This document shows positions 1 to 64,000 of a DNA stretch of 64,000 nt, piece by piece (within the stretch, counting starts at the first letter, position 1; each line of letters starts with the position of its first letter). The position numbers were made by a program, and so were the translations under genes. Location of the stretch: positions 254,882,001 through 254,946,000 of the forward strand of contig JBNRSN020000004.1 in assembly GCA_051313645.2 (NCBI GenBank), written 5' to 3'. The stretch comes from Centroscyllium fabricii (lineage: Eukaryota). The notes under the pieces are model-generated. The model ran no database searches, was not told where the DNA came from, and saw nothing but the letters and a program-made list of their open reading frames with translations.

Positions 1-1117
1 AGGCAGTTTTTAGCCTAATCACTATTTTAATTCTTGAAGTGTGGGATTCTTGATGGCTCCAAAACACGCCAATTTAGCGAGGTGGGCTGTCGGGCTGAAG
101 GGCTTGGAGGGGTTGTGATGTCCAGTGTTCAGGTGAGTAATGTAAGGTTCTCAAAATTTACAGACCCCCCCACCCCAAAACTCAGAGAAAAACGGTAAAG
201 AAAAGGACTTTGGACTCTTTTCTAACTACTTCAGGATGATAAAATGTATTGGGCCTAACAGAGAGAGATTCGAGGTCGAAAACCAAGATTTGGCATTTTA
301 GAAAGGCATGTTTGGGCTTGTAAGGAAAAGGCTGCAACAGGAGTTGGGATCAATCTCTGTAATAGCCAGTTTGAGTATTGGAGTTAATGAAACTGTCTGG
401 GGAACTGTCTAACATCGTTCAGCCATTATCAGACATTAACATCCCAACAATCGATCCACAAAGGAACAGTCCCAACCCAAATTACAGAACCCATTCAAAA
501 CATGCATAATGCAAATCACCTCACCAACCTACATAGAAATCTCAGGCCCAGACAGGAAACTTGACACCTGAGTACAATTACTGCAATCAAGTAAGAGCTA
601 AACAGCTCATGGAACATCCCAACACCACTTCACACATTCTTAAAACAAATTAACTTAATGAGCCCACCCAAATCAGACAATAAACCGGGAATGCTTTGGC
701 CTGGAGGTTAGGAGGCCCCAATTAGTATAATTAAAAGTCTGTTTTTCTAAAGACAGAAAGAAGTAAGAAATTTGAAAGATTCTGCAGAGAGTTCAAGTTC
801 AGCAGCTCGGCAGTTCGCACTCTAGTTCGACACAGGATTTCAAATTCAAATTCAAATTCAAATTCAAATTCAAATAGCTTTATTGGCATGAATGGTATCA
901 ACCTTTGTTGCCAAAGCGTTGTGACATACATAAAAATACATTTGTAACATATATATAAAATACATTATTAGACGTAATAACAACAGTACTAACAGAGTAT
1001 ATACAACCGCATCCGTAGTAATATCAGTAGATATATAGCTTAAATGCAGTTTCAAACAATATCACAGTCAATGTTGGTTCTTTTCTGCCTGTGTGTGCGT
1101 ACATGTGTGCATGTTGG

Positions 1118-4100
1118 TCAGTCATTTTCCCTCAGGTTGTGGCATGCTGTTACGTATTGTGCACCAAGCTGTGCCCTGTCTCCTTCGCCAAGGATTATTT
1201 TTAGTTTTAGGGTATCATCTAATTCTTTGAAATCTGGGATTTCTAGGTCCAGTTTGTCAAAGTATGATTTCCTTGTTTTTTCGAATTTTTTGCAATTTAG
1301 GAGGAAGTGCATCTCTGTTTCAACCTCATCCGTCGAACAGTGACCGCATATTCTATTTTCTCTTTGCTGCCAGGATTTCTTCTGTCTTCCTTTTTCGACT
1401 GCCAACTGGTGGTCACTTAGTCTGTACCTGGTGAGGGTCTGTCTCTGCTTTATATTTCTGACAGTTGAAAGATAGTCTGCCAATTTATAGTCTCTTTCTA
1501 GGGAGCGGTAGCATTCTAGTCTGCTTTGGTTTTTTGTTGCTTTTTCCCAATGTTCCAAATATTTTTCTTTGCATTTTTTGATAATTTGGTTCACTCTAAT
1601 TGGTGTTTGGAGAACAGTGTTGATCTGAGACTGGTCAAGGTTTGACTGGGTAGGGGTAGTTAGTCTCAGCACCACCTGGCACAGGGGACTCTTTTCTGGG
1701 TTCCGCTCTTGGGTTTGGAGTGCTTTAAACTGGAGGGAGTCTGGGTGGCTAGATTTAAGGTGATTCCAAAAATTTAATATTCTTTTTTGGATATTTATGA
1801 TCAGTGGGTATCTGCCTAGTTCCGCCCTACATGCGTTTGTTGGTGTTTTCCTTTGGGTGCGGAGGATGCTCCGGCAGAATTCCGCATGTAGGGCCTCCAT
1901 TGTGTGTTTTTCCCATTTGTCATAGCTATGATGGCTGAGCGAACCCCACACTTCACTACCATAAAGCGCAATGGGTTGGATTACGCTATCAAATATTTTT
2001 AGCCAGATTTTAATTGGGATTTGGATGTTGTAGAATTTTCTTTTGATTGCATACATAGCCCTTCGAGCTTTCTCTTTTAGTGCATTCACTGCCATGCTGA
2101 AGCTCCCTGATGCTGTAATGGTTAGACCAAGGTAAGTGTAGCTCATGGTGTGTTCGATAATGGTATCCTTAAGGGTGAATTTGTATTTGTCTTCCTGACA
2201 TCTGTTTTTTTTTTGAAAAATCATGATGTTTGTTTTCTTTAGATTTACTGTCAAGGCCCAGTTTTGGCAGTATTCATCGAGTAGATCTAACTGTTGCTGC
2301 AGTCCCTGTTCTGTGGGAGACAGCAAAACCAGGTCATCCGCATAGAACAGTGATTTAACCTCTCCGTCTAGAAGGCGGAGGCCCGGCGCTGTGCTTTGTT
2401 CTAGTTTTGCTGACAAATCGTTTATATATATATTAAACAGTGTCGGGCTCAGATTGCAGCCTTGTCGGACGCCTCTCCCCTGGGTGAAGAGACCAGTGCA
2501 TTTGTCCCCAATTTTAACCCTACATTTATTGTTCAGATACATTGATTTGATGAGGTCGTATACCTTTCCTCCTATACCGCAATGGAGAAGTTTGTAGTAG
2601 AGCCCTTCATGCCAGATAGAGTCAAATGCTTTCTTAAAATCAATAAAGCAGGCGAATATTTTACCATTTTTTACTTGGTGTATATGTTTTCCGATGAGAG
2701 TGTGAAGGGTATGGATATGGTCAGTGGTGCGGTGTTTCGGGAGGAAGCCAATTTGGTTTTTACTGAGGATATTATGTTCGCTGAGGAAATCCTGCATTCT
2801 ACTATTTATAATACTGCAGAATAGCTTTCCTAGGCAGCTACTGACACATATGCCGCGGTAATTGTTTGGTTCTGATTTGTTTCCGCTCTTATAGATGGGC
2901 GAGATAAGCCCTTGGCACCAGATATCTGGAAAATCGCCTGCACGTAAAATGAGGTTGAATATCCTGAGCACTGCGTCCTGCATCTCCGGAGTGCTGTACT
3001 GGAGCATTTCATTTTTGATGTTGTCTGTGCCACAGGCTTTCTTTGGGTGGAGAGATTTTATTTTTGTGGCCAGTTCTTTCGAAGTAATAGGGAAGTCGAG
3101 GGGGTTTTGGTAGTCTTTAATGGTTGTTTCTAATGCTTGGAGTTTTTCTTTAATATGGGAGTAGTTTGGGTTTATTTTGTTTATTGGGATGTCTTTATAA
3201 AGGTTTTCAAAATGTGCTCTCCAGATGTCACCATCTTGAATTGGTAACGTTTGTGGTGTTGTTGTGCTCAGGTTATTCCACATGTCCCAGAATTGGTTTT
3301 GATCTATGGAGTTTTCAATCTCTTCAAGTCTTTTGTGGGTGTAGTTTTGTTTTTTGTTCCTAGTAGTGTGTTTATATTTTTTGAGAGTTTTATTGTATAT
3401 AATACGCAAGTCTGGGTTGTTTGGTTGGTGGTGTTTTTGGTTTGATAACCTTCTCAGGTCTTTTCTGATACTTTTGCACTCGTGGTCGAACCATTTTTCA
3501 TGGTTATATATATTTTTTTAAATAATTTTTCTTTTCTGTTTTACAAGGTCAGCTTTAATAGCTGCCCTGTGGAAGATCGTGTTGATATCATCTATGGCCG
3601 TGTTTACACCATCTCTAGTAGTCTCATATAGATTTGTCCTGAGTTTCGATATTTTATTTGCGAGGTCCGGTGTATTCAGGGCCATGATGAACTTTTCTCC
3701 ACTGTCTGGGGCCCATCTGTATGCCTGATTTATTTTATACAGCTTACTGGGCTCTTTTTTTATGTCTTTAGTTTGAACAGAAGACTTTAGGTACACATTT
3801 ATTTGGCTATGGTCTGAGAGAGGGGATTGCTGCCTGACAGTGAATGCACTGATAGTACAGGGGTCCATGTCAGTGATTGCATAGTCCACCACACTAGACC
3901 CAAGAGCTGAGGAATATGTGAACCTCCCCTGCGAGTCCCCTCTGATCCTGCCATTAACTATGTATAGTCCTAAGGCTCGACAGAGATGCACTACCTCTCT
4001 GCCACTTTTATTTATTTCACAGTCAAGGTTGTTCCGGTTGGTGATGGTTGGTGTGACGTACAAGGGGGTTTGACCGAACACATGGTTGTTGCCATGTGGG

Positions 4101-4609
4101 TCTATGTAATCGGGTTCACATCCGGTCCTCGCATTCAGGTCTCCACATAGTAGTACATTTCCCTGGGCCTGGAAATGGTTGATCTCCGTGTGGAGAGTTT
4201 CAAATATATCTTCTTCAAAGTACGGCGATTCTACTGGGGGTATGTAAACTGCACATAGGTATATATCTTTTCCAGTTATTCCGATTTTTTAATCTAATTT
4301 CAGCCACATATGTGACTTTCCCTGTTTTATTGATGTGATGTGACTGTCAAGTTCTCCTTTGTACCACACCAAGACACCCCCGGAGGTTCTGCCCTTACGT
4401 ATATTAGTAGTTTTTATCGAGGGCACCATGATTTCATGATATTCTGAGGGGCATTGAGTGGTTGTATCTTTTCGGCACCATGTTTCTGTTAGTATCATTA
4501 TATCAGTGTCTTCTATGGATTTTAGGAAGTCAGGGTTCAGAGTCTTCATCCCGAAGGTTGAGGAGTAGAGGCCCTGGATATTCCAGCAGCTTATGTGGAA
4601 TGAACTCAT
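1118..4609 (-). pseudogene. LINE ORF2: AP endonuclease plus reverse transcriptase, split by two frameshifts
   Basis: APE motifs SCWNIQGL, LTETW, GDLN, VDY, SDH; RT motifs YRGI, DFKKAFDS, GVRQGCNLSP, YADD; C-terminal CGHC..E.E.HFLLNC. Frames break near 4289 and 3515. Confidence 0.9.
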
Positions 4610-4745
4610 TTTAGTTTTTATCTTTTACAATTAGAGAAGTAACCTATTTTGTGGGACAAGTGTGAGAACACTAGTTTCTTTTCCTATCGATGGAAGATAC
4701 TAGGTGGAAGTTTGGTGCACCGTGACAGTGCAGGCCCGCACTGCC

Positions 4746-4886
4746 ACCTAGTAATGGTAACAATATTAATAATAACAATATCCGCAGTATACTACCTAGT
4801 AATGGTAATAATATTAATAATAGCAATATCCGCAGTATACTACCTAGTAATGGTAACAATATTAATAACAACAATATCAGCAGTAT
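4746..4886. repeat. ~48-bp tandem repeat, ~3 copies, in the inter-ORF spacer of the LINE
   Basis: Unit acctagtaatggtaacaatattaataataacaatatccgcagtatact repeated. Confidence 0.85.
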
Positions 4887-5027
4887 AGATAATGACAATA
4901 TTATTCGTGTTTACATTTCCATTTTCAGTACAGTTCAATGCTACTTTTTTACCCGTTCTTCGGGGGGCATGGTTTTTATATACATGCGTTCTTTGTTATA
5001 AGAAGAGTCGGGAGCAAAGGGCCTGTA

Positions 5028-7119
5028 TCAGCCTCCCGATCTCTCCCGTCTCCAGCGGGTGTGATCGAAAAGGTGGGCGGGGGGCAGTGTTGATCCAGGC
5101 TGGGCTGTTGTAATTCCTCTTATTTTGGGGGATGATCCTGGGGCGGTGAGCGGGGGGGGGTGTCTGGGCGGGTCTCTTGAGTTACCAATGATCGGGGGGG
5201 TGGGGAGGTTTCGTCCTGGGGCGTGTCTGGGCTGGTCTCTTGGTTTACTAATGATCGGGGGGGTGGGGAGGTTGCGTCCTGTGGCGTGTCTGGGCTGATC
5301 TCTTAGGTTTTTAATGTTCGGGGGGGTGGGGAGGTTGTGTCCTAGGGCAGTGTCTTTGAGGTTCTTTGCGAAGACTCTCACTCTTTGTTTATTTAGGTGT
5401 ATTCCGTCGTAGAGGTCCCATGTGCCGATGGTTGGGTGGTGGGCCAGTTTGACGTTGGGGAGGGCGACACATTTTCTGGTGATCTCCATATTGGCGTGAT
5501 AGATCACGTAGGGTGGGGTGTCTGTTCTGGGCAGTAGGGTAGAGATCACGATCTTCGCCTTAGGGAACTCCTTGCTGGCCTTCTCTGCCATCCTTACTAT
5601 TGCTCCAGCAGTGTTCTGGCGTAGGGTGCAAAGGTCGTTCGTGCCTGTATGGATTACAAGGTATTGGGGGTTTCCAATAATGTCTTTGTTCAGGGTCCTC
5701 ATTGCCTGGTTCGTTGTGCTGCACCTTTTTGTCAGGACCCGGTGACCTGGGAACAGTCTATGGGGGATTAGAAACTTCCCGTTGGAGTCCGTCAGTAGGA
5801 CTGCCTGGGGAGCTGATTCTTCGGGCTGGGAGGCAGAAAGCTGGGCAGGGCTGAGATGGGAGTTGGTTGCTGGCTGTGTTTCTGGGGCAGGCTGTGTGGT
5901 GGTGGAGGGGTTCGGTGGAGCTGATTTGGGTGGTGGAGGGGTTTGGTGGAGCTGATTCTTTAGGCTGGTGGGCAGAAGGCTGGGTAACTTCCCGTTGGAG
6001 TCCGTCAGTAGGACTGCCTGGGGAGCTGATTCTTCGGACTGGGAGGCAGAAGGCTGGGCAGGGCTGAGATGGGGGTTGGTTGCTGGCTGTGTTTCTGGGG
6101 CAGGCTGTGTGGTGGTGGAGGGGTTCGGTGGAGCTGATTTGGGTGGTGGAGGGGTTTGGTGGAGCTGATTCTTTAGGCTGGTGGGCAGAGAGCTGGGTAT
6201 CACCGAGATGGGAGTTGGCTGTTGGCTGTGTTTCTGGGGCAGGCTGTGTGTTAGTGGGAGGGACCGGTGGGGGTGTGTTGGTGGACTGGGGGGGGGGGGG
6301 TAGGAGGGGTGTGGTGGTCTCAGGGGGCTGGGCAGCAGAAGTCTTTTTTTGTGTCTTTTTGGGGGCTTCTGGGTGGTTTTCCTTGATATCCTGAATCATT
6401 TTGAAGAGGACTCTTTCTCGCTTAGTTGTGTCATCCTTCATTTTGGCTATTTGGGAACGGAATGCACCGTTTTCTTGTCCCATTTCTTTCAGAATCTTTT
6501 TTGTCTCGGAGGTGGTCGTAGACATCTGTTCGAAATCCTTTTGCAGTTGTTTGAGGTGCTTAGCCTGCGCTTGTATGTGTTCTTCGAGGTTGAGCTCTAG
6601 TCGGGCCACGTTATCTTTCAGCTGAGTGTTTGAGTTTTGAGGTGTGAGGGGGGCAGTGACGGTCAGAGTATCCGTTGTGTCTGGTGGACTATCACTTTCA
6701 TCGTTGTCCTGGGGGGTATTGCTCCCTTTTTCGTGTACCTTCTTTTTTAGCTGGGGGAAGTTCTCTTCAAAGGAGTCCAGCTGTTCTGAGTTTCCCTGTA
6801 TCATGATCTTGCCATTATTATAGTAGGAAATGGTAAGGAGAGGATCATCTGTGTCCAGGGATTGATCTGCACATATTATCAGTCTGCCCCCATATCCGAT
6901 ACCTCTACTGAGGACATGTGGGTAGTTTTTGGTCATGGCGTCTTTCCAGAGGCGAACGTAATTTGTGCAGAATATTAGATTACTCTTCTTCCTACCCACT
7001 TTGCATGTGGCATAGTCAGCATAGAGGACATCTAGGTTTTCCTGGAGAACTTTGTCCTTATATTTATCTTTTGCTTTTATGGCTTTGACTTTTGGCGGGT
7101 ATGATATTTCCCGGCTCAT
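5028..7119 (-). pseudogene. LINE ORF1: N-terminal domain, coiled coil, Pro-rich linker and SGNH/GDSL esterase, frameshifted near 6150-6210
   Basis: Esterase blocks VLLTDSN, VIHTGTND, DGIHLN in 5028..6203; heptad-like region in 5758..7119; internal 213-bp duplication. Confidence 0.8.
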
Positions 7120-7488
7120 TTCTCTGCCTGCTGTGCTGCTCTGCTCTGCAGCTTTTTTTATTTATTTATTTATTTTTTCTTTCCAAGTTTTCGCGTTTCA
7201 CACTGTCCCACTTTTAGGTATAGCTTCTCAGGGGTTCATCCTGGGAGCGATTATTTTTGTCCGAGTTTAAGTATTTTCTATAAGCGCACGTTTATCGGGT
7301 CTTTAATTTCCGGGCCTCTGGATTCTCGGGCACTGGATTTTTGCTCTCGGGCTACGGGTTTCTGGGCTTCGGTTTTTTGAGCTGCCGCTCTCGGGCCCTA
7401 GATTTTCGTACCTCGTCTTCCCGCTATCGCGCTGCTGATTCTCTCTCTCTCTCTGTCATTTTCATTTAATATACTAAACATTAAAGTT

Positions 7489-7524
<36 letters not shown>

Positions 7525-7842
7525 ACTTTCGTGTTTCGTGTTGGGCCTTAGGCCTCGTGTTGGGCCTCGGGCTTTCCTGCTCTCTCTGCCCTGGGCCTTA
7601 TCTCGTGGGTCGGGCCGATCTCTCACCCAGTCTGGGTGTTTCGGGTCGCTGGGCCGGATTTTCGGTGTTCCCTTTCTCTCTCCCGATCTCCCCCTATCCC
7701 TCTCACTCTCCCGGTCACTCGAGGCTCTTGGGCAGCTCCATCCCGGGCCTTGTGTCGGGTCTCAGGCCTCGGGCTTTCCTGCTCTCTCTCTTCCCCAGGC
7801 CTTACCTCGTGATCCGGGTCGCTGTCTCTGGGTCTCCGCTCT

Positions 7843-8440
7843 CGGGCGAAGGCCGCTGTTGGGCCGAGTCCCCGTTCTCGGTTGGGGCCGCTCACTGGTT
7901 TGGGGCCTTTTTTCGGCGAAGGCCTCTGTCGGGCGCGGTCCCCGTTCTCGGTTGGGGCCGCTGTCGGGCGAAGGCCGCTGTCGGGCCCGGTCCCCGTTCT
8001 CGGTTGGGGCCGCTGTCGGGCGAAGGCCTCTGTCGGGCCCGGTCCCCGTTCTCGGTTGGGGCCGCTGTCGGGCGAAGGCCTCTGTCGGGCCCGGTCCCCG
8101 TTCTCGGTTGGGGCCGCTGTCGGGCGAAGGCCTCTGTCGGGCCCGGTCCCCGTTCTCGGTTGGGGCCGCTGTCGGGCGAAGGCCTCTGTCGGGCCCGGTC
8201 CCCGTTCTCGGTTGGGGCCGCTGTCGGGCGAAGGCCTCTGTCGGGCCCGGTCCCCGTTCTCGGTTGGGGCCGCTGTCGGGCGGAGGTCGCTGTTCGGGCC
8301 CGGTCCCCGTTCTCGGTTGGGGCCGCTGTCGGGCGGAGGTCGCTGTTCGGGCCCGGTCCCCGTTCTCGGTTGGGGCCGCTGTCGGGCGGAGGTCGCTGTT
8401 CGGGCCCGGTCTCCGTTCTCGGTTGGGGCCGCTCTCTCGG
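7843..8440. repeat. GC-rich 52/53-bp minisatellite, ~11 copies, in the LINE 5' UTR
   Basis: Unit gggcccggtccccgttctcggttggggccgctgtcgggcgaaggcctctgtc; period 52 (8041 to 8093). Confidence 0.92.
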
Positions 8441-9248
8441 GCTCTCCACCTCTCGTTCCCCTCTCGTCTTGGGGCCGAGCTGTGCTGGTGTCCCTCGAGC
8501 AGATTCAGACTAACTAACTAAATAAACTAACTAAATAAACTGAACTAAATAAACTGAACTAAATAAACTGAACTAATCACTATCTAAACGCGGAGCTGCT
8601 CCCAACACGTCTTTCCTCTCTCTCTCTCTCTCTCTCTGGAATTTTCCCTCTCTCTCTCTCTGGAATCAAAGGTTAACAGTCTCTCTCTCTCTCTCTGGAA
8701 GCGAGTTCGGTACAGAAGTTATCTTTCTGGAAGCACCAGTTCTCTACAGAAGCTCTCAACAGTGCCAGCGATCCAGAACATCACCAGATATGCAGTCGAT
8801 CCTCTACTGCGTCTGGGGTATGGCAGACACCAATCAACACATCCAACAAACCCCAAAACCATGAACCAGCTCAACTTTCAAGGATTCATTTGGTGAGCAT
8901 TATCCCTGGTTCTCGAGAGCCCAACTTAGCTAGTAAAGTGGGATTGGGGGGGGGTGAGGTATTTTTCTACTGTATTTCCCTCATGTGCATCGAAGTGTTC
9001 CCCATTTTATTAGAGTGTTAAGATTGTTGTGTTATATTTTCTCTCTTGAATAAAGATCAAAGTTTCTTGCACCAAAACCAGTTGTCTGATGCACTTTTTT
9101 CACCCCCCCAAATAAGTCCAAGGCCGAGAACCAAGGGAGTGGGAGCGACTCGAACTGCTCATAATTCAGAGGTGAAGCTGACACACACCACCATCCCCTA
9201 CAGTGATTGGTGCATGAGTGCAGAGGTAAGTGTGTTTGGTGTGTTTAA

Positions 9249-9884
9249 TTGTAAGAAGTCACACAACACCAGGTTATAGTCCAACAGTTTTATTTGAAAT
9301 CACAAGCTTTCGGAGCGCAGCTCCTTCCTCAGGTGAAGTGTCGAGATTCATTTAAACATAGCATATATATAGAGAGAGAGAACAATGTGGTCTCTCCAAC
9401 TGTTTCACATCACACCTCAGCAGAGAGACATCAAAGCAATCAAAGGTGTTCTAACGTATCAGTCAGCCTGAGATCAAAGGGTGCAGTCACAAAGGATCAA
9501 ACGTTACAGTCTGCTGTCTGTGAAAAACCCACAGAATGATTTTTAAAAAGGATTTTTCATTCTGTGGGATTTTCACAGACAGCAGACTGTAACGTTTGAT
9601 CCTTTGTGACTGCACCCTTTGATCTCAGGCTGACTGATATGTTAGAACACTTTTGATTGCTTTGATGTCTCTCTGCTGAGGTGTGATGTGAAACAGTTGG
9701 AGAGACCACATTGTTCTCTCTCTCTATATATATGTTATGTTTAAATGAATCTCGTCACTTCACCTGAGGAAGGAGCTGTGCTCCGAGAACTTGTGATTTC
9801 AAATAAAACTGTTGGACTATAACCTGGTGTTGTGTGACTTCTTACAATTGTCCACCCCAGTCCAACACCGGCACATCCACATCA
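9249..9884. mobile_element. Penelope-like element remnant: two inverted pseudo-LTR arms (~290 bp each) forming a palindrome
   Basis: ~9249-9540 is the reverse complement of ~9557-9849; 12-bp TSD tggtgtgtttaa at 9237-9248 and 9885-9896; hammerhead motif in each arm. Confidence 0.85.
9300..9336 (-). ncRNA. Minimal type I hammerhead ribozyme (Penelope-associated)
   Basis: Minus strand reads UCAC-CUGAGGA-A-GGAGC-UGC-GCUCC-GAAA-GCUU-GUGA: core CUGANGA/GAAA, stem II GGAGC/GCUCC, stem I UCAC/GUGA, palindromic AAGCUU stem III. Confidence 0.7.
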
Positions 9885-9896
9885 TGGTGTGTTTAA

Positions 9897-10335
9897 AGTA
9901 TTTAAAGAAGTTTTAATTACCTTTACAGCCTTCCTTCCTTCAGGTCTCGGGAGTCCCTCATCTCACCAGCACAGAAAGCAGAATGGCTGCGAACTGTCAA
10001 AAGTTCCAGCATTGAGCTTTCTGTTCCGGTGGGATCTCTAAATCATCCTGAGAGGAAGGAATTAACTTGGAGTACAGATTGTCAATGTTTGACATCTTCA
10101 AACAGCTGTGAAACGCTGATATTTAATCTGTCAAATGGTCTGTCAAAATATCAATCTGTGATGTCACCTGTTGCCGGGTGGCCCTTAATTGGCCTGCTGT
10201 GCCCGCTGGGCAGGCTCAACAAGGTCAATCAAGTCAAAATCGTATGGGTTGGCTAGAACTCGAAGGAGACGGGACTACAACCCCAAAAGTTGTAGTCCCG
10301 CCTCCTACCCACCTCCTCAATGAAAATCCAGCCCA
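9897..10335. mobile_element. Terminal part of a Harbinger-type non-autonomous element
   Basis: Ends in tgaaaatccagccc; related ends at ~13660-13670 and gggctggatttt at ~11879. Confidence 0.5.
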
Positions 10336-10520
10336 AAGCCTTCAGGCTTGATTTTTTAACAATCTTAGTCCTTTTAGAATTCTTATTTACTGTGGCCCAG
10401 TTTGATATACACCCTTGATTTCTCTGCCTTCCACTCTTGCTTTTCTTCTCCCTGTCTTTTGTTTCTATCCTTACTTCCATTTCTTCCGTGCCTTGCATAG
10501 GTTCCCAACTCCCTTCCATT

Positions 10521-11363
10521 TTAGTTTAAACCCTCTCCAACAGCACTAGCAAACAGTCCCCCATGGACATCGGTTCCAGCCCTGCCGAGGTGCAAACCAT
10601 CCAGTTTGTCCTGGTCCCACCTCCCCCAGAACCGGTTCCATTTACCCAGGAATTTGAATCCCTCCCCCTTGCACCATTCCTCTAGCCACATATTCATCTG
10701 AAATATCCTTCTATTTTTACTATGACTAGCATGTGGCACTGGTAGCAATCCTGAGATTACTACTTTTGAGAACCTATTTCTTAATTTATCTCCTAACTCC
10801 CTATATTCAGCTTTTAGGATTGGATTCCATTTTTTACCTATACCTATATGCACCACAACAACTGGCTGTTCACCCTCCCCCTCTAGAATGCCCTGCAGCC
10901 GCTCCGAGATATCCTTGACCCTTGCACCAGGGATGCAACGTACCATCTTGGAGTCTCCTTTGTGGCCACAGAAATGCCTATCGACTCCCTTTTCAATACA
11001 ATCCGCTATCACTATAGCTCTTCCACTCTTTTTCCTCCTGTACTGTGCAGCAGGACCACCCATGGTGTCAGGAAGTTGGCTACTGCTGCCTTCCTCCGAT
11101 AAGCCATCTCCGTCAACAATATCCAAAGTTGAAAGGGGGATGGCTACAGGGGACCCCTGCATTACCTGCCTGCACCAAGTACTCTGCCTGATGGTCACCC
11201 ATTCCCTTCCTGCCTTTGCAGCCTTTCCCTGCGGTGTGACCAACTCCCTAAATGTGCTATCCATGATGTCCTCAGCATCACAAATGCTCCAGTATGTATC
11301 CACTCGCAGCTCCAGCGCTGCAATGCTGGATACAGGAAGTGTCCCTGATTTCCCATGTAGCAC
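10521..11363 (-). pseudogene. CR1 LINE ORF1 (SGNH esterase) from a 5' fragment of a CR1 element (~10340-11650)
   Basis: Motifs RAIVIADC, CIPGARVKDI, VVVHIG, VVISGLLP, DGLHL..AG typical of CR1 ORF1 esterase; degenerate. Confidence 0.85.
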
Positions 11364-11734
11364 AGGAGGAGCATGCCACGGGGCTGAGCTGTCCTGCCAT
11401 GACTTACCCTTTAATTCATTTAAATTAATTTAAATCAAATCAACATGACTAATTACACTACAATTAAATGATATACTCAAGGGCCCTTGGTTACTAGCAC
11501 TCCCCAATACACAACAGAGACCTTATAAAGTATAACCACAAAAATTACGACCTTCTAAATTTTATAAACTATTAATCATAACTGTCAAACTATAGAGTAG
11601 TTTACATAGTCACTTGACCCTGCTCACCCAATCAGCTTCTTCCTCTTGCCCGCATCAGTTTTTGAATCATGACGTGGCTCCGGAACACCGACACCGGTGT
11701 AAGATTGGTAAGCCGCTGTAAAAAAGCCAGCGAA

Positions 11735-11880
11735 ACTGATATGGGGGTGAAAGCTCAGCTCAGGCTCACACAGAACAGCAAGGTTGTAAACAGTCTGGTT
11801 CAGCCTCCGACAGTGGTCAGGAAGAAGGATGGAATCGGTGGCTAGGGAAAGGAATCTGTGGTGGGAACTGAAAAAAATGG
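11735..11880 (-). mobile_element. L2-type LINE ORF2 fragment
   Basis: Translates to LNQTVYNLAVLCEPELSFHPHI, resembling the late-RT VRNLGV.FD..LSF..HI motif of L2. Confidence 0.65.
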
Positions 11881-12194
11881 GCTGGATTTTAACGGGGAAG
11901 GCAAGTTGGGGGAGCTCCGAGGGGGTCGGGAAACCCAGGAGAACGGGTTTCCCGCAGGCCCTGCCGACTTTAACAGCAGGGCTCGCTTTGCATGCGAGGC
12001 CTCTGTTTCTCACCTGCAGCTAGCCAGTTTGAGAAGCTGGCTGGCTGCAGGCTAGTAGGCCTGTGGCACTAGGCCACACAATGGAGGTAGGGAGGGATCA
12101 CGGGGCACTGTGGTTGACCAGAAAAGCACCGGGGGTGGGGGGGGGGGTTGGCCGTGGGATTGCTGAGGATCATGGTGGGGGGTGGTGCGAGGAA

Positions 12195-12675
12195 CCAAAG
12201 CATATGGGATCTTGGGCTTCATAAATTATGTATTGAGTAAAAAAGTAGAGAAGTTATGCTGAACCTTTATAAAACACTGGTTAGGCCACAACTAGAGTAT
12301 TGTGTCCCGTTCTGGTCACCACACTTTAGGAAGGATGTGAAGGCCCTTGAGAGGGTGCAGAGGAGATTTACCAGAATGGTTCTGGGATGGGGGATCTTAG
12401 GTACAAGGTCAGGTTGGAGAAGCTGGATTTGTTTTCATTAGAGCAAAGATGGTTGAGGGGTGTTTTGATAGAGGTGTACAAGATTATGATGGGTTTGGAT
12501 AGGCTAGATGGGGAAAGGCTGTTCCCACTAGTAGATGGTTCAAGGACTAAGGGATGCAGTATTAAGATTTTGGGCAAGAGATACAGGGGGGGTGTGAGGA
12601 AAAACTTTTTTACACAGTGAGTGGTGAGGACCTGGAACTTGCTGCCAACGGGAGTGGTGGAAGCAGACAGACTCA
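12195..12675 (+). mobile_element. CR1 LINE ORF2 3' fragment
   Basis: LYKTLVRPQLEYC..FWSP, LERVQRRFTRM, RGVLIEVYKIM, NFFTQ motifs. Confidence 0.9.
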
Positions 12676-12677
12676 AT

Positions 12678-13420
12678 GGGCTAGAAATTTGTTGGCTTGT
12701 GCCTGCCGTTAGCGCCCTAAGAGGGCTTCTAATTGGGTGCAAGCCAGGCGTGGTGTCTCCTGCGATATTCAGTGGGGCGCTGATGTGGGCGGTAGCCGTT
12801 AGCGTACCACTGAATATTAGGCACTGTTCGCCACCGTGGATGAAATCATAAGAGCGTGCAGCGCCACTCTCATGCCTTTGAGCGAAATTGAGTCACGCCC
12901 GCTGAGTTTCCGGCGGCTGCTGCCCGTGACAGCTTCATCCTGCCATAACTACAGCGGGGGAGCGCTGCTTAAAGGAGAGGGTGCCGGGTGGCCATTTTTG
13001 TTGCTGGATGATTGCCAGCACCTTCCCCCTCTGCCGCCCCGGCCTCCCCCGCTGCCCCCCCTGTTGCCTCTGCTCACGGAGCCCGGCACTTCCCTCGAGT
13101 GCTGGGCTCCTTCGGTGGCATGGCATCCCACGGCGGCCCCGCGAGACTCTGGCCGAAACCGCACTAGGCCCCTCCCCTTTAATCAGGGGAGGAAGGCCTG
13201 CAGTACTGTGGCGTGGCACTCTGTGCTGCGTGGCGCTTCAGCCCACAGCGCCAGAACTTCGGTTGTAGCACCTAAAGAACGAGGTCAGGCGCTTGCAGTA
13301 GCGTCCGACCTTCTACTACGAGTGCGACAACCGAATACCAGCGGTAACGGCACCAGTGGTAGGCAGGCGCTAAAAGTAGCGCTGCGCCAAAGTTACCGCC
13401 AGAAAACGTGCACAACCAAA
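12678..13420. mobile_element. Harbinger-type MITE
   Basis: Terminal inverted repeats (TIRs) gggctagaaatttg / caaatttttccccc; GC-rich non-coding interior. Confidence 0.65.
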
Positions 13421-13421
13421 T

Positions 13422-13582
13422 TTTTCCCCCTGAGTCATTTTAGAATTCTTATTTACTGTGGCCCTGTTTGATTTACACCCTTGATTTCTCTGCCTTTCAC
13501 TTTTGCTTTTCTCCTTCCTGTCTTTTGATTCTATCTTTGCTTCCCTTTCCTCTGTCTCCTTGCACAGATTCCCAGCCCCCTG
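13422..13582 (-). mobile_element. Short CR1 fragment (region downstream of ORF1)
   Basis: Clearly similar to 10367-10520 (ttttagaattcttatttactgtggccc...). Confidence 0.7.
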
Positions 13583-14564
13583 GATTGGCCACATCTCAAT
13601 GGAGGTGGGACTGCAACCCCGAAAGTTATAGTCCCGCCTCCTACATAACTCCTGAATGAAAATCCAGTCCTATGACTCTTTTACTCCAAAATATTTTTTC
13701 CATCTGAAAAATGAACAGTAAAAGTGTTTCTTGAAAAAATGGAAAGCAAATACCGAATTAATTAATCATTTTCAGGGCAGCACATCACAGTCAAGGACCC
13801 ATTAACTATAAACAAAGGAAAGCATTCTCTAAGTACCTTTTACCTTATTTCAGCAAAAATTAAAATTTCAGCACCAAAAGTAAAACGTGTTCAAAAAATA
13901 AAAGCTGATCATCTAACTTTATCAGCAGGACTAGGGCTTGTACTTGTAGAGTGTTCAACACATTGAGACAGACTCAGGATTGTGTGTGTTCAGCCATTGC
14001 TCGAGGCCTTGTTTAATCACTCTCACTTCCTGTTAACCCTCTGTTGCCCCCTACTGGGCAGAGGGTAACTATCACTACATCTCCCTTTGAAAACTACTCC
14101 TTTACTGTTAACATTTTCAAATTATTACCTTTTTACAGTGCTTAAGAAATAACAAACTCTAACAAACATCATAGCAACTCTAACAAATATAACATCTCTA
14201 ATACATCTCTCTTTCCTTTAAAAAAAAAGAATAATACATGCAGAGTAAGCTTGGAGGGACAAGGCAACTGCCTGAACCCTCCAACAAGTACCTCGGGTAT
14301 TATTCTGACCCAATGAGGTGTCTTGGTTCTTAAGCTATTCATGTTTCAAAGTCCTGGAGGTATGAAGGAGGCTTGCGGACCCTTTAAGGGTATCGTCTGG
14401 AACCTGAAGGAGGTGGGGTTTCCCCTGTGGGTGGGGGAGTTCCAGGACACAAATCCTCATCGTCATCATCAGGAATGGAAGGCTCATCAGTGTCTGGGGG
14501 CTGCTGTGTAAGTGCGAGGTGCCTGCGGTTCCTACGAACAATCTGGGCCTGGATATCAACCAGA

Positions 14565-14640
14565 TATTCAATTCAATTCAATTCAATTCAAGTTTTATTG
14601 TCATTGCAGAGTACTAGTACAATACAACGAGATGAAGACT
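14565..14640 (-). mobile_element. Extreme 3' end of a LINE with (TTGAA)n tail, possibly Rex1/Babar-like, inserted in the integrase end
   Basis: Reverse complement matches 61838-61913: ttgtattgtactagtactctgcaatgacaataaaac plus ttgaa repeats. Confidence 0.7.
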
Positions 14641-17600
14641 CTTGGGGTGTTGGCCTGTCCTTGCACAATGCCTCTTTTGCGGGAGTCCTGTATCCACACA
14701 TAGTCACCTGGAAGGAGTGGACACAAGTGCTTAGCTCTGTGGCGCCTGTTAAAGTTGGCCGGTTGTCTTAGTTTAGATTGTTTATCCTTGTCTGTAAAAT
14801 TCTGGAGGTCGGACCAGCCTGGGGTCAGGAGTGATGGCATAGTTGGCACGGTTGTATGAAAATTCCTGCCTTGTAGCAACTCAGCAGGGCTGAATCCGCT
14901 AGAAAGAGGTGTGGAGCGGTATGCAAGGAGTGCCCGGTATGGGTCAGGTGACCTTTTATAAAGATGTTTGGCTGTCTGGACAGCGCGCTCGGCAGCCCCA
15001 TTGCTTTGAGGATATAGAGTGCTGGATGTGACATGGGTGAAGTCCCAGCTGTCGGCAAATGAGCGAAAGGTGACCGAGGCAAATTGGGGGCAGTTATCTT
15101 TTCGGACCAGCAGTGGGACCCCTAGGCGGGCAAAGCAGCATTTCATACACTCAACGACTGCATGTGAGGTGGTGGAGGAAAGTTTGATAATTTCAATGAA
15201 CTTGGAGAAGTAGTCAAACATTACCAGGTAAATTGAGTTGTCCAAATGAAATAGATCAGCCCCAACCTTCTGCCATGGGCCCTCAGGGGTGTCATCTGGA
15301 ATCAATGGCTCTGGTGGTTGTTGTCTCATTTGGGCACAGCTTGGGCACTGTTGTAGTTTACGTTGTAATTGACCACTTAATCCAGTCCACCAGACAGAAC
15401 ACCTGGCTCGTGCTCTGCATTTTGTGATCCCTTGATGGCCATCATGCAGTTTGTCCAGAATGTCTTTCTGCATTGATGCTGGAATGACCAACTGGCACCC
15501 TTGTAGCAGCAATCCTTGTGCAATAGTGAGGTCACCTGAAACAGCTGCGTAAGGTCTAAGAGCGTTGTCAAGTTTTGCATCATCTGGCTAGACCTCACGG
15601 CAGTATGTGAAGACCTGACGAAGTAGTTCATCCGTTTCCTGTGCGTGACAAAGTGCAGCCAGGCATTTCTCGGTAATAGGCAGTGCAGTGAGTATTGAGT
15701 GTACATAATTCTCTATGCACTGCACCTCAGAGGAATCATCCACCAGCGGCTGGTAGGTTGCTCTGGAGAGGACGTCAGCAGTTGCTAGGCTCTTCTCTGG
15801 CACATGTGATATGGTGAAGTGAAAGTGCATGAGTCGCATCCGAAAGCGCTGAATGCGGGGGGACAACTCGTCCAGGTTTTTAGATCCCAATAGTGTAAGG
15901 AGGGGCTTGTGATCTGTTTCGACCTGGAATGTCATGCCTATTAGGAAGTCTCTATAGCGCTCACACGCCCATGTAATGGCCAAGGCCTCTTTCTCAATCT
16001 GCGCATAGCACTGCTCTGTTTTTGAAAGGGCTCGTGAAGCATAGGCTACAGGGCGCCAGTCAGTGTCAGGTCTCTTTTGTAAAAGGACTGCAGCCAAATG
16101 ATGAGGCATCAACTGACACTTTAGTGAGTGTATGGGGTCATACAGTGCAAGGCCTGGCGGGGTGGTTAGCTCTGTCTTTATCTCAGTGAAAGCTTGGGAC
16201 TGCTGGGGTCCCCAATACCATGAGGTCTGCCTGTTGAGGAGATCCCGGAGTGGCTTGGTTTTATCGGCTAGATGGGGTATGTATTTGACCAAGTGATTGA
16301 CCAAGCCCATGAAGCAGCGTATTTCAGATACATTCCTTGGCGCGGCAATGTGTGTGAGGGCCTTGACTTTGTCAGGATCTGCTCTGACACCGGTCCCGTC
16401 GATGACCTGGCTGAGAAATTTCACCTGTGTTTTGGCAAATTCACATTTGGAGTTGGGAGTAAGTCCAGCTTGCTGTAGTCTACTGAGAATTGCAAACAGT
16501 CGCTGATCGTGCTGTTCTTGGTTTGCGCCAAACACCAACAAATCATCCATTTGGCATAAGACACCATCAAGTCCCTCAAGGAGGCAGGACATGCGGCGCT
16601 GGAAATGCTCAGGGGCGGAGGATATTCCAAAGGGCAGTCTGTGGAAACAGTAACGTCCAAATGGCGTGATGAATGTGGTAAAACGTTTTGACTCCTCTGT
16701 CAAGGGTATTTGCCAGAAACCAGATTGAGCGTCAAGCTTTGTAAAAACCTTTGCATCTTTCAGCTGCCCCAGAGTGTGCTCTACACAGGGTAAGAGATGC
16801 AGCTCTCTACAGACACATTCATTGAGTTTTGTTAGATAAACACAGATTCTGATTTTTCCGTTGGGTTTTGGGACTACGACCATTCCGGAACACCAGGCTG
16901 TGGTTTCCTCAACTCTTGCAATTATCCCCAGTTGCTCCATGTGGGTTAGTTCCTCCTTAACTTTGGTCATAAGGGGGAGCGAGACACGTCAGTGTGTAGA
17001 GAGAGCAAAGGGTTTGACCTTCGGCTTGAGGCGAATGTGATACTCCTCTTGCAGTCGCCCAATGTCTTGAAACAGTCTGGGGAACCGCTGTCTGACCTCC
17101 TGTTCGAGATCCGTAGATACTATCTCTGCTACTTGTGGGTCCGACCTGGACACCAGACGCAGGGAACTGATGGCGGGGTGACCGAGGAGCGCTGTCCGTA
17201 GACCACGTACCACATACACAACCTGCTTTGTAGACCGTGGACCACGGGTCAGGGTAGCTGAAAATTAGCCTCATTGTTGTCGTCCTCTGATATTTCAGCA
17301 AACGCAGGTGTGGATCGGCAAACTGCAGCAAAATGCCCCTTTTTCTGGCAATTCCTGCAGCTAACATCTTTGGCTGGACAGATTTGTCTATTGTGTGTCC
17401 GGCTACATTATCTGCAACTCCACTTTTGTGCTTGGAAATTTGTTCCATTTTGAGTTCCAGTGCGAGTCCTCTGTACATATTCACGTGAGTCAGTCTGTCT
17501 TGATTTGGTTGAAAAATGTTTTTGGGGACCTGCTTGTCGGGTGGCACTTATGGTTTCAATGGACTCCCTCTCCTCATTACTACCTTTCTGAACCATTAAT

Positions 17601-18135
17601 TGCTATTTCTTTATTGTTTCACTTTGGAAAACCTGTGTTTTTGCTTTGTCAACTGTGAGGTATGGATCCATCTGTAATTTTCCAGAGAGTTTAAGATCCC
17701 TTAGTCCAACAACCAATCTGTCACGAATTAGTTCATCCCGCATATCTCCATATTCACAGTGTTCAATGAGCTCATATAGCGCTTTGATGAAGCTGTCACA
17801 CGATTCCCCTCTCTCCTGCACGCGCCTATGGAATCTTGCGCGTTCGAACATCAAATTCCTCCACGGGATAAAATGATTAGACAACTCCGTTTTAACTGTG
17901 TCATAGCTTTTCAGTTGATCAGCCGTAATATCCTGCACTGGACGATCGCTTCAGCCTCTGCTCCCATGGAATATAATAGGGTCTTAACCTGTTTTTCCTG
18001 TGCCTGTTTATCAAGGCCCAAAGCCTGGCTGAAACGTTCAAATCTGCTGATCCACAACGGCCACTCTTCCGGCCGCGTAAAATCAAACTCGGAGGGGGGA
18101 GAAATCTGAAAGAATGCAGGACTTTGAGTGGCCAT
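14640..18135 (-). pseudogene. Frameshifted gag-pol (gag, zinc knuckle, RT, RNase H, integrase); protease core deleted
   Basis: Gag W..W..RFERF, RFHRRVQERGES, IRDRLVVG; RT LPFGISSAPEHFQ, QMDD; RNase H YAQIEKEAL, ETDHKPL; integrase HDGHQG..C..C, SNGAAER. Confidence 0.9.
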
Positions 18136-19269
18136 GATTGTAAGCTAAGCACCATGGGGTAAATACACTTTTTCTTTCTCTCTCTCAGTCTCTTCTGCTT
18201 TTCTCAGTTGTGGCTTAAACAGCTATCGTAAAATTTCACTCACCGGGAGCTGACTGGTTTCACTGCGGAATTCAGTTCTATTGTGGTTTCAGATCGCAAT
18301 TCTGACACCATGAAGAGTGTTCAACACATTGAGACAGACTCAGGATTGTGTGTGTTCAACCATTGCTCGAGGCCTTGTTTAATCTCTCTCACTTCCTGTT
18401 AACCCTCTGTTGCCCCCTACTGGGCAGAGGGTAACTATCACTAAAGTACTGAGCAAACAAATGATGTAGTAGTCAGGGCTTGAGGACCAACATGGGGCTG
18501 AGTCACATGTGAAGAATAAACCCTGAGTCCTCAGACTAAATAAAAGAAAATAGGTTCAAAATAGCATTACACACAGGTGTGGCAGTCGTGTGTGATGGAA
18601 ATAATAAGGTAGAAATAGGTGTAATAGGAAATTACAGAGAATGTACACATACACAAGACTTTTAATATAATACAGATAGATATATATGTGTTAAGGTGTC
18701 ATTTTATTCAGTTTTTGGTCAGTGTTTATGTCAACAGTAGCTGTCAGATGTAACATGCTGTTCATTCATAAGGATCTAATTCCCTCTGTGTGTGACTTTA
18801 CCACACTTATTAATGCATTTGTGTTGACTTCCTACCTCTGCCAATTTTACAAAAAAGTTGTTACCGCTCTTATTTTCCATAGATTATCCCTTGTGACATT
18901 GCTGACATGTGACAGCTGTGAATGGGGAACAAGGACTCAGGGAGATTGCATCTGGGTTGAGAGTTAAGCTTGAGCAAATGCTGGTATGTGGACTGGAAAC
19001 AGAGCTACATGGGTTTATCTCCTATGTTAAGCTTGTTAGGCCAGAAATTGAACCAGAGTAGTTTGGGTGGGCCCGCAGAAAACTGACTTACCATTTTTAA
19101 TAATATAAGATCGAACAGCCCACTGCAGAGCTGGGGCATTGAGGCTCTACAGGCCGAAGCTCTGATAGTGGGAGGCAACCTCCAGCTAAAAAATACAACT
19201 CCATTAAGAGAAGAGCAATGATGCTGGTCACAGTGCCAGAGGAAAGATCCTTGAGGAATGACTTGTTAA

Positions 19270-19555
19270 GCTATGGCTCCAGCCTGATAAAGCTAAATTT
19301 CAGGGGAGTACTTACAGAGATACTCAGAAAAATAAAGTACTGGCAACTGGAAACTATAGGTAGATATTTTGGGGTAACATAGCAAGGCTTGTTGTGAAGG
19401 GCAAATTTAGAACAGATGTCAGGAAGAATTTCTTTATAGAAAGGGTGATCAACAGCTGGGACAGGTTGTCAGGAAGGATGGTAGACTTACTTAAGGAATA
19501 GCTGGATGTTGTGGTGGGAAGATGGCATTCTGGAAGGATGCGATCAAATGGGATG
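19270..19555 (+). mobile_element. Old CR1 3' fragment
   Basis: Degenerate gcaaatttagaacagatgtcaggaagaatttcttt...agggtgatcaacagctgg, typical of CR1 ORF2 ends. Confidence 0.55.
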
Positions 19556-19680
19556 AAGAATCATAGAAACATACAGTACAGATAGAGGCCATTTCGGCCC
19601 ATCGAGCCTGCACCGGCACATATCCCACCCTACGTAGAGTCATCCAGGCTAGAGACATCTTTGTCTTGGAAGGAAATTCC

Positions 19681-19983
19681 TTTTTTTTAAATCATTCTGT
19701 GTGTTTTCGCACAGACAGAGGACTGCAGCATTTGACCCTTTGTGACTGTGCCTCATTGATCTCAGACTGATACGTTAAAATATGTTAATTCACCTTTGTC
19801 TGCTTTGTTTGGCTCTTTGCTAAGGTGAGATGTGGGTGAGATCAGATTTCTCTCTCCCTTGCATATGTGCGGTCTTTGGATCAACTTCTCTTCCACCTGA
19901 CGAAGGAGCAGCGCTCCGAAAGCTTGTGATTTAAAATAAAACTGTTGGACTATAACCTGGTGTTGTGTGACTTCTTGCATTTG
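19681..19983 (+). mobile_element. Single Penelope pseudo-LTR arm
   Basis: Homologous to 9557-9849 (cattctgtg...aaataaaactgttggactataacctggtgttgtgtgacttct). Confidence 0.8.
19894..19928 (+). ncRNA. Minimal hammerhead ribozyme motif, second intact core
   Basis: CAC-CUGACGA-A-GGAGC-AGC-GCUCC-GAAA-GCUU-GUG. Confidence 0.65.
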
Positions 19984-20074
19984 CCCACACAGAGAGTCAC
20001 CCGAGGCCAGATTTGAACCCGAGCCCCTGGCGCTGTGAGGCAACAGTGCTAATCACTATGCCACTGTGCCGCCT

Positions 20075-20785
20075 TCTGGGTTTAACTTGGTTGCATTCAG
20101 CTGGTTGTCATGCATTCCCTCCGGAGAGGTGGGTTATCAATTCAAATATGTTACTCACTCCATTGTAGTGATATTTTTAACCTACATTCAAATTTAATGG
20201 CGCATTCATGGGCTTCTCGAACTACCTGAAACTCACCATTGAAACTAAAGCGAGAACACAATGGTAAATCATGGGGCTCATTAAAAGACCATCAAATACT
20301 ACAATAAATACTCTGTGCCCACAGCTGCTTTCTTACTGACCACTGGGAAAATGTTTGTTCAGAGTACTTGTGGTGAGAGTTTAGTTTCTACACTTTGGTC
20401 ATTTTGAGACGCAGATCAAGATGGGTGGTGTCTTGGCTGCCTTTCATTGGACCTTGGACAAGGATCAAGATGACCTTCAGGAGCAGCAGCAGGAGTAGTT
20501 AGCTATGGAGAAACCTAGAGGTGGTAAGTAGAGATGGGAGCAGCAGAGAGGGAAGCAGCAGAGAGGGAAGCAGAGTGATTGAGCTCACAGCAGGCATGAC
20601 CCACATAACAGGGGGCCTGTCAATCAGGTTGGCTGTCAGGTGGGAAACCTGGAGAAGAAAATTTAAAAGACGCCCTAAAGTTTTTAACTGTAGGATGTTC
20701 GTGAAACTCGTACTTCCGGGTTTCCTGACCATAAATCCATCCCCCCCATTGCGAATGCTCGGCCCCATAAATATCAGGGCCAAAA
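20075..20785 (+). mobile_element. Internally deleted Harbinger derivative
   Basis: Similar to ~62670-63150 (tgaaactcaccattgaaa...catggggctcattaaaag...atcaagatggg); ends in aaatatcagggcc. Confidence 0.6.
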
Positions 20786-23239
20786 TACTCCAAAATACAA
20801 TTATGGTGAACTCAGCTTGTCATTCTTTTAACCCAAACTCAATCTTAGCAAGACAATAAAGTGCAAATCCCTTATTTAAATAAATCACACTTAAAATTTG
20901 TCTGCTGGATCCAGCCTGGACATCGAACACAAATTTGTAAAATAAAAATTTATAATCCCTACTAGTTTCTATTAAAATTTAAATCTCTTATTGTTATTAA
21001 GTCACATTTTTTAAACATTTTATATATTTACCCTCTCTGGGACAACTTTAAACGCCTCTTTACTCTTTACTCTGCTGTGTTATCATCAGGAACTGGAAGA
21101 AGAAAATTGTGTATATATCCAGCCAGCAATTAATAAATGTGAAAGATTGAATCAGATGCGTCTGCTGGCCCCCAACTAAAAATTTTGTAAATTACTTATA
21201 AATCAGAAATTCTTGATGGCAATGGTCCCTGAATATTATGTGCTGACATTTATCAGTGCCAGTGTAGCTTATTTTTTCCACTAATATCATGAAATTACTG
21301 AAGAGCTTTTAATGCATCAGAGTTCTATGTGCTGTGAAGTTATAATCCAGTCCTTTGACTAAATTTTGTAAATTATTTTAAAAGTCCAAGATGAACCAAT
21401 TTGTCGTATGTAGATTTATTCAGAGTGCCAACCGACTCTACAAATATAAACAAAATAGTTATCTAAATATTTACCATCCCAAAGATATTTTCGTCATAGC
21501 TAATGGAAGATGCTGTACAGGTAACACCAATATAAAAGTTGAACCAAAAGCCTTTGCACCATGTGGCTAATTGGCAAAAAAAGATTGTTTACAGATTACC
21601 GGTAATCACAGCCTGGATGAAGGTTACTTAAAGCATGAAAAATGTTACACTAGGCTTATAAATAAGCATTCCAGAAGCACTGTTTCTTGCTAATTCATCA
21701 TCGTTTATACTTTCAGTTGCGTTAAAGATGTTTCTTTGTATCTATTCTTTATTCAGCCATCACAAAAGAGTACTGCAAGCATTTATATTACATAATTGCA
21801 TGTTCGAAACTCTATTAACATGCTGCCAGCATCTGCGAAAATTCAGCAGGCAACATAACCTGTGCTGGTGTAATAAATGTTGTGTTGCTGACAGGAGCTT
21901 CTATTTAAAATAGGTGCAATTTGGGGTGATTTGACCCAGTTAGTAGGTAAGTGACCGAATAATTATTCACAATCACAAATAATTGAATTTGTGACAAAAG
22001 GCTCTTGAATTGTGCCATTGGCATGTGTTAGCTCAATTTCAGCTGAAAGAGTCTGGACAGTGAAGGTATCTGTAGTCACACTATAGTTTTCACTGTCTGC
22101 AAAATTTTTAATAGTGTCCTGACAGATAATACAGAGTTATTGTTCATGTCTTGGGATTGGTCTGCGATGACATCACACTGTGTGATTGAGGATAAGAAAG
22201 GTCACTCACCATTACAGTGAGTTTCTGTTTGTGTATGACCAAAGAAAGCGGCTTTGTTTGAGAAATTGTATAAAGCTCGCTATGATTTTTAGGCACAAAG
22301 GCAGCACAATTCTGTTTTATGAGTATAGATTTATTGGATTTATACCTAGAATAGTCTTATGTATTATTTTATGTTGCACAAAGGCACCTCACTTGCAAGA
22401 GCCTCTTTCAAGTAATACATTTAATTTTTATTATAAAGTGCCAAATCTCATGTCTTGTAATTATTACCTACACCACAGTATGTTGCAGTTTATTCAAATG
22501 CTTCTAGCTATGATTATTCATCGAACTTCAATGAACAATTATTTAACAATTATCAAACAGTAAACTGTGTAAATATAGTTGTTGATCTCAGTCTGAAGAA
22601 TGGGCTGAAAGGGTACAAATCTGGCCTCAAAACCCCAAGTTAAAATTTCTACATTAGAGAATTTCAGGTGAGATCAATACTATCAAGGGAGCTGTATTTT
22701 ATATTTGCATTATTCTCTACTGTTCTCACTGCATTGGCTCCAAAAGACCTATGATGTAATTGCAACCATTTTCTGTTCAAACACCAGCACCCTTACTCAT
22801 CTGGGCACAAAAGCTCTCTATAATTGTAAATGACCTTCCATCTTATCCAAAAGTTGAATGAGGGTGGAGTATCCTCCAGCTAATAATGCTCCCCTTGTTA
22901 TTCATTATTACTATTATGTAATACCTCAGGGATCACCAAAATCTAGCTACAATCACATTTTCTTCACTGACATGAATGTATGTTTTCAGCACATTATGAT
23001 AATCATAGTTGGATCTCGAGATGGAAGGCCAGCTCTTGCAAAACTCTCATTTACCCTTGATTAAAACATTCCAAAGTCACCTCTTTAATCTTGAATTTTA
23101 ATCCTGATTCAGTTCTGTCTCCTGTACTTTATCCCTTTTTGGATACCTTGTGACAAACTAGTATTTATACAGACTGGCTATAAAAATAACAGATGAGGTC
23201 GGTCATTTAGTTCATTTAACTCATGCTTCCATAACACAG

Positions 23240-23533
23240 AACATAGACATAGAAACTAGGAGCAGGAGTAGGCCATTCGGCCCTTCGAGCCTGCTCCGCC
23301 ATTCAATGAGATCATGGCTGATCATCCAAACCCAGCACCCCACCCCTGCCCTCTCCCCAAATCCCTTGATCCCTATCGAGCCTGCATCGACACATATCCC
23401 ACCCTATCCCCGTATATTCAATCCCCCTAACACTAAGGGTCAATTTATCATGGCCAACCAACCTAACCCGCACATCTTTGGACTGTGGGAGGAAACCGGA
23501 GCACCCGGAGGAAGCCCACGCAGACACGGGGAG
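23240..23533 (-). mobile_element. 5'-truncated HE1/V-SINE
   Basis: V-domain (gtgctccggtttcctcccacagtccaaagatgtg) and CR1-derived tail, reverse complement of 52015-52312. Confidence 0.9.
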
Positions 23534-23547
23534 TTTTAGAAACCTAT

Positions 23548-24292
23548 AGGCCCAGAAATTTGTGTCCCAACGTGTGAATACGGACAGCGTACTCACCCGT
23601 AGGCCTAACGAAAGTGCCGGTTTCGTGCATGCACTGCACATGCGTGAGAAACCGGCACATCCGTTTCCCTGAACGAAGGGATTAAGAGGTAGAGCACATG
23701 CGCGGGAGCAGCAGCGCTTGCACATTGCATTACGTTTTTTTTACAGGTTTTTCCATGCGGCTAAGTCTGCAGATTTTACACATGTAAAAAGCAGGCATAA
23801 GGCCTGCTTTTAACAAGGTAAGTGGTGAATTAATTAAAATTTAAACATTTTTTCCACAGGTTTATTATTTTTAAATACTTTAAAGAAAGGTAAGTTTATT
23901 TTTAGCCCCTTTAGAAAATGTAATTAATTTTTTCAAAAACGTAAATTATTGTTTAAAATAGTTATTTTATGTAATTTATAGTTATTTTAAAAATGTGATG
24001 TTTTTTAAAATTTATTTGAAGTTTTAGTGATGTTTTGGGACTTGTAGTATTCATAGTTTTGACAGCACTTCCTGTCAAACTTATGAATGGGCAATTTTCT
24101 GCTCCCATTGGCTCTCCATGGCCCATGTGATCCCAGGGGACGCATTGAACTAACTGGGATACGCAAGCACTGTGCGCCGGCAGTCGGAGGAGGCCCAAGA
24201 TTGCAATTCCACGCGGGCCCACAGCTCAACAACTAGCGTGCAGGTTGTAGGCTTGCGCCCGCGGGAAGCCTTCAATCTAAATTTCAGGGCCA
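23548..24292. mobile_element. Harbinger-type MITE
   Basis: TIRs ggcccagaaattt / aaatttcagggcc; same architecture as 35453-36206. Confidence 0.7.
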
Positions 24293-24452
24293 TTGCCTCC
24301 CCATCACATCATCTAACTGAGTCCAAAGCTTTTAATTCCACTGTCCTACCACTAACCCGGAAACCAATTCCAGGTATTGATCATTTTTGTGCGAATAATT
24401 GCATTTTGACACCAGTCCTGAGCTTGTCTTTAGTGCTATACATAGAATCATA

Positions 24453-27400
24453 GGGGGAAATATTTGTGTTTTCTAGCAAAGATGCCAGTGTCACTGGCAA
24501 CTTGAGTTAACAGCCGCTGAAAATGGCATCAACACTAAAGGAGCAAAATTGGTCTGGGGGCATGGAGATTGGTGCCACAGTGCTTAACTTCCATGCAATG
24601 CCGTCCTGGTGGCATTTTTGGAGGTATCCGCGATGAAGTTCCTGTCCAGGAGCAGCTTTGCAGCTTCCCACAGCCTCTGGAAGCGAGGCTGTGGCGATCG
24701 CAAGAAATTCTGGGTAATGAACAGGTTTGAGAATTAAAGGGTCGATGCACACTGAAGCAATACAAAATAAAATGAATTGAAACAAAGCAGTATTCAGCTT
24801 TTTCTGCCTTTAATAAAATATTTAACATTAAAAAGAAGTCCCAAATGCGAATATTCCACTCTTAAAGCTGATTTATCTTCATAACCTCAGCACATGGGAA
24901 AACTGCCTCAGCACTAACAGAAATGGCTCAGCAAGCCAGGGAAGAGACACCCAGGGTCTCTTACGCAGCACTCCAGCTTTTTGTAGGGGGTCAACACTGC
25001 AAGACAGGTCCTCTACCCACAAGGGCAGGAGCCATCCAGAAAGAAGGATGTGGGACCACATCACCGAGGCCGTCACTGCCAGCAGTGTCAGCCTCCACCA
25101 TCTGGCTCCAGTGCCCAAAGAAGCTTCATGACCTCAGACCACTGGTCAAGGTCAGTGAATACAACTTCAAAAGCCGTCTCCTACCAACTGCACCACTAGC
25201 CTCGCACACTGCTCGATACACCACCCCCAATCACTCACTTACCAACAACCTACACCAATCACGAGGCACATCTCCGATTTGTAGCCTCACCTCACCCCCT
25301 TGGAGAAGATGGTGCAGGCCATTCTTGGCAAGGGCTTGGTTGAGCCCTTGGTCAGCGGTGGGGATGAAAGGATACAAAATGCTGATATCCTCATTCGTTA
25401 TCCTCCTTCTAGCATGCACCACTTGCTTTCCCACTGTCCTCTCACCACAACTCCACCCTTGTGCCTTCCTCATTTCAAACACCCAAGAAATGCTGCCAGT
25501 CGGGCCAGTGGTTGACAAAGAAGAGGGAGAGGAGAGTGAAGAAGAACAAGAACAGAAGAAGATTTATTTCACATTCCCAGCCACCATCTCCTCAAGGTCA
25601 ACCAGCAAGGACATTTGCAGTGTCCCACATGGAAATTCAGCAGGCTTCCACTAGCCATGCTGCAGCCACTGGGGTAGCACTGCATGACAGCAGTAGGATA
25701 TACAAAGGTACACACAAGACACTCACTAAGAGAATGCATACAGGTGATGAGTTGATTTCTTGATGTCACATTGGATGGATAGACATATATAGGTGGATTG
25801 GAAAGATGGTTTTGTACTGGTTTTTATTTCAGCATTGTGGCCAAGTGGACATTGTGATGGTCGGTAACAGAGGGATGGTAAGGTGTGAGACTAATGTTGA
25901 AAGAGGAATTGGAGTTGTGGTCACTGGGACCGCAGGCAGATGATTCCATCCCAGATATCCTGGCCAGAAAGGGGCAGTTTGGCATGCATCCTTCTGTCTG
26001 ATTCCTCTTCATCTTCCTCCTCTTCAGCTTCTTCCTCTTCAGCTTCTTCCTCTTCAGCTTCCTCCTCTTCTGCTTCCTCCTCTTCTGTTTATTCCTCTTC
26101 CCTCTGTAAGCAGAGGCTGTGAATATGAAATGACAGCATAAAATGCTGGAAATACTCAGCTGGTCAGGCAGCACCTTGACCTGAGATCTAGGGGGGGATT
26201 TTCATGTCCCCGTGAGGCGGGGTTTTCGGCGGCCCGGCCGGCAAAATAGCAGAACTGGTGGGTCCCGACCTCCCCGGCCATATCCCCGCTGCTTCCTCAT
26301 TTTCCCCCACCCAGATTCCCCGCCCCGAAACCTTCCCGCCGCCGGCCGGCGGGGATGGGTTGTCACCTCGTTAAGGGTGCTTAATTGGCATCTTTAATGC
26401 CATTTTAAGGGCCCTCAGCCATTTTGCCCTGTTTCCCGCCCTAACCCCGTCACCTTAAACCCCGCTGGGTGAAACCCAGCTGGAGCACAGCGCTGGTTAT
26501 TACTTTCTCCTTCAAGGTGTGAAGGACATGCTGCCAAATGCTTGGCATGCCTCCAGCACCTTAGAGGAGTATGTCACTCTGTGCTGGCTGCAGCAGCTGT
26601 GAGCAGAAACTGAGAGAAACCTCAGCTCTGCACATTTCCTGACAGCCGGTGTGAGCTGTCATGGATTCTGAGCCCACCCGCCCACCTGTCAGTCACCAGT
26701 ACTTGACCGATCCCATTGGTTCCACTGCACTGTGATGTCACAGTGGAGTGTTTCCATGGGAACTGTCAACAACCAGTGCTGGAACTGGCAATCAAACACC
26801 TCGCAGCCCCGCTGGAGCCCGACTCGATTGACTTAATTACCCCCCACTGCCGCTGGCGGGGATTTAACAACCCAATTAAATTAAAATTGCGTAGCCTTCC
26901 CACCTGTTTGGGCGGGTGGGACAGGAAGCCGCCCTGACCAATCCCCGCCAGGTTCCCACCCTTCCGGCAAAGTCCCCCCCGTGAACTCTGTTTTTCTCCC
27001 AACGGATGTGAGTATTCGCAGCATGTTCTGTCTTCTCAAAGGCCTTAATTTACCATCTGAGCCCTTGCAAGCATCCAGCAGCACTCCCTACACACTTAAA
27101 AAACTTTTCACACCTATTACAGCAAGCCACATCTTCAATAAAATCAAAAAGAAATCCAAAACCTTACATTCAAACTTACCTAACGATGTGTGTGTCCCTT
27201 TACGAGGTCCAGGCATTGACACTGTCAGCCTGCTTGCACATAGGTTAGAATTCAGTGCTAGGGTTGAAGGTCACGCTGGCATTAAGTCAGCGATGCGTGC
27301 CGAATTACATCACTACCCCGCCATTTTTTTTCCCAGGGCGCTGCCATTTATCGGTAGCGCCACTGGGGAGAGAAATATGGCAGCCGCCGCCGGACCCACC

Positions 27401-27460
27401 ACTTGTTGGTGAAACAGCGGCGGCCGCCATTTTATCGCCATTTCATGGTGTTATGGAGTG
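24453..27460 (+). mobile_element. Internally deleted Harbinger element with Myb/SANT-like gene remnant (~24923-25150, +) and transposase 3' remnant (~25870-26110, -)
   Basis: MAQQAREETPRVSYAAL... and a W..I...V.....W.QC.KK..DL pattern; acidic transposase tail; inverted paralogue at 58337-60631. Confidence 0.7.
26191..26980. mobile_element. Harbinger-type MITE nested in the element above
   Basis: TIRs gggggggatttt / aaagtccccccc; similar to 49728-50631. Confidence 0.7.
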
Positions 27461-28814
27461 ATGGTAAATAGATGCAGTTCAAGCACATAGAATCTTACAG
27501 CACAGAAGTAGGCCATTCGGCCCATCGTGCCTGACCCGGCTCTTTAAAAGAGCTGTCCAAATTAGTATCACACCCCAACATTTTCCCCATAACCTTGCAA
27601 ATTAGTCCTCTTCCAGTACATGTCCCATTGCCTTTTGAAAGTTCCTATGGAATCTGATTCCATCATCCTTTCAGGTAGTGCGTTCCAGATCTTAACAACC
27701 CTCCATGTGAAAACAAGTCTCCTCATTTCCCTTCTAGTTCTTTTGCCAATTATTTTAAATCTGTGACCTTTGATTACTGATCCAGTTGCCAGAGGAAACA
27801 GTTTCTCACTACTTGCTCTATTAAACCCCTCATAATTTTGAATACCTCTGTTAGGTCTCCCCTTAGCTTCTCTAGGAGAACAATTGCAGTTTCTCCAATC
27901 TTTCCACAAAATTGAAGTCCCTCATCCCTGGTATCATCCTGGTAAACCTCCTATGTACCCTCTCTGGGGCCTTGACATCTTTCCTAAAGTGTGGTGCTCA
28001 GAATTGAACACAATACTCCAGCTGAGGCCTAACCAGAGATTTGTAAAGGTTTATCATAACTTCTTTGATTTTAATTCAATGGCCCTATTTACAAAGCTAA
28101 ATATTCCACAGGCTTTCTTCACTACCTTATCAACTTGCCCTGCCACCTTCAAAGATTTGTGAAAATGCACCCTCTGTTCTTGCACCCCCCTCAAAATAGT
28201 ACCATTTAGATTATACTGCCACTCACTGTTGTTCCTTCCAAAGTGCATCACTTCACACTTATCCACATTAAATTGCACCTGCCATGTGTTTGCCCATTTC
28301 ACCAGTCTGCCTATGTCCTCCTGAAGTATGCTACTATCCAATGATTTGTATCATCCGCAAACTTCAAAATTGTACTCCCTATACCCAAGTCCAGATCATT
28401 TATATATAACAAGAAAAGCAATGATCCTAATATCGATCCCAAGGGGACCCCACTGCATGGTTCTCTCCAGTCAGAAAAATATTCATTCACCACTATTCTC
28501 TGCCTCCTAAACCTTAGCCAAACACATAACCAAGTTATCACCAACCCTTTAATACCATGTGCTTCTAATTTCTGAATGAGTCTGTTAAGTAGTGCTTTAT
28601 TAAATGCCTTTTGAAAGTGTAGCGAGGTCGCTGACTTAATTAAAAGACGACTCGTAGTTACCATTAATACTAGGCTTTTAATTAATAAAGAATAGAGGTA
28701 TCTCTTCGGTAGATTCATACTGTAAAGGCAGGAATCGAATCAGACCACAACCTTTATAGTGCTCCACCTGGAGGGAGGAGTCGGAGGTGTGGCTGACCCG
28801 CTTCCAGCAACATA

Positions 28815-31800
28815 TCAGCACACAGGTATACAACAATGGTATCCCATATAAGGGATACCCAAATATGGGTTACCACATTCACCCCTTGTTAAAAACTTTG
28901 AGTCCGGGGGGGCGGGGTGAATGCCTTGTTGAAAACTTTGAGTCCAGGGGGGAGGGGGTGAAGACAGTGAACAGTTCACAATGAGTCTCTCCGGCGGCCG
29001 CGTCTGTCTTGCCGACCGCCGGGGTTCCGATGTTGGTTGTGATGGCCCCATGGCCGAATAGTCTGCCTCCGTCGTCGATGGTAGGTCGACTTGCTGGCCA
29101 GTCGGGGGAGCCGTGGCGGTGTTGCCGGCCGGAGCCAGGTCCCTGATGGACACGGTGTCCTCACGCCCGTCTGGGAACTGCACAAAAGCATATTGTGGGT
29201 TGGCGTGTAGGAGCTGTACCTGGTCCACCAGGGGGTCCGTCTTGTGGCCCCGAACGTGCCTTTTAAGAAACACCGGCCCAGGGGTCGTCAGCCATGGTGG
29301 GAGCGCCGTCCCCGAAGATGATCTCCTGCTGAAAGAGAAAACAAGGTCGTGCGGGGTGGCATTAGTAGCTGTACATAATAACGACCTAATAGAGTGCAAT
29401 GCGCCTGGGAGGACTGCCTGCCAGTGGGACACTGGAAGGCCTCTGGACTTGAGGGCCAGGGTGACCGCCTTCCAGATAATCCCATTCTCCCTTTCTACCT
29501 GGCCGTTCCCCCGGGGGTTGTAACTGGTCGTTCTGCTCGTGGCAACCCCTTTCTGGAGCAGGAACTGACGCAGTTCATCGCTCATGAACGATGACCCCCG
29601 GTCGCTATGGATGTAGCTGGGGAAACCGAAGATGGCGAACAGCGTGGTGAAGTGTTTGATCACCGTTGCGCTCGTCATGTCTGGGCAGGGGAAGGCGAAG
29701 GGGAAACGGGAGAACTCGTCCACTACCGTGAGGAAGTATGAGTTGCGGTCGGTGGAGGGAAGGGGGCCTTTGAAGTCTACGCTGAGGCGTTCAAAGGGGC
29801 GAGTGGCCTTAATGAGGTGCGCCGTGTCTGGCCGGAAAAAGTGGGGTTTGCACTCAGCGCAGACAGGGCAATCTCGGGTCATATCCTTGATCTCCGTGAT
29901 GGAGTAGGGGAGATTATTAGCTTTGACAAAATGGGCGAGTCTGGTGACACCCGGGTGGCAGAGGCGGTCGTGGAGGTCCTTCAGCCGGTCTAGCTGGGCA
30001 CTGGCGCACGTTCCCCTGGACAGTGCGTCCGGTGGTTCATTGAGTTTACCTGGTCGGTAAAGAATGTCATACTCGTAAGTCGAGAGTTCGATCCGCCACC
30101 GCATGATCTTGTCATTCTTGATTTTACCCCGTAGTTTATTGTTAAACATAAACGCCACCGACCGTTGGTCGGTGAGCAGGGTAAAACGCTTACCGGCCAG
30201 GTAATGACGCCAGTAGCGCACGGCCTCCACAATGGCCTGGGCCTCCTTTTCCACTGCTGAGTGGCGAGTTTCGGGTCCCTGTAAGGTGCGGGAGAAAAAC
30301 GCTACGGGCCTGCCTGCCTGATTCAGGGTGGCAGCAAGGGCAAAGTCCGAAGCGTCACTCTCCACCTGGAAAGGGATGGATTCATCAACAGCGTGCATGG
30401 TCGCCTTGATGATATCTCCTTTTATCTTTTCGAATGCCGTTTGAGCTTCTATAGAAAGAGGGAAGACGGCAGCCTTGAGGAGTGGTCTAGCCTTGTCTGC
30501 GAACTGCGGGACCCATTGTGCATAGTAGGAGAACAATCCTAGAGATCTCTTCAAGGCTTTGGGGTTGTGAGGTAGGGGCAGTTCCTGAAGGGGTCGTATA
30601 CGCTGTGGGTCGGGGCCAAGGACCCCGTTCTCCACCACATATCCGAGGATGGCGATCCGGGTTGTATTAAAGACACATTTGTCTTTGTTATACGTAAGGT
30701 CCAGCTTAGCCGCCGTGTCAAGAAATTTGGCTAGGTTGGCATCGTGGTCTTGCTGGTCGTGGCCGCAGATGGTCACGTTGTCCAGGTAGGGGAAAGTGGC
30801 CTGCAAGTCATTTTGATCAACCATACAGTCCATCTCCCGCTGGAACACTGACACTCCGTTGGTCACGCCAAAGGGGACCCGGAGGAAGTGGTAGAGCCGA
30901 CCGTTCGCCTCGAAGGCGGTGTAGGGGCGGTCAGCTCTCCGGATCGGGAGCTGGTGATACGCCGATTTAAGGTCGATCGTGGAGAACACCTTGTACTGGG
31001 CGATCTGATTGACCATTTCCGAGATGCGGGGAAGGGGGTAGGCGTCGAGCCCGGTGTAGCGGTTAATGGTCTGGCTGTAATCGATAACCATCCGATGTTT
31101 CTCGCCAGTCTTAACGACTACAACCTGGGCCCGCCAGGGGCTGGTGCTGGCTTCAATAATCCCCTCCTTTAGCATCCGCCCGACCTCCGACCTGATAAAC
31201 GTGCGGTCCCCCTCGCTGTACCGCCGACTCTTAGTGGCGATAGGTTTGCACTTCGGATCGAGGTTGGCGAACAGCGAGGGGGGATCGATTCTCAGGGTGG
31301 AGAGGCCGCAGGCCGGGGTCCGCTTTGGGGGGAGATTGTCCCGGCTACTGAGGGTGAGTGGGGGAAGGGTCCCGCCGAACTCCATTGTCACACTCCTGAA
31401 GTGGCACAGGAAGTCCAGACCTAGTAAGGCTGGGGCACACAACTGCTGGAGGGTATACAATTTAAAATTACGGTACACGCGTCCCTGGACGGTGAGCGTG
31501 ACGGAGCAGTAGCCGGTGACGTCCGCGGTGTGGGACTGTGAAGCTAATGAGACCTGGTAGTTAGTGGGCAGGACCTGCAGTCCGAAGCGCCGCACTGTAT
31601 TAGGGTTTATGAAGCTTTCGGTGCTGCCCGTGTCAAAAAGGCATTCAACCGTGTGATCGTTGATCTTGATTGGCCTTATGGAGTTAGACAGGGTGTGGGG
31701 ATTGTCCTGGCTAACTGTAGATCCGGTCGCCGCAGCCCCTGCCGCAGGGAGCTGCGCACAAAATGGCCACCCCCCTGGTTTGCACATGGAGGGGACCTGA

Positions 31801-33266
31801 CAAAATGGCCGCCCCGCACAAAATGGCTGCCCCCCACAAAATGGCCGCCCCCCTGGCTTGCACATGGAGGGGACCTGACAAAATGGCCGCCCCCCTGGCT
31901 TGCACAGGGGGGTGCCTGGGGGAAGACAAGATGGGGCTAACATCCCATTCACAGTACTGGCCTGTATCGAGTGACCTGAGGGAAGACAAAACGAGGTTAG
32001 TTCAGTTTGTGCTGGTTCTTTTGAGCCGCCAGTACTGGCCTGCATCGGGTGACCTGAGGGAAGACAAAACGAGGTTAGTTTAGTTCGTGCTGGTTCCTGC
32101 TGACACGGTGCCCGCAGCTCCCCGCTGTCCTGAGCCGCCGGCAGCTCCCGCTGTGCTGGCTCTGGCTGGATGGGAGCGGGTATCGAGGCTCTTGAGCCGC
32201 CGGCAGCTCCCGCTGTGCTGGCTCTGTCGGCGTTGGCTGGATGGGAGCGGGGATCGAGGCTCTTGAGCCGCCGGCAGCTCCCGCTGTGCTGGCTCTGTCG
32301 GCGTTGGCTGGATGGGAGCGGGGATCGAGGCTCTTGAGCCGCCGGCAGCTCCCGCTGTGCTGGCTCTGTCGGCGTTGGCTGGATGGGAGCGGGGATCGAG
32401 GCTCTTGAGCCGCCGGCAGCTCCCGCTGTGCTGGCTCGGTCGGTCGCGTCGGGATGGGAGCGGGGATCGAGGCTCTTGAGCCGCCGGCAGCTCCCGCTGT
32501 GCTGGCTCGGTCGGTCGCGTCGGGATGGGAGCGGGGATCGAGGCTCTTGAGCCGCCGGCAGCTCCCGCTGTGCTGGCTCGGTCGGTCGCCGTGCCGGCGG
32601 CGCTCCTAACTGGCCCGCAGTCGGCCGCGTTGTAGGATCTCGTCTGAGGCCGGTCGGTCGCCTCGGGATGGGGGAAGGGGGCACTCGCCGTTGGTGAGTA
32701 ATACTGCAATTGCAGCTTACCTGAGCCTCCTGCCCGTGCTGGTTGATTTCACAGGCTGTTTGCTGGATTTCACTGCAAATGCCGTTTGTCTGCTGGTTGA
32801 TTTCACAGGCTTTGTTGTTCCTTTTTGATGCTAGATTCGATCTGCAGAGCTTTGAAAAGTGCCCTTTCTTGGAACATTTGTCACAGGTTGCCGTCTTGGC
32901 TGGACACTTTGCCCTGGGGTGCAATCCTTTGCCGCAAAAATAGCATTGTCTATGCTTAGTGTCCGTGGTGGCCGTCGCGGCCCTGGTGGGGCTCTCAATC
33001 CGTGGCGCCTGTTGGGTCGCGGCCCAAACGTAGTACCTCTTGAGGGTCGCCACCGTTTCCACGTAGGTTGTATGTTTCTCAATGAGGGCGAAAACCCTGC
33101 CGGAGATGGTTGTTAGCAGTACTCGTAGTTTTTGCGTATCCGATTCAGCCCTGACGGCCGCCATATAGGCCTCTAGTGCTCCGAACCAGAGCTTGAAGGT
33201 GATCGGTGCCGCGGCCTCCCGGGGGCTAATGCTCAGCTCCTGAGGCCTTACCGTGCTGCTCTCCAT
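28815..33266 (-). CDS. Single Gag-Pol polyprotein, 1483 aa (short Gag, two zinc knuckles, repeat linker, protease, RT, RNase H, integrase)
   Basis: CYFCG..H...C and CDKCSKKGHFSKLC; LFDTGS; IDLKSAYHQ, VPFG, YLDN; ESDAS/VEKE/LTDQ; HHCC, VDFKGP, HSDRG, GQVEREN; uninterrupted. Confidence 0.93.
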   Translation of the reverse strand: MESSTVRPQELSISPREAAAPITFKLWFGALEAYMAAVRAESDTQKLRVLLTTISGRVFALIEKHTTYVETVATLKRYYVWAATQQAPRIESPTRAATATTDTKHRQCYFCGKGLHPRAKCPAKTATCDKCSKKGHFSKLCRSNLASKRNNKACEINQQTNGICSEIQQTACEINQHGQEAQVSCNCSITHQRRVPPSPIPRRPTGLRRDPTTRPTAGQLGAPPARRPTEPAQRELPAAQEPRSPLPSRRDRPSQHSGSCRRLKSLDPRSHPDATDRASTAGAAGGSRASIPAPIQPTPTEPAQRELPAAQEPRSPLPSSQRRQSQHSGSCRRLKSLDPRSHPANADRASTAGAAGGSRASIPAPIQPEPAQRELPAAQDSGELRAPCQQEPARTKLTSFCLPSGHPMQASTGGSKEPAQTELTSFCLPSGHSIQASTVNGMLAPSCLPPGTPLCKPGGRPFCQVPSMCKPGGRPFCGGQPFCAGRPFCQVPSMCKPGGWPFCAQLPAAGAAATGSTVSQDNPHTLSNSIRPIKINDHTVECLFDTGSTESFINPNTVRRFGLQVLPTNYQVSLASQSHTADVTGYCSVTLTVQGRVYRNFKLYTLQQLCAPALLGLDFLCHFRSVTMEFGGTLPPLTLSSRDNLPPKRTPACGLSTLRIDPPSLFANLDPKCKPIATKSRRYSEGDRTFIRSEVGRMLKEGIIEASTSPWRAQVVVVKTGEKHRMVIDYSQTINRYTGLDAYPLPRISEMVNQIAQYKVFSTIDLKSAYHQLPIRRADRPYTAFEANGRLYHFLRVPFGVTNGVSVFQREMDCMVDQNDLQATFPYLDNVTICGHDQQDHDANLAKFLDTAAKLDLTYNKDKCVFNTTRIAILGYVVENGVLGPDPQRIRPLQELPLPHNPKALKRSLGLFSYYAQWVPQFADKARPLLKAAVFPLSIEAQTAFEKIKGDIIKATMHAVDESIPFQVESDASDFALAATLNQAGRPVAFFSRTLQGPETRHSAVEKEAQAIVEAVRYWRHYLAGKRFTLLTDQRSVAFMFNNKLRGKIKNDKIMRWRIELSTYEYDILYRPGKLNEPPDALSRGTCASAQLDRLKDLHDRLCHPGVTRLAHFVKANNLPYSITEIKDMTRDCPVCAECKPHFFRPDTAHLIKATRPFERLSVDFKGPLPSTDRNSYFLTVVDEFSRFPFAFPCPDMTSATVIKHFTTLFAIFGFPSYIHSDRGSSFMSDELRQFLLQKGVATSRTTSYNPRGNGQVERENGIIWKAVTLALKSRGLPVSHWQAVLPGALHSIRSLLCTATNATPHDLVFSFSRRSSSGTALPPWLTTPGPVFLKRHVRGHKTDPLVDQVQLLHANPQYAFVQFPDGREDTVSIRDLAPAGNTATAPPTGQQVDLPSTTEADYSAMGPSQPTSEPRRSARQTRPPERLIVNCSLSSPPPPWTQSFQQGIHPAPPDSKFLTRGECGNPYLGIPYMGYHCCIPVC
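32127..32590. repeat. 71-bp tandem array (~6.5 copies) inside the gag-pol ORF
   Basis: ctcttgagcc recurs at 32189, 32260, 32331, 32402, 32473, 32544; one shortened 62-bp unit near 32127. Confidence 0.95.
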
Positions 33267-33754
33267 TGTAAAAATTATTAATTAAAATTGTAGCGAGGTC
33301 GCTGACTTAATTAAAAGATGACTCGTAGTTACCATTAATACTAGGCTTTTAATTAATAAAGAATAGAGGTATCTCTTCGGTAGATTCATACTGTAAAGGC
33401 AGGAATCGAATCAGACCACAACCTTTATAGTGCTCCACCTGGAGGGAGGAGTCGGAGGTGTGGCTGACCCGCTTCCAGCAACATATCAGCACACAGGTAT
33501 ACAACAATGGTATCCCATATAAGGGATACCCAAATATGGGTTACCACAGAAAGTAATATATATAACACCTACTGCACTATCTTCATCAACCATCGCTGTT
33601 ACTTCATCAAATAAATTAATCAGGTTAGTCAGACATGATTTGCCATTAACAAATCTGTGTTGGTTCTCTCTTATTAACCCATGCTTCTACAAGTGAGAAT
33701 TCACTTTGTCCTTGACAATGGTCTCTAGTAGTTATTCCACTACTGACATTAGAC

Positions 33755-34104
33755 CAGGGGTCCCCAATTACCGGGCCGCGGACCGGTACCGGGTCGTGGA
33801 TCATTTGGTACCGGGCCGCACAGAAAGAATAAAAACGTTTTAATTTTTATTTTATTTCCATTTTATTGACTATCGCAGTCTGCAGGGTGTTTTATTTTGA
33901 AAAATGACCACTTCCGTCTGTGCCTCTTTTCCGCACTTGTCTCAGTCGCAGTTTTTTTCCATGCACCGATAAATTAAGCCCACAAGCTAATTCTTCCCCC
34001 CCGGTCCGTGGAAAAATTGTCCTGCATGAAACTGGTCCGTGGTCCGTGGAAAAATTGTCCTGCATGAAACTGGTCCGTGGTGCAAAAAAGGTTGGGGATC
34101 GCTG
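33755..34104. mobile_element. hAT (Charlie-like) MITE
   Basis: Termini caggggtcccca / ttggggatcgctg; 8-bp TSD cattagac / cattagat. Confidence 0.88.
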
Positions 34105-35452
34105 CATTAGATGGACTGGTCTGTAGTTACCTGGTTTATCCCTCTCCCCTTTTTTGAATACGTCCCTTAGCAACCTAAGATGCACCCCACCTGGACTAGG
34201 TTACTTGTTAATTTTAAGTGATGCCAACCTATTTAGCATCTCCTTTCTATTTATTTGTATCCTATCCAATATCTCTACTTCCTCCTCCTCTACTGTGACA
34301 TTGGGAGGAATTTTCATCCACAAAAATGGATGGGTTTTGGCTGGCTGGGAAATTAAAATTAAAAAAATCTCAAACCGAAACCCAACCCACCTCGACCATG
34401 CTAACTTCCGATTTTAATAGAGGCAGGACAGGGGGGCGGGTGACCAACCCACTCCCACAAGGTGGATCCACATTTAAATATTTTAATGAGTGCCTCAGAT
34501 TTATTCTCTCTTCTAGCTTTAACTCTGGCCAGCTGGGTTTCTTGGGCCTCGGGAATTCCGGCAGCTAAAGGGAGGCGAGGACTGCTCCATGGAAGAGTTA
34601 CGTGCTTTTCCAGCACTGCTTGTGGGCCAGGAGGAGCAGGATTGCTTCCCACCAGCCTCTCAAGGGAACCTGTTAACCTCCCCAACAATTGGACCGACCT
34701 CCCCCGCCCTCCCTGAGAAAGCCAGCAGATAAGACTCATGCACAAATATCAAAAGTGACCAGTGAGTTGGTGATAAATAACATTCAGTAGTGCTGCTGTG
34801 TTGGACAGAAGCTGAAAAATGTCATTTTCAGGAATTGTATGCTACATATTGGTTGCAGTATAACTTGTTTTAACATCTGCGACCTTTTAGGAAAGGATTG
34901 AAAATCTCCCTGCAAAACAGATCACAGATAGACACTCCATGTATTTTCCATTATAGTTACCAATCCCTACTTTGACAGCAGTCATGTTAGTTATGGTGCA
35001 ATACTGGAATTTAATCATTCCAGTGGATCACCTGGAACTTATGTTTCATTGTGGTACTTGGCTATCTTACTCGCTGATGTCTGTCAGTGGGTAATTGGCT
35101 CTGGTTTATACTCACACAGATCAGTTTTGCACAATGCATAAGGCTATTACAGCTTCTGAAATTATTACCTCAGTTTTAAAGAAGTCAAAATGAATGGTTT
35201 GAACTAGTTATTGAGTCATAGTCCATGGCAGTACTTAACATAATAGTCTACTATTACTGTTGATTATTTTAGCGAATACATGCTTCACATTTTCATTTGA
35301 CATTATTCTGTTTGTTAATTTAGCAGGGCCATTGAGCTATTTTAAATAAACAGGATAATGTCTGTGTTAAAATAGCAGAGGAATGTCATTTGAACACATT
35401 CAACATTCATCCGCTAATATCACTAATAGTAATTCCTGAGCTAATAACACAA

Positions 35453-36206
35453 TGGCCCAGAAATTCCCGTCATCACATATCGGGTTTAAGCTCTGGTACG
35501 AGCGCACCAGAGCTTAAACCCGCAGGAAGCTGACGGTGTGCACGCTTCAGGCTTTCCTGTGCCGCCCAGCGGGGTGGTCAGTGCTTCCTGCGAGGTCCAC
35601 CGCAGGAAGCTGCGAACTACAGGACCGCCCAGACTTTCCACTGTTTTTTTAAACTTTTTCTACGGACAAAGAGGAGAAAAATCAATGCTGGGAAAAAGCA
35701 GTCGTTAACACCCGTTTTCATCTGGTAAGTGTATATTTTATTGATTTTAATTGTTGTTTTTTCAGGTTTTTAACTGTTGATAACTTTAAAGACAGGTAAG
35801 TATTTTTTAGACCTCTTGGAAGTGAAAATAAAATTCTGTAAATTTTTATTTTTTCTTTAAAATAGGTTATTTGTGTTAGTTGGGGTAATGTTAAAAAACG
35901 TGGTGTTTGTAAAATTTTATTTTTGTGTTTAGGTGTCTTTTGAGATTCTCCCTTTTCAAAACTCGCACAGATTTCTCTGTGGAAGTTTTGAACGGAGAAT
36001 TGCTTCCATTGACTGGCTCCTTGCCAATCAGCTGGTCTCAAAAGCCATCTCGCACTAATTACGCCCTTCAGAACTCGCACGGAGCTCTGACAGGCAAGGC
36101 TAATGGGAATTTCTCAGTGCAAAAAAGCAAAACTGAATATGGGCAATTAAAGTGCGTTAAGCAGCACTGCACCCGCATGAAAGGCTCCACTGCAATTTCT
36201 GGGCCA
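35453..36206. mobile_element. Harbinger-type MITE
   Basis: Perfect 13-bp TIR tggcccagaaatt / aatttctgggcca. Confidence 0.8.
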
Positions 36207-36638
36207 TTAAGGCACACCCAAGCTATCATTTCATTGCATAAAAGTTAATAGTAGTGCCGTTTGTGATATACACAGCAAGTATTTACAGGTTCTGCCAAAA
36301 ATGAAGTGTTTACATGGAACCTCAATTGTTGTCCTATTTGTGAGCATAGTTGTATATTTGGAAAATTTTGCTGATGTGATAGAAGGGGCAAGGTTCTGTG
36401 TAAATTAAGTAATTTGTCTCTTTAAAAAATGTGGTGCAGCATGCTCCCACCGTGAAACTAACTAGGCGACAAGACATGGATACAGCAAGGATGATACAAA
36501 GCTTAATTTTGTGCTTCATCATCAATACAGAGTTACTGAGACTGGTCATTTAGATACTGCTGTGAGTGAGGAATTGAAATTTTAGAACAAGTAGACTATC
36601 ACAGATCTCTATATGGGCTCTGAGACTCAAAGCCAACT

Positions 36639-36809
36639 GGATAGATTTTGACTTTGTGCAATAGTGTAATTCAGATGATAGCAAATCGGCAACCCGTTTC
36701 ATATCACTCCCAATTTGAATTCAATGAAAATGAAAATCGGGAGAGATGTGAAATGGGCTGCTGATTTGCTATCAATTGTTTTACACTATCGCACAAATTC
36801 AAAATCTAC
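36639..36809. repeat. ~170-bp imperfect palindrome (hairpin MITE)
   Basis: tagattttgactttgtgcaatagtgtaa...gatagcaaatcggcaaccc pairs with gggctgctgatttgctatc...ttacactatcgcacaaattcaaaatcta. Confidence 0.85.
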
Positions 36810-36999
36810 TTAACAATGTTGAGCCTGCTAATTAAGATAAGGATCATTCTGAGTTCATATTTCTTCACTACAGTAAGCATACATTTCTATTTTGGGCAAT
36901 GCCATGTCTTTTTCATCTCATTGGCAAAGTTTTGTTGAACAAAGTGTACATATGACACAGGACAATACCTTCTAAAACTCAATAAAAAAACTTTGTTAG

Positions 37000-37350
37000 T
37001 TCAGCAGTGGCCTAATGGGTAAAGTGTTTCTCCTTCTAGTACTGAGCCATATAGATCAGGATGCTTGTGGTGAGTAATCTGATCTCAACTGGGTCTGCAG
37101 TTGGTTTAAAATTGGCAGCAGGATCCTATCAGCTAAAGAAGAGAAAGATCCTGCTACCCAGTGACATCTGCTGGAACAGCAGCATGGTTGGTGTCAGGTG
37201 AGAACAGGATCAAGTGCAGCTTTGTTGTCCTTGGCAGTGAAGTAGCTTGCTGACACTGTCTGGGCTGTCACAGCAAGTCTGTCCATTTGGGTGAGGTAGC
37301 GAAAGGCTGCTGGATTGGAATCATACTCCAGCTGGCTTCAGGAGGATGGA
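37000..37350 (+). mobile_element. Degenerate ancient SINE, AmnSINE2-like
   Basis: Blocks gtggcctaatgggtaaag, tactgagccata, tgagt..tctgatctca, ccagtgac..ctgctggaa, ggtgagaacaggatc resemble the recalled consensus; not verified by alignment. Confidence 0.45.
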
Positions 37351-38119
37351 GAAAATTGAAAAAAGTAACAGGCCAGTCAATGCTATGGATTTTACTTTTA
37401 TTGACAGCAGTAATGATCAGGCACTAACACTTGATGTGTTCCTAGGAAATAGGTATCATCATCAAGAATTTTTTTTGCTAGTGTTTTGAAAGGCTTTAAA
37501 GGAATTTAATTGATTATCAATTACCAATCCTTAAGGATTAATGACTCAAGAGAGTGCTTACTGCTTTCTATTGTGCCTACACAAACAATCAGGCTGAAAA
37601 ATCATTGGCTCTTCAAGCGCTTCCTCTGTAACGCCAGCTCGGTAGGATTGGGCAGAGTCAACATGGATTTATGAAAGGGAAATCGTGTTTTGACAAATCT
37701 GTTAGAGTTTTTTGAAGTTGTAACTAGCAGAATAAATAAGGGGGAACTAGTGGGTGTGGTGCATTTGGATTTTCAGAAGGCATTCGTAAAGGTGCCACAT
37801 AAGAGGTTATTAAACAAAATTAGGGCTCATGGGGTTGGGGGGTAATGGATTGAGGATTGGTAAATGGACAGAAAACAGAGAGTAGGACTAAATGGGTCAT
37901 TTTGGGGTTGGCAGTTTGTAACTAGTGGGGTACTGCAAGGATCAGTGCTTGGGCCTCAGCTATTCGCAATCTACATCAATGATTTGGGTGAGGGGACCAA
38001 ATGTCCTATAGCCAGGTTTGCTGATGATACAAAGCTGGGTCAGAATGTAAGTTGTGAGGAGGATGCAAGGAGGGTTCAAGAGATATAGACAGGCTAGGTG
38101 AGTGGGCAAGAACATGGCA

Positions 38120-38978
38120 GCCGGAATTTTGCCGGTCCTCAGAGTGCGCGATTGGAGGTGGGACCGCTGTCAAAATGGCAAAGATTGACAGTGAGCAGAA
38201 AACCCGCTGTCAACCCGCCTCCAATCAATCTTCCCAAGTGTTGGGTCCCCGATTTGCACATTAACAGCGGGAAGAGGATTATAGTCACTTACCTAGCTGT
38301 TAACAGGTGCTTGATACTTGTTAACAGTTTCTTTTTCAATTTTGCCACTTTTGCCTCGGGTTCCCTGACATCTGGACACCACACCAGGTAAGTGTGGCAT
38401 GTTGTGAGTCTGCTGCAGTGTTTCTGCATTGATGACAGCTGCAGAAGTAGAGTGAAGGATTCAATGGTGCACTGGTGAGTTTTAGAGGTATGGAAATGTA
38501 GGGAAAATAATTTTTAATGCATTTACACTTTTCTGTAGGTAATACGTTTTTGGCTGTCTAGTCCCATCTCCTAGGGAGAACCTCTCTCACCAGTGACAGA
38601 TTGCTTCTGGAACCTCACCTGCAGCTGCCATCTGTTCTAGCCTAAGGCGGGAGTCACTGGATAGCCTGGGTGCAAGAGCTCCCCTGTGAACAGTCATTGG
38701 CAGTGTATGCAGCACCTCAATGCTGTCAAACACTGAGAAATGAGCAGTCAAAGAAAAATTGTGTGTGGTCCCTTTAAGAAAATTGGCAGATGACACGTCA
38801 TCAAATGACATCATCTGACCGGCTTCTTCTTAATTGGCCAGCAAACCCACAGGGTGGGCTTAACAAGGCCAATCGACTTAAAATCACATCCATTTGCCAG
38901 ATGCAGTTGGGGGCGGGACTGGAACTTGGAAACCAGCTGACCCGCTCCCACCCCGCATCCATTTGCAAAATCGTGGCC
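38120..38978. mobile_element. Harbinger-type MITE inside CR1
   Basis: Interrupts CR1 at acatggca|...|ggcaaatggaat; degenerate TIRs gccggaatttt / aaaatcgtggcc. Confidence 0.65.
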
Positions 38979-39403
38979 GGCAAATGGAATATAATGTGGA
39001 GAACTGTTAAGTTATCCACTTTCGTGGGAAAAATAGAAAAGCAGAGTATTTTTTAAATGGTGAGAGATTAGAAAATGTTGGTGTTCAGAGGGACCTGGCT
39101 GTCCTTGTACACGAGTGATTGAAAGTTAACATGCAGGTACAGCAAGCAATTAGGAAAGCAAATGGTATGTTGGCCTTTATTACAAGAGGATTTGAGTATA
39201 AGAGTAAAGCCGTCTTACTGCAATTACATAGTGCCCTGGTGAGACCACACCTCGAGTATTGTGTACAATTTTGGTCTCCTTACCTGAGGAAGGATATACT
39301 TGCCATAGAGGGAGTGCAATGAAGGTTCACCAGACTGGTTCCTGGGATATGGGGATTGTCCTATGAGGAGAGATTGAGTAGACGAGGCCTATATTCTCGA
39401 GAG

Positions 39404-42400
39404 TGTAGTGCATGCAGGCCTGAAGAACCACGCTAGAGACAGTGAGATCAGATAACACTCATTTAATAGTTTACACTGCAAGGGCCAGGTAGCGAAGAGA
39501 CTGAGCTACCTGGAACAGGCATATTTAAAGGGCCCGTGGTTGGTGACGTCACTGCCGGATGTCCCGGTGACATCATCACGCCGGAAGTCGCGGTGACGTC
39601 ATCACGCCGCCCAGCGGGCGGGGCCGTGTCCCGCAGTACTCCCGAGGCGGATTCGTTGGTCTTGGTGGGCGTGTCGCCACACAGCTCCCCCCCAGAATCT
39701 GTGAGGGAGAATAAAGTTAAAAATAAAAAAAGGGAGAATAAAATAAAAATAAAAAAATGGAGCATAAAAGGTGAGTCTCAGGCGAGGCGTTGCGGTGGCC
39801 GGATGATGCGGTCGGCACGTGTCGTGCGCTGCTCCTTGTTCTGCGTGGGAGTGTGGGCGAGCTTTGGTGCGGTAGGGCGTCCGCGTTTTGGTGGCTGCGC
39901 GGGGACTGTTGTCTCACCCGCCATTACATGTGCCGGTTTGAGCCGGTCAATCGAGACAGTCTCCGTTCTGTTGCCCATTTTGATTTGGAATGTCTTAGGT
40001 CCCTCTGTACGGTCCATCGTACGGTGGCTGTAGTGGTGTTCGATGTGCGTCATGGCGGACAAACCCATATTTGGCGTTCTTGATGCCGTCTGGAACACGT
40101 GCTGCCGGCTCTCCGTGCCGGGCCACCGGGAGTGGTTTGAACGCCCCTGCCTGATTGTTAAATTCCTTGAGGCAGTGGTCGGCTGACCAGGGGGCGTTGG
40201 GTTCTGCGACGAACTCGCCTGGTACGGTTAGGGGTTGGCCATAGACGAGTTCCGCCGCTGAGGCGTGCAGGTCTTCCTTGGCCGCTGAGCGTAGGCCGAG
40301 CATTACCCAGGGCAGGCGGTCGGTCCAGGTTGCGTCCTTAAGGCTGGCCCGCAGGGAAGCTTTGATGGAGCGGTGGAACCGTTCGCAGAGGCCATTGGCC
40401 TGTGGCTGGTAGGCGGTGGTTCGGTGCAGGGTTGCCCCGAGGTCGTGGGCGATGGTCGCCCATAGGGTTGAGGTAAATTGGGGGCCCCTGTCCGACGTGA
40501 TGTCGGTGGATACGCCGAAACGTGCGACCCAGGTGGCGATGAAGGCCCTGGCCAGGTCCGCGGTGGTGGTAGCGGTGAGTGGGACCGCTTCTGGCCAGCG
40601 GGTGCTGCGGTCGACCATTGTCATGACGTGTGTATGTCCCCGTGATGGCGGTAGTGGTCCGACCAGGTCGATGTGGACGTGGCTGAAGCGTTTAGCTGGA
40701 ATGGCGAACGTTTCTAGTGGTGCCTTGATGTGCTTGTGCACCTTGGCGCGCTGGCAGGCAGTGCAGGCGTTGGTCCAGGCGCGGACATCCTTGCACAGGC
40801 CGTGCCAAACGAAACGTGCCGAAATCAGCTTAGTGGACGCGCGGACGCCGGGGTGGGACAGGTCATGGAGGGTCTGGAAGATGTGTCGCCTCCATGCGTG
40901 GGGGACGACGGGTCTGGGCTGCGGGAGGGAGACGTCGCAGCGGACCGCCGTGGCTGTGGGCCCGTGTGCTACGGTGGCCAAGTGCAGGCCGGGGATGTTG
41001 GTAGCTGGGTCGAGCAGATCAGGGTCGGTCAGTTGGTCGGCCGCCAGTTTGGCGTAGTCGACGGCCGTTTGTACGGAGTTGATGGTGGGGCGTGACAGGC
41101 AGTCAGCAACCACGTTGTCGCGGCCGGCGATGTGCTGTATGTCGGTGGTAAACTCCAACACAGCCGCGAGCTGGAGCTGCTGCCTGGCCGACCAGGGTTC
41201 GGCAATCGTAGCCATTGCTGACACGAGTGGCTTGTGATCTACGAAGGCTGTAAAATGGCGGCCCTCTAGGAGGAAGCGGAAGTGGCGCACTGCGAGGTAG
41301 AGAGCGAGTAGCTCCCTATCGAAGGCACTGTACTTGACCTCCGGGGGCCGGAGTTGCTGGCTGAAAAAGGCCAGCGGTTGCCAGGAGTTGCCTGTCCACT
41401 GCTCGTAGACTGCTCCGACGGCGTAGTCGGAGGCGTCGGTGGTGAGGGCCACTCTGGCGTTGGGCCTAGGGTGGGCTAGGAGCGTGGCATTGGCCAGGGC
41501 GGTTTTGGTTGCGGTGAAGGCGGTGGTGGCTTCGGCCGTCCACTCGACCGCAGCCTTGTTGGACTGCCCGCGGGTGGCCTGATAGAGGGGTGCCATGAGA
41601 GCGGCTGCTCCTGGGATGAAGCGGTTATAAAAATTAACCATCCCAAGGAATTCCTGCAGCCCCTTGATGAAGTGCGGGCGGGGTAATTCCTGGACCGCCT
41701 GCACCTTGGAGGGCAGGGGTATGGCCCCGGTCTGGGAAATGCGGTGGCCGAGGAAGTCGATCATCTCGAGGCCGAACCGACATTTGGAGGGGCTTAATAT
41801 AAGGCCGTGTTCGACCAGGCGTTTGAACAGGGTCCTGAGATGGAGGAGGTGTTCCTGGGGGGAGGTGCTGGCCATGAGGATGTCGTCCAGGTAGACGAAT
41901 GTGAACTGCAAGTCCCGTAGGACTGAGTCCATGAGGCGTTGGAAGGCCTGGGCCGCGTTTTTAAGTCCGAAGGGCATTCGGAGAAACTCGAAAAGGCCGA
42001 AAGGGGTAATGACGGCTGTCTTAGGGACGTCCGCCGGGTGCACTGGTACCTGGTGGTAGCCCCGTACCAGGTCGATCTTTGAAAAAATCGTGCAGCCGGC
42101 TAGCCTTGCTGAGAAGTCTTGGATGTGGGGTACGGGGTACCTGTCTGGGGTGGTGGCGTTGTTGAGGCGGCTGGAGTCTCCGCAGGGGCGCAAGCCACCG
42201 CCGGGTTTGGGGGCGATGTGGAGGGGAGAGGCCCAGGGGCTGCTGGAGCGGCGGATTATGCCGAGTTGTTCCATGATGTGGAACTCGGTACGCGCGATCT
42301 CCAGCTTGGCCGGGTCCAGCCTGCGTGCGTGGGCATGGACTGGAGGGCCTGTGGTGGTGATGTGATGCTCCACCCCATGCTTGGCCGTGCGGGCTGTGAA

Positions 42401-43967
42401 GGTGGGGTTGGTGAGGGCTGGGAACTCCGCGAGGAGCGTGCCGTACGTGTCGGAGTTCCGGGCTCGGCAGTGGGGCGCTGTGTGGGCCTGGTGTGCCGGC
42501 CCTCTGGAGCATGGGATGGTCGACATGTTATGGATGTCGACCAGGCGGCGCTGGGTCACGTCGACCAGTAGACCGTGGGCGCAAAGAAAATCAGCCCCGA
42601 GGTGGGGTAGTTTGACTTGGGCTGTGATGAAGTCCCACTGGTATGTGTGGCCTGCTAGCTTGATGGTGAGCTTGCGGGTGCCGTACGTAACTATCTCGGA
42701 GCCATTTGCGGCTTCGAGTGGTGGGCCTTGGGTGCCTTGCTTGGTTTCTGCGGGGGAGGCTGGCACAATGCTGTGCTGCGCGCCTGTGTCGCAGAGGAAG
42801 AGGAGGCCTGAGCCGTTGTCCGTGACGAAGAGCAGTGCTCCAGAGCGGCCTACGGACATGGTGGGGCTTGAGCTGGGTTGGGGTTTGAAGGTGCAGGGCT
42901 GGACGCAGCGCTGCGCTTTAGCTTCAAACCTGGTGTGGTAGTAACACCAGCCGGGGCCTGTTGTGCGCGGCTTTTTGCGGGTGCGCACTGGCCTGGGTTC
43001 AGACTTGGGGCCGGACCTGGGGTGCGCGTAGTAGTGCTCCGGTGCCGTGGCAGTGGGCTCGCACGTGGCGGCTCGGGAGCGCTCGGCCCTCATCAGCTTG
43101 TCGGCCTCCTCAGCCAGTTGCTCTTTACTGTAGTGGTAGGGGATCGTCAGAGCCGGTCTGACGGAGGGAGGCAGTTTGAGGAGGAACAAGGTGCGCTTAA
43201 TGGTGGCCGGGTCGCAATTGAGCGCTTCCATTTGGGCCCAGAGGTCCGATGGGTCTGCGTCCCCGAGTTCGTGGCGTTTAATGAGCTGGCAGTCGCGCTC
43301 AAACTGGGAGGGGATGAATTTCTTTAGCAGCGCGGCCTTAAGGAATTCGTACCTGCCAGCGGTTGGTTCGTGCTGTATCATTGGCCACATTCGGTCGACC
43401 GTGGTCTGTGATAGGGCCGCGAAGAGCAGGTTGTATCGATCGTCCCCCTGTACGCCATGGATGCGGTAGGTGTTCTCCGTGCTGAGGAACCAGGCCGCTG
43501 GACGTAGTTCCCAGAACTCTGGCAGGGTTGGTATTTGGCCGGAGTTCTGGCCCAGTCTGTGAATTCGCGCTGTTTGGCTCCCTGCTGGCATGTTGGTGGG
43601 GAGTGTACTGAGGCAGCTTGGCCCTCAGTCCTGCAGCAACTGCTTCATTATGTTCCCTTGGCAGTCGTTCCAAGTATTGAGGTCACCACTGTAGTGCATG
43701 CAGGCCTGAAGAACCACGCTAGAGACAGTGAGATCGGATAACACTCATTTAATAGTTTACACTGCAAGGGCCAGGTAGCGAAGAGACTGAGCTACCGGGA
43801 ACAGGCATATTTAAAGGGCCTGCGGTTGGTGACATCACTGCCGGATGTCCCGGTGACGTCATCACGCCGGAAGTCGTGGTGACGTCATCACGCCGCCCGG
43901 CGGGCTGAGCCGTGTCCCGCAGTACTCCCGAGGCGGATTCGTTGGTCTTGGTGGGCGTGTCGCCACA
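39404..43967 (-). mobile_element. Ty3/Gypsy LTR retrotransposon, CsRn1-like
   Basis: 278-bp LTRs 39404-39681 and 43690-43967 (~10 mismatches by eye); 4-bp TSD agag/agat; PBS TGGTGACC (tRNA-Trp type); G-rich polypurine tract. Confidence 0.95.
39995..43591 (-). CDS. Gag-Pol polyprotein, 1198 aa, with a frameshift near the integrase C-terminus
   Basis: Gag LPEFW...PAAWF, CYYH..F...A..C..PC knuckle; LCDTGA; IDLVRGYHQ, MPFG, YLDD; TTDAS; HIDLVGP, TSDRG, NGLCER; tail continues in 39778..40098. Confidence 0.85.
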   Translation of the reverse strand: MPAGSQTARIHRLGQNSGQIPTLPEFWELRPAAWFLSTENTYRIHGVQGDDRYNLLFAALSQTTVDRMWPMIQHEPTAGRYEFLKAALLKKFIPSQFERDCQLIKRHELGDADPSDLWAQMEALNCDPATIKRTLFLLKLPPSVRPALTIPYHYSKEQLAEEADKLMRAERSRAATCEPTATAPEHYYAHPRSGPKSEPRPVRTRKKPRTTGPGWCYYHTRFEAKAQRCVQPCTFKPQPSSSPTMSVGRSGALLFVTDNGSGLLFLCDTGAQHSIVPASPAETKQGTQGPPLEAANGSEIVTYGTRKLTIKLAGHTYQWDFITAQVKLPHLGADFLCAHGLLVDVTQRRLVDIHNMSTIPCSRGPAHQAHTAPHCRARNSDTYGTLLAEFPALTNPTFTARTAKHGVEHHITTTGPPVHAHARRLDPAKLEIARTEFHIMEQLGIIRRSSSPWASPLHIAPKPGGGLRPCGDSSRLNNATTPDRYPVPHIQDFSARLAGCTIFSKIDLVRGYHQVPVHPADVPKTAVITPFGLFEFLRMPFGLKNAAQAFQRLMDSVLRDLQFTFVYLDDILMASTSPQEHLLHLRTLFKRLVEHGLILSPSKCRFGLEMIDFLGHRISQTGAIPLPSKVQAVQELPRPHFIKGLQEFLGMVNFYNRFIPGAAALMAPLYQATRGQSNKAAVEWTAEATTAFTATKTALANATLLAHPRPNARVALTTDASDYAVGAVYEQWTGNSWQPLAFFSQQLRPPEVKYSAFDRELLALYLAVRHFRFLLEGRHFTAFVDHKPLVSAMATIAEPWSARQQLQLAAVLEFTTDIQHIAGRDNVVADCLSRPTINSVQTAVDYAKLAADQLTDPDLLDPATNIPGLHLATVAHGPTATAVRCDVSLPQPRPVVPHAWRRHIFQTLHDLSHPGVRASTKLISARFVWHGLCKDVRAWTNACTACQRAKVHKHIKAPLETFAIPAKRFSHVHIDLVGPLPPSRGHTHVMTMVDRSTRWPEAVPLTATTTADLARAFIATWVARFGVSTDITSDRGPQFTSTLWATIAHDLGATLHRTTAYQPQANGLCERFHRSIKASLRASLKDATWTDRLPWVMLGLRSAAKEDLHASAAELVYGQPLTVPGEFVAEPNAPWSADHCLKEFNNQAGAFKPLPVARHGEPAARVPDGIKNAKYGFVRHDAHRTPLQPPYDGPYRGT

Positions 43968-44764
43968 AGATTTTAGAAGAATGAGAGGTGATCTCATTGA
44001 AACATACAAAATTCTTACAGGGCTTGACAGTGTAGATGCAGGGAGGATGTTTCTCCTTGCTGGGGAGTCTAGAACCAGGGGTCAGAGTCTCAGAATAAGG
44101 TGTGGGCCATTTTGGATTGAGATGAGGAGAAATTTCTTCACTCAGAGGGTGGTGAATCTTTGGAATTCTCTACCCCAGAGGGCTATGGAGGCTCAGTCCT
44201 TGAATATATTCAAGACAGAGATCGATAGATTTTTGAATGTTAAGGGAATCAAAGGATATGGGGATAGTGCAGGAACGTGGAGACAAGGTACAAGATCAGT
44301 TATGATCTTATCGAATGGTGGAGCAGGCTCGAAGGGCTGAATGGCCTCCTCCTGCTCCTATTTCTTATGTTCTTATGAGACAAGCAGAAGCATCACAAAT
44401 GAGGTCGTAATCTGACCATGCCCGTTGGAAGTAGTGAAGTAAGCTTACAAATTCGAGCTGTCTGCTTATTACCATGATTGCAGCACTGTGCCCAGTGCTA
44501 AATGCGCTGCTGGTTGGTTCAGCGCTCAACAGGGGGCCCAATATCAGGTGCACTCTGCTGTCCAATTAAAGTTTGCCTGCAGATTGAAAGGCTGTCTGCA
44601 CTTCTTTAAAGGGAGGTGCTTTGTTGCAGAACCACCTCATTGTCACTGTAGCTGCAGCAATGTCACAACATAGTAAAGAAAGGGCACCTCGCTTCTCAGG
44701 TGCAGCACTATTGGCCTTAGTCCAGGGGTATAGAGAAGAAGACAGGTCATCTACTTGCAGGGAG

Positions 44765-47700
44765 TGTGGTAATATTGAACAGACTTCCGGGGGAAGGCTA
44801 AGGGGTGAACTCTGTATATGTCACTTCCTGTTTTCTGTTAGTATAAATACTGGAACTGCTCAGTATGGGGTGAACGCTTCACCTGGAAGCATGGTAAAAC
44901 CTGTCTTTGTACATAGTGATAATATAGTGGATTTGCTTTAAGTTATTGATGTATCAGACTCCATTATTACATCAATTTAATCCACTAAAAACTTCATGCT
45001 CAAAATCCTTAAAACTTTTGGACAGCACGGAACTGAGGATCTAGGGACCAACCCATCATGGAAAGCCTCCTCAAACCGACTCGCCTGGATCTGGACCCAA
45101 ATGCACCAGCAGCTGCCATGGTATGGAAGCATTGGTTCCATACTTTTGAGAATTTTCTTGAAGAATGTTGTGAGGATACCTCTACCAAGTACGATTACTT
45201 GTGAATTATGTCCCCAAACATATATGAATATGTTGATAAATGGGATAACTATAATGAGGTAATCCAAGCACTGAAAGAACTATATACTAAGGCCCCAAAC
45301 GAGGTCTATGCTAGACATTTACTGTCCACGGCCCAACAAAGGCCAGGGCAATCGAGTCATGAGTTCCTTCAAGAACTTCGCAGGCTCAGTGTAGATTGTA
45401 ATTTTAAGTCAGCCTCGGCTGAGGTGTACGGCGAACAAATGATTCGAGATGCTTTCATCTGCGGGATCGCCTCTCCATTTATATGCCAGCGTCTGCTAGA
45501 GAGGAAAACGCTTGAGCTATCAAAGGGTTTTGACCTGGCTTGTTCCCTGGACATGGCAAAAAAAAATGCAGACCTCTATCAGCTGCCCAGATCTCGAACT
45601 GCTGCTGCAACTGCAATCAGACCATTCAAGGGGCCTCAGGTGGACCCTATCATGGAAGAATCTAGTCCTGATGAGTTCAGTGATGAGGAGGAGGATGACC
45701 CCACTTTAGCAGCCTCTTGGCAATCTAGGAAGAAATGCTTCTTTTGTGGAGACTCTTTCCACCTTAGGAAATTCTGCCCTGCTCACAATGCAATCTGCAG
45801 TCATTGCAGTAAAAAGGGACACTTTGCAAAAGTTTGCCAATCAAGAGCCTCTACGAGGGCCTATCAAACTAAGGCCTACCGAGCTGCCCCAATTAGGGCC
45901 TATCAAGATGCTCCAGCTAGGACCTATCGAGCTCCCTCCCGAAGAAACACACCTAGAATTACAGCCTCCCTCTGTGCAACCACACCAATTACAGCTGCCT
46001 GCCCTCAAAATTTATTTCATGCAGCTACAAAAGTCTTGATTAATGGGCATACCTTTGATGCCTTAATTGACTCAGGAATTACTGATAGTTTCATTAGAAA
46101 ACAGATTGTTGAGAAATTGAAACTACATGTCTTCCCATTGGACCAGGCAATTGCAATGGCTCAGTCATCACTTAATACCAGAATCTCCGGCTTTTGTATT
46201 ACTGACATGACACTTAATGGCCGCATGTATCCCTCCACTCAGCTCTCAGTGCTCAAGGACCTATGTAGTGATCTTATCCTAGGGCTGGATTTTCAAAAAC
46301 AGCATAAAAAAACTCATCATTGAGTTTGGCGGTTCCAAACCTGGACTTACTATTTCTAATATAACGTCTAAATCACCATTTTGTGCACTGTCAGCAGCCT
46401 CACTTGATGAACCCTCATTATTCACCAGTATTCCTCCTCAATGCAAACCAATAATAACCAAATCTCGACGCTTCAGTCAGGAAGATCAATCTTTCATTGA
46501 GACAGAAATCTCTCGTCTTTTAGCAGAGGACATCATCGAACCATGTTCATCGCCCTGGCGGGCTCAAATCGTCATCATTAAGAACCCTCTAAAACCTCAC
46601 AAAAAATGACTATGCATTGATTACTCTCAAACCGTCAATCAAAATACTGACCTGGACGCCTACCCATTGCCACGCATTGATGACATGGTTAATAAACTGG
46701 ATGAATACAAAGTGTTCTCAACCTATGATTTAAAGAGTGCCTATCATCAGGTACCCTTACGGGTCTCAGATAAAATTTTTGTCGCCTCCCATTCGGGGTC
46801 ACTAATGGAGTGGCTGTCTTCCAATGGGCAATGGATGGCCTCGTTGAGCAGGAAAACTTAAGGGATACTTTTCCCTACCTTAATAACATTACTGTTGCAG
46901 GCCACGACCAGCAGGAACATGATGCCAACCTCCAAAGATTTCGGGATGCTCTCCATCACCGTAACTTAACTTTAAATGAATCCAAATCTGTGGAATCGCA
47001 ACCGACCATCAACATTCTTGGCTACTGCTTAGGCAATGGTATCATTAAACAAGACCCGGAAAGACTTCGCCCGCTCCAGGAGCTCCCCCCACCTAACAAT
47101 CCAGCTTCTTTACGTCGGGCCCTCGGTCTGTTTGCATACTGCGCTAAATGGATTCCGAATTTTTCAGATAAAATTCAGCCCTTGCTGAATGCTAGAACAT
47201 TTCCGTTGGGTACAGTGGCTGATGCAGCCTTTAACCTTCTCAAGAAACAGTTGGAGAAAGCGACTCTTCACTCCATCAATGAGGACCTCCCTTTCGTAGT
47301 CGAATGTGATGCCTCGGAGGTGGTGATCTCAGCTATTCTAAATCAAGAAGGCCGTCCTGTAGCATTCATGTCCAGGACCTTACAAGGTGCCGAGATACAT
47401 TATCCTCTGGTTGAGAAGGAAGCCACAGCCATCATAGAGGCAGTACGGAAGTGGAACCATTTCCTAGCTCGCATTTACATTAATCATGGACCAGTGATCA
47501 GTCGCCTTCATGCTCGATAATCGAAAGCGAACTAAAATTAGGAACAATAAAATACAGCTTTGGAGGATGGAATTGGCCTCTTTTGGTTACACCATTCACT
47601 ATCGACGTGGCAAAGAGAATGTGGCCCCGGATACCCTCACACGCTCTGCTATGTCATCCTCTACTCTCATAGACATCCATGGTGGATTGTGTCATCCTTG

Positions 47701-49248
47701 CGTGACTCGCATGCTACATTTCGTGCGATCACGGAATCTCCCATTTTCTACTAGAGATATAAGAAAATGTGCTCCGAATGCCGAACTTGTGCAGAATTGA
47801 AACCTCAGTTCTTCCACCCCCAGATGGTGCGCACATACACGCAACCCAACCAATGCAACGACTTAGCGTCGACTTCAAGGGCCCATTGCCCTCTTCAACA
47901 CAGAACACATATTTGCTCACAATGATCGATGAATATTCACGATTTCCGTTTGCCTTCTCCTGCTCCAATATGCTGGCATCCACTGTAATCAACTGCCTTG
48001 AGCAAGTATTTTCTCTTTGTGGCATTGCAGCCTACATTCACTCGGATCGGGGTCCATCTTTTATGTCAAGCGAACTGAAGGACTACCTCTCAGAACGGGG
48101 AAATGCGACAAGCAAAACGATGCCATACCATCCCATCGGGAATGGACAGGTAGAGAGATATAACTGAATCATCTGGAATTCCGAGCCTACCCATCCAGCA
48201 ATGGGAAGCAGTGCTTCCGGATGCATTACACTCTATACGGTCCCTTGTGTCTACAGCCACAAATACTACACCTCATGAACGGTTCTTTGGATTCCAGCAT
48301 CGCTCATCTTATGGGGCATCTATTCCATCATGGCTAACTACTCAGGGACCCATACTGCTCCGAAGATACGTTCGGACATCTAAAAATGACCCTCTCGTAG
48401 ATGAGGTCAAACTAACTGATGCCAACCCTACCTATGCCTACATATGATATCCCAACGGTTGAGAGTCTACCGTATCATTGCGGGACCTGGCACCCTGCCC
48501 ACCAGGACCTAGAGGGACACCAAGGGATAATATCCTACCAGGGGCCTCCAGGGACCCACTGGGTACCACTCTCCAGGACCCGGATCTGACCCCAACTAGC
48601 TTTGCGCCGGTCAAATCCCACACTCAAAGTTACGACCCGCCAAGTACCTCTTTCGAGGACACTGATCAGACACCAACCAACTCTGAGCCCGTGGGGGCTC
48701 ATACACGGAGTCATGATCCTCCCAGTGCCTCACGCCAAAGTGCCAATTGGCCGCAGACCAGCTCTGTGCCTTCCCTTGACCAGGGACAAACCAGCTCTGC
48801 ACCTATTGGAGCTTGTAAGCGGAGCCATGATCTCCCCGACCCTTCACAGGGTAATCCAGGCCATGTGGGTTCTGACCCGTGGCCAACAGCAGGTAAACGG
48901 TCCAGAGACCCAAACATTGTCCATAGGGACGGACCATCAACCCAGCAATGAGAACTCAAATGGGTGCGTCTCCTCCTTGTTCGGCTACTCCGGAATAAAA
49001 AGAAGCTTCCCGCCTTTTAATTTTGCAGGAGGGAAGAATGTGGTAACATTGAACAGACTTCCGGGGGAAGGCTATGGGGTGAACTCTGTACATGTCACTT
49101 CCTGGTTTCTGTTAGTATAAATACTGGAACTACTCAGTATGGGGTGAACGCTTCACCTGGAAGCATGGTAAAACCCGTCTTTATACATAGTGATAATGTA
49201 GTGGATTTGCTTTAAGTTATTGATGTATCAGACTCCATTATTACATCA
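44765..49248 (+). mobile_element. Decayed Ty3/Gypsy element, same lineage as 28618-33548
   Basis: 210-bp LTRs 44765-44974 and 49039-49248; 5-bp TSD gggag; polypurine tract gcaggagggaagaa; no TGG PBS. Confidence 0.95.
45058..48950 (+). pseudogene. Disrupted gag-pol
   Basis: Gag ARHLL..QQRPGQS, IRDAFICG, CFFCG, CSHCSKKGHFAKVC; LIDSG; YDLKSAYHQ, FPYLNN; ECDAS, VEKE; VDFKGP, HSDRG, GQVERYN; several stops and frameshifts. Confidence 0.9.
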
Positions 49249-49727
49249 GGGAGACTGGCGGCTTTCAAGACAGAATGTCAGAAGGTAGTGGCAGGAGATA
49301 TAGCAAGTTGTCTGTGCCATCAGTGTTGCCTCCAGGACCTGGATCCAGTGCCACAAGAAGTTTAATGACTTCACATGGGTGGTCAAGGTGAGTGAATGCA
49401 TCTTCAAATGCCATATCCCACCAATTGCATCATTAGCCCCACACACTGCTCAATACACCACACCCCATCACTCACCGACCAACAATCTCTAGCAATCACC
49501 ACTCATACCTCACAATCTTTTTTTCACCTCCCCCTCACTTACTTACAACTGCTGCAAGTCTCACACCCACATCTCACACCTTGAACACAATGTCAGTTAT
49601 TCAACCATGACAGGCACATTACCCAAACACATTGCACCACACTCCCTGACACACTTCCCCTTCTCTTGCAGGACTAGGTGGCTCAAAACTGGCATGAGCA
49701 GCAGCAAATGCGGGGTCTGGTGGCTAT

Positions 49728-50631
49728 GGGGGGGATTTTCAGAGGGCCGTGAGTGCGGGTTTCTGGCGGGGCGGGGACTAAAATTGCAATTCCGGTGGGC
49801 GGGAAGGCACCCCGCCGGATCCCCGCCCATTTGGGATTTTTGTCGGGCGGGTTTTGCTGCCCCTCATGATTCCCGCCCGCCGGCGGGGCTGCTTAGTGAG
49901 CTCATTGAGGGCCCTTAAGTGGCTGGATAATCCTATTTTAAGGGCCCTCAGCTATTTTAGCCCTCTTCACACCCAAAACCCGCCTGGTGGTGGGAAACCC
50001 GCCGTAGAAAAGGTGGTGGGAACCCAGGCGGCTGGGTGTCTACCACCTTCAAGGCATGGGCACAGCACCCACAAAGTAGCTTCCTAGCCTCCACCATGCT
50101 AGAGGTGTAGCTGCCACCCAAGGGTGAGAAACTTCAGAGCCCCAAAACACTGAAATCATTCATCTTCTAATCGTTCATATTCAACAGAGATCGGGCTGCT
50201 GCGCTGTGTCTGTGAGCCCATCTGTCAATCACCCAGGGGATCAGTTTCTGTTTCCATTCCATTGAAACCACAAACAAACAGTGACTCACTTCAACTGTTT
50301 GTTTCGTGGTTTCAAGTGTTCCTTTCATAGTCTGACTCACAGAGACTATGTAAACATAGAAACAAAGGCAACACTGCAGATCTGTCAATCAGGCTTAGTG
50401 AGTTCTTACTACTCAGCCTGTCAATCAACAGCCCGCCCAACTCAAACTGTGCATGTAAAGGGCTATGTTCCCACCCATTAGTGTGTATTGGAAGCCCGAC
50501 AGACCAGCAGGGATTTAATTGGCCACTTGAGCCAAAATCGTTCGGGCCTCCCAGGTCCTTGGGCGGGCGGGACAGAAAGCTAACCCGCCCAAAACCCGAC
50601 AGCTTCCCACAGCTTTTTAAAAATTCCCCCC
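49728..50631. mobile_element. Harbinger-type MITE
   Basis: TIRs ggggggatttt / aaaattcccccc; 3-bp TSD tat. Confidence 0.8.
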
Positions 50632-51105
50632 TATGTTACTGGATTAGTAATCCAGAGGCCTGGACTAATAATCCAGAGATGTGAGTTCACAATCCCACCT
50701 GGCAGCTGGGAATTTAAATTCAGTTAATTAAATAAATCTGGAATTAAAAAGCTAGAATCAGCACTGGTGGCCATGAAACAACCAGATTGTTGTAAAATCC
50801 CATCGGGTTTACCCATGTCCTTTAGGGAAGGAAATCTGCCGTCCTTACCCGGTCTGGCCTATATTTGACCCCAGACCCACAGCAATCTGGTTGACTTTTA
50901 ACTGACCTCTGAAATGGCCAAGCAAGTCATTCAGTTGTACCAAACCACTATGACAAAATCAGCACTGTGGGAGTACCTTCACCGCAATCTGCAGCGGTTC
51001 AAGAAGGTGGCTCACCACCAGCTTTTCAAGGGCAATTAGGGATGGGCAATAAATGTCGGCCTTGCCAGCGATGCCCAGAACCCATGAACTAATAAATTTA
51101 AAAAA
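50632..51105 (+). mobile_element. Deu-domain SINE (SacSINE1-like); head interrupted by the MITE
   Basis: Deu-like core tgtcctttagggaaggaaatctgccgtccttacccggtctggcct; tail gcagcggttcaagaaggtggctcaccacca...gggcaattagggatgggcaataaatg. Confidence 0.8.
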
Positions 51106-51911
51106 GAACAGGCGGGGGTGAAGAACATCTGCATAACCTTATTGCGTTGGAGGAGACTGTACTGGAAATAATTGGAGGATCCGTCACTGAGGCCATGGCG
51201 AGCGACGAGTTTGAAAGCATTGATGATAAAGGTATGCTCATACATAATTCCTTCTTCTCACATCCCACTTCCCCCTCATTGTATAATCTCTTCTCACTTA
51301 CAAGCTGCTGATGGTGTAAGCATGCACATCTTGCTTCCCCCCAGCACCCGCCCCACCACAACCCAACCCTTGTGCCTTTCTCCTTTCAGATACCAAAGAA
51401 CTGCCAGCAGCCCAGCCAGTCCACAAACAACTGGACGAGGAGAGTGAAAAAGAAGGGGCACCAAAACTCAATCTGACGCATCCAGGCACCAGCTCAGAAA
51501 ATGGCACTGTGCATAATTTAGAGAGTAGCATATAGTCAGGATCTGCATGTGGTGAGTCACCGGGCAAGAGTGGGCTGTAGCCAGGCTGAAAGAAAGGGTA
51601 GCTCAGGTGCCACCTGTTTGCACATGAATTCTAACGTACATGTCTTGGATGAGGACTTCGATGAGGTGGCCGTCAGGGAAAGGGTGATGGGCATGCACAC
51701 AGAAATATTTGGCACAATGGCAGGCCTGCCAGAAAACCTCTTGTCAGTGTGAAGAAACATGGAGGAGTCCAGCTCCAGCATTGTACAGGGCTTTGTGCGG
51801 AGCTCAGAGCCCATGATTTCCAGGAGGGAAGTGATAGGCAACTCCATTAGAGCACTTGTGGGTCCCACCATGATGCTGGGTGTGATGGGTGATGTAGTTT
51901 CAACACAAGCA

Positions 51912-52312
51912 GGGCGGCACGGTGGCATAGTGGTTAGCACTGTTGCCTCACAGCACTGGAGACCCGGGTTCAAATCCAGCCTCGGGTACTATCTGTGTGG
52001 AGTTTGCACATTCTCCCCGTGTCTGCGTGGGTTTCCTCCGGGTGCTCCGGTTTCCTCCCACAGTCCAAAGATGTGCGGGTTAGGTTGGTTGGACATGATA
52101 AATTGACCCTTAGTGTTAGGGGGATTGAATATTTGGGGTTACGGTAATAGGGTGGGATATGTGTTGGTGCAGGCTCGAGGGATATGGCGAGAGGGCAGGG
52201 GCAGGGTACTGGGTTTGGATGATCAGCCATGATCTCATTGAATGGCGGAGCAGGCTCGAAGGGCCGAATGGCCTACTCCTGCTCCTATCTTCTATGTTTC
52301 TATGTTTCTATG
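51912..52312 (+). mobile_element. Full-length HE1/V-SINE (tRNA head, V-domain, CR1 tail)
   Basis: A box tggcatagtgg, B box ggttcaaatcc, V-domain, (tttctatg)n tail sharing its 3' end with the CR1 at 44310-44377. Confidence 0.93.
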
Positions 52313-53973
52313 TTGACCCAACATCTGAGTGCTGCAGTGGAATCTCAGACTGCTCTCATGCAGTCTCAGCTTGCTGCCACGCTTGCTCTCACTGCTGCCA
52401 TCATGGCTGGGTTTACGAGTGTGGAAATGGGCTTGCAGGGTCTCACATGCATTCCAGTAATTTGTGCTCCAGCAGATGGCTAGGAATGCTGAGGCACCAC
52501 CCCACGGGAATGGCAGTGGCTCTGTGGAGCAAGAACCCGCTGTCCTCTCTCAGGATGACAGCATTCATCCTCCCACCACTGCCACTCCACCAGTGCCCTT
52601 GCTGTTGCCTGTCAGCCAGCGAGCCCAGACTGCTGCCGCCCATCCCGAGGTGGTGCAGTGTGATGCCTGGCCTACTAGGCCCCGAGCTGCTCGATGTCAT
52701 TCTGCAAGACCATCTGCAGTCTCCCCCACTGAATGTCCACCCGCCGCACTGCAGCCACTGGGGCAGCTTTCCTCCTCCCTTCCTCCTCTTTCTCCTCCTC
52801 CTCTTGAGGTGGTGGCGGAACCAGTAGTGGCACCTTTCATGATGCCCAAGTTGTGGAGAATCAGCAGACCACCACGAAATGGGACACCCACTCCTGCGTG
52901 TACTGGAGGGCTCCTCCCAAGTGGTCAATGTAGTGTATGTAATAAGGCGGATGACGTATGTCATGGGGTGTATGATGGACAGCCGATGGGCCTATAACAG
53001 AGCGGCACTATTTAGTGCATGGCGTAAGAATACGGTAATACCTCTTTAGGCCACCTCGTATAAATAGCGCTGTACTGCAAATTGTATTCAGTTTCCACCT
53101 GGGCGTTGGCTGTGTAAAGACCTTTCGTTTGTTGATCGATCTGTGTCCGAGTAGTTATTGTGCTAACCACACAACACAACACTGGCGACGAGATAGCGGA
53201 GGAATTCATTAGCTGTAGCATTGCCTTCACTGTTACAGCACGGAAGCAGTTTGAGAAGTAGAAGATTTTCCAGCAGGAAGCCTGGAACATTGGGCATCGA
53301 TGGAGCAGCCCAGCCCTAACCAGTGAATGGACACAGCCATCAGGAAGCTGCAGAGAGTTGCAGGAATGTGACCCTCCAGCCACGGGACCATCAGGAAGCT
53401 GTCGAGAATTGCAATGAGGTGATTCTCCAGCCTCGGTACCGTCGGGAAGCTGTCGAGAGTTGCGGGACTGTGATTCTCCAGCCATGGCACAACAGACCAG
53501 CAAATGTACGGTGAACTCCCAGGGACAGCCGATTAGGGTAGGCCGAAGCCGCGGAGAATTAAGACCGGGTGATTCGGCAAACTCCCGATGGCAAAAAACG
53601 GGGTGCACACTGTAACCGGGTACTGAAGACCGAGTGAAACGGGCACCCCACCACCGAGTAAACCGCGGGATAGCGGGACAGGGGCGGGAAGCCTAGAGAA
53701 CCGCGGGATAGCGGGACAGGAACAGAAGAGAAAGGCGGGAGGCCTAGAGATTACCGCGGAGAAATGGCGGGGAAGAAGGAGAAGGGTGCGAAAGACGCCA
53801 TCTTGGAGCGAAAGGGCGCAAAAGACGCCATTGTGGAGAAAAGGGTGCGAAAGACGTCATTTTTGGTGAAAAGGGCGCGAAGGTGCCATTTTTAACAGAA
53901 CAAGAATAAAACCATTTTTGAACAGAACGAGAATAAAACTTTGCTTGAGAGTTTTGCAGTGTACTCAACCATC

Positions 53974-55179
53974 ATGAACAGGGCACTCGAAGTGTTGAAG
54001 GGACTATTTATTGCTCCATTTGATGCCAGCGACAAGGACTGGGACACTTATATAGAACGTGTGGAGATTTGTTTTCAGATAAATGGGGTGTCGGCAGACC
54101 AAAAAACAGTAACCCTTTTGAATTGTATGGGTCCACAACCCTTCGGACTTTTAAGAGAACTGATTACATCAGAGAAACCAACGGACAAATCATTCAACCA
54201 GATTGTAAAAACACTAAATTACCACTTTAGTTCAGCATTGCCTGTAATCGCTGAAAGATACTGGTTTTATCGACACAACCAGCGAAGGGGGGAGTCGATA
54301 GCAGTGTACTTGGCTGAGCTACGCCGATTAGCGAGGAATTGCCAATTCCGAGACATTTTGACTGATACCCTGAGAGACAAGTTAGTCTGTGGCATGAGTG
54401 ATAAAGCCACCCAGTGACAGTTGTTAACGAAATGACATTTGACCTTGCAGCAAGCGTTTGACATAGCTTCGGCTAGAGAGGCTGCTACACAGCATGAACC
54501 ACACCATGATACATCGGGAGGTGTTCTCCAATCCATCAAGTGCTACTGATGTGGTAGATCAAACCACGATCACACTATCTGTTGGTTCAGAGATAAGACG
54601 TGTCAGCGATGTGGCAAGTTAGGCCATATAGCAAAAGTTTGCAGAATAACCAAGAGTAATAGCGGGGGTAGTCTGCAGTTGAATACAAGGAAGTACCAGG
54701 GACTCACTATAGACTGGGACTCATTCAACAACACAAGTTCCCCAGCAGAAGTCAGTGAAGTAGACAGAACAAACCTGCAAACTCACAAACAAGAAGAGGA
54801 AAGAATTGAAAAGCTAGAAGGGGCTTTGAGTGCATGTTTGGAAAAGGTAGACCGACAGAGGTTGGACATGCAAAGCCTATTTGACGGATTGCGCTCAGAC
54901 GTGCCATTTGTAGAATGGAGGTCGGAGATTTCCACTCGAGAAGTCGACTTTAGAAACCACCCCAAGCCATGGACAGACAAAGCTAAAACTGATGGTGTGG
55001 AGCTCAAACAGCTGCAGGATATGCAAAACCAGTTGGGTAAATTGTACCAGAATCTGCCTTCCGTGGAGAAGTTAACACCGCCAGAGGACTACGAGAGTGC
55101 TCTAGATGTTGTTACGGAGTTCGGGAGAGAGAGACGGAATTCTCGTAAAGGCAAAACTAAACCAGAAGATGTGGGTTGA
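53974..55179 (+). pseudogene. gag with stops, followed by an uncharacterised helical extension
   Basis: WDTYIERV..F..N, ERYWFYRHNQRRGES, LRDKLVCG, CQRCGKLGHIAKVC; then ORF 54679..55179. Confidence 0.8.
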
Positions 55180-55247
55180 ACTGTTGCGAACAATGTCACG
55201 GGTTGCCATTGTAAATTAACAACTGTTTACCTCACTTTAGTATAATA

Positions 55248-55807
55248 CAGGTTGAGCACCGGTAATCCGTTACCTGAAACGCCGGCAACTTCAGTCTTCC
55301 GGAACAAATTGCCCCGACTGCCCTGCGCATGCGCAAAATGGCAGCCACGATTGAGGCTTCGGTGAATGATCTGCACATGCGCCGCTGAATGGCGAGCGCA
55401 TGCGCAGATCATTCAAACGGCTGCCGGATGTTTTGAACGATCTGCGCATGCGCCGCCGGATGGCGAGCGCATGCGAAGATCATTCAAAACGGCTGCTGGA
55501 TGAGCCAGACCTTCCGTGGCGTCAGGGCGCGGCAGCTCGTGCCGCGTTTTGAATGTGCGAGTCCCGAGTGCCCGCCATGGTGAAGCGCGCGGTTCCCCGG
55601 AGCAGCCTGCAGGCTGTCAGCAGGAGGCACAAACCGCAGCTGAGACTCAGCAAGGACGTTTGGCGGCCATTTCCAATGTTGTGCGCATGCGCGTGGCCAT
55701 TTTGAATGGTGGGTGCATGCGCACTGACCGACTACATTCTGCCGGTTTTTTCACTTTCCCAGCATGGGCCTGGTCCCGCCCGTGCCGGATTACCGGTGCT
55801 CAACCTG
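55248..55807. mobile_element. Tc1/mariner (pogo/Tigger-like) MITE
   Basis: Perfect 22-bp TIR caggttgagcaccggtaatccg; TA TSD. Confidence 0.9.
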
Positions 55808-56572
55808 TATTAAGCAGAAGAACAAAAAGAAAATGTTGGTAGAGATAAACCACTTGTTATGTTAATTAGTAGTATCTAGCTTTGTTGTAAGGATGTACAT
55901 GCTCTGTAAGAAAAGGGGCGATGTGTTAACTAAAAGGGGAAGGTGTAGTGTATGTAATAAGGCGGATGATGTATGTGATGGGGCGTATGATGGAAAGCCT
56001 ATTTAGTGCATGGCTTAAGAATACGGTAATACCTCTTTAGGCCACCTCGTATAAATAACGCTGTACTGCAATTGTATTCAGTTTCCACCTGGGCGTTGGC
56101 CGAGTAAAGACCTTTCGTTTGTTGATCACCCTGTGTCCGAGTAGTTATTGTGCTAACCACTCAACACAACAGTCAAGGCAGCGGAACCATTGCTTCAGCA
56201 CCCTGATGGTCTGCTTGATGACGTTCCTTGTGGCAGCATGGCTGCCAAAATATGATTGCTGGCCACAAGTGGTGGGGTTGCAGAGGGGAGTCATAGCCAG
56301 GTGTAGAGCGGATAGCCCTTGTCTCCAAGCAGCCACCCTCGGATTCGACTTGGTAGCTGGAAGATTGCTCTTAAAGCAGACTAGCGCAGGATGAAGGCAT
56401 CATGACCTCTGTCGGGATATCTGGAATTTACCATCACAATGTACTGAGTGTGGGCGCACACCAACTGTACATTTAGAGAGTGGTAGCCTTTGTGTTTGCA
56501 GTATCTTTCCGGATTGTTATGCAGCGCCCGCAAAGCCATGAACATGCAGTCAATGGAGCCCTGTACCAAAGG

Positions 56573-56806
56573 TGTATTGTTTTCTATGTGGGTTCAACGA
56601 CGCCACATTGATGAAGGAGAATGTTTTTAATCTAACGTATGTTCAAGTAACTTACTGATGTACATGAGGCTTACAGGGAAACTCCATCTTGGAGATCAAT
56701 CCTATACTGCAACTCAACTTACTTGCTTCTTGTCACATGCCCTCTGCTGGTAAGGCATAGATAATCAAACAGGCAAATATGATCACTATTTGCTGATATC
56801 ATTACA
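56573..56806. mobile_element. Solo LTR
   Basis: TGTA...TACA termini; 5-bp TSD aaagg; interrupts the transposase frame. Confidence 0.85.
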
Positions 56807-57242
56807 AAAGGGAAGTCCAATATCCTGGCAAAGCCACATGCGTGCTCCTCCTGCTTCTCTCTGTTCAGAGAGAAGACAATGAATTTCCTTCTCCTGGAGT
56901 ACAGAGCCTCTGTGATCTCCCGGATGCAGCAATGGATGGCGAACTGGAAGATGTTAGCTATGTTGCATGCTCTAGACTGGAAGGATCCGCTGGCAAAGCA
57001 ATTCAATGCCACGGTGATCTTGAGGGCCACTGGCAGTGCCATTGTTGCCCTGCTGTGAAGCTACAGGTCTGGTTCCAAGAGTTGGCAGTGTTCTGTGACC
57101 ACCTCCTTGGTGAAGCAGAGCCTCCAAATTCACTGCTCCTGGCTGAGGTGCCGGTAGGAGAAGTGCTGTCAGAAGACCCTAGGTGGATAAAGCCTCCTGC
57201 TGAGAGCCCTCCTGCCCCTCCTCCTCCTCCCTCTGTGAGCAG

Positions 57243-57521
57243 TGTGGTAAACCACTGTATATATATGTTTGTACCTGTATGCATTGTGTGTGTGACCTCC
57301 ATTGTTTGTACATAGTCTTTCATGTATAGCTTGTCCGGGCATGCCCGTGCTGACCCCGCCTGTGGCTCCTCCTCCCTGGACCCAGGTATAAAGGTGACTG
57401 TCTCCCTCCCCCAATCATTCTGGGATCAGTCGACTAGCATGGGCATGCTCATGTCTTAGTGAATAAAAGCCTTTAGTTCTCTCCACAACTTCTCGTCTCT
57501 GAAGTTATTGATAAGGCATCA
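57243..57521 (+). mobile_element. Solo LTR of the YLDN lineage
   Basis: Starts TGTGGTAA like both YLDN elements; TATAAA, AATAAAAGCC, ends aagttattgat...catca; TSD agcag/ggcag. Confidence 0.8.
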
Positions 57522-58336
57522 GGCAGCTTGTCATCTTCTTTGCTGCCTCTGCTCCAACTCCCTGTCATGCTCTAGTGTGAGAGAGACTGCAAGAAGGGCC
57601 CCCATGACTGGGAGCAAGTGGTGTGAGCATCCTGCTACTGAACGCACATTCAGCTGTGTGTGCTTTGGAGAGGGCGTGCAGTCGAGCAGCGACATCCAAA
57701 ATAGCAGGCCGTGCGTTACATGCTGATTGATGTCGCGATCTACCTCATTTGCATTCTCCTGCCGCACGCAGACAGCCACCGCGCTACCAAACTGCCTAAA
57801 ATGGCAGCTGCCGCTGCCTGCGGCAGAAGTGGACGCCATTTTTCTGCAGAAACCAGCCTTAAATACCAGCCTAAAAAGAGGGAGAATTTGAGCCCTCTAT
57901 TTCTACTTGTTCAGACAGCTTTTGCAGAATAATTAATTTGTGGCAAACCTGCTCCCAGTCTCGAGCCTGTGGATATAATTTTCATTCTGAACTTTTAAAA
58001 TAAATACAACTTTAAATTTCTTCTATTACTTGTATTGCCTTCATTTTCAGCCCTCTTTCATTTAATTAATTAATTTGTGGAAACAGCTGTGGTAATTTGT
58101 TCAACTGCCTTACATGGCATGACAAAAGGTCGCAATGCAGCATCTGTTCATCAGGAATTTTGCCAGGAACCAAACTGGTGACTTTGGATCAGCAGGTTTG
58201 AGGCAAACTTTTCTGTCTGTTTCCAGAACTGTATCCGTCTGTGAACTCTCTGAAAGAATGACAATGCCTCTTTAAAACCACCCGAATCCATTGATATTTT
58301 AATTTGTTTAATGCCTTCTACAAGGGAGCACACCAA

Positions 58337-60631
58337 GGGCTAACATTTCGGGGGCTTCAATGCCACCCGTTACTGGCAAAATGTAATGAAAGGATGGTGG
58401 CCACCGTTCTTTTGCCAGCTGGTGGCAGGTCCCGCGGCATCAATCATTTTACGAGGTCCAGCAGCGCTGCCGGTAAGAGCGATGGCCCTGCAAATTTAAA
58501 TTAGGGATAGGTGCCGTCAGTTGACGTGCAATGCCGACTTAACGTCACCTCGGCAAACTTGGACCTTAGTGCTGAGTTCAGCGGTGGGTCCGAAGCTTGC
58601 CATGAAAACCCAGCATCCAGCAGACTGATAGAGGCACTGTCAGCACCTCTTAAAGGGACACACACATCTTTCAGGTAAATTTGCATTTAAACTTTTGGAC
58701 TGGATTATTTTGATTTTATTCAAGTAGTGGTGACAATACATGTTAAAAGTTTTAAAAATGTGCTGGGAATGCTGCTGGAGGCTTGCAAGAACTCAGCTGG
58801 TAGAGGAAAGCCTCTGAGAAGACAGAACATTTTCCGAACTCAGAAGGCCAGGCAACATCTGTGGAGAGAGAAACAGAGTTCACGTCTCAGGTCAAGATGC
58901 TGTCTGATCTGCTGAGTATTTCAAGCACTTTATGCATTTATTTCAGATTTACAATATCCACTCACAGAGGGAAGAGGGAGACGCAGAAGAGGAGGAAGCA
59001 AAAGGAAGGGTGCAACCCAGGCAGTCCCTTTGTGGCCGGGATATCCAGGATGGAATGATCCACCTGTTGTACCAGCGGTCACAAGGCCAATATCACTTTC
59101 AACATTAGTCCCACACCTTACCTTCCCTCTGTTACTGACCATCACAGCGTCCTCTTGGTCACAATGCTGAAATAAAAGCCACCACAAAGCAAACTTTCCA
59201 ATCCAACTTTATACATCTATCCATCCAACATCAATACATCAATTCATCCCCCTTATGTATTCCCTTAGTGATTGTCTTCTGTGTGCCTATGCCTATCCAA
59301 CTGAGGTCATGTGGTGCTATTCCAGTGGCTGTAGCATGGCTGGTGGAAGGCTGCTGACTTTCAATGGGGGACACTGCAGATGGCCTTGCTGGTTGACCTT
59401 GAGGAGCTGGTGGCTGGGAGTGTGNNNNNNNNNNNNNNNNNNNNNNNNNNNNNNNNNNNNNNNNNNNNNNNNNNNNNNNNNNNNNNNNNNNNNNNNNNNN
59501 NNNNNNNNNNNNNNNNNNNNNNNNNNNNNNNNNNNNNNNNNNNNNNNNNNNNNNNNNNNNNNNNNNNNNNNNNNNNNNNNNNNNNNNNNNNNNNCTGGGT
59601 AGGCTGCATTACTTGGGTGTGTGAAATGAGGAAGACACAAGGGTGGAGTTGTAGAGAGGAGAGGGCGGGAAAGCAAGACGTGCCTGCGAGAAGGGGGATA
59701 ATGTATGAGGATACCAGCATTTTGTATATATTCAACCCCGCTGCTGACCAGGGGCTCACCCATGCACCTGCCAAGAATGGCCAGCACCATCTCCTCCAAA
59801 GGGGTGATGCAGCTATGAAGGTAGGTGAGTGATTTGGGGCAGGGGATGTCATGCATTGAGCAGTGTGTGAGGCTATTGGTGCAGTTGGTAGAAGATGGCT
59901 TTTGAAGACACATTCACTCACCTTGACCACTGGTCTGAGGTTATGAAGCTTTTTTGGGCACTGGAGCCAAGTGGTGGGGATGACACTGCTGGCAGTGATG
60001 GCCTCAGTGATGTTCTCCCACATCGTTCTTTCTGGAGGGCCCCCTGGCCCCTGTGGGTAGAGGATCTCTCTTACAGTGTTGACACCCTGCACAAAGCTGG
60101 AGTGCTGTGTGTAAGACCCTGGGTGCCCCTTGCCTGGCTTGTTGAGCCATTTGTGTTAGTGCTGAAACACTTTTCCCATTTTTTGAGGTGCGGGAGATAA
60201 TTCAGCTTTCAGAGCTGAACTCTGCCATTTGGGAATGTTTTTTCAAATGCTAATTTTTTTAGACAGTAGGGCTGTAAGGGCTGAAAACTGCATTTTTTTT
60301 ACTTCATTTTTATTTTGATCAGCTCAGAAGGAATTGCCCTTTTAATGTTTTACCTTTTTAATGTCCCACGGTGCCTAGTGAACTCATTGCCTCGCTTCCA
60401 GATACTGTTGGAAGATTGAACGCCGCTTCTGGACGCCAACCTTGCTGCTTCTGGACGCCAACCTTGCTGCAGATGCCTGCACTAACACCACCAGGCATTA
60501 GTGATAGGCTGAAAATCTTTAGACCCCAGCGCAAATTTTTCTCTCCTACCTGCACAACCATTTTCTGCTGCCATTAACCAGAGGTTGTGGTGACACCAGC
60601 AACTTTCGTGTCGCAGCCCAATTTCTAGGCC
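58337..60631 (-). mobile_element. Internally deleted Harbinger element, inverted paralogue of 24453-27460
   Basis: Myb remnant WENITEAITASSVIPTTWLQCPKKLHNL; degenerate TIRs gggctaacattt / aatttctaggcc; possible TSD caa. Confidence 0.72.
59425..59594. other. Assembly gap (170 N)
   Basis: Run of n. Confidence 1.
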
Positions 60632-61421
60632 CAAATATTTTCCCAAAGTCAAGATATGCAATTCCCACCACGTTACACTATCCAGTATTGATTCAAGATA
60701 GAATGGGGCAAAAATGGCCAAAGAACGTCCCATGGACCATGTCTTTGCCGAGCCCTGGCAATCTGGCTAATGAAGGCCAGGTAACTCACTTCTATTGCAT
60801 GACTATTTCTTACTTACTGGTTTGTCCTGTCCACATTTTATTGACTTGGGGCCAGAATTGCATAGGGCTGTTCTTAGTGCTGCTGCCTCGAGGATAGATA
60901 CATTCTAAATCAAAATATTGAGATCTGTTTGGATCTGCAGCATCAGAAATACAGAAATTAAAGGGGGCATTGATTTAATATTTATATGTGTCCTGCGTGA
61001 CTCCTTAGTACGCACTAAAACAGTCGCTAAAGGCAAAACCTTTGACACTTTGCGAGTAGCGATGACAGTAAGGCAAGATAGAACTTAACATGTTCTGTGC
61101 AGATTGACTCAAATAACTGAGGTTGAGTAACATTTCTACTTTTGTTTTCAAAGTTTTTAAATTGTTAAAGTTGAAGTTTTTAATCAGTGCACAGCGCTAT
61201 CATTAGAATAAATTTTGAGTATAATTTTTATGTGTTGCATCACCAAAAAAATTATCAGTTTAGAAAAAGTCAATCAAATTTACACTTTGATATTATTTCA
61301 CAAAATGGTGAAGCTCATGCATAAAGGAGGATGAATTTGGATTTTGCTTTGACTGGCTCACAGGCCAATCGCCTGTAACTGCAGCGAAGAGGTGGAGAGA
61401 GTTTGATTTTGACAGATTTTG

Positions 61422-61747
61422 AGGCCCCGCCCATATGGCAGTTGATTATGCCCAGCTGGCCGCCGACCAGCTGGCCGACCCGACCTACTCAACGCAGCAA
61501 CTAAGCTCCCCGGCCTGCACTTGGCCAAAATCGCGCACGGCCCCGCCGCCACCGTTGTATGCTGCGACGTCTCGTTACCGCAACCTAGGCCCGTCGTGCC
61601 CCACGCTTGGAGGCAACACATCTTTAGGACCCTCCACGACCTGTCCCACCCCGGCACGCGCGCGTCCATTAAGCTAGTATCGGCCCGTTTCGTATGGCGC
61701 GGCCTGCGCAAAGATGTCCGCGCCTGGGCCAGCTCCTGCATAGCCTG
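61422..61747 (+). pseudogene. Isolated Gypsy pol fragment (RNase H-integrase linker and HHCC domain), related to the 39404 element
   Basis: CDVSLPQPRPVVPHAWRQHIFRTLHDLSHPG..AS.KL.SARFVW is nearly the same peptide as in the 1198-aa ORF. Confidence 0.88.
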
Positions 61748-61913
61748 ATTATTATAACCAACTATTCGACTCCGAAGACGTTATTGACGTATTTATGTAA
61801 TTTATTTCTTTTGTCTACACTACTCTCGGGAGAGTCGAGTCTTCGTCTCGTTGTATTGTACTAGTACTCTGCAATGACAATAAAACTTTAATTGAATTGA
61901 ATTGAATTGAATT
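61748..61913 (+). mobile_element. LINE 3' UTR with (TTGAA)n tail
   Basis: caatgacaataaaac followed by attga repeats; same family as 14565-14640. Confidence 0.75.
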
Positions 61914-61927
61914 TACATTGAACATCT

Positions 61928-62287
61928 TAGAAACATAGAAACATAGAAAATAGGAGCAGGAGTAGGCCATTCGGCCCTTCGAGCCTGCTCCGCGATTCAA
62001 TGAGATCATGGCTGATCATCCAAACCCAGTACCCCATCCCTGCCTTGTTCCCATATCCCGCGATCCCTATCGAGCCTGCACCGACACATATCCCACCCTA
62101 TCCCTGTAACCCCACATATTTAATCCCCCTAACACCTAAGGGTCAGTTTATCATGGCCAATCAACCTAACCCGCACATCTTTGGACTGTGGGAGGAAACT
62201 GGAGCACCCGGAGTAAACCCACGCAGACACGGGGAGCATGCGCAAACTCCACACAGATAGTACCCGAGGCCGGATTTGGACTCCGGT
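61928..62287 (-). mobile_element. HE1/V-SINE truncated at the B box
   Basis: Reverse complement of ~51965-52312. Confidence 0.9.
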
Positions 62288-62289
62288 CC

Positions 62290-62500
62290 AGCCAGGCCCA
62301 CCAGCGGCTGCTGGAGCAGGACACACTGTCGCTTGAGTCCGCGATAACGCTTTCTAATGCGGTGGATGGAGCGCTTCGAAAGCTGGAGGCGTACGGAGAT
62401 CACGGCTCCCACTGTACCCCTGACCCCTGGGCGACACAGTGACTGGCTGAGACCCCCACGATAGCAGCGGCAACTGCGAAGACACTGGCGGGGCACAGAT
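62290..62500 (+). pseudogene. Isolated gag fragment resembling the YLDN lineage
   Basis: QRLLEQDTLSLESAITLSNAVD matches the pattern QRLLERKTLELSKGFDLACSLD of the 45208 ORF. Confidence 0.6.
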
Positions 62501-62569
62501 GCAGGTAACTCGTTCGACAGTGCTGCTGGCATTCATCCTCTTTAGTCTCTCCTGCTCTTTGACGCACAA

Positions 62570-63347
62570 GAGGGAATTTTAACGTTGAGGGGTGCGTGGG
62601 TTTAGGTGCGGGTGGGGGTTAAATTTGTCGAAAATGTCAGAGCCTCTGAAAGCCAGCTCCAATGCACTGACTTCCAGGTTTAACTCAGACACATTCGGCT
62701 GCGTGTGCATAACACGTTCTGGAGAAGTGGGTTAGCAATTTCAATATATAAATCAGAATATTCCAACAATATTTTAACTGGCATTTAAATTTAACGGTGC
62801 ATGCATGGAATTACCAGGCAACCTGAAACTCACCATTGAAAGGAAGGCAAGAAGATTGTACAGCAATTCATGGGGCTCATTAAAAGTCAGGCAAATACTG
62901 CAGTAAATACTCAGTGTTCACAGCTCCTTTCTTACCTCCCACTGGGAAAGGGTTTGTTTAGAGTACTTGTGGCGAGAGGGTAATTTCTGTACTTTGGAGG
63001 TTTTGAGACTCAAGATCAGGATGGGGGGCGCCATGGCTGCCTTAGATTGGACTTTTAGCGAGGAGCAAAATGACCATCAGCAGCAGCAGGCTGCTGCGGA
63101 GAGTCCTGCAGGTGGTCAGCAGAGAGGGGAGCAGCAGAGAGGGGTCAAGCTTGCAGGAGGCACTACCTATGTAACACAATGTACAGGCAGAGGCTCAGCT
63201 TCCTTGACTGCTCAGAAGAGCAGTGCGTCTGGAGGCTGAGGTTGTCACATCAGGTGGTGGTATGGACATCGGCAGCCTCCGAGAGGATGACTTGCTCCTT
63301 GCAGGTGGCCACGCTTTACTAGTAGCTGTGAAAGTCACCACCGCCCT
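62570..63347 (+). mobile_element. Harbinger 5' end with transposase N-terminal remnant
   Basis: YRQRLSFLDCSEEQCVWRLRLS and GHALLVAVKVTTAL-like translation, cut by an LTR. Confidence 0.7.
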
Positions 63348-64000
63348 TGTTAAGTCTTAGCATTTGCTAATAAGGAAGACTCAGGAGCCAGTAGAGCATC
63401 GACTTGTTTATTAGACTGCTCGAAGAATACAAGAAACTGGTGCTGAGATATCCCTACATGCACCAGGTGGACCATACCATTACAGACATAGAGCAGGGGC
63501 GGAATCATAGACCATACCATTATAAATACATCACATCTCCTCCCCTCCTACAATGAACGTCGAATTAACAATATTACAATATTAAATACAATTAACAATG
63601 TCACAATCATCACAATTTAACAACATCAACTAATATATACATTTTGACAACCTCAACCCTAAGGGTAATTATTCTGCCCTGCATATGGACAGGTCTCTAC
63701 TTATCAATGCCTAACCTATCCAGGGGTTGTCGTTCTCGCGTAGGGTACCTACGTTCCCCAGGAACCCTGGGACCCGAAATTCGCAAAGCGGATGGGGACG
63801 TGACAGTACCGGATGAAGAGACAACAGAAGGAGGCACAGTTTCAGCCAGTATACTCGGGATCACAGGCTCAAGCTGAGGTAGTTCTGCATAAGAGACGGG
63901 CAACTGAAACTCAGTAGATGGTTCAGGGTATGAAATCTCAGGAACGCTCTCTGAGGGCAATTGGGTAGATTTTTGTGAAGCCAACAACTGGTCGAGGTGT
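63348..64000 (-). mobile_element. 3' end of a Gypsy element (LTR 63348-63535, polypurine tract, pol C-terminus) running off the window
   Basis: TGT...ACA LTR; adjacent tctcctcccct; ORF end RRYPTRERQPLDRL. Confidence 0.8.

Follow-up and report, generated by a model that had tools for sequence, protein, structure and literature searches.

The window, that is the whole 64,000-nucleotide stretch of Centroscyllium fabricii DNA analysed here, carries an LTR retrotransposon on its reverse strand between positions 28613 and 33553. Its 260-nt LTRs differ at a single site, as noted in the initial annotation, and a 5-bp target-site duplication flanks it on either side. All of its domains are encoded in one frame. 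The features of the element are the following.

28613..28617, strandless: target-site duplication, left copy (5 bp)
28618..28877, reverse strand: 3' LTR, 260 nt, one difference from the 5' LTR
28815..33266, reverse strand: single gag-PR-RT-RNase H-IN frame of 1,483 codons, ATG at 33266, stop at 28815
28878..28887, reverse strand: polypurine tract adjoining the 3' LTR
29514..29804, reverse strand: integrase core, no chromodomain downstream
30075..30380, reverse strand: RNase H domain, all four acidic residues present and near-invariant among relatives
30636..31112, reverse strand: RT core (RVT_1), first catalytic Asp kept (STIDLKSAYHQ)
30777..30788, reverse strand: RT motif C, YLDN, from the sequence and the alignment to the YLDD of Ty3
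31407..31670, reverse strand: aspartyl protease domain
32079..32646, reverse strand: 71-nt tandem repeats, in frame, in the interval between zinc knuckles and protease
33029..33030, reverse strand: junction of an in-frame Gag deletion, 108 residues compared with a sibling, shared by at least 1,219 genomic copies
33275..33287, reverse strand: primer-binding position, +2 to +14 past the 5' LTR, not tRNA-like, complementary to the element's own LTR
33289..33548, reverse strand: 5' LTR, 260 nt, TG...CA
33347..33359, reverse strand: 13-nt LTR stretch pairing with the primer site, ATTAAA at its 3' end, predicted self-primer (copy in the 3' LTR at 28676-28688)
33549..33553, strandless: target-site duplication, right copy (5 bp)

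At 30777-30788 of the reverse strand, TAC CTG GAC AAC encodes YLDN, with Asn replacing the third catalytic Asp of the RT. This earlier reading was confirmed both by the sequence and by a gap-free alignment to the YLDD of the Ty3 RT (PDB 4OL8), which is the best PDB match and thus the closest solved structure (E 6e-47) and ranks above caulimovirus and retroviral RTs. The element has TG...CA LTRs, a short target duplication, a polypurine tract and the order PR-RT-RNase H-IN, all of them Ty3/Gypsy traits, and in the RT tree the other Gypsy elements of the window are outgroups. Two usual traits are missing, the YxDD motif and the tRNA primer site, neither of which is required for membership. BEL/Pao membership was rejected: no Pao-type Pfam family matched and the RT is Ty3-like. 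Among named proteins, those of sharks and rays come closest, with about 82% identity, and proteins of relatives measure 1,175-1,290 aa. A search of IMG/VR yielded no relative, and matches in the protein atlas were confined to generic RT/RNase H clusters. At the distal end, the polyprotein frame continues for about 60 nt inside the 3' LTR (28815-28877), past a short duplication near the purine tract. We identify the element as a young Ty3/Gypsy-type LTR retrotransposon belonging to a widespread animal clade whose RTs end the YxDD motif in either Asn or Asp.

The polyprotein had been described as otherwise intact. Its frame is indeed open from 33266 to 28815, but the 108 residues of Gag that the sibling has are gone, with the junction near 33030. 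Correspondingly, the LTR end and the zinc knuckle are separated by 343 nt in the window copy versus 651-791 nt in nearly all other readable copies. The claim of recent mobility holds as far as the single LTR difference is concerned; it is no proof that the element's own proteins sufficed, because Gag is partly deleted. Two Gag-complete YLDN elements with unbroken frames were found, each with identical LTRs. Within the Gag-deleted subfamily, the pol changes shared between copies amounted to 8 synonymous versus 2 non-synonymous, in a small and biased sample. Judged by its sequences, this subfamily likely borrows its capsid and uses its own enzymes, and the capsid would probably be taken from Gag-complete siblings, which themselves bear Asn. 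The subfamily is very young and has kept an open pol. Judged by siblings, the part it lost is the second half of the capsid, and behind the zinc knuckles it carries a variable 71-nt tandem insert.

In the C. fabricii genome, Asn is the family state. An exact 27-nt pattern around the motif matched 62,834 Asn sites versus 78 Asp sites genome-wide, and these counts reflect neither chance nor assembly error. Control single A>G changes in the same pattern gave 130 sites (Asn to Ser) and 289 sites (first Asp to Gly); thus, Asp copies occur no more often than random mutants would. With a degenerate motif pattern we counted 227,352 Asn versus 451 Asp sites, a ratio of about 500 to 1. When the motif codon was removed, 19 Asp copies lay scattered among 19 Asn copies in the resulting tree (38 of 41 copies were used for the tree and the selection count, 3 were dropped). 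In the RT of the 19 Asn copies, the changes common to at least three copies comprised 73 synonymous versus 14 non-synonymous ones (omega 0.058), while singleton changes had an omega of 0.56. The shared changes thus display strong purifying selection, with an omega of about 0.06. Since the replicating lineages kept their RT under selection, this argues against passive copying by a helper. Among close siblings, 11 of 16 LTR pairs were identical, 2 differed at one site and 3 at two (20 siblings had been chosen for long frames; 16 were resolved and 4 dropped). One further search, in which 150 of 150 matches were identical, is biased by design and was left out of the state counts.

The window contains a second, decayed element of the same clade.

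44765..49248, forward strand: decayed element of a second family, 210-nt LTRs, 5-bp duplication, broken frame
46876..46887, forward strand: its YLNN motif (family state YLDN)

The initial annotation had pointed to this relative and to the Asn at its fourth motif position, and both are present. All 20 fetched copies of the second family read YLDN (19) or FLDN (1). The first Asn of YLNN is therefore private decay, and the Asn at the fourth position is the lineage state. Together with the 62,834 versus 78 sites and the purifying selection, these 20 copies uphold the view that Asn characterises the lineage and did not arise by decay.

We then looked beyond this genome. Among the 120 matches listed in one set of homologues, 94 had YxDN, 25 Asp-Asp and 1 another motif; among the 120 listed in a second set, 82 had Asp-Asn, 33 Asp-Asp and 5 other motifs. 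Named hosts of Asn elements include sharks, rays, corals, an anemone, a sea slug, a fluke, a tapeworm and Trichinella, and those of Asp elements include a damselfly, a spider and Trichuris. Ten clusters at 90% identity each showed a single fixed state, a lone YLEN member being the exception; both states are thus found in lineages that replicate. Of 272 RTs, 258 were binned by identity (14 were dropped for short cover): at 70% or above, 12 of 12 carried Asn, between 40 and 69% the states were mixed, and below 40%, 39 of 39 carried Asp. Parsimony required at least 17 state changes on the RT-RNase H tree (162 rows) and 22 on the RT tree, mostly in the direction Asn to Asp (17-18 versus 4-5). These are FastTree topologies of modest support whose sampling is centred on an Asn query, and tips account for 16 of the 22 changes. 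Thus, as judged from these trees, the RTs of the clade carry either residue at the last YxDD position and have switched about 20 times. The idea that YxDN might define a clade is not supported by the data, because Asp and Asn lineages are interleaved. Elements of the window clade also turned up in contigs filed as bacterial MAGs (L167-L177; P0011, P0052), which most likely represent host contamination of the assemblies.

The suspicion of unusual priming is supported. No tRNA-type primer site follows the 5' LTR of the window element, and no tRNA gene lies within the 64-kb window; instead, the primer site pairs with the element's own LTR. Perfect pairing over 12-19 nt between primer site and LTR was detected in 37 of 47 resolved elements. 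Overall, 110 loci were examined, both LTR ends were resolved in 47 and 63 were dropped; 17 of 46 metagenome loci were entered into the LTR-end search. The LTR-end finder favoured AT-rich starts and could therefore have missed a tRNA-type site; no TGG site is visible in the rows without resolved ends. As controls, the 21 distinct primer sites were compared with the LTRs of other elements, which paired in 2 of 420 cases, and with shuffled LTRs, which paired in 0 of 4,200. Three other LTR elements in the window gave 7, 4 and 0 pairs.

Several further repeats share the window. Two decayed LTR elements with TGG primer sites served as controls, one at 13945-18443 on the reverse strand, which has the motif QMDD and which we take to be Mag-like, and one at 53080-56171. 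A Gypsy element at 39404-43967 on the reverse strand, presumably CsRn1-like, has 278-nt LTRs at 96%, a YLDD motif, a TGG primer site and a frame of 1,209 codons. A LINE-type element at 1118-8500 (reverse strand) has frames for endonuclease and RT (YADD) as well as long frames upstream, and near 7790-8490 it carries tandem repeats of 52-53 nt. At 9237-9859 lies a 303-nt inverted repeat whose arms are 96% complementary and 17 nt apart, and an 80-nt inverted repeat at 36642-36808 resembles it.

The pairing begins at +2 past the LTR in all 21 distinct primer sites, and among 26 distinct combinations the paired stretch terminates in ATTAAA (16), AATAAA (8) or GTTAAA (2), with its end 35-61 nt before the LTR end. 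To avoid circularity, we also located the LTR site by its own motif alone, which anchored 37 of the 47 elements (the 10 unanchored ones were dropped). Of 12 possible pairs, these had 12 in 29 cases, 11 in 7 and 10 in 1. The mean over the 26 distinct combinations was 11.65 of 12 pairs versus 8.56 for permuted partners (maximum 9.69 in 10,000). Where TATA-like boxes are present, at least 70 nt separate them from the paired stretch downstream; the primer therefore may not consist of the RNA's first bases. At one locus (L074) the interior seems reversed relative to the LTR pair, the primer site and the purine tract each lying on the side opposite to the usual one. Perhaps two oppositely oriented copies are involved there, one contributing the RT match and the other the LTRs.

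This co-variation of primer site and LTR suggests self-priming of the Tf1 type, and minus-strand synthesis is likely primed on the element's own RNA rather than on a tRNA. The duplex might alternatively do no more than hide the 5' poly(A) signal, or control the nearby start codon, with another RNA acting as primer. We consider this unlikely, although of all the alternatives it fares best. A poly(A) hexamer ends the stretch in 26 of 26 combinations, the ATG of the window copy lies no more than about 20 nt further on, and the TATA spacing places no RNA start at the paired stretch, all of which would fit such a role. But pairing from +2 in all 21 sites is where the 3' end of a primer must sit, no tRNA-type site was seen, and the paired sequence varies among subfamilies too freely to match any fixed host RNA.

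The initial annotation asked whether YxDN co-occurs with loss of the primer-binding site. A separate, decayed YLDD family of the same clade exists in the same genome (29 among the 100 Asp matches listed), and it shows the same primer-site pairing. Of its 14 fetched copies 13 read YLDD, with 50-62% identity to the window RT, and all 13 have broken frames. Pairing extends over 15 nt in two of the four LTR-bearing copies and is short in the other two, one of which has an insertion. Since this family has the same pairing, priming of this kind is clade-wide and not tied to Asn. In one copy (L148 of L147-L160) an insertion lies a few bases into the primer site.

Compensating changes linked to the unusual priming had also been proposed. 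The YLDD family pairs alike, and we found no residue that compensates at each switch: none of the visible columns among the most associated in RT and RNase H passed a test of independent pairs, which is weak with 13 pairs. Compared with ordinary Gypsy RTs, for which Ty3 was the reference, both states share WRAQ for xSP, DYSQTIN for DYRxLN, NGV for NAP, and HDxN. These clade-wide residues arose in one nested event, and several of them presumably occupy template-contacting positions in HIV-1 numbering. Two residues past the motif, Thr occupies the position in 135 of the 144 sequences with Asn and in 49 of the 74 with Asp. Together with this Thr, the clade-wide residues are candidates for a permissive background.

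In the version of the initial annotation, changes linked to priming compensate for Asn, so that both traits depend on each other. This appears improbable, and more so than a role of the duplex restricted to the poly(A) signal. Both traits do occur in one clade, Thr past the motif is more frequent with Asn, and the passages on Ty1 and Tf1 place the Ty1 suppressors in RNase H, the domain that makes the Tf1 primer. Against this stand the 15-nt pairing in two of four LTR-bearing copies of the YLDD family and the absence of any visible column passing the 13 independent pairs. A one-way dependence may nevertheless apply, in which self-priming came first and Asn was tolerated later.

It is very improbable that the RT of Asn copies is dead or crippled and that an Asp helper copies them in trans. 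Such a helper could be sought in the true YLDD family, and the window subfamily, which is without part of its Gag, likely needs outside help. However, Asn prevails over Asp by about 500 to 1, Asp variants within the family are rarer than the neutral controls, purifying selection acts on the RT in Asn lineages, the 13 copies reading YLDD in the YLDD family are all frame-broken, and Asn is fixed in elements of many other animals. Finally, first-base editing of AAC would produce an Asp codon and Asn can deamidate, but restoration of Asp by A-to-I editing or by deamidation is just as improbable, because edited RNA would return as Asp insertions, yet Asp is rarer than the control mutants, and because the residue after the motif is Val or Ile, a context in which deamidation is slow.

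We therefore return to the explanation that we favour, with a probability of roughly 0.7 on sequence evidence: the Asn enzyme is likely functional, the element likely primes itself, and the clade carries either residue. Catalysis would rest on the other two Asp, the third position requiring only Asp or Asn, and the permissive setting would consist of the clade-wide changes common to both states. We infer that, using these two Asp, the Asn enzyme polymerises well enough in vivo. For priming, the LTR stretch of 12-19 nt that ends in the poly(A) hexamer would pair with the primer site, starting at +2, and cleavage past the 3' edge of the paired stretch, probably by RNase H as in Tf1, would yield the primer. 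This duplex probably also masks the poly(A) hexamer, though in the 5' LTR alone. A more far-reaching combination of these points remains tentative and is rather less likely to hold in full: an old animal Ty3/Gypsy clade whose RT has been rebuilt to make the third Asp optional and freely interchangeable with Asn, in which self-priming evolved apart from chromoviruses, in which one duplex serves as primer and silences the 5' poly(A) signal, and whose Asn form is among the largest parts of the 7.2-Gb genome (roughly a tenth of it or more, provided that the 227,000 matches are mostly full length).

Within the Ty3/Gypsy elements, the window clade may correspond to Cigr-1 (Ciona intestinalis, molluscs, annelids; RepeatMasker class Gypsy-Cigr). 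The founder of Cigr-1 is said to have LTRs of about 245 bp, a length of about 4 kb and one frame of about 1,200 codons. The size and single frame of the relatives fit this description, a likeness in traits that are not diagnostic. Cigr-1 has been reported from several phyla (PMC6238403, PMC8556966); the passages and supplements of these papers that were searched contain nothing on YxDN or the primer site, and a term search of PMC2774666 gave no mention of Cigr. No paper on YxDN or self-priming in the window clade was found in a search outside which lay most subscription journals as well as Repbase and GyDB. Both natural YxDN (BEL/Pao) and self-priming (Tf1/sushi) have precedents.

The closest experimental parallel to the motif is Ty1 D211N. 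The relevant passages of PMC2148107 describe RTs as universally having three Asp and report that Ty1 cannot do without the other two Asp but tolerates Asn at the third position in vitro. D211N kept polymerase activity, blocked transposition and lowered kpol 223-fold, and suppressors in RNase H brought back 5-10% transposition (PMC2148107); the Ty1 comparison in the initial annotation agrees with these statements. The position is the same and the enzyme still polymerises, but D211N is an engineered change that blocks transposition unless suppressed, whereas here Asn occurs naturally and predominates. Arguments about what the third Asp does have drawn on engineered mutants in which Ty1 transposition is abolished. 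In the window clade, selection acts on many natural Asp and Asn enzymes that are close relatives of each other, and the question thus becomes approachable without engineered changes.

A natural YxDN was implied to be new, but YVDN is already published as a mark of nematode belpaoviruses (10.1101/2021.11.23.469668). According to the passages of that source, Atlas virus and its BEL/Pao relatives resemble the window element in having a natural YVDN in intact elements with identical LTRs, and differ in superfamily, in an env gene and in a polyprotein of 2,828 residues; these passages describe no switching between Asp and Asn. Screens that score non-YxDD elements as dead would misfile a very large family.

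For priming, the known systems are the Tf1/Tf2 elements, the Tf1/sushi and Tcn1 chromoviruses and the plant copia element TAR, for which self-priming and LTR motifs are reported in passages of PMC6317226, PMC6934838, PMC7175516 and PMC3601003. As in the window clade, their primer site is complementary to their own LTR. In Tf1, RNase H frees the primer and the duplex measures 11 nt according to the same passages, in contrast to 12-19 nt in the window clade, where the stretch has a poly(A) hexamer as its last bases and stops 35-61 nt short of the LTR end. The Tf1 primer consists of the RNA's first bases, for which the TATA spacing in the window clade gives no clear support. Tf1/sushi chromoviruses have an integrase chromodomain, whereas none was found by Pfam at E 0.1 in the window protein, its C-terminus or four relatives; the element would therefore work like Tf1 but is not filed there. 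The pairing extends probable self-priming to an animal clade without a chromodomain and hints at a link between priming and the choice of poly(A) site.

Follow-up and report, generated by a model that had tools for sequence, protein, structure and literature searches.

The 71-nt tandem array in the Gag-Pol frame of a very young Ty3/gypsy retrotransposon is most likely a mutational burden on the element and not a switch of its reading frame. The element lies in the window, i.e., the whole 64,000-nt stretch of Centroscyllium fabricii DNA analysed here, and our reading, to which we give a probability of roughly 0.7, is that it belongs to a young family with a shortened linker repeat, a lost capsid C-terminal domain, frameshifted copies that are likely dead ends, and a capsid that would be borrowed. 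Whole units would be lost or gained by template switching, presumably during reverse transcription. The family would make its own nucleocapsid and Pol, with Pol probably needed in cis, and would take capsid protein from a relative, presumably one with full Gag.

The original prediction described a 71-bp unit, not a multiple of three, that is stop-free on the minus strand and leads the protein twice through three peptides. The unit map and translation confirm this, with the correction that unit length is not uniform: five 71-nt units (minus-strand starts 32579, 32508, 32437, 32366, and 32295) are followed by a 62-nt sixth unit from 32224, 9 nt shorter, and by a partial unit from 32162. TRF reports 32163-32585 with a period of 71, 6.0 copies, and 98% matches. 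All three minus-strand frames are open across the array, and the other two terminate about 50 nt past it, at 32080-32082, the stop of the alternative frame that had been predicted to end there, and at 32075-32077. The stop-free state in all three frames is not remarkable, as 37% of 20,000 shuffles of the unit reach it by composition alone; it is also forced when at least three 71-nt units sit in a retained ORF.

The host element has the TG...CA LTRs, target-site duplication, and PR-RT-RH-IN domain order of Ty3/gypsy elements, and its array lies between the zinc knuckles and the protease (Table 1). The RT catalytic motif is YLDN (about 30810-30825, minus strand), a reading also seen in homologues from sharks, rays, and invertebrates, and the top named homologues of the element come from sharks and rays. 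Excerpts of one source support the existence of a Cigr-1 clade (PMC6238403). The primer-site stretch and its complement in the LTR pair in both the MFE and centroid folds (overall z 0.2), and the 13-nt motif is kept in 97/100, 35/40, and 14/16 copies of three copy groups; self-priming is a possible meaning of the complementarity. A 40-nt duplication at 28884-28962 (minus strand) copies the purine tract upstream of the 3' LTR.

Table 1. Features of the retrotransposon that carries the 71-nt array (positions in the window)
Feature	Position	Strand	Remarks
LTR retrotransposon	28618-33548	-	carrier of the 71-nt array; very young Ty3/gypsy
5' LTR	33289..33548	-	260 bp, TG...CA; 1 mismatch vs 3' LTR
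3' LTR	28618..28877	-	260 bp
Target-site duplication, 5 bp	33549-33553 and 28613-28617
13-nt primer-site position	33275..33287	-	complementary to LTR-internal 33347-33359, not to a tRNA end
Single Gag-Pol ORF	28815..33266	-	1483 aa; ends inside 3' LTR
Capsid N-terminal half	33036..33266	-	without detectable constraint
Deletion junction	33029..33035	-	324 nt (108 codons) in-frame loss; 7-nt microhomology
Two zinc knuckles (nucleocapsid)	32838..32945	-	under purifying selection
71-nt tandem array	32130..32585	-	5 x 71, 62, partial; Pro/Ala/Arg-rich linker
Stop codons, two alternative frames	32075..32082	-
In-frame linker duplication, 78 nt	31952..32096	-
In-frame linker repeats, 42/18 nt	31758..31906	-
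Aspartic protease	31407..31670	-	Pfam PF13975
Reverse transcriptase + RNase H	30075..31112	-	Pfam PF00078, PF17917, PF17919; YLDN motif
Integrase core	29514..29804	-	Pfam PF00665

Copies were collected with a pattern just 5' of the array, which has 140 exact matches in the genome; 100 of these were listed, and all 100 were retrieved. One copy in the set is that of the window, and another has 72-nt units. The set also contains a tandem pair (L146/L147) with a common LTR and a duplicated pair (L080/L081) with the same flanks, as in a segmental duplicate. Among the copies listed, LTR pairs are identical in 73/93. The array is not private to the window copy, and scorable copies carry from 5 to 13 units, so the predicted variation in unit number is real. 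Past the array, 77 of the 100 listed copies are in frame, 19 are out of frame, and four are unscorable; pol is therefore in frame in 77/96 scorable copies, well above the one in three expected by chance (p 5e-21), as had also been predicted. Dead-end mutation with selection for Pol would, however, lead to the same expectations.

Scored against the three in-frame types that are most frequent, the 19 out-of-frame copies comprise 10 one-unit losses, 6 two-unit losses, 2 gains, and 1 one-nt insertion. Their ORFs are 352-531 aa long and end just past the array, which bears out the prediction that a change of one or two units truncates the product, and pol is otherwise open in 16/19 of them. Steps of three units are not the sole in-frame route that they had been supposed to be, as in-frame arrays have 5, 7, 8, 9, or 11 units, several of them via small compensating changes. 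An ORF of over 1400 aa is present in 58/77 in-frame copies. Frame loss affects 17/63 pure 71-nt arrays versus 1/30 mixed-length arrays (three copies left out), with a p of 0.01 that is optimistic, since the mixed-length arrays are partly a single lineage. This excess in pure arrays fits the homology-driven loss known for retroviral reverse transcriptase.

In a tree of 88 copies built with the array excluded, the out-of-frame copies are scattered tips among in-frame ones. Alleles exclusive to out-of-frame copies make up 1 of 36 shared alleles, against 0.98 in shuffles (two duplicates dropped), in a test whose power is low given the 36 shared alleles and the star-like tree. Out-of-frame copies are not older than in-frame ones (2.2 vs 2.6 private variants, p 0.68), and one of them is identical to the window copy outside the array. 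Both of these observations, together with the ratio of 16 losses to 2 gains, speak against a reading in which units change mainly after insertion, whether through minisatellite slippage in the germ line, through gene conversion, or in the assembly, with the in-frame excess reflecting no more than in-frame founders. GC-rich minisatellites do mutate in place, and public contigs cover the unit sequence with none spanning the array, both of which favor this reading; we nevertheless regard it as rather unlikely.

The unit also occurs as a variant with one extra G, which has 1220 matches. Of the 43 listed loci of this 72-nt type, we sampled the first 40. Every unit spacing in these 40 copies (189/189) is divisible by three, and the arrays hold 3 to 8 units; 34/36 scorable copies are in frame, and 25/40 have an ORF of over 1400 aa. 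The 71-nt set forms one clade nested in the 72-nt subfamily (support 0.92); a pure-72 array and a mixed one branch at the base of this clade. LTR divergence is 0.09% in the 71-nt lineage versus 0.29% in the 72-nt subfamily. Both alternative-frame stops are already present in 72-nt copies and thus predate the 71-nt unit. From these comparisons, the 71-nt array is most likely a one-base-shorter, frame-breaking variant of an ordinary 72-nt linker repeat. Among the loci listed for the first 380 Mb of contig 1, 43 are of the 72-nt type and 3 of the 71-nt type. The 72-nt subfamily is frame-neutral, larger, and older; no switch was thus needed for the family to multiply.

The Gag of the window element is itself incomplete. 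Its zinc knuckles begin at residue 108, versus about 214 (median) in 68/71 scorable homologues, and a related full-Gag family of the same genome has 324 extra nt at this point, flanked by 7-nt direct repeats. The deletion removes residues about 80-187 of full Gag, i.e., the whole capsid C-terminal domain, so the two-domain capsid of an autonomous Ty3/gypsy element is lacking here. Splicing was considered as the origin of the deletion and rejected, the ends being a 7-nt direct repeat and not splice sites. Pfam did not recognise this capsid, and Foldseek returned nothing under E 0.001, with capsids alone at E 0.01 and above. The full-Gag model (pLDDT 87.5) aligns to Copia, dArc1, PNMA2, and retroviral capsids. 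Its residues about 82-177 match isolated capsid C-terminal domains, namely those of MLV (Z 10.1, rmsd 2.3, 82 aligned), PEG10 (Z 10.0), Ty1 (Z 8.6), and also MOAP1; for helical folds such Z values are moderate, although capsids fill all the top rows.

The deletion junction is present in 100/100 copies of the 71-nt set and 39/40 of the 72-nt set, or 139/140 together. Contig 1 was sampled at 55 consecutive copies, of which 21 have full Gag, 32 have the junction, and 2 have another deletion of the same region, and a pattern with 2435 genome matches is likewise a mixture of full-Gag and deleted copies. The junction is also spanned by one low-depth contig of another organism, which weakly suggests a deletion older than Centroscyllium fabricii. 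Copies L313, L318, and L273 have independent in-frame deletions of the same capsid region, and capsid loss thus arose more than once. Older deleted copies (L310, L335, and L337) have parts that are alternately nearer the window family or the full-Gag family and are possibly recombinants.

To measure selection, real copies were compared pairwise with 13 full-Gag long-frame copies, and the excess on the window side was counted. The capsid remnant has 20.5 replacement versus 6.4 silent changes (pN/pS 1.03), the zinc knuckles 4.0 versus 7.9 (0.15), and Pol 32 versus 50 (0.20); the neutral pN/pS baseline in these data is about 0.5-0.6, and the remnant differs from Pol with p 2e-9. Four 72-nt copies gave 0.76-0.96 for the remnant, 0.07-0.11 for the knuckles, and 0.17-0.20 for Pol. 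In full-Gag copies, the capsid N-terminal half has a ratio of 0.40, from only 7 silent and 9 replacement variants and with a singleton baseline of 0.4-0.6. By these substitution counts, the capsid remnant drifts while the knuckles and Pol are conserved. The family thus has a Gag lesion that is common to its multiplying copies together with an intact pol under selection, as expected of a Gag-defective, Pol-competent element.

These results bear directly on the proposal that the 71-nt unit was retained as an adaptive copy-number switch, in which some copies make Gag only and so set the Gag:Pol ratio. In about 20% of copies the frame does close past the array, mostly with an otherwise open pol, the 71-nt lineage is the youngest, and in-frame states at 5, 8, and 11 units exist. 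But 108 codons of Gag are missing, so no full capsid protein can come from the supposed Gag-only copies; the capsid remnant that their short product retains is drifting, no out-of-frame lineage was found, and a particle built from half a capsid, knuckles, and repeat tail is unlikely. The 7- and 9-unit in-frame arrays, the age of the stops, and the more numerous 72-nt copies that have no switch all point the same way, and we consider such a switch very improbable. Of the marks of phase variation, high-rate frame toggling is present, as the pure arrays show, but two functional states that are inherited or reversible are not apparent, with no out-of-frame clade in a comparison of low power and an off-state protein that lacks the capsid domain.

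The likeliest mechanism is borrowing of capsid in trans, probably from a full-Gag relative. The full-Gag family of this genome, the candidate donor, has the same primer-site motif as the window family, but it is older and its LTRs differ from those of the window element by 13%. LTR divergence is 1.5% in unselected full-Gag copies and 0.6% in long-frame ones, and no fresh burst was seen in this family. Gag is open in 15/21 copies and pol in 7/20; none of 19 copies checked has a whole ORF from the start codon, and open frames of at least 1437 aa occur in 14 of the top 150 full-Gag matches. In the full-Gag copies L309-L348, frameshifts cluster at a C run just past the zinc knuckles and at linker G runs, which leaves many Gag-only frames. 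Selective retention of Gag in old full-Gag copies was considered and rejected, since 15/21 versus 7/20 fits neutral length-dependent decay (a hand estimate).

A doubtful but not negligible pair of readings is that the two families form a split retrotransposon, with the Gag:Pol ratio set between them, or that copying proceeds without a capsid shell. In the first, the young family would give nucleocapsid and Pol, and older full-Gag copies broken past Gag would give capsid. In the second, which we find quite unlikely when taken singly, the nucleocapsid, a disordered linker of 400 residues, and Pol would suffice, and the array would still be a burden. Such copying would suit a deleted lineage that has gained about 8% silent pol divergence since the split, that is younger than every sampled full-Gag group, and that outnumbers full-Gag copies 34 to 21 in the 55 consecutive copies; the linker is also nine times the homologue median. 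However, long repetitive linkers occur in shark and ray full-Gag homologues and in the parent family too, open-frame full-Gag copies with the same primer-site motif are present, and Gag particle formation is called mandatory for LTR retrotransposition in excerpts of PMC3977881. Borrowing, probably from a full-Gag relative, remains our preferred mechanism.

Dependence of this kind has likenesses elsewhere. The barley copia element BARE-2 is reportedly Gag-defective and lives on the Gag of a sister family, having lost its gag start and not, as here, one capsid domain. In rice, the active copia element Tos17 has an intact pol and no usable Gag, with Lullaby as its proposed Gag donor, according to excerpts of PMC3977881. 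As described there, Tos17 is likewise Pol-competent and Gag-defective and would depend on the particle of a relative whose primer site is nearly identical to its own; it is present in two copies, however, and nothing of its gag is left. The family studied here is Ty3/gypsy with many hundreds of copies. Of its Gag, the capsid C-terminal domain alone is gone, and the zinc knuckles, still fused to Pol, remain under selection. The mouse IAP 1delta1 element, as far as the portions consulted describe it, similarly has an in-frame internal deletion and a cis-acting fusion ORF and yields more new insertions than its full-length parent (PMC6466679, PMC7411935); unlike the present family, in which all Pol domains are conserved, 1delta1 lacks part of pol and depends on Gag and Pol supplied in trans.

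Template switching deletes direct repeats during retroviral reverse transcription, per excerpts of PMC6395001, and the loss-biased unit spectrum and the 7-nt microhomology fit this; unlike in the retroviral studies excerpted, the loss here is seen in a natural population, filtered by reading frame. The Gag-only elements TR-GAG and RLG_Quinta (PMC13570524, PMC11302176, in part) are what the predicted Gag-only copies would resemble, but they are described as retaining Gag and forming lineages, whereas the out-of-frame copies here encode half of the capsid and sit apart from one another at the tips of the tree. Our search of the openly accessible literature found no frame-switching array in a retrotransposon and no such capsid-deleted family. 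The present family is distinct from the compared systems in having lost exactly one capsid domain while keeping the knuckles and all of Pol.

Copies of four kinds, with full Gag, with the capsid deletion, with the 72-nt array, and with the 71-nt array, line up in a single vertebrate genome as a dated natural series. The series would show which retrotransposon functions have to act in cis: knuckles and Pol are under selection, and the capsid remnant is not. The 71-nt array would keep its own tally of the repeats lost each time the element is copied, with a loss in about one round in four for pure arrays. An element may, moreover, have identical LTRs and a Gag-Pol frame that is long and open and still not be autonomous.

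Elsewhere in the window, a second Ty3/gypsy element of another clade, which we take to be CsRn1-like, lies at 39778-43624 (minus strand) and has a DUF7041 Gag and a 1209-aa ORF followed by a second frame. A G-skewed stretch is possibly another element; it holds a 52-nt array (about 10 copies) and a 213-nt duplication, at 7915-8433 and 5773-6199.
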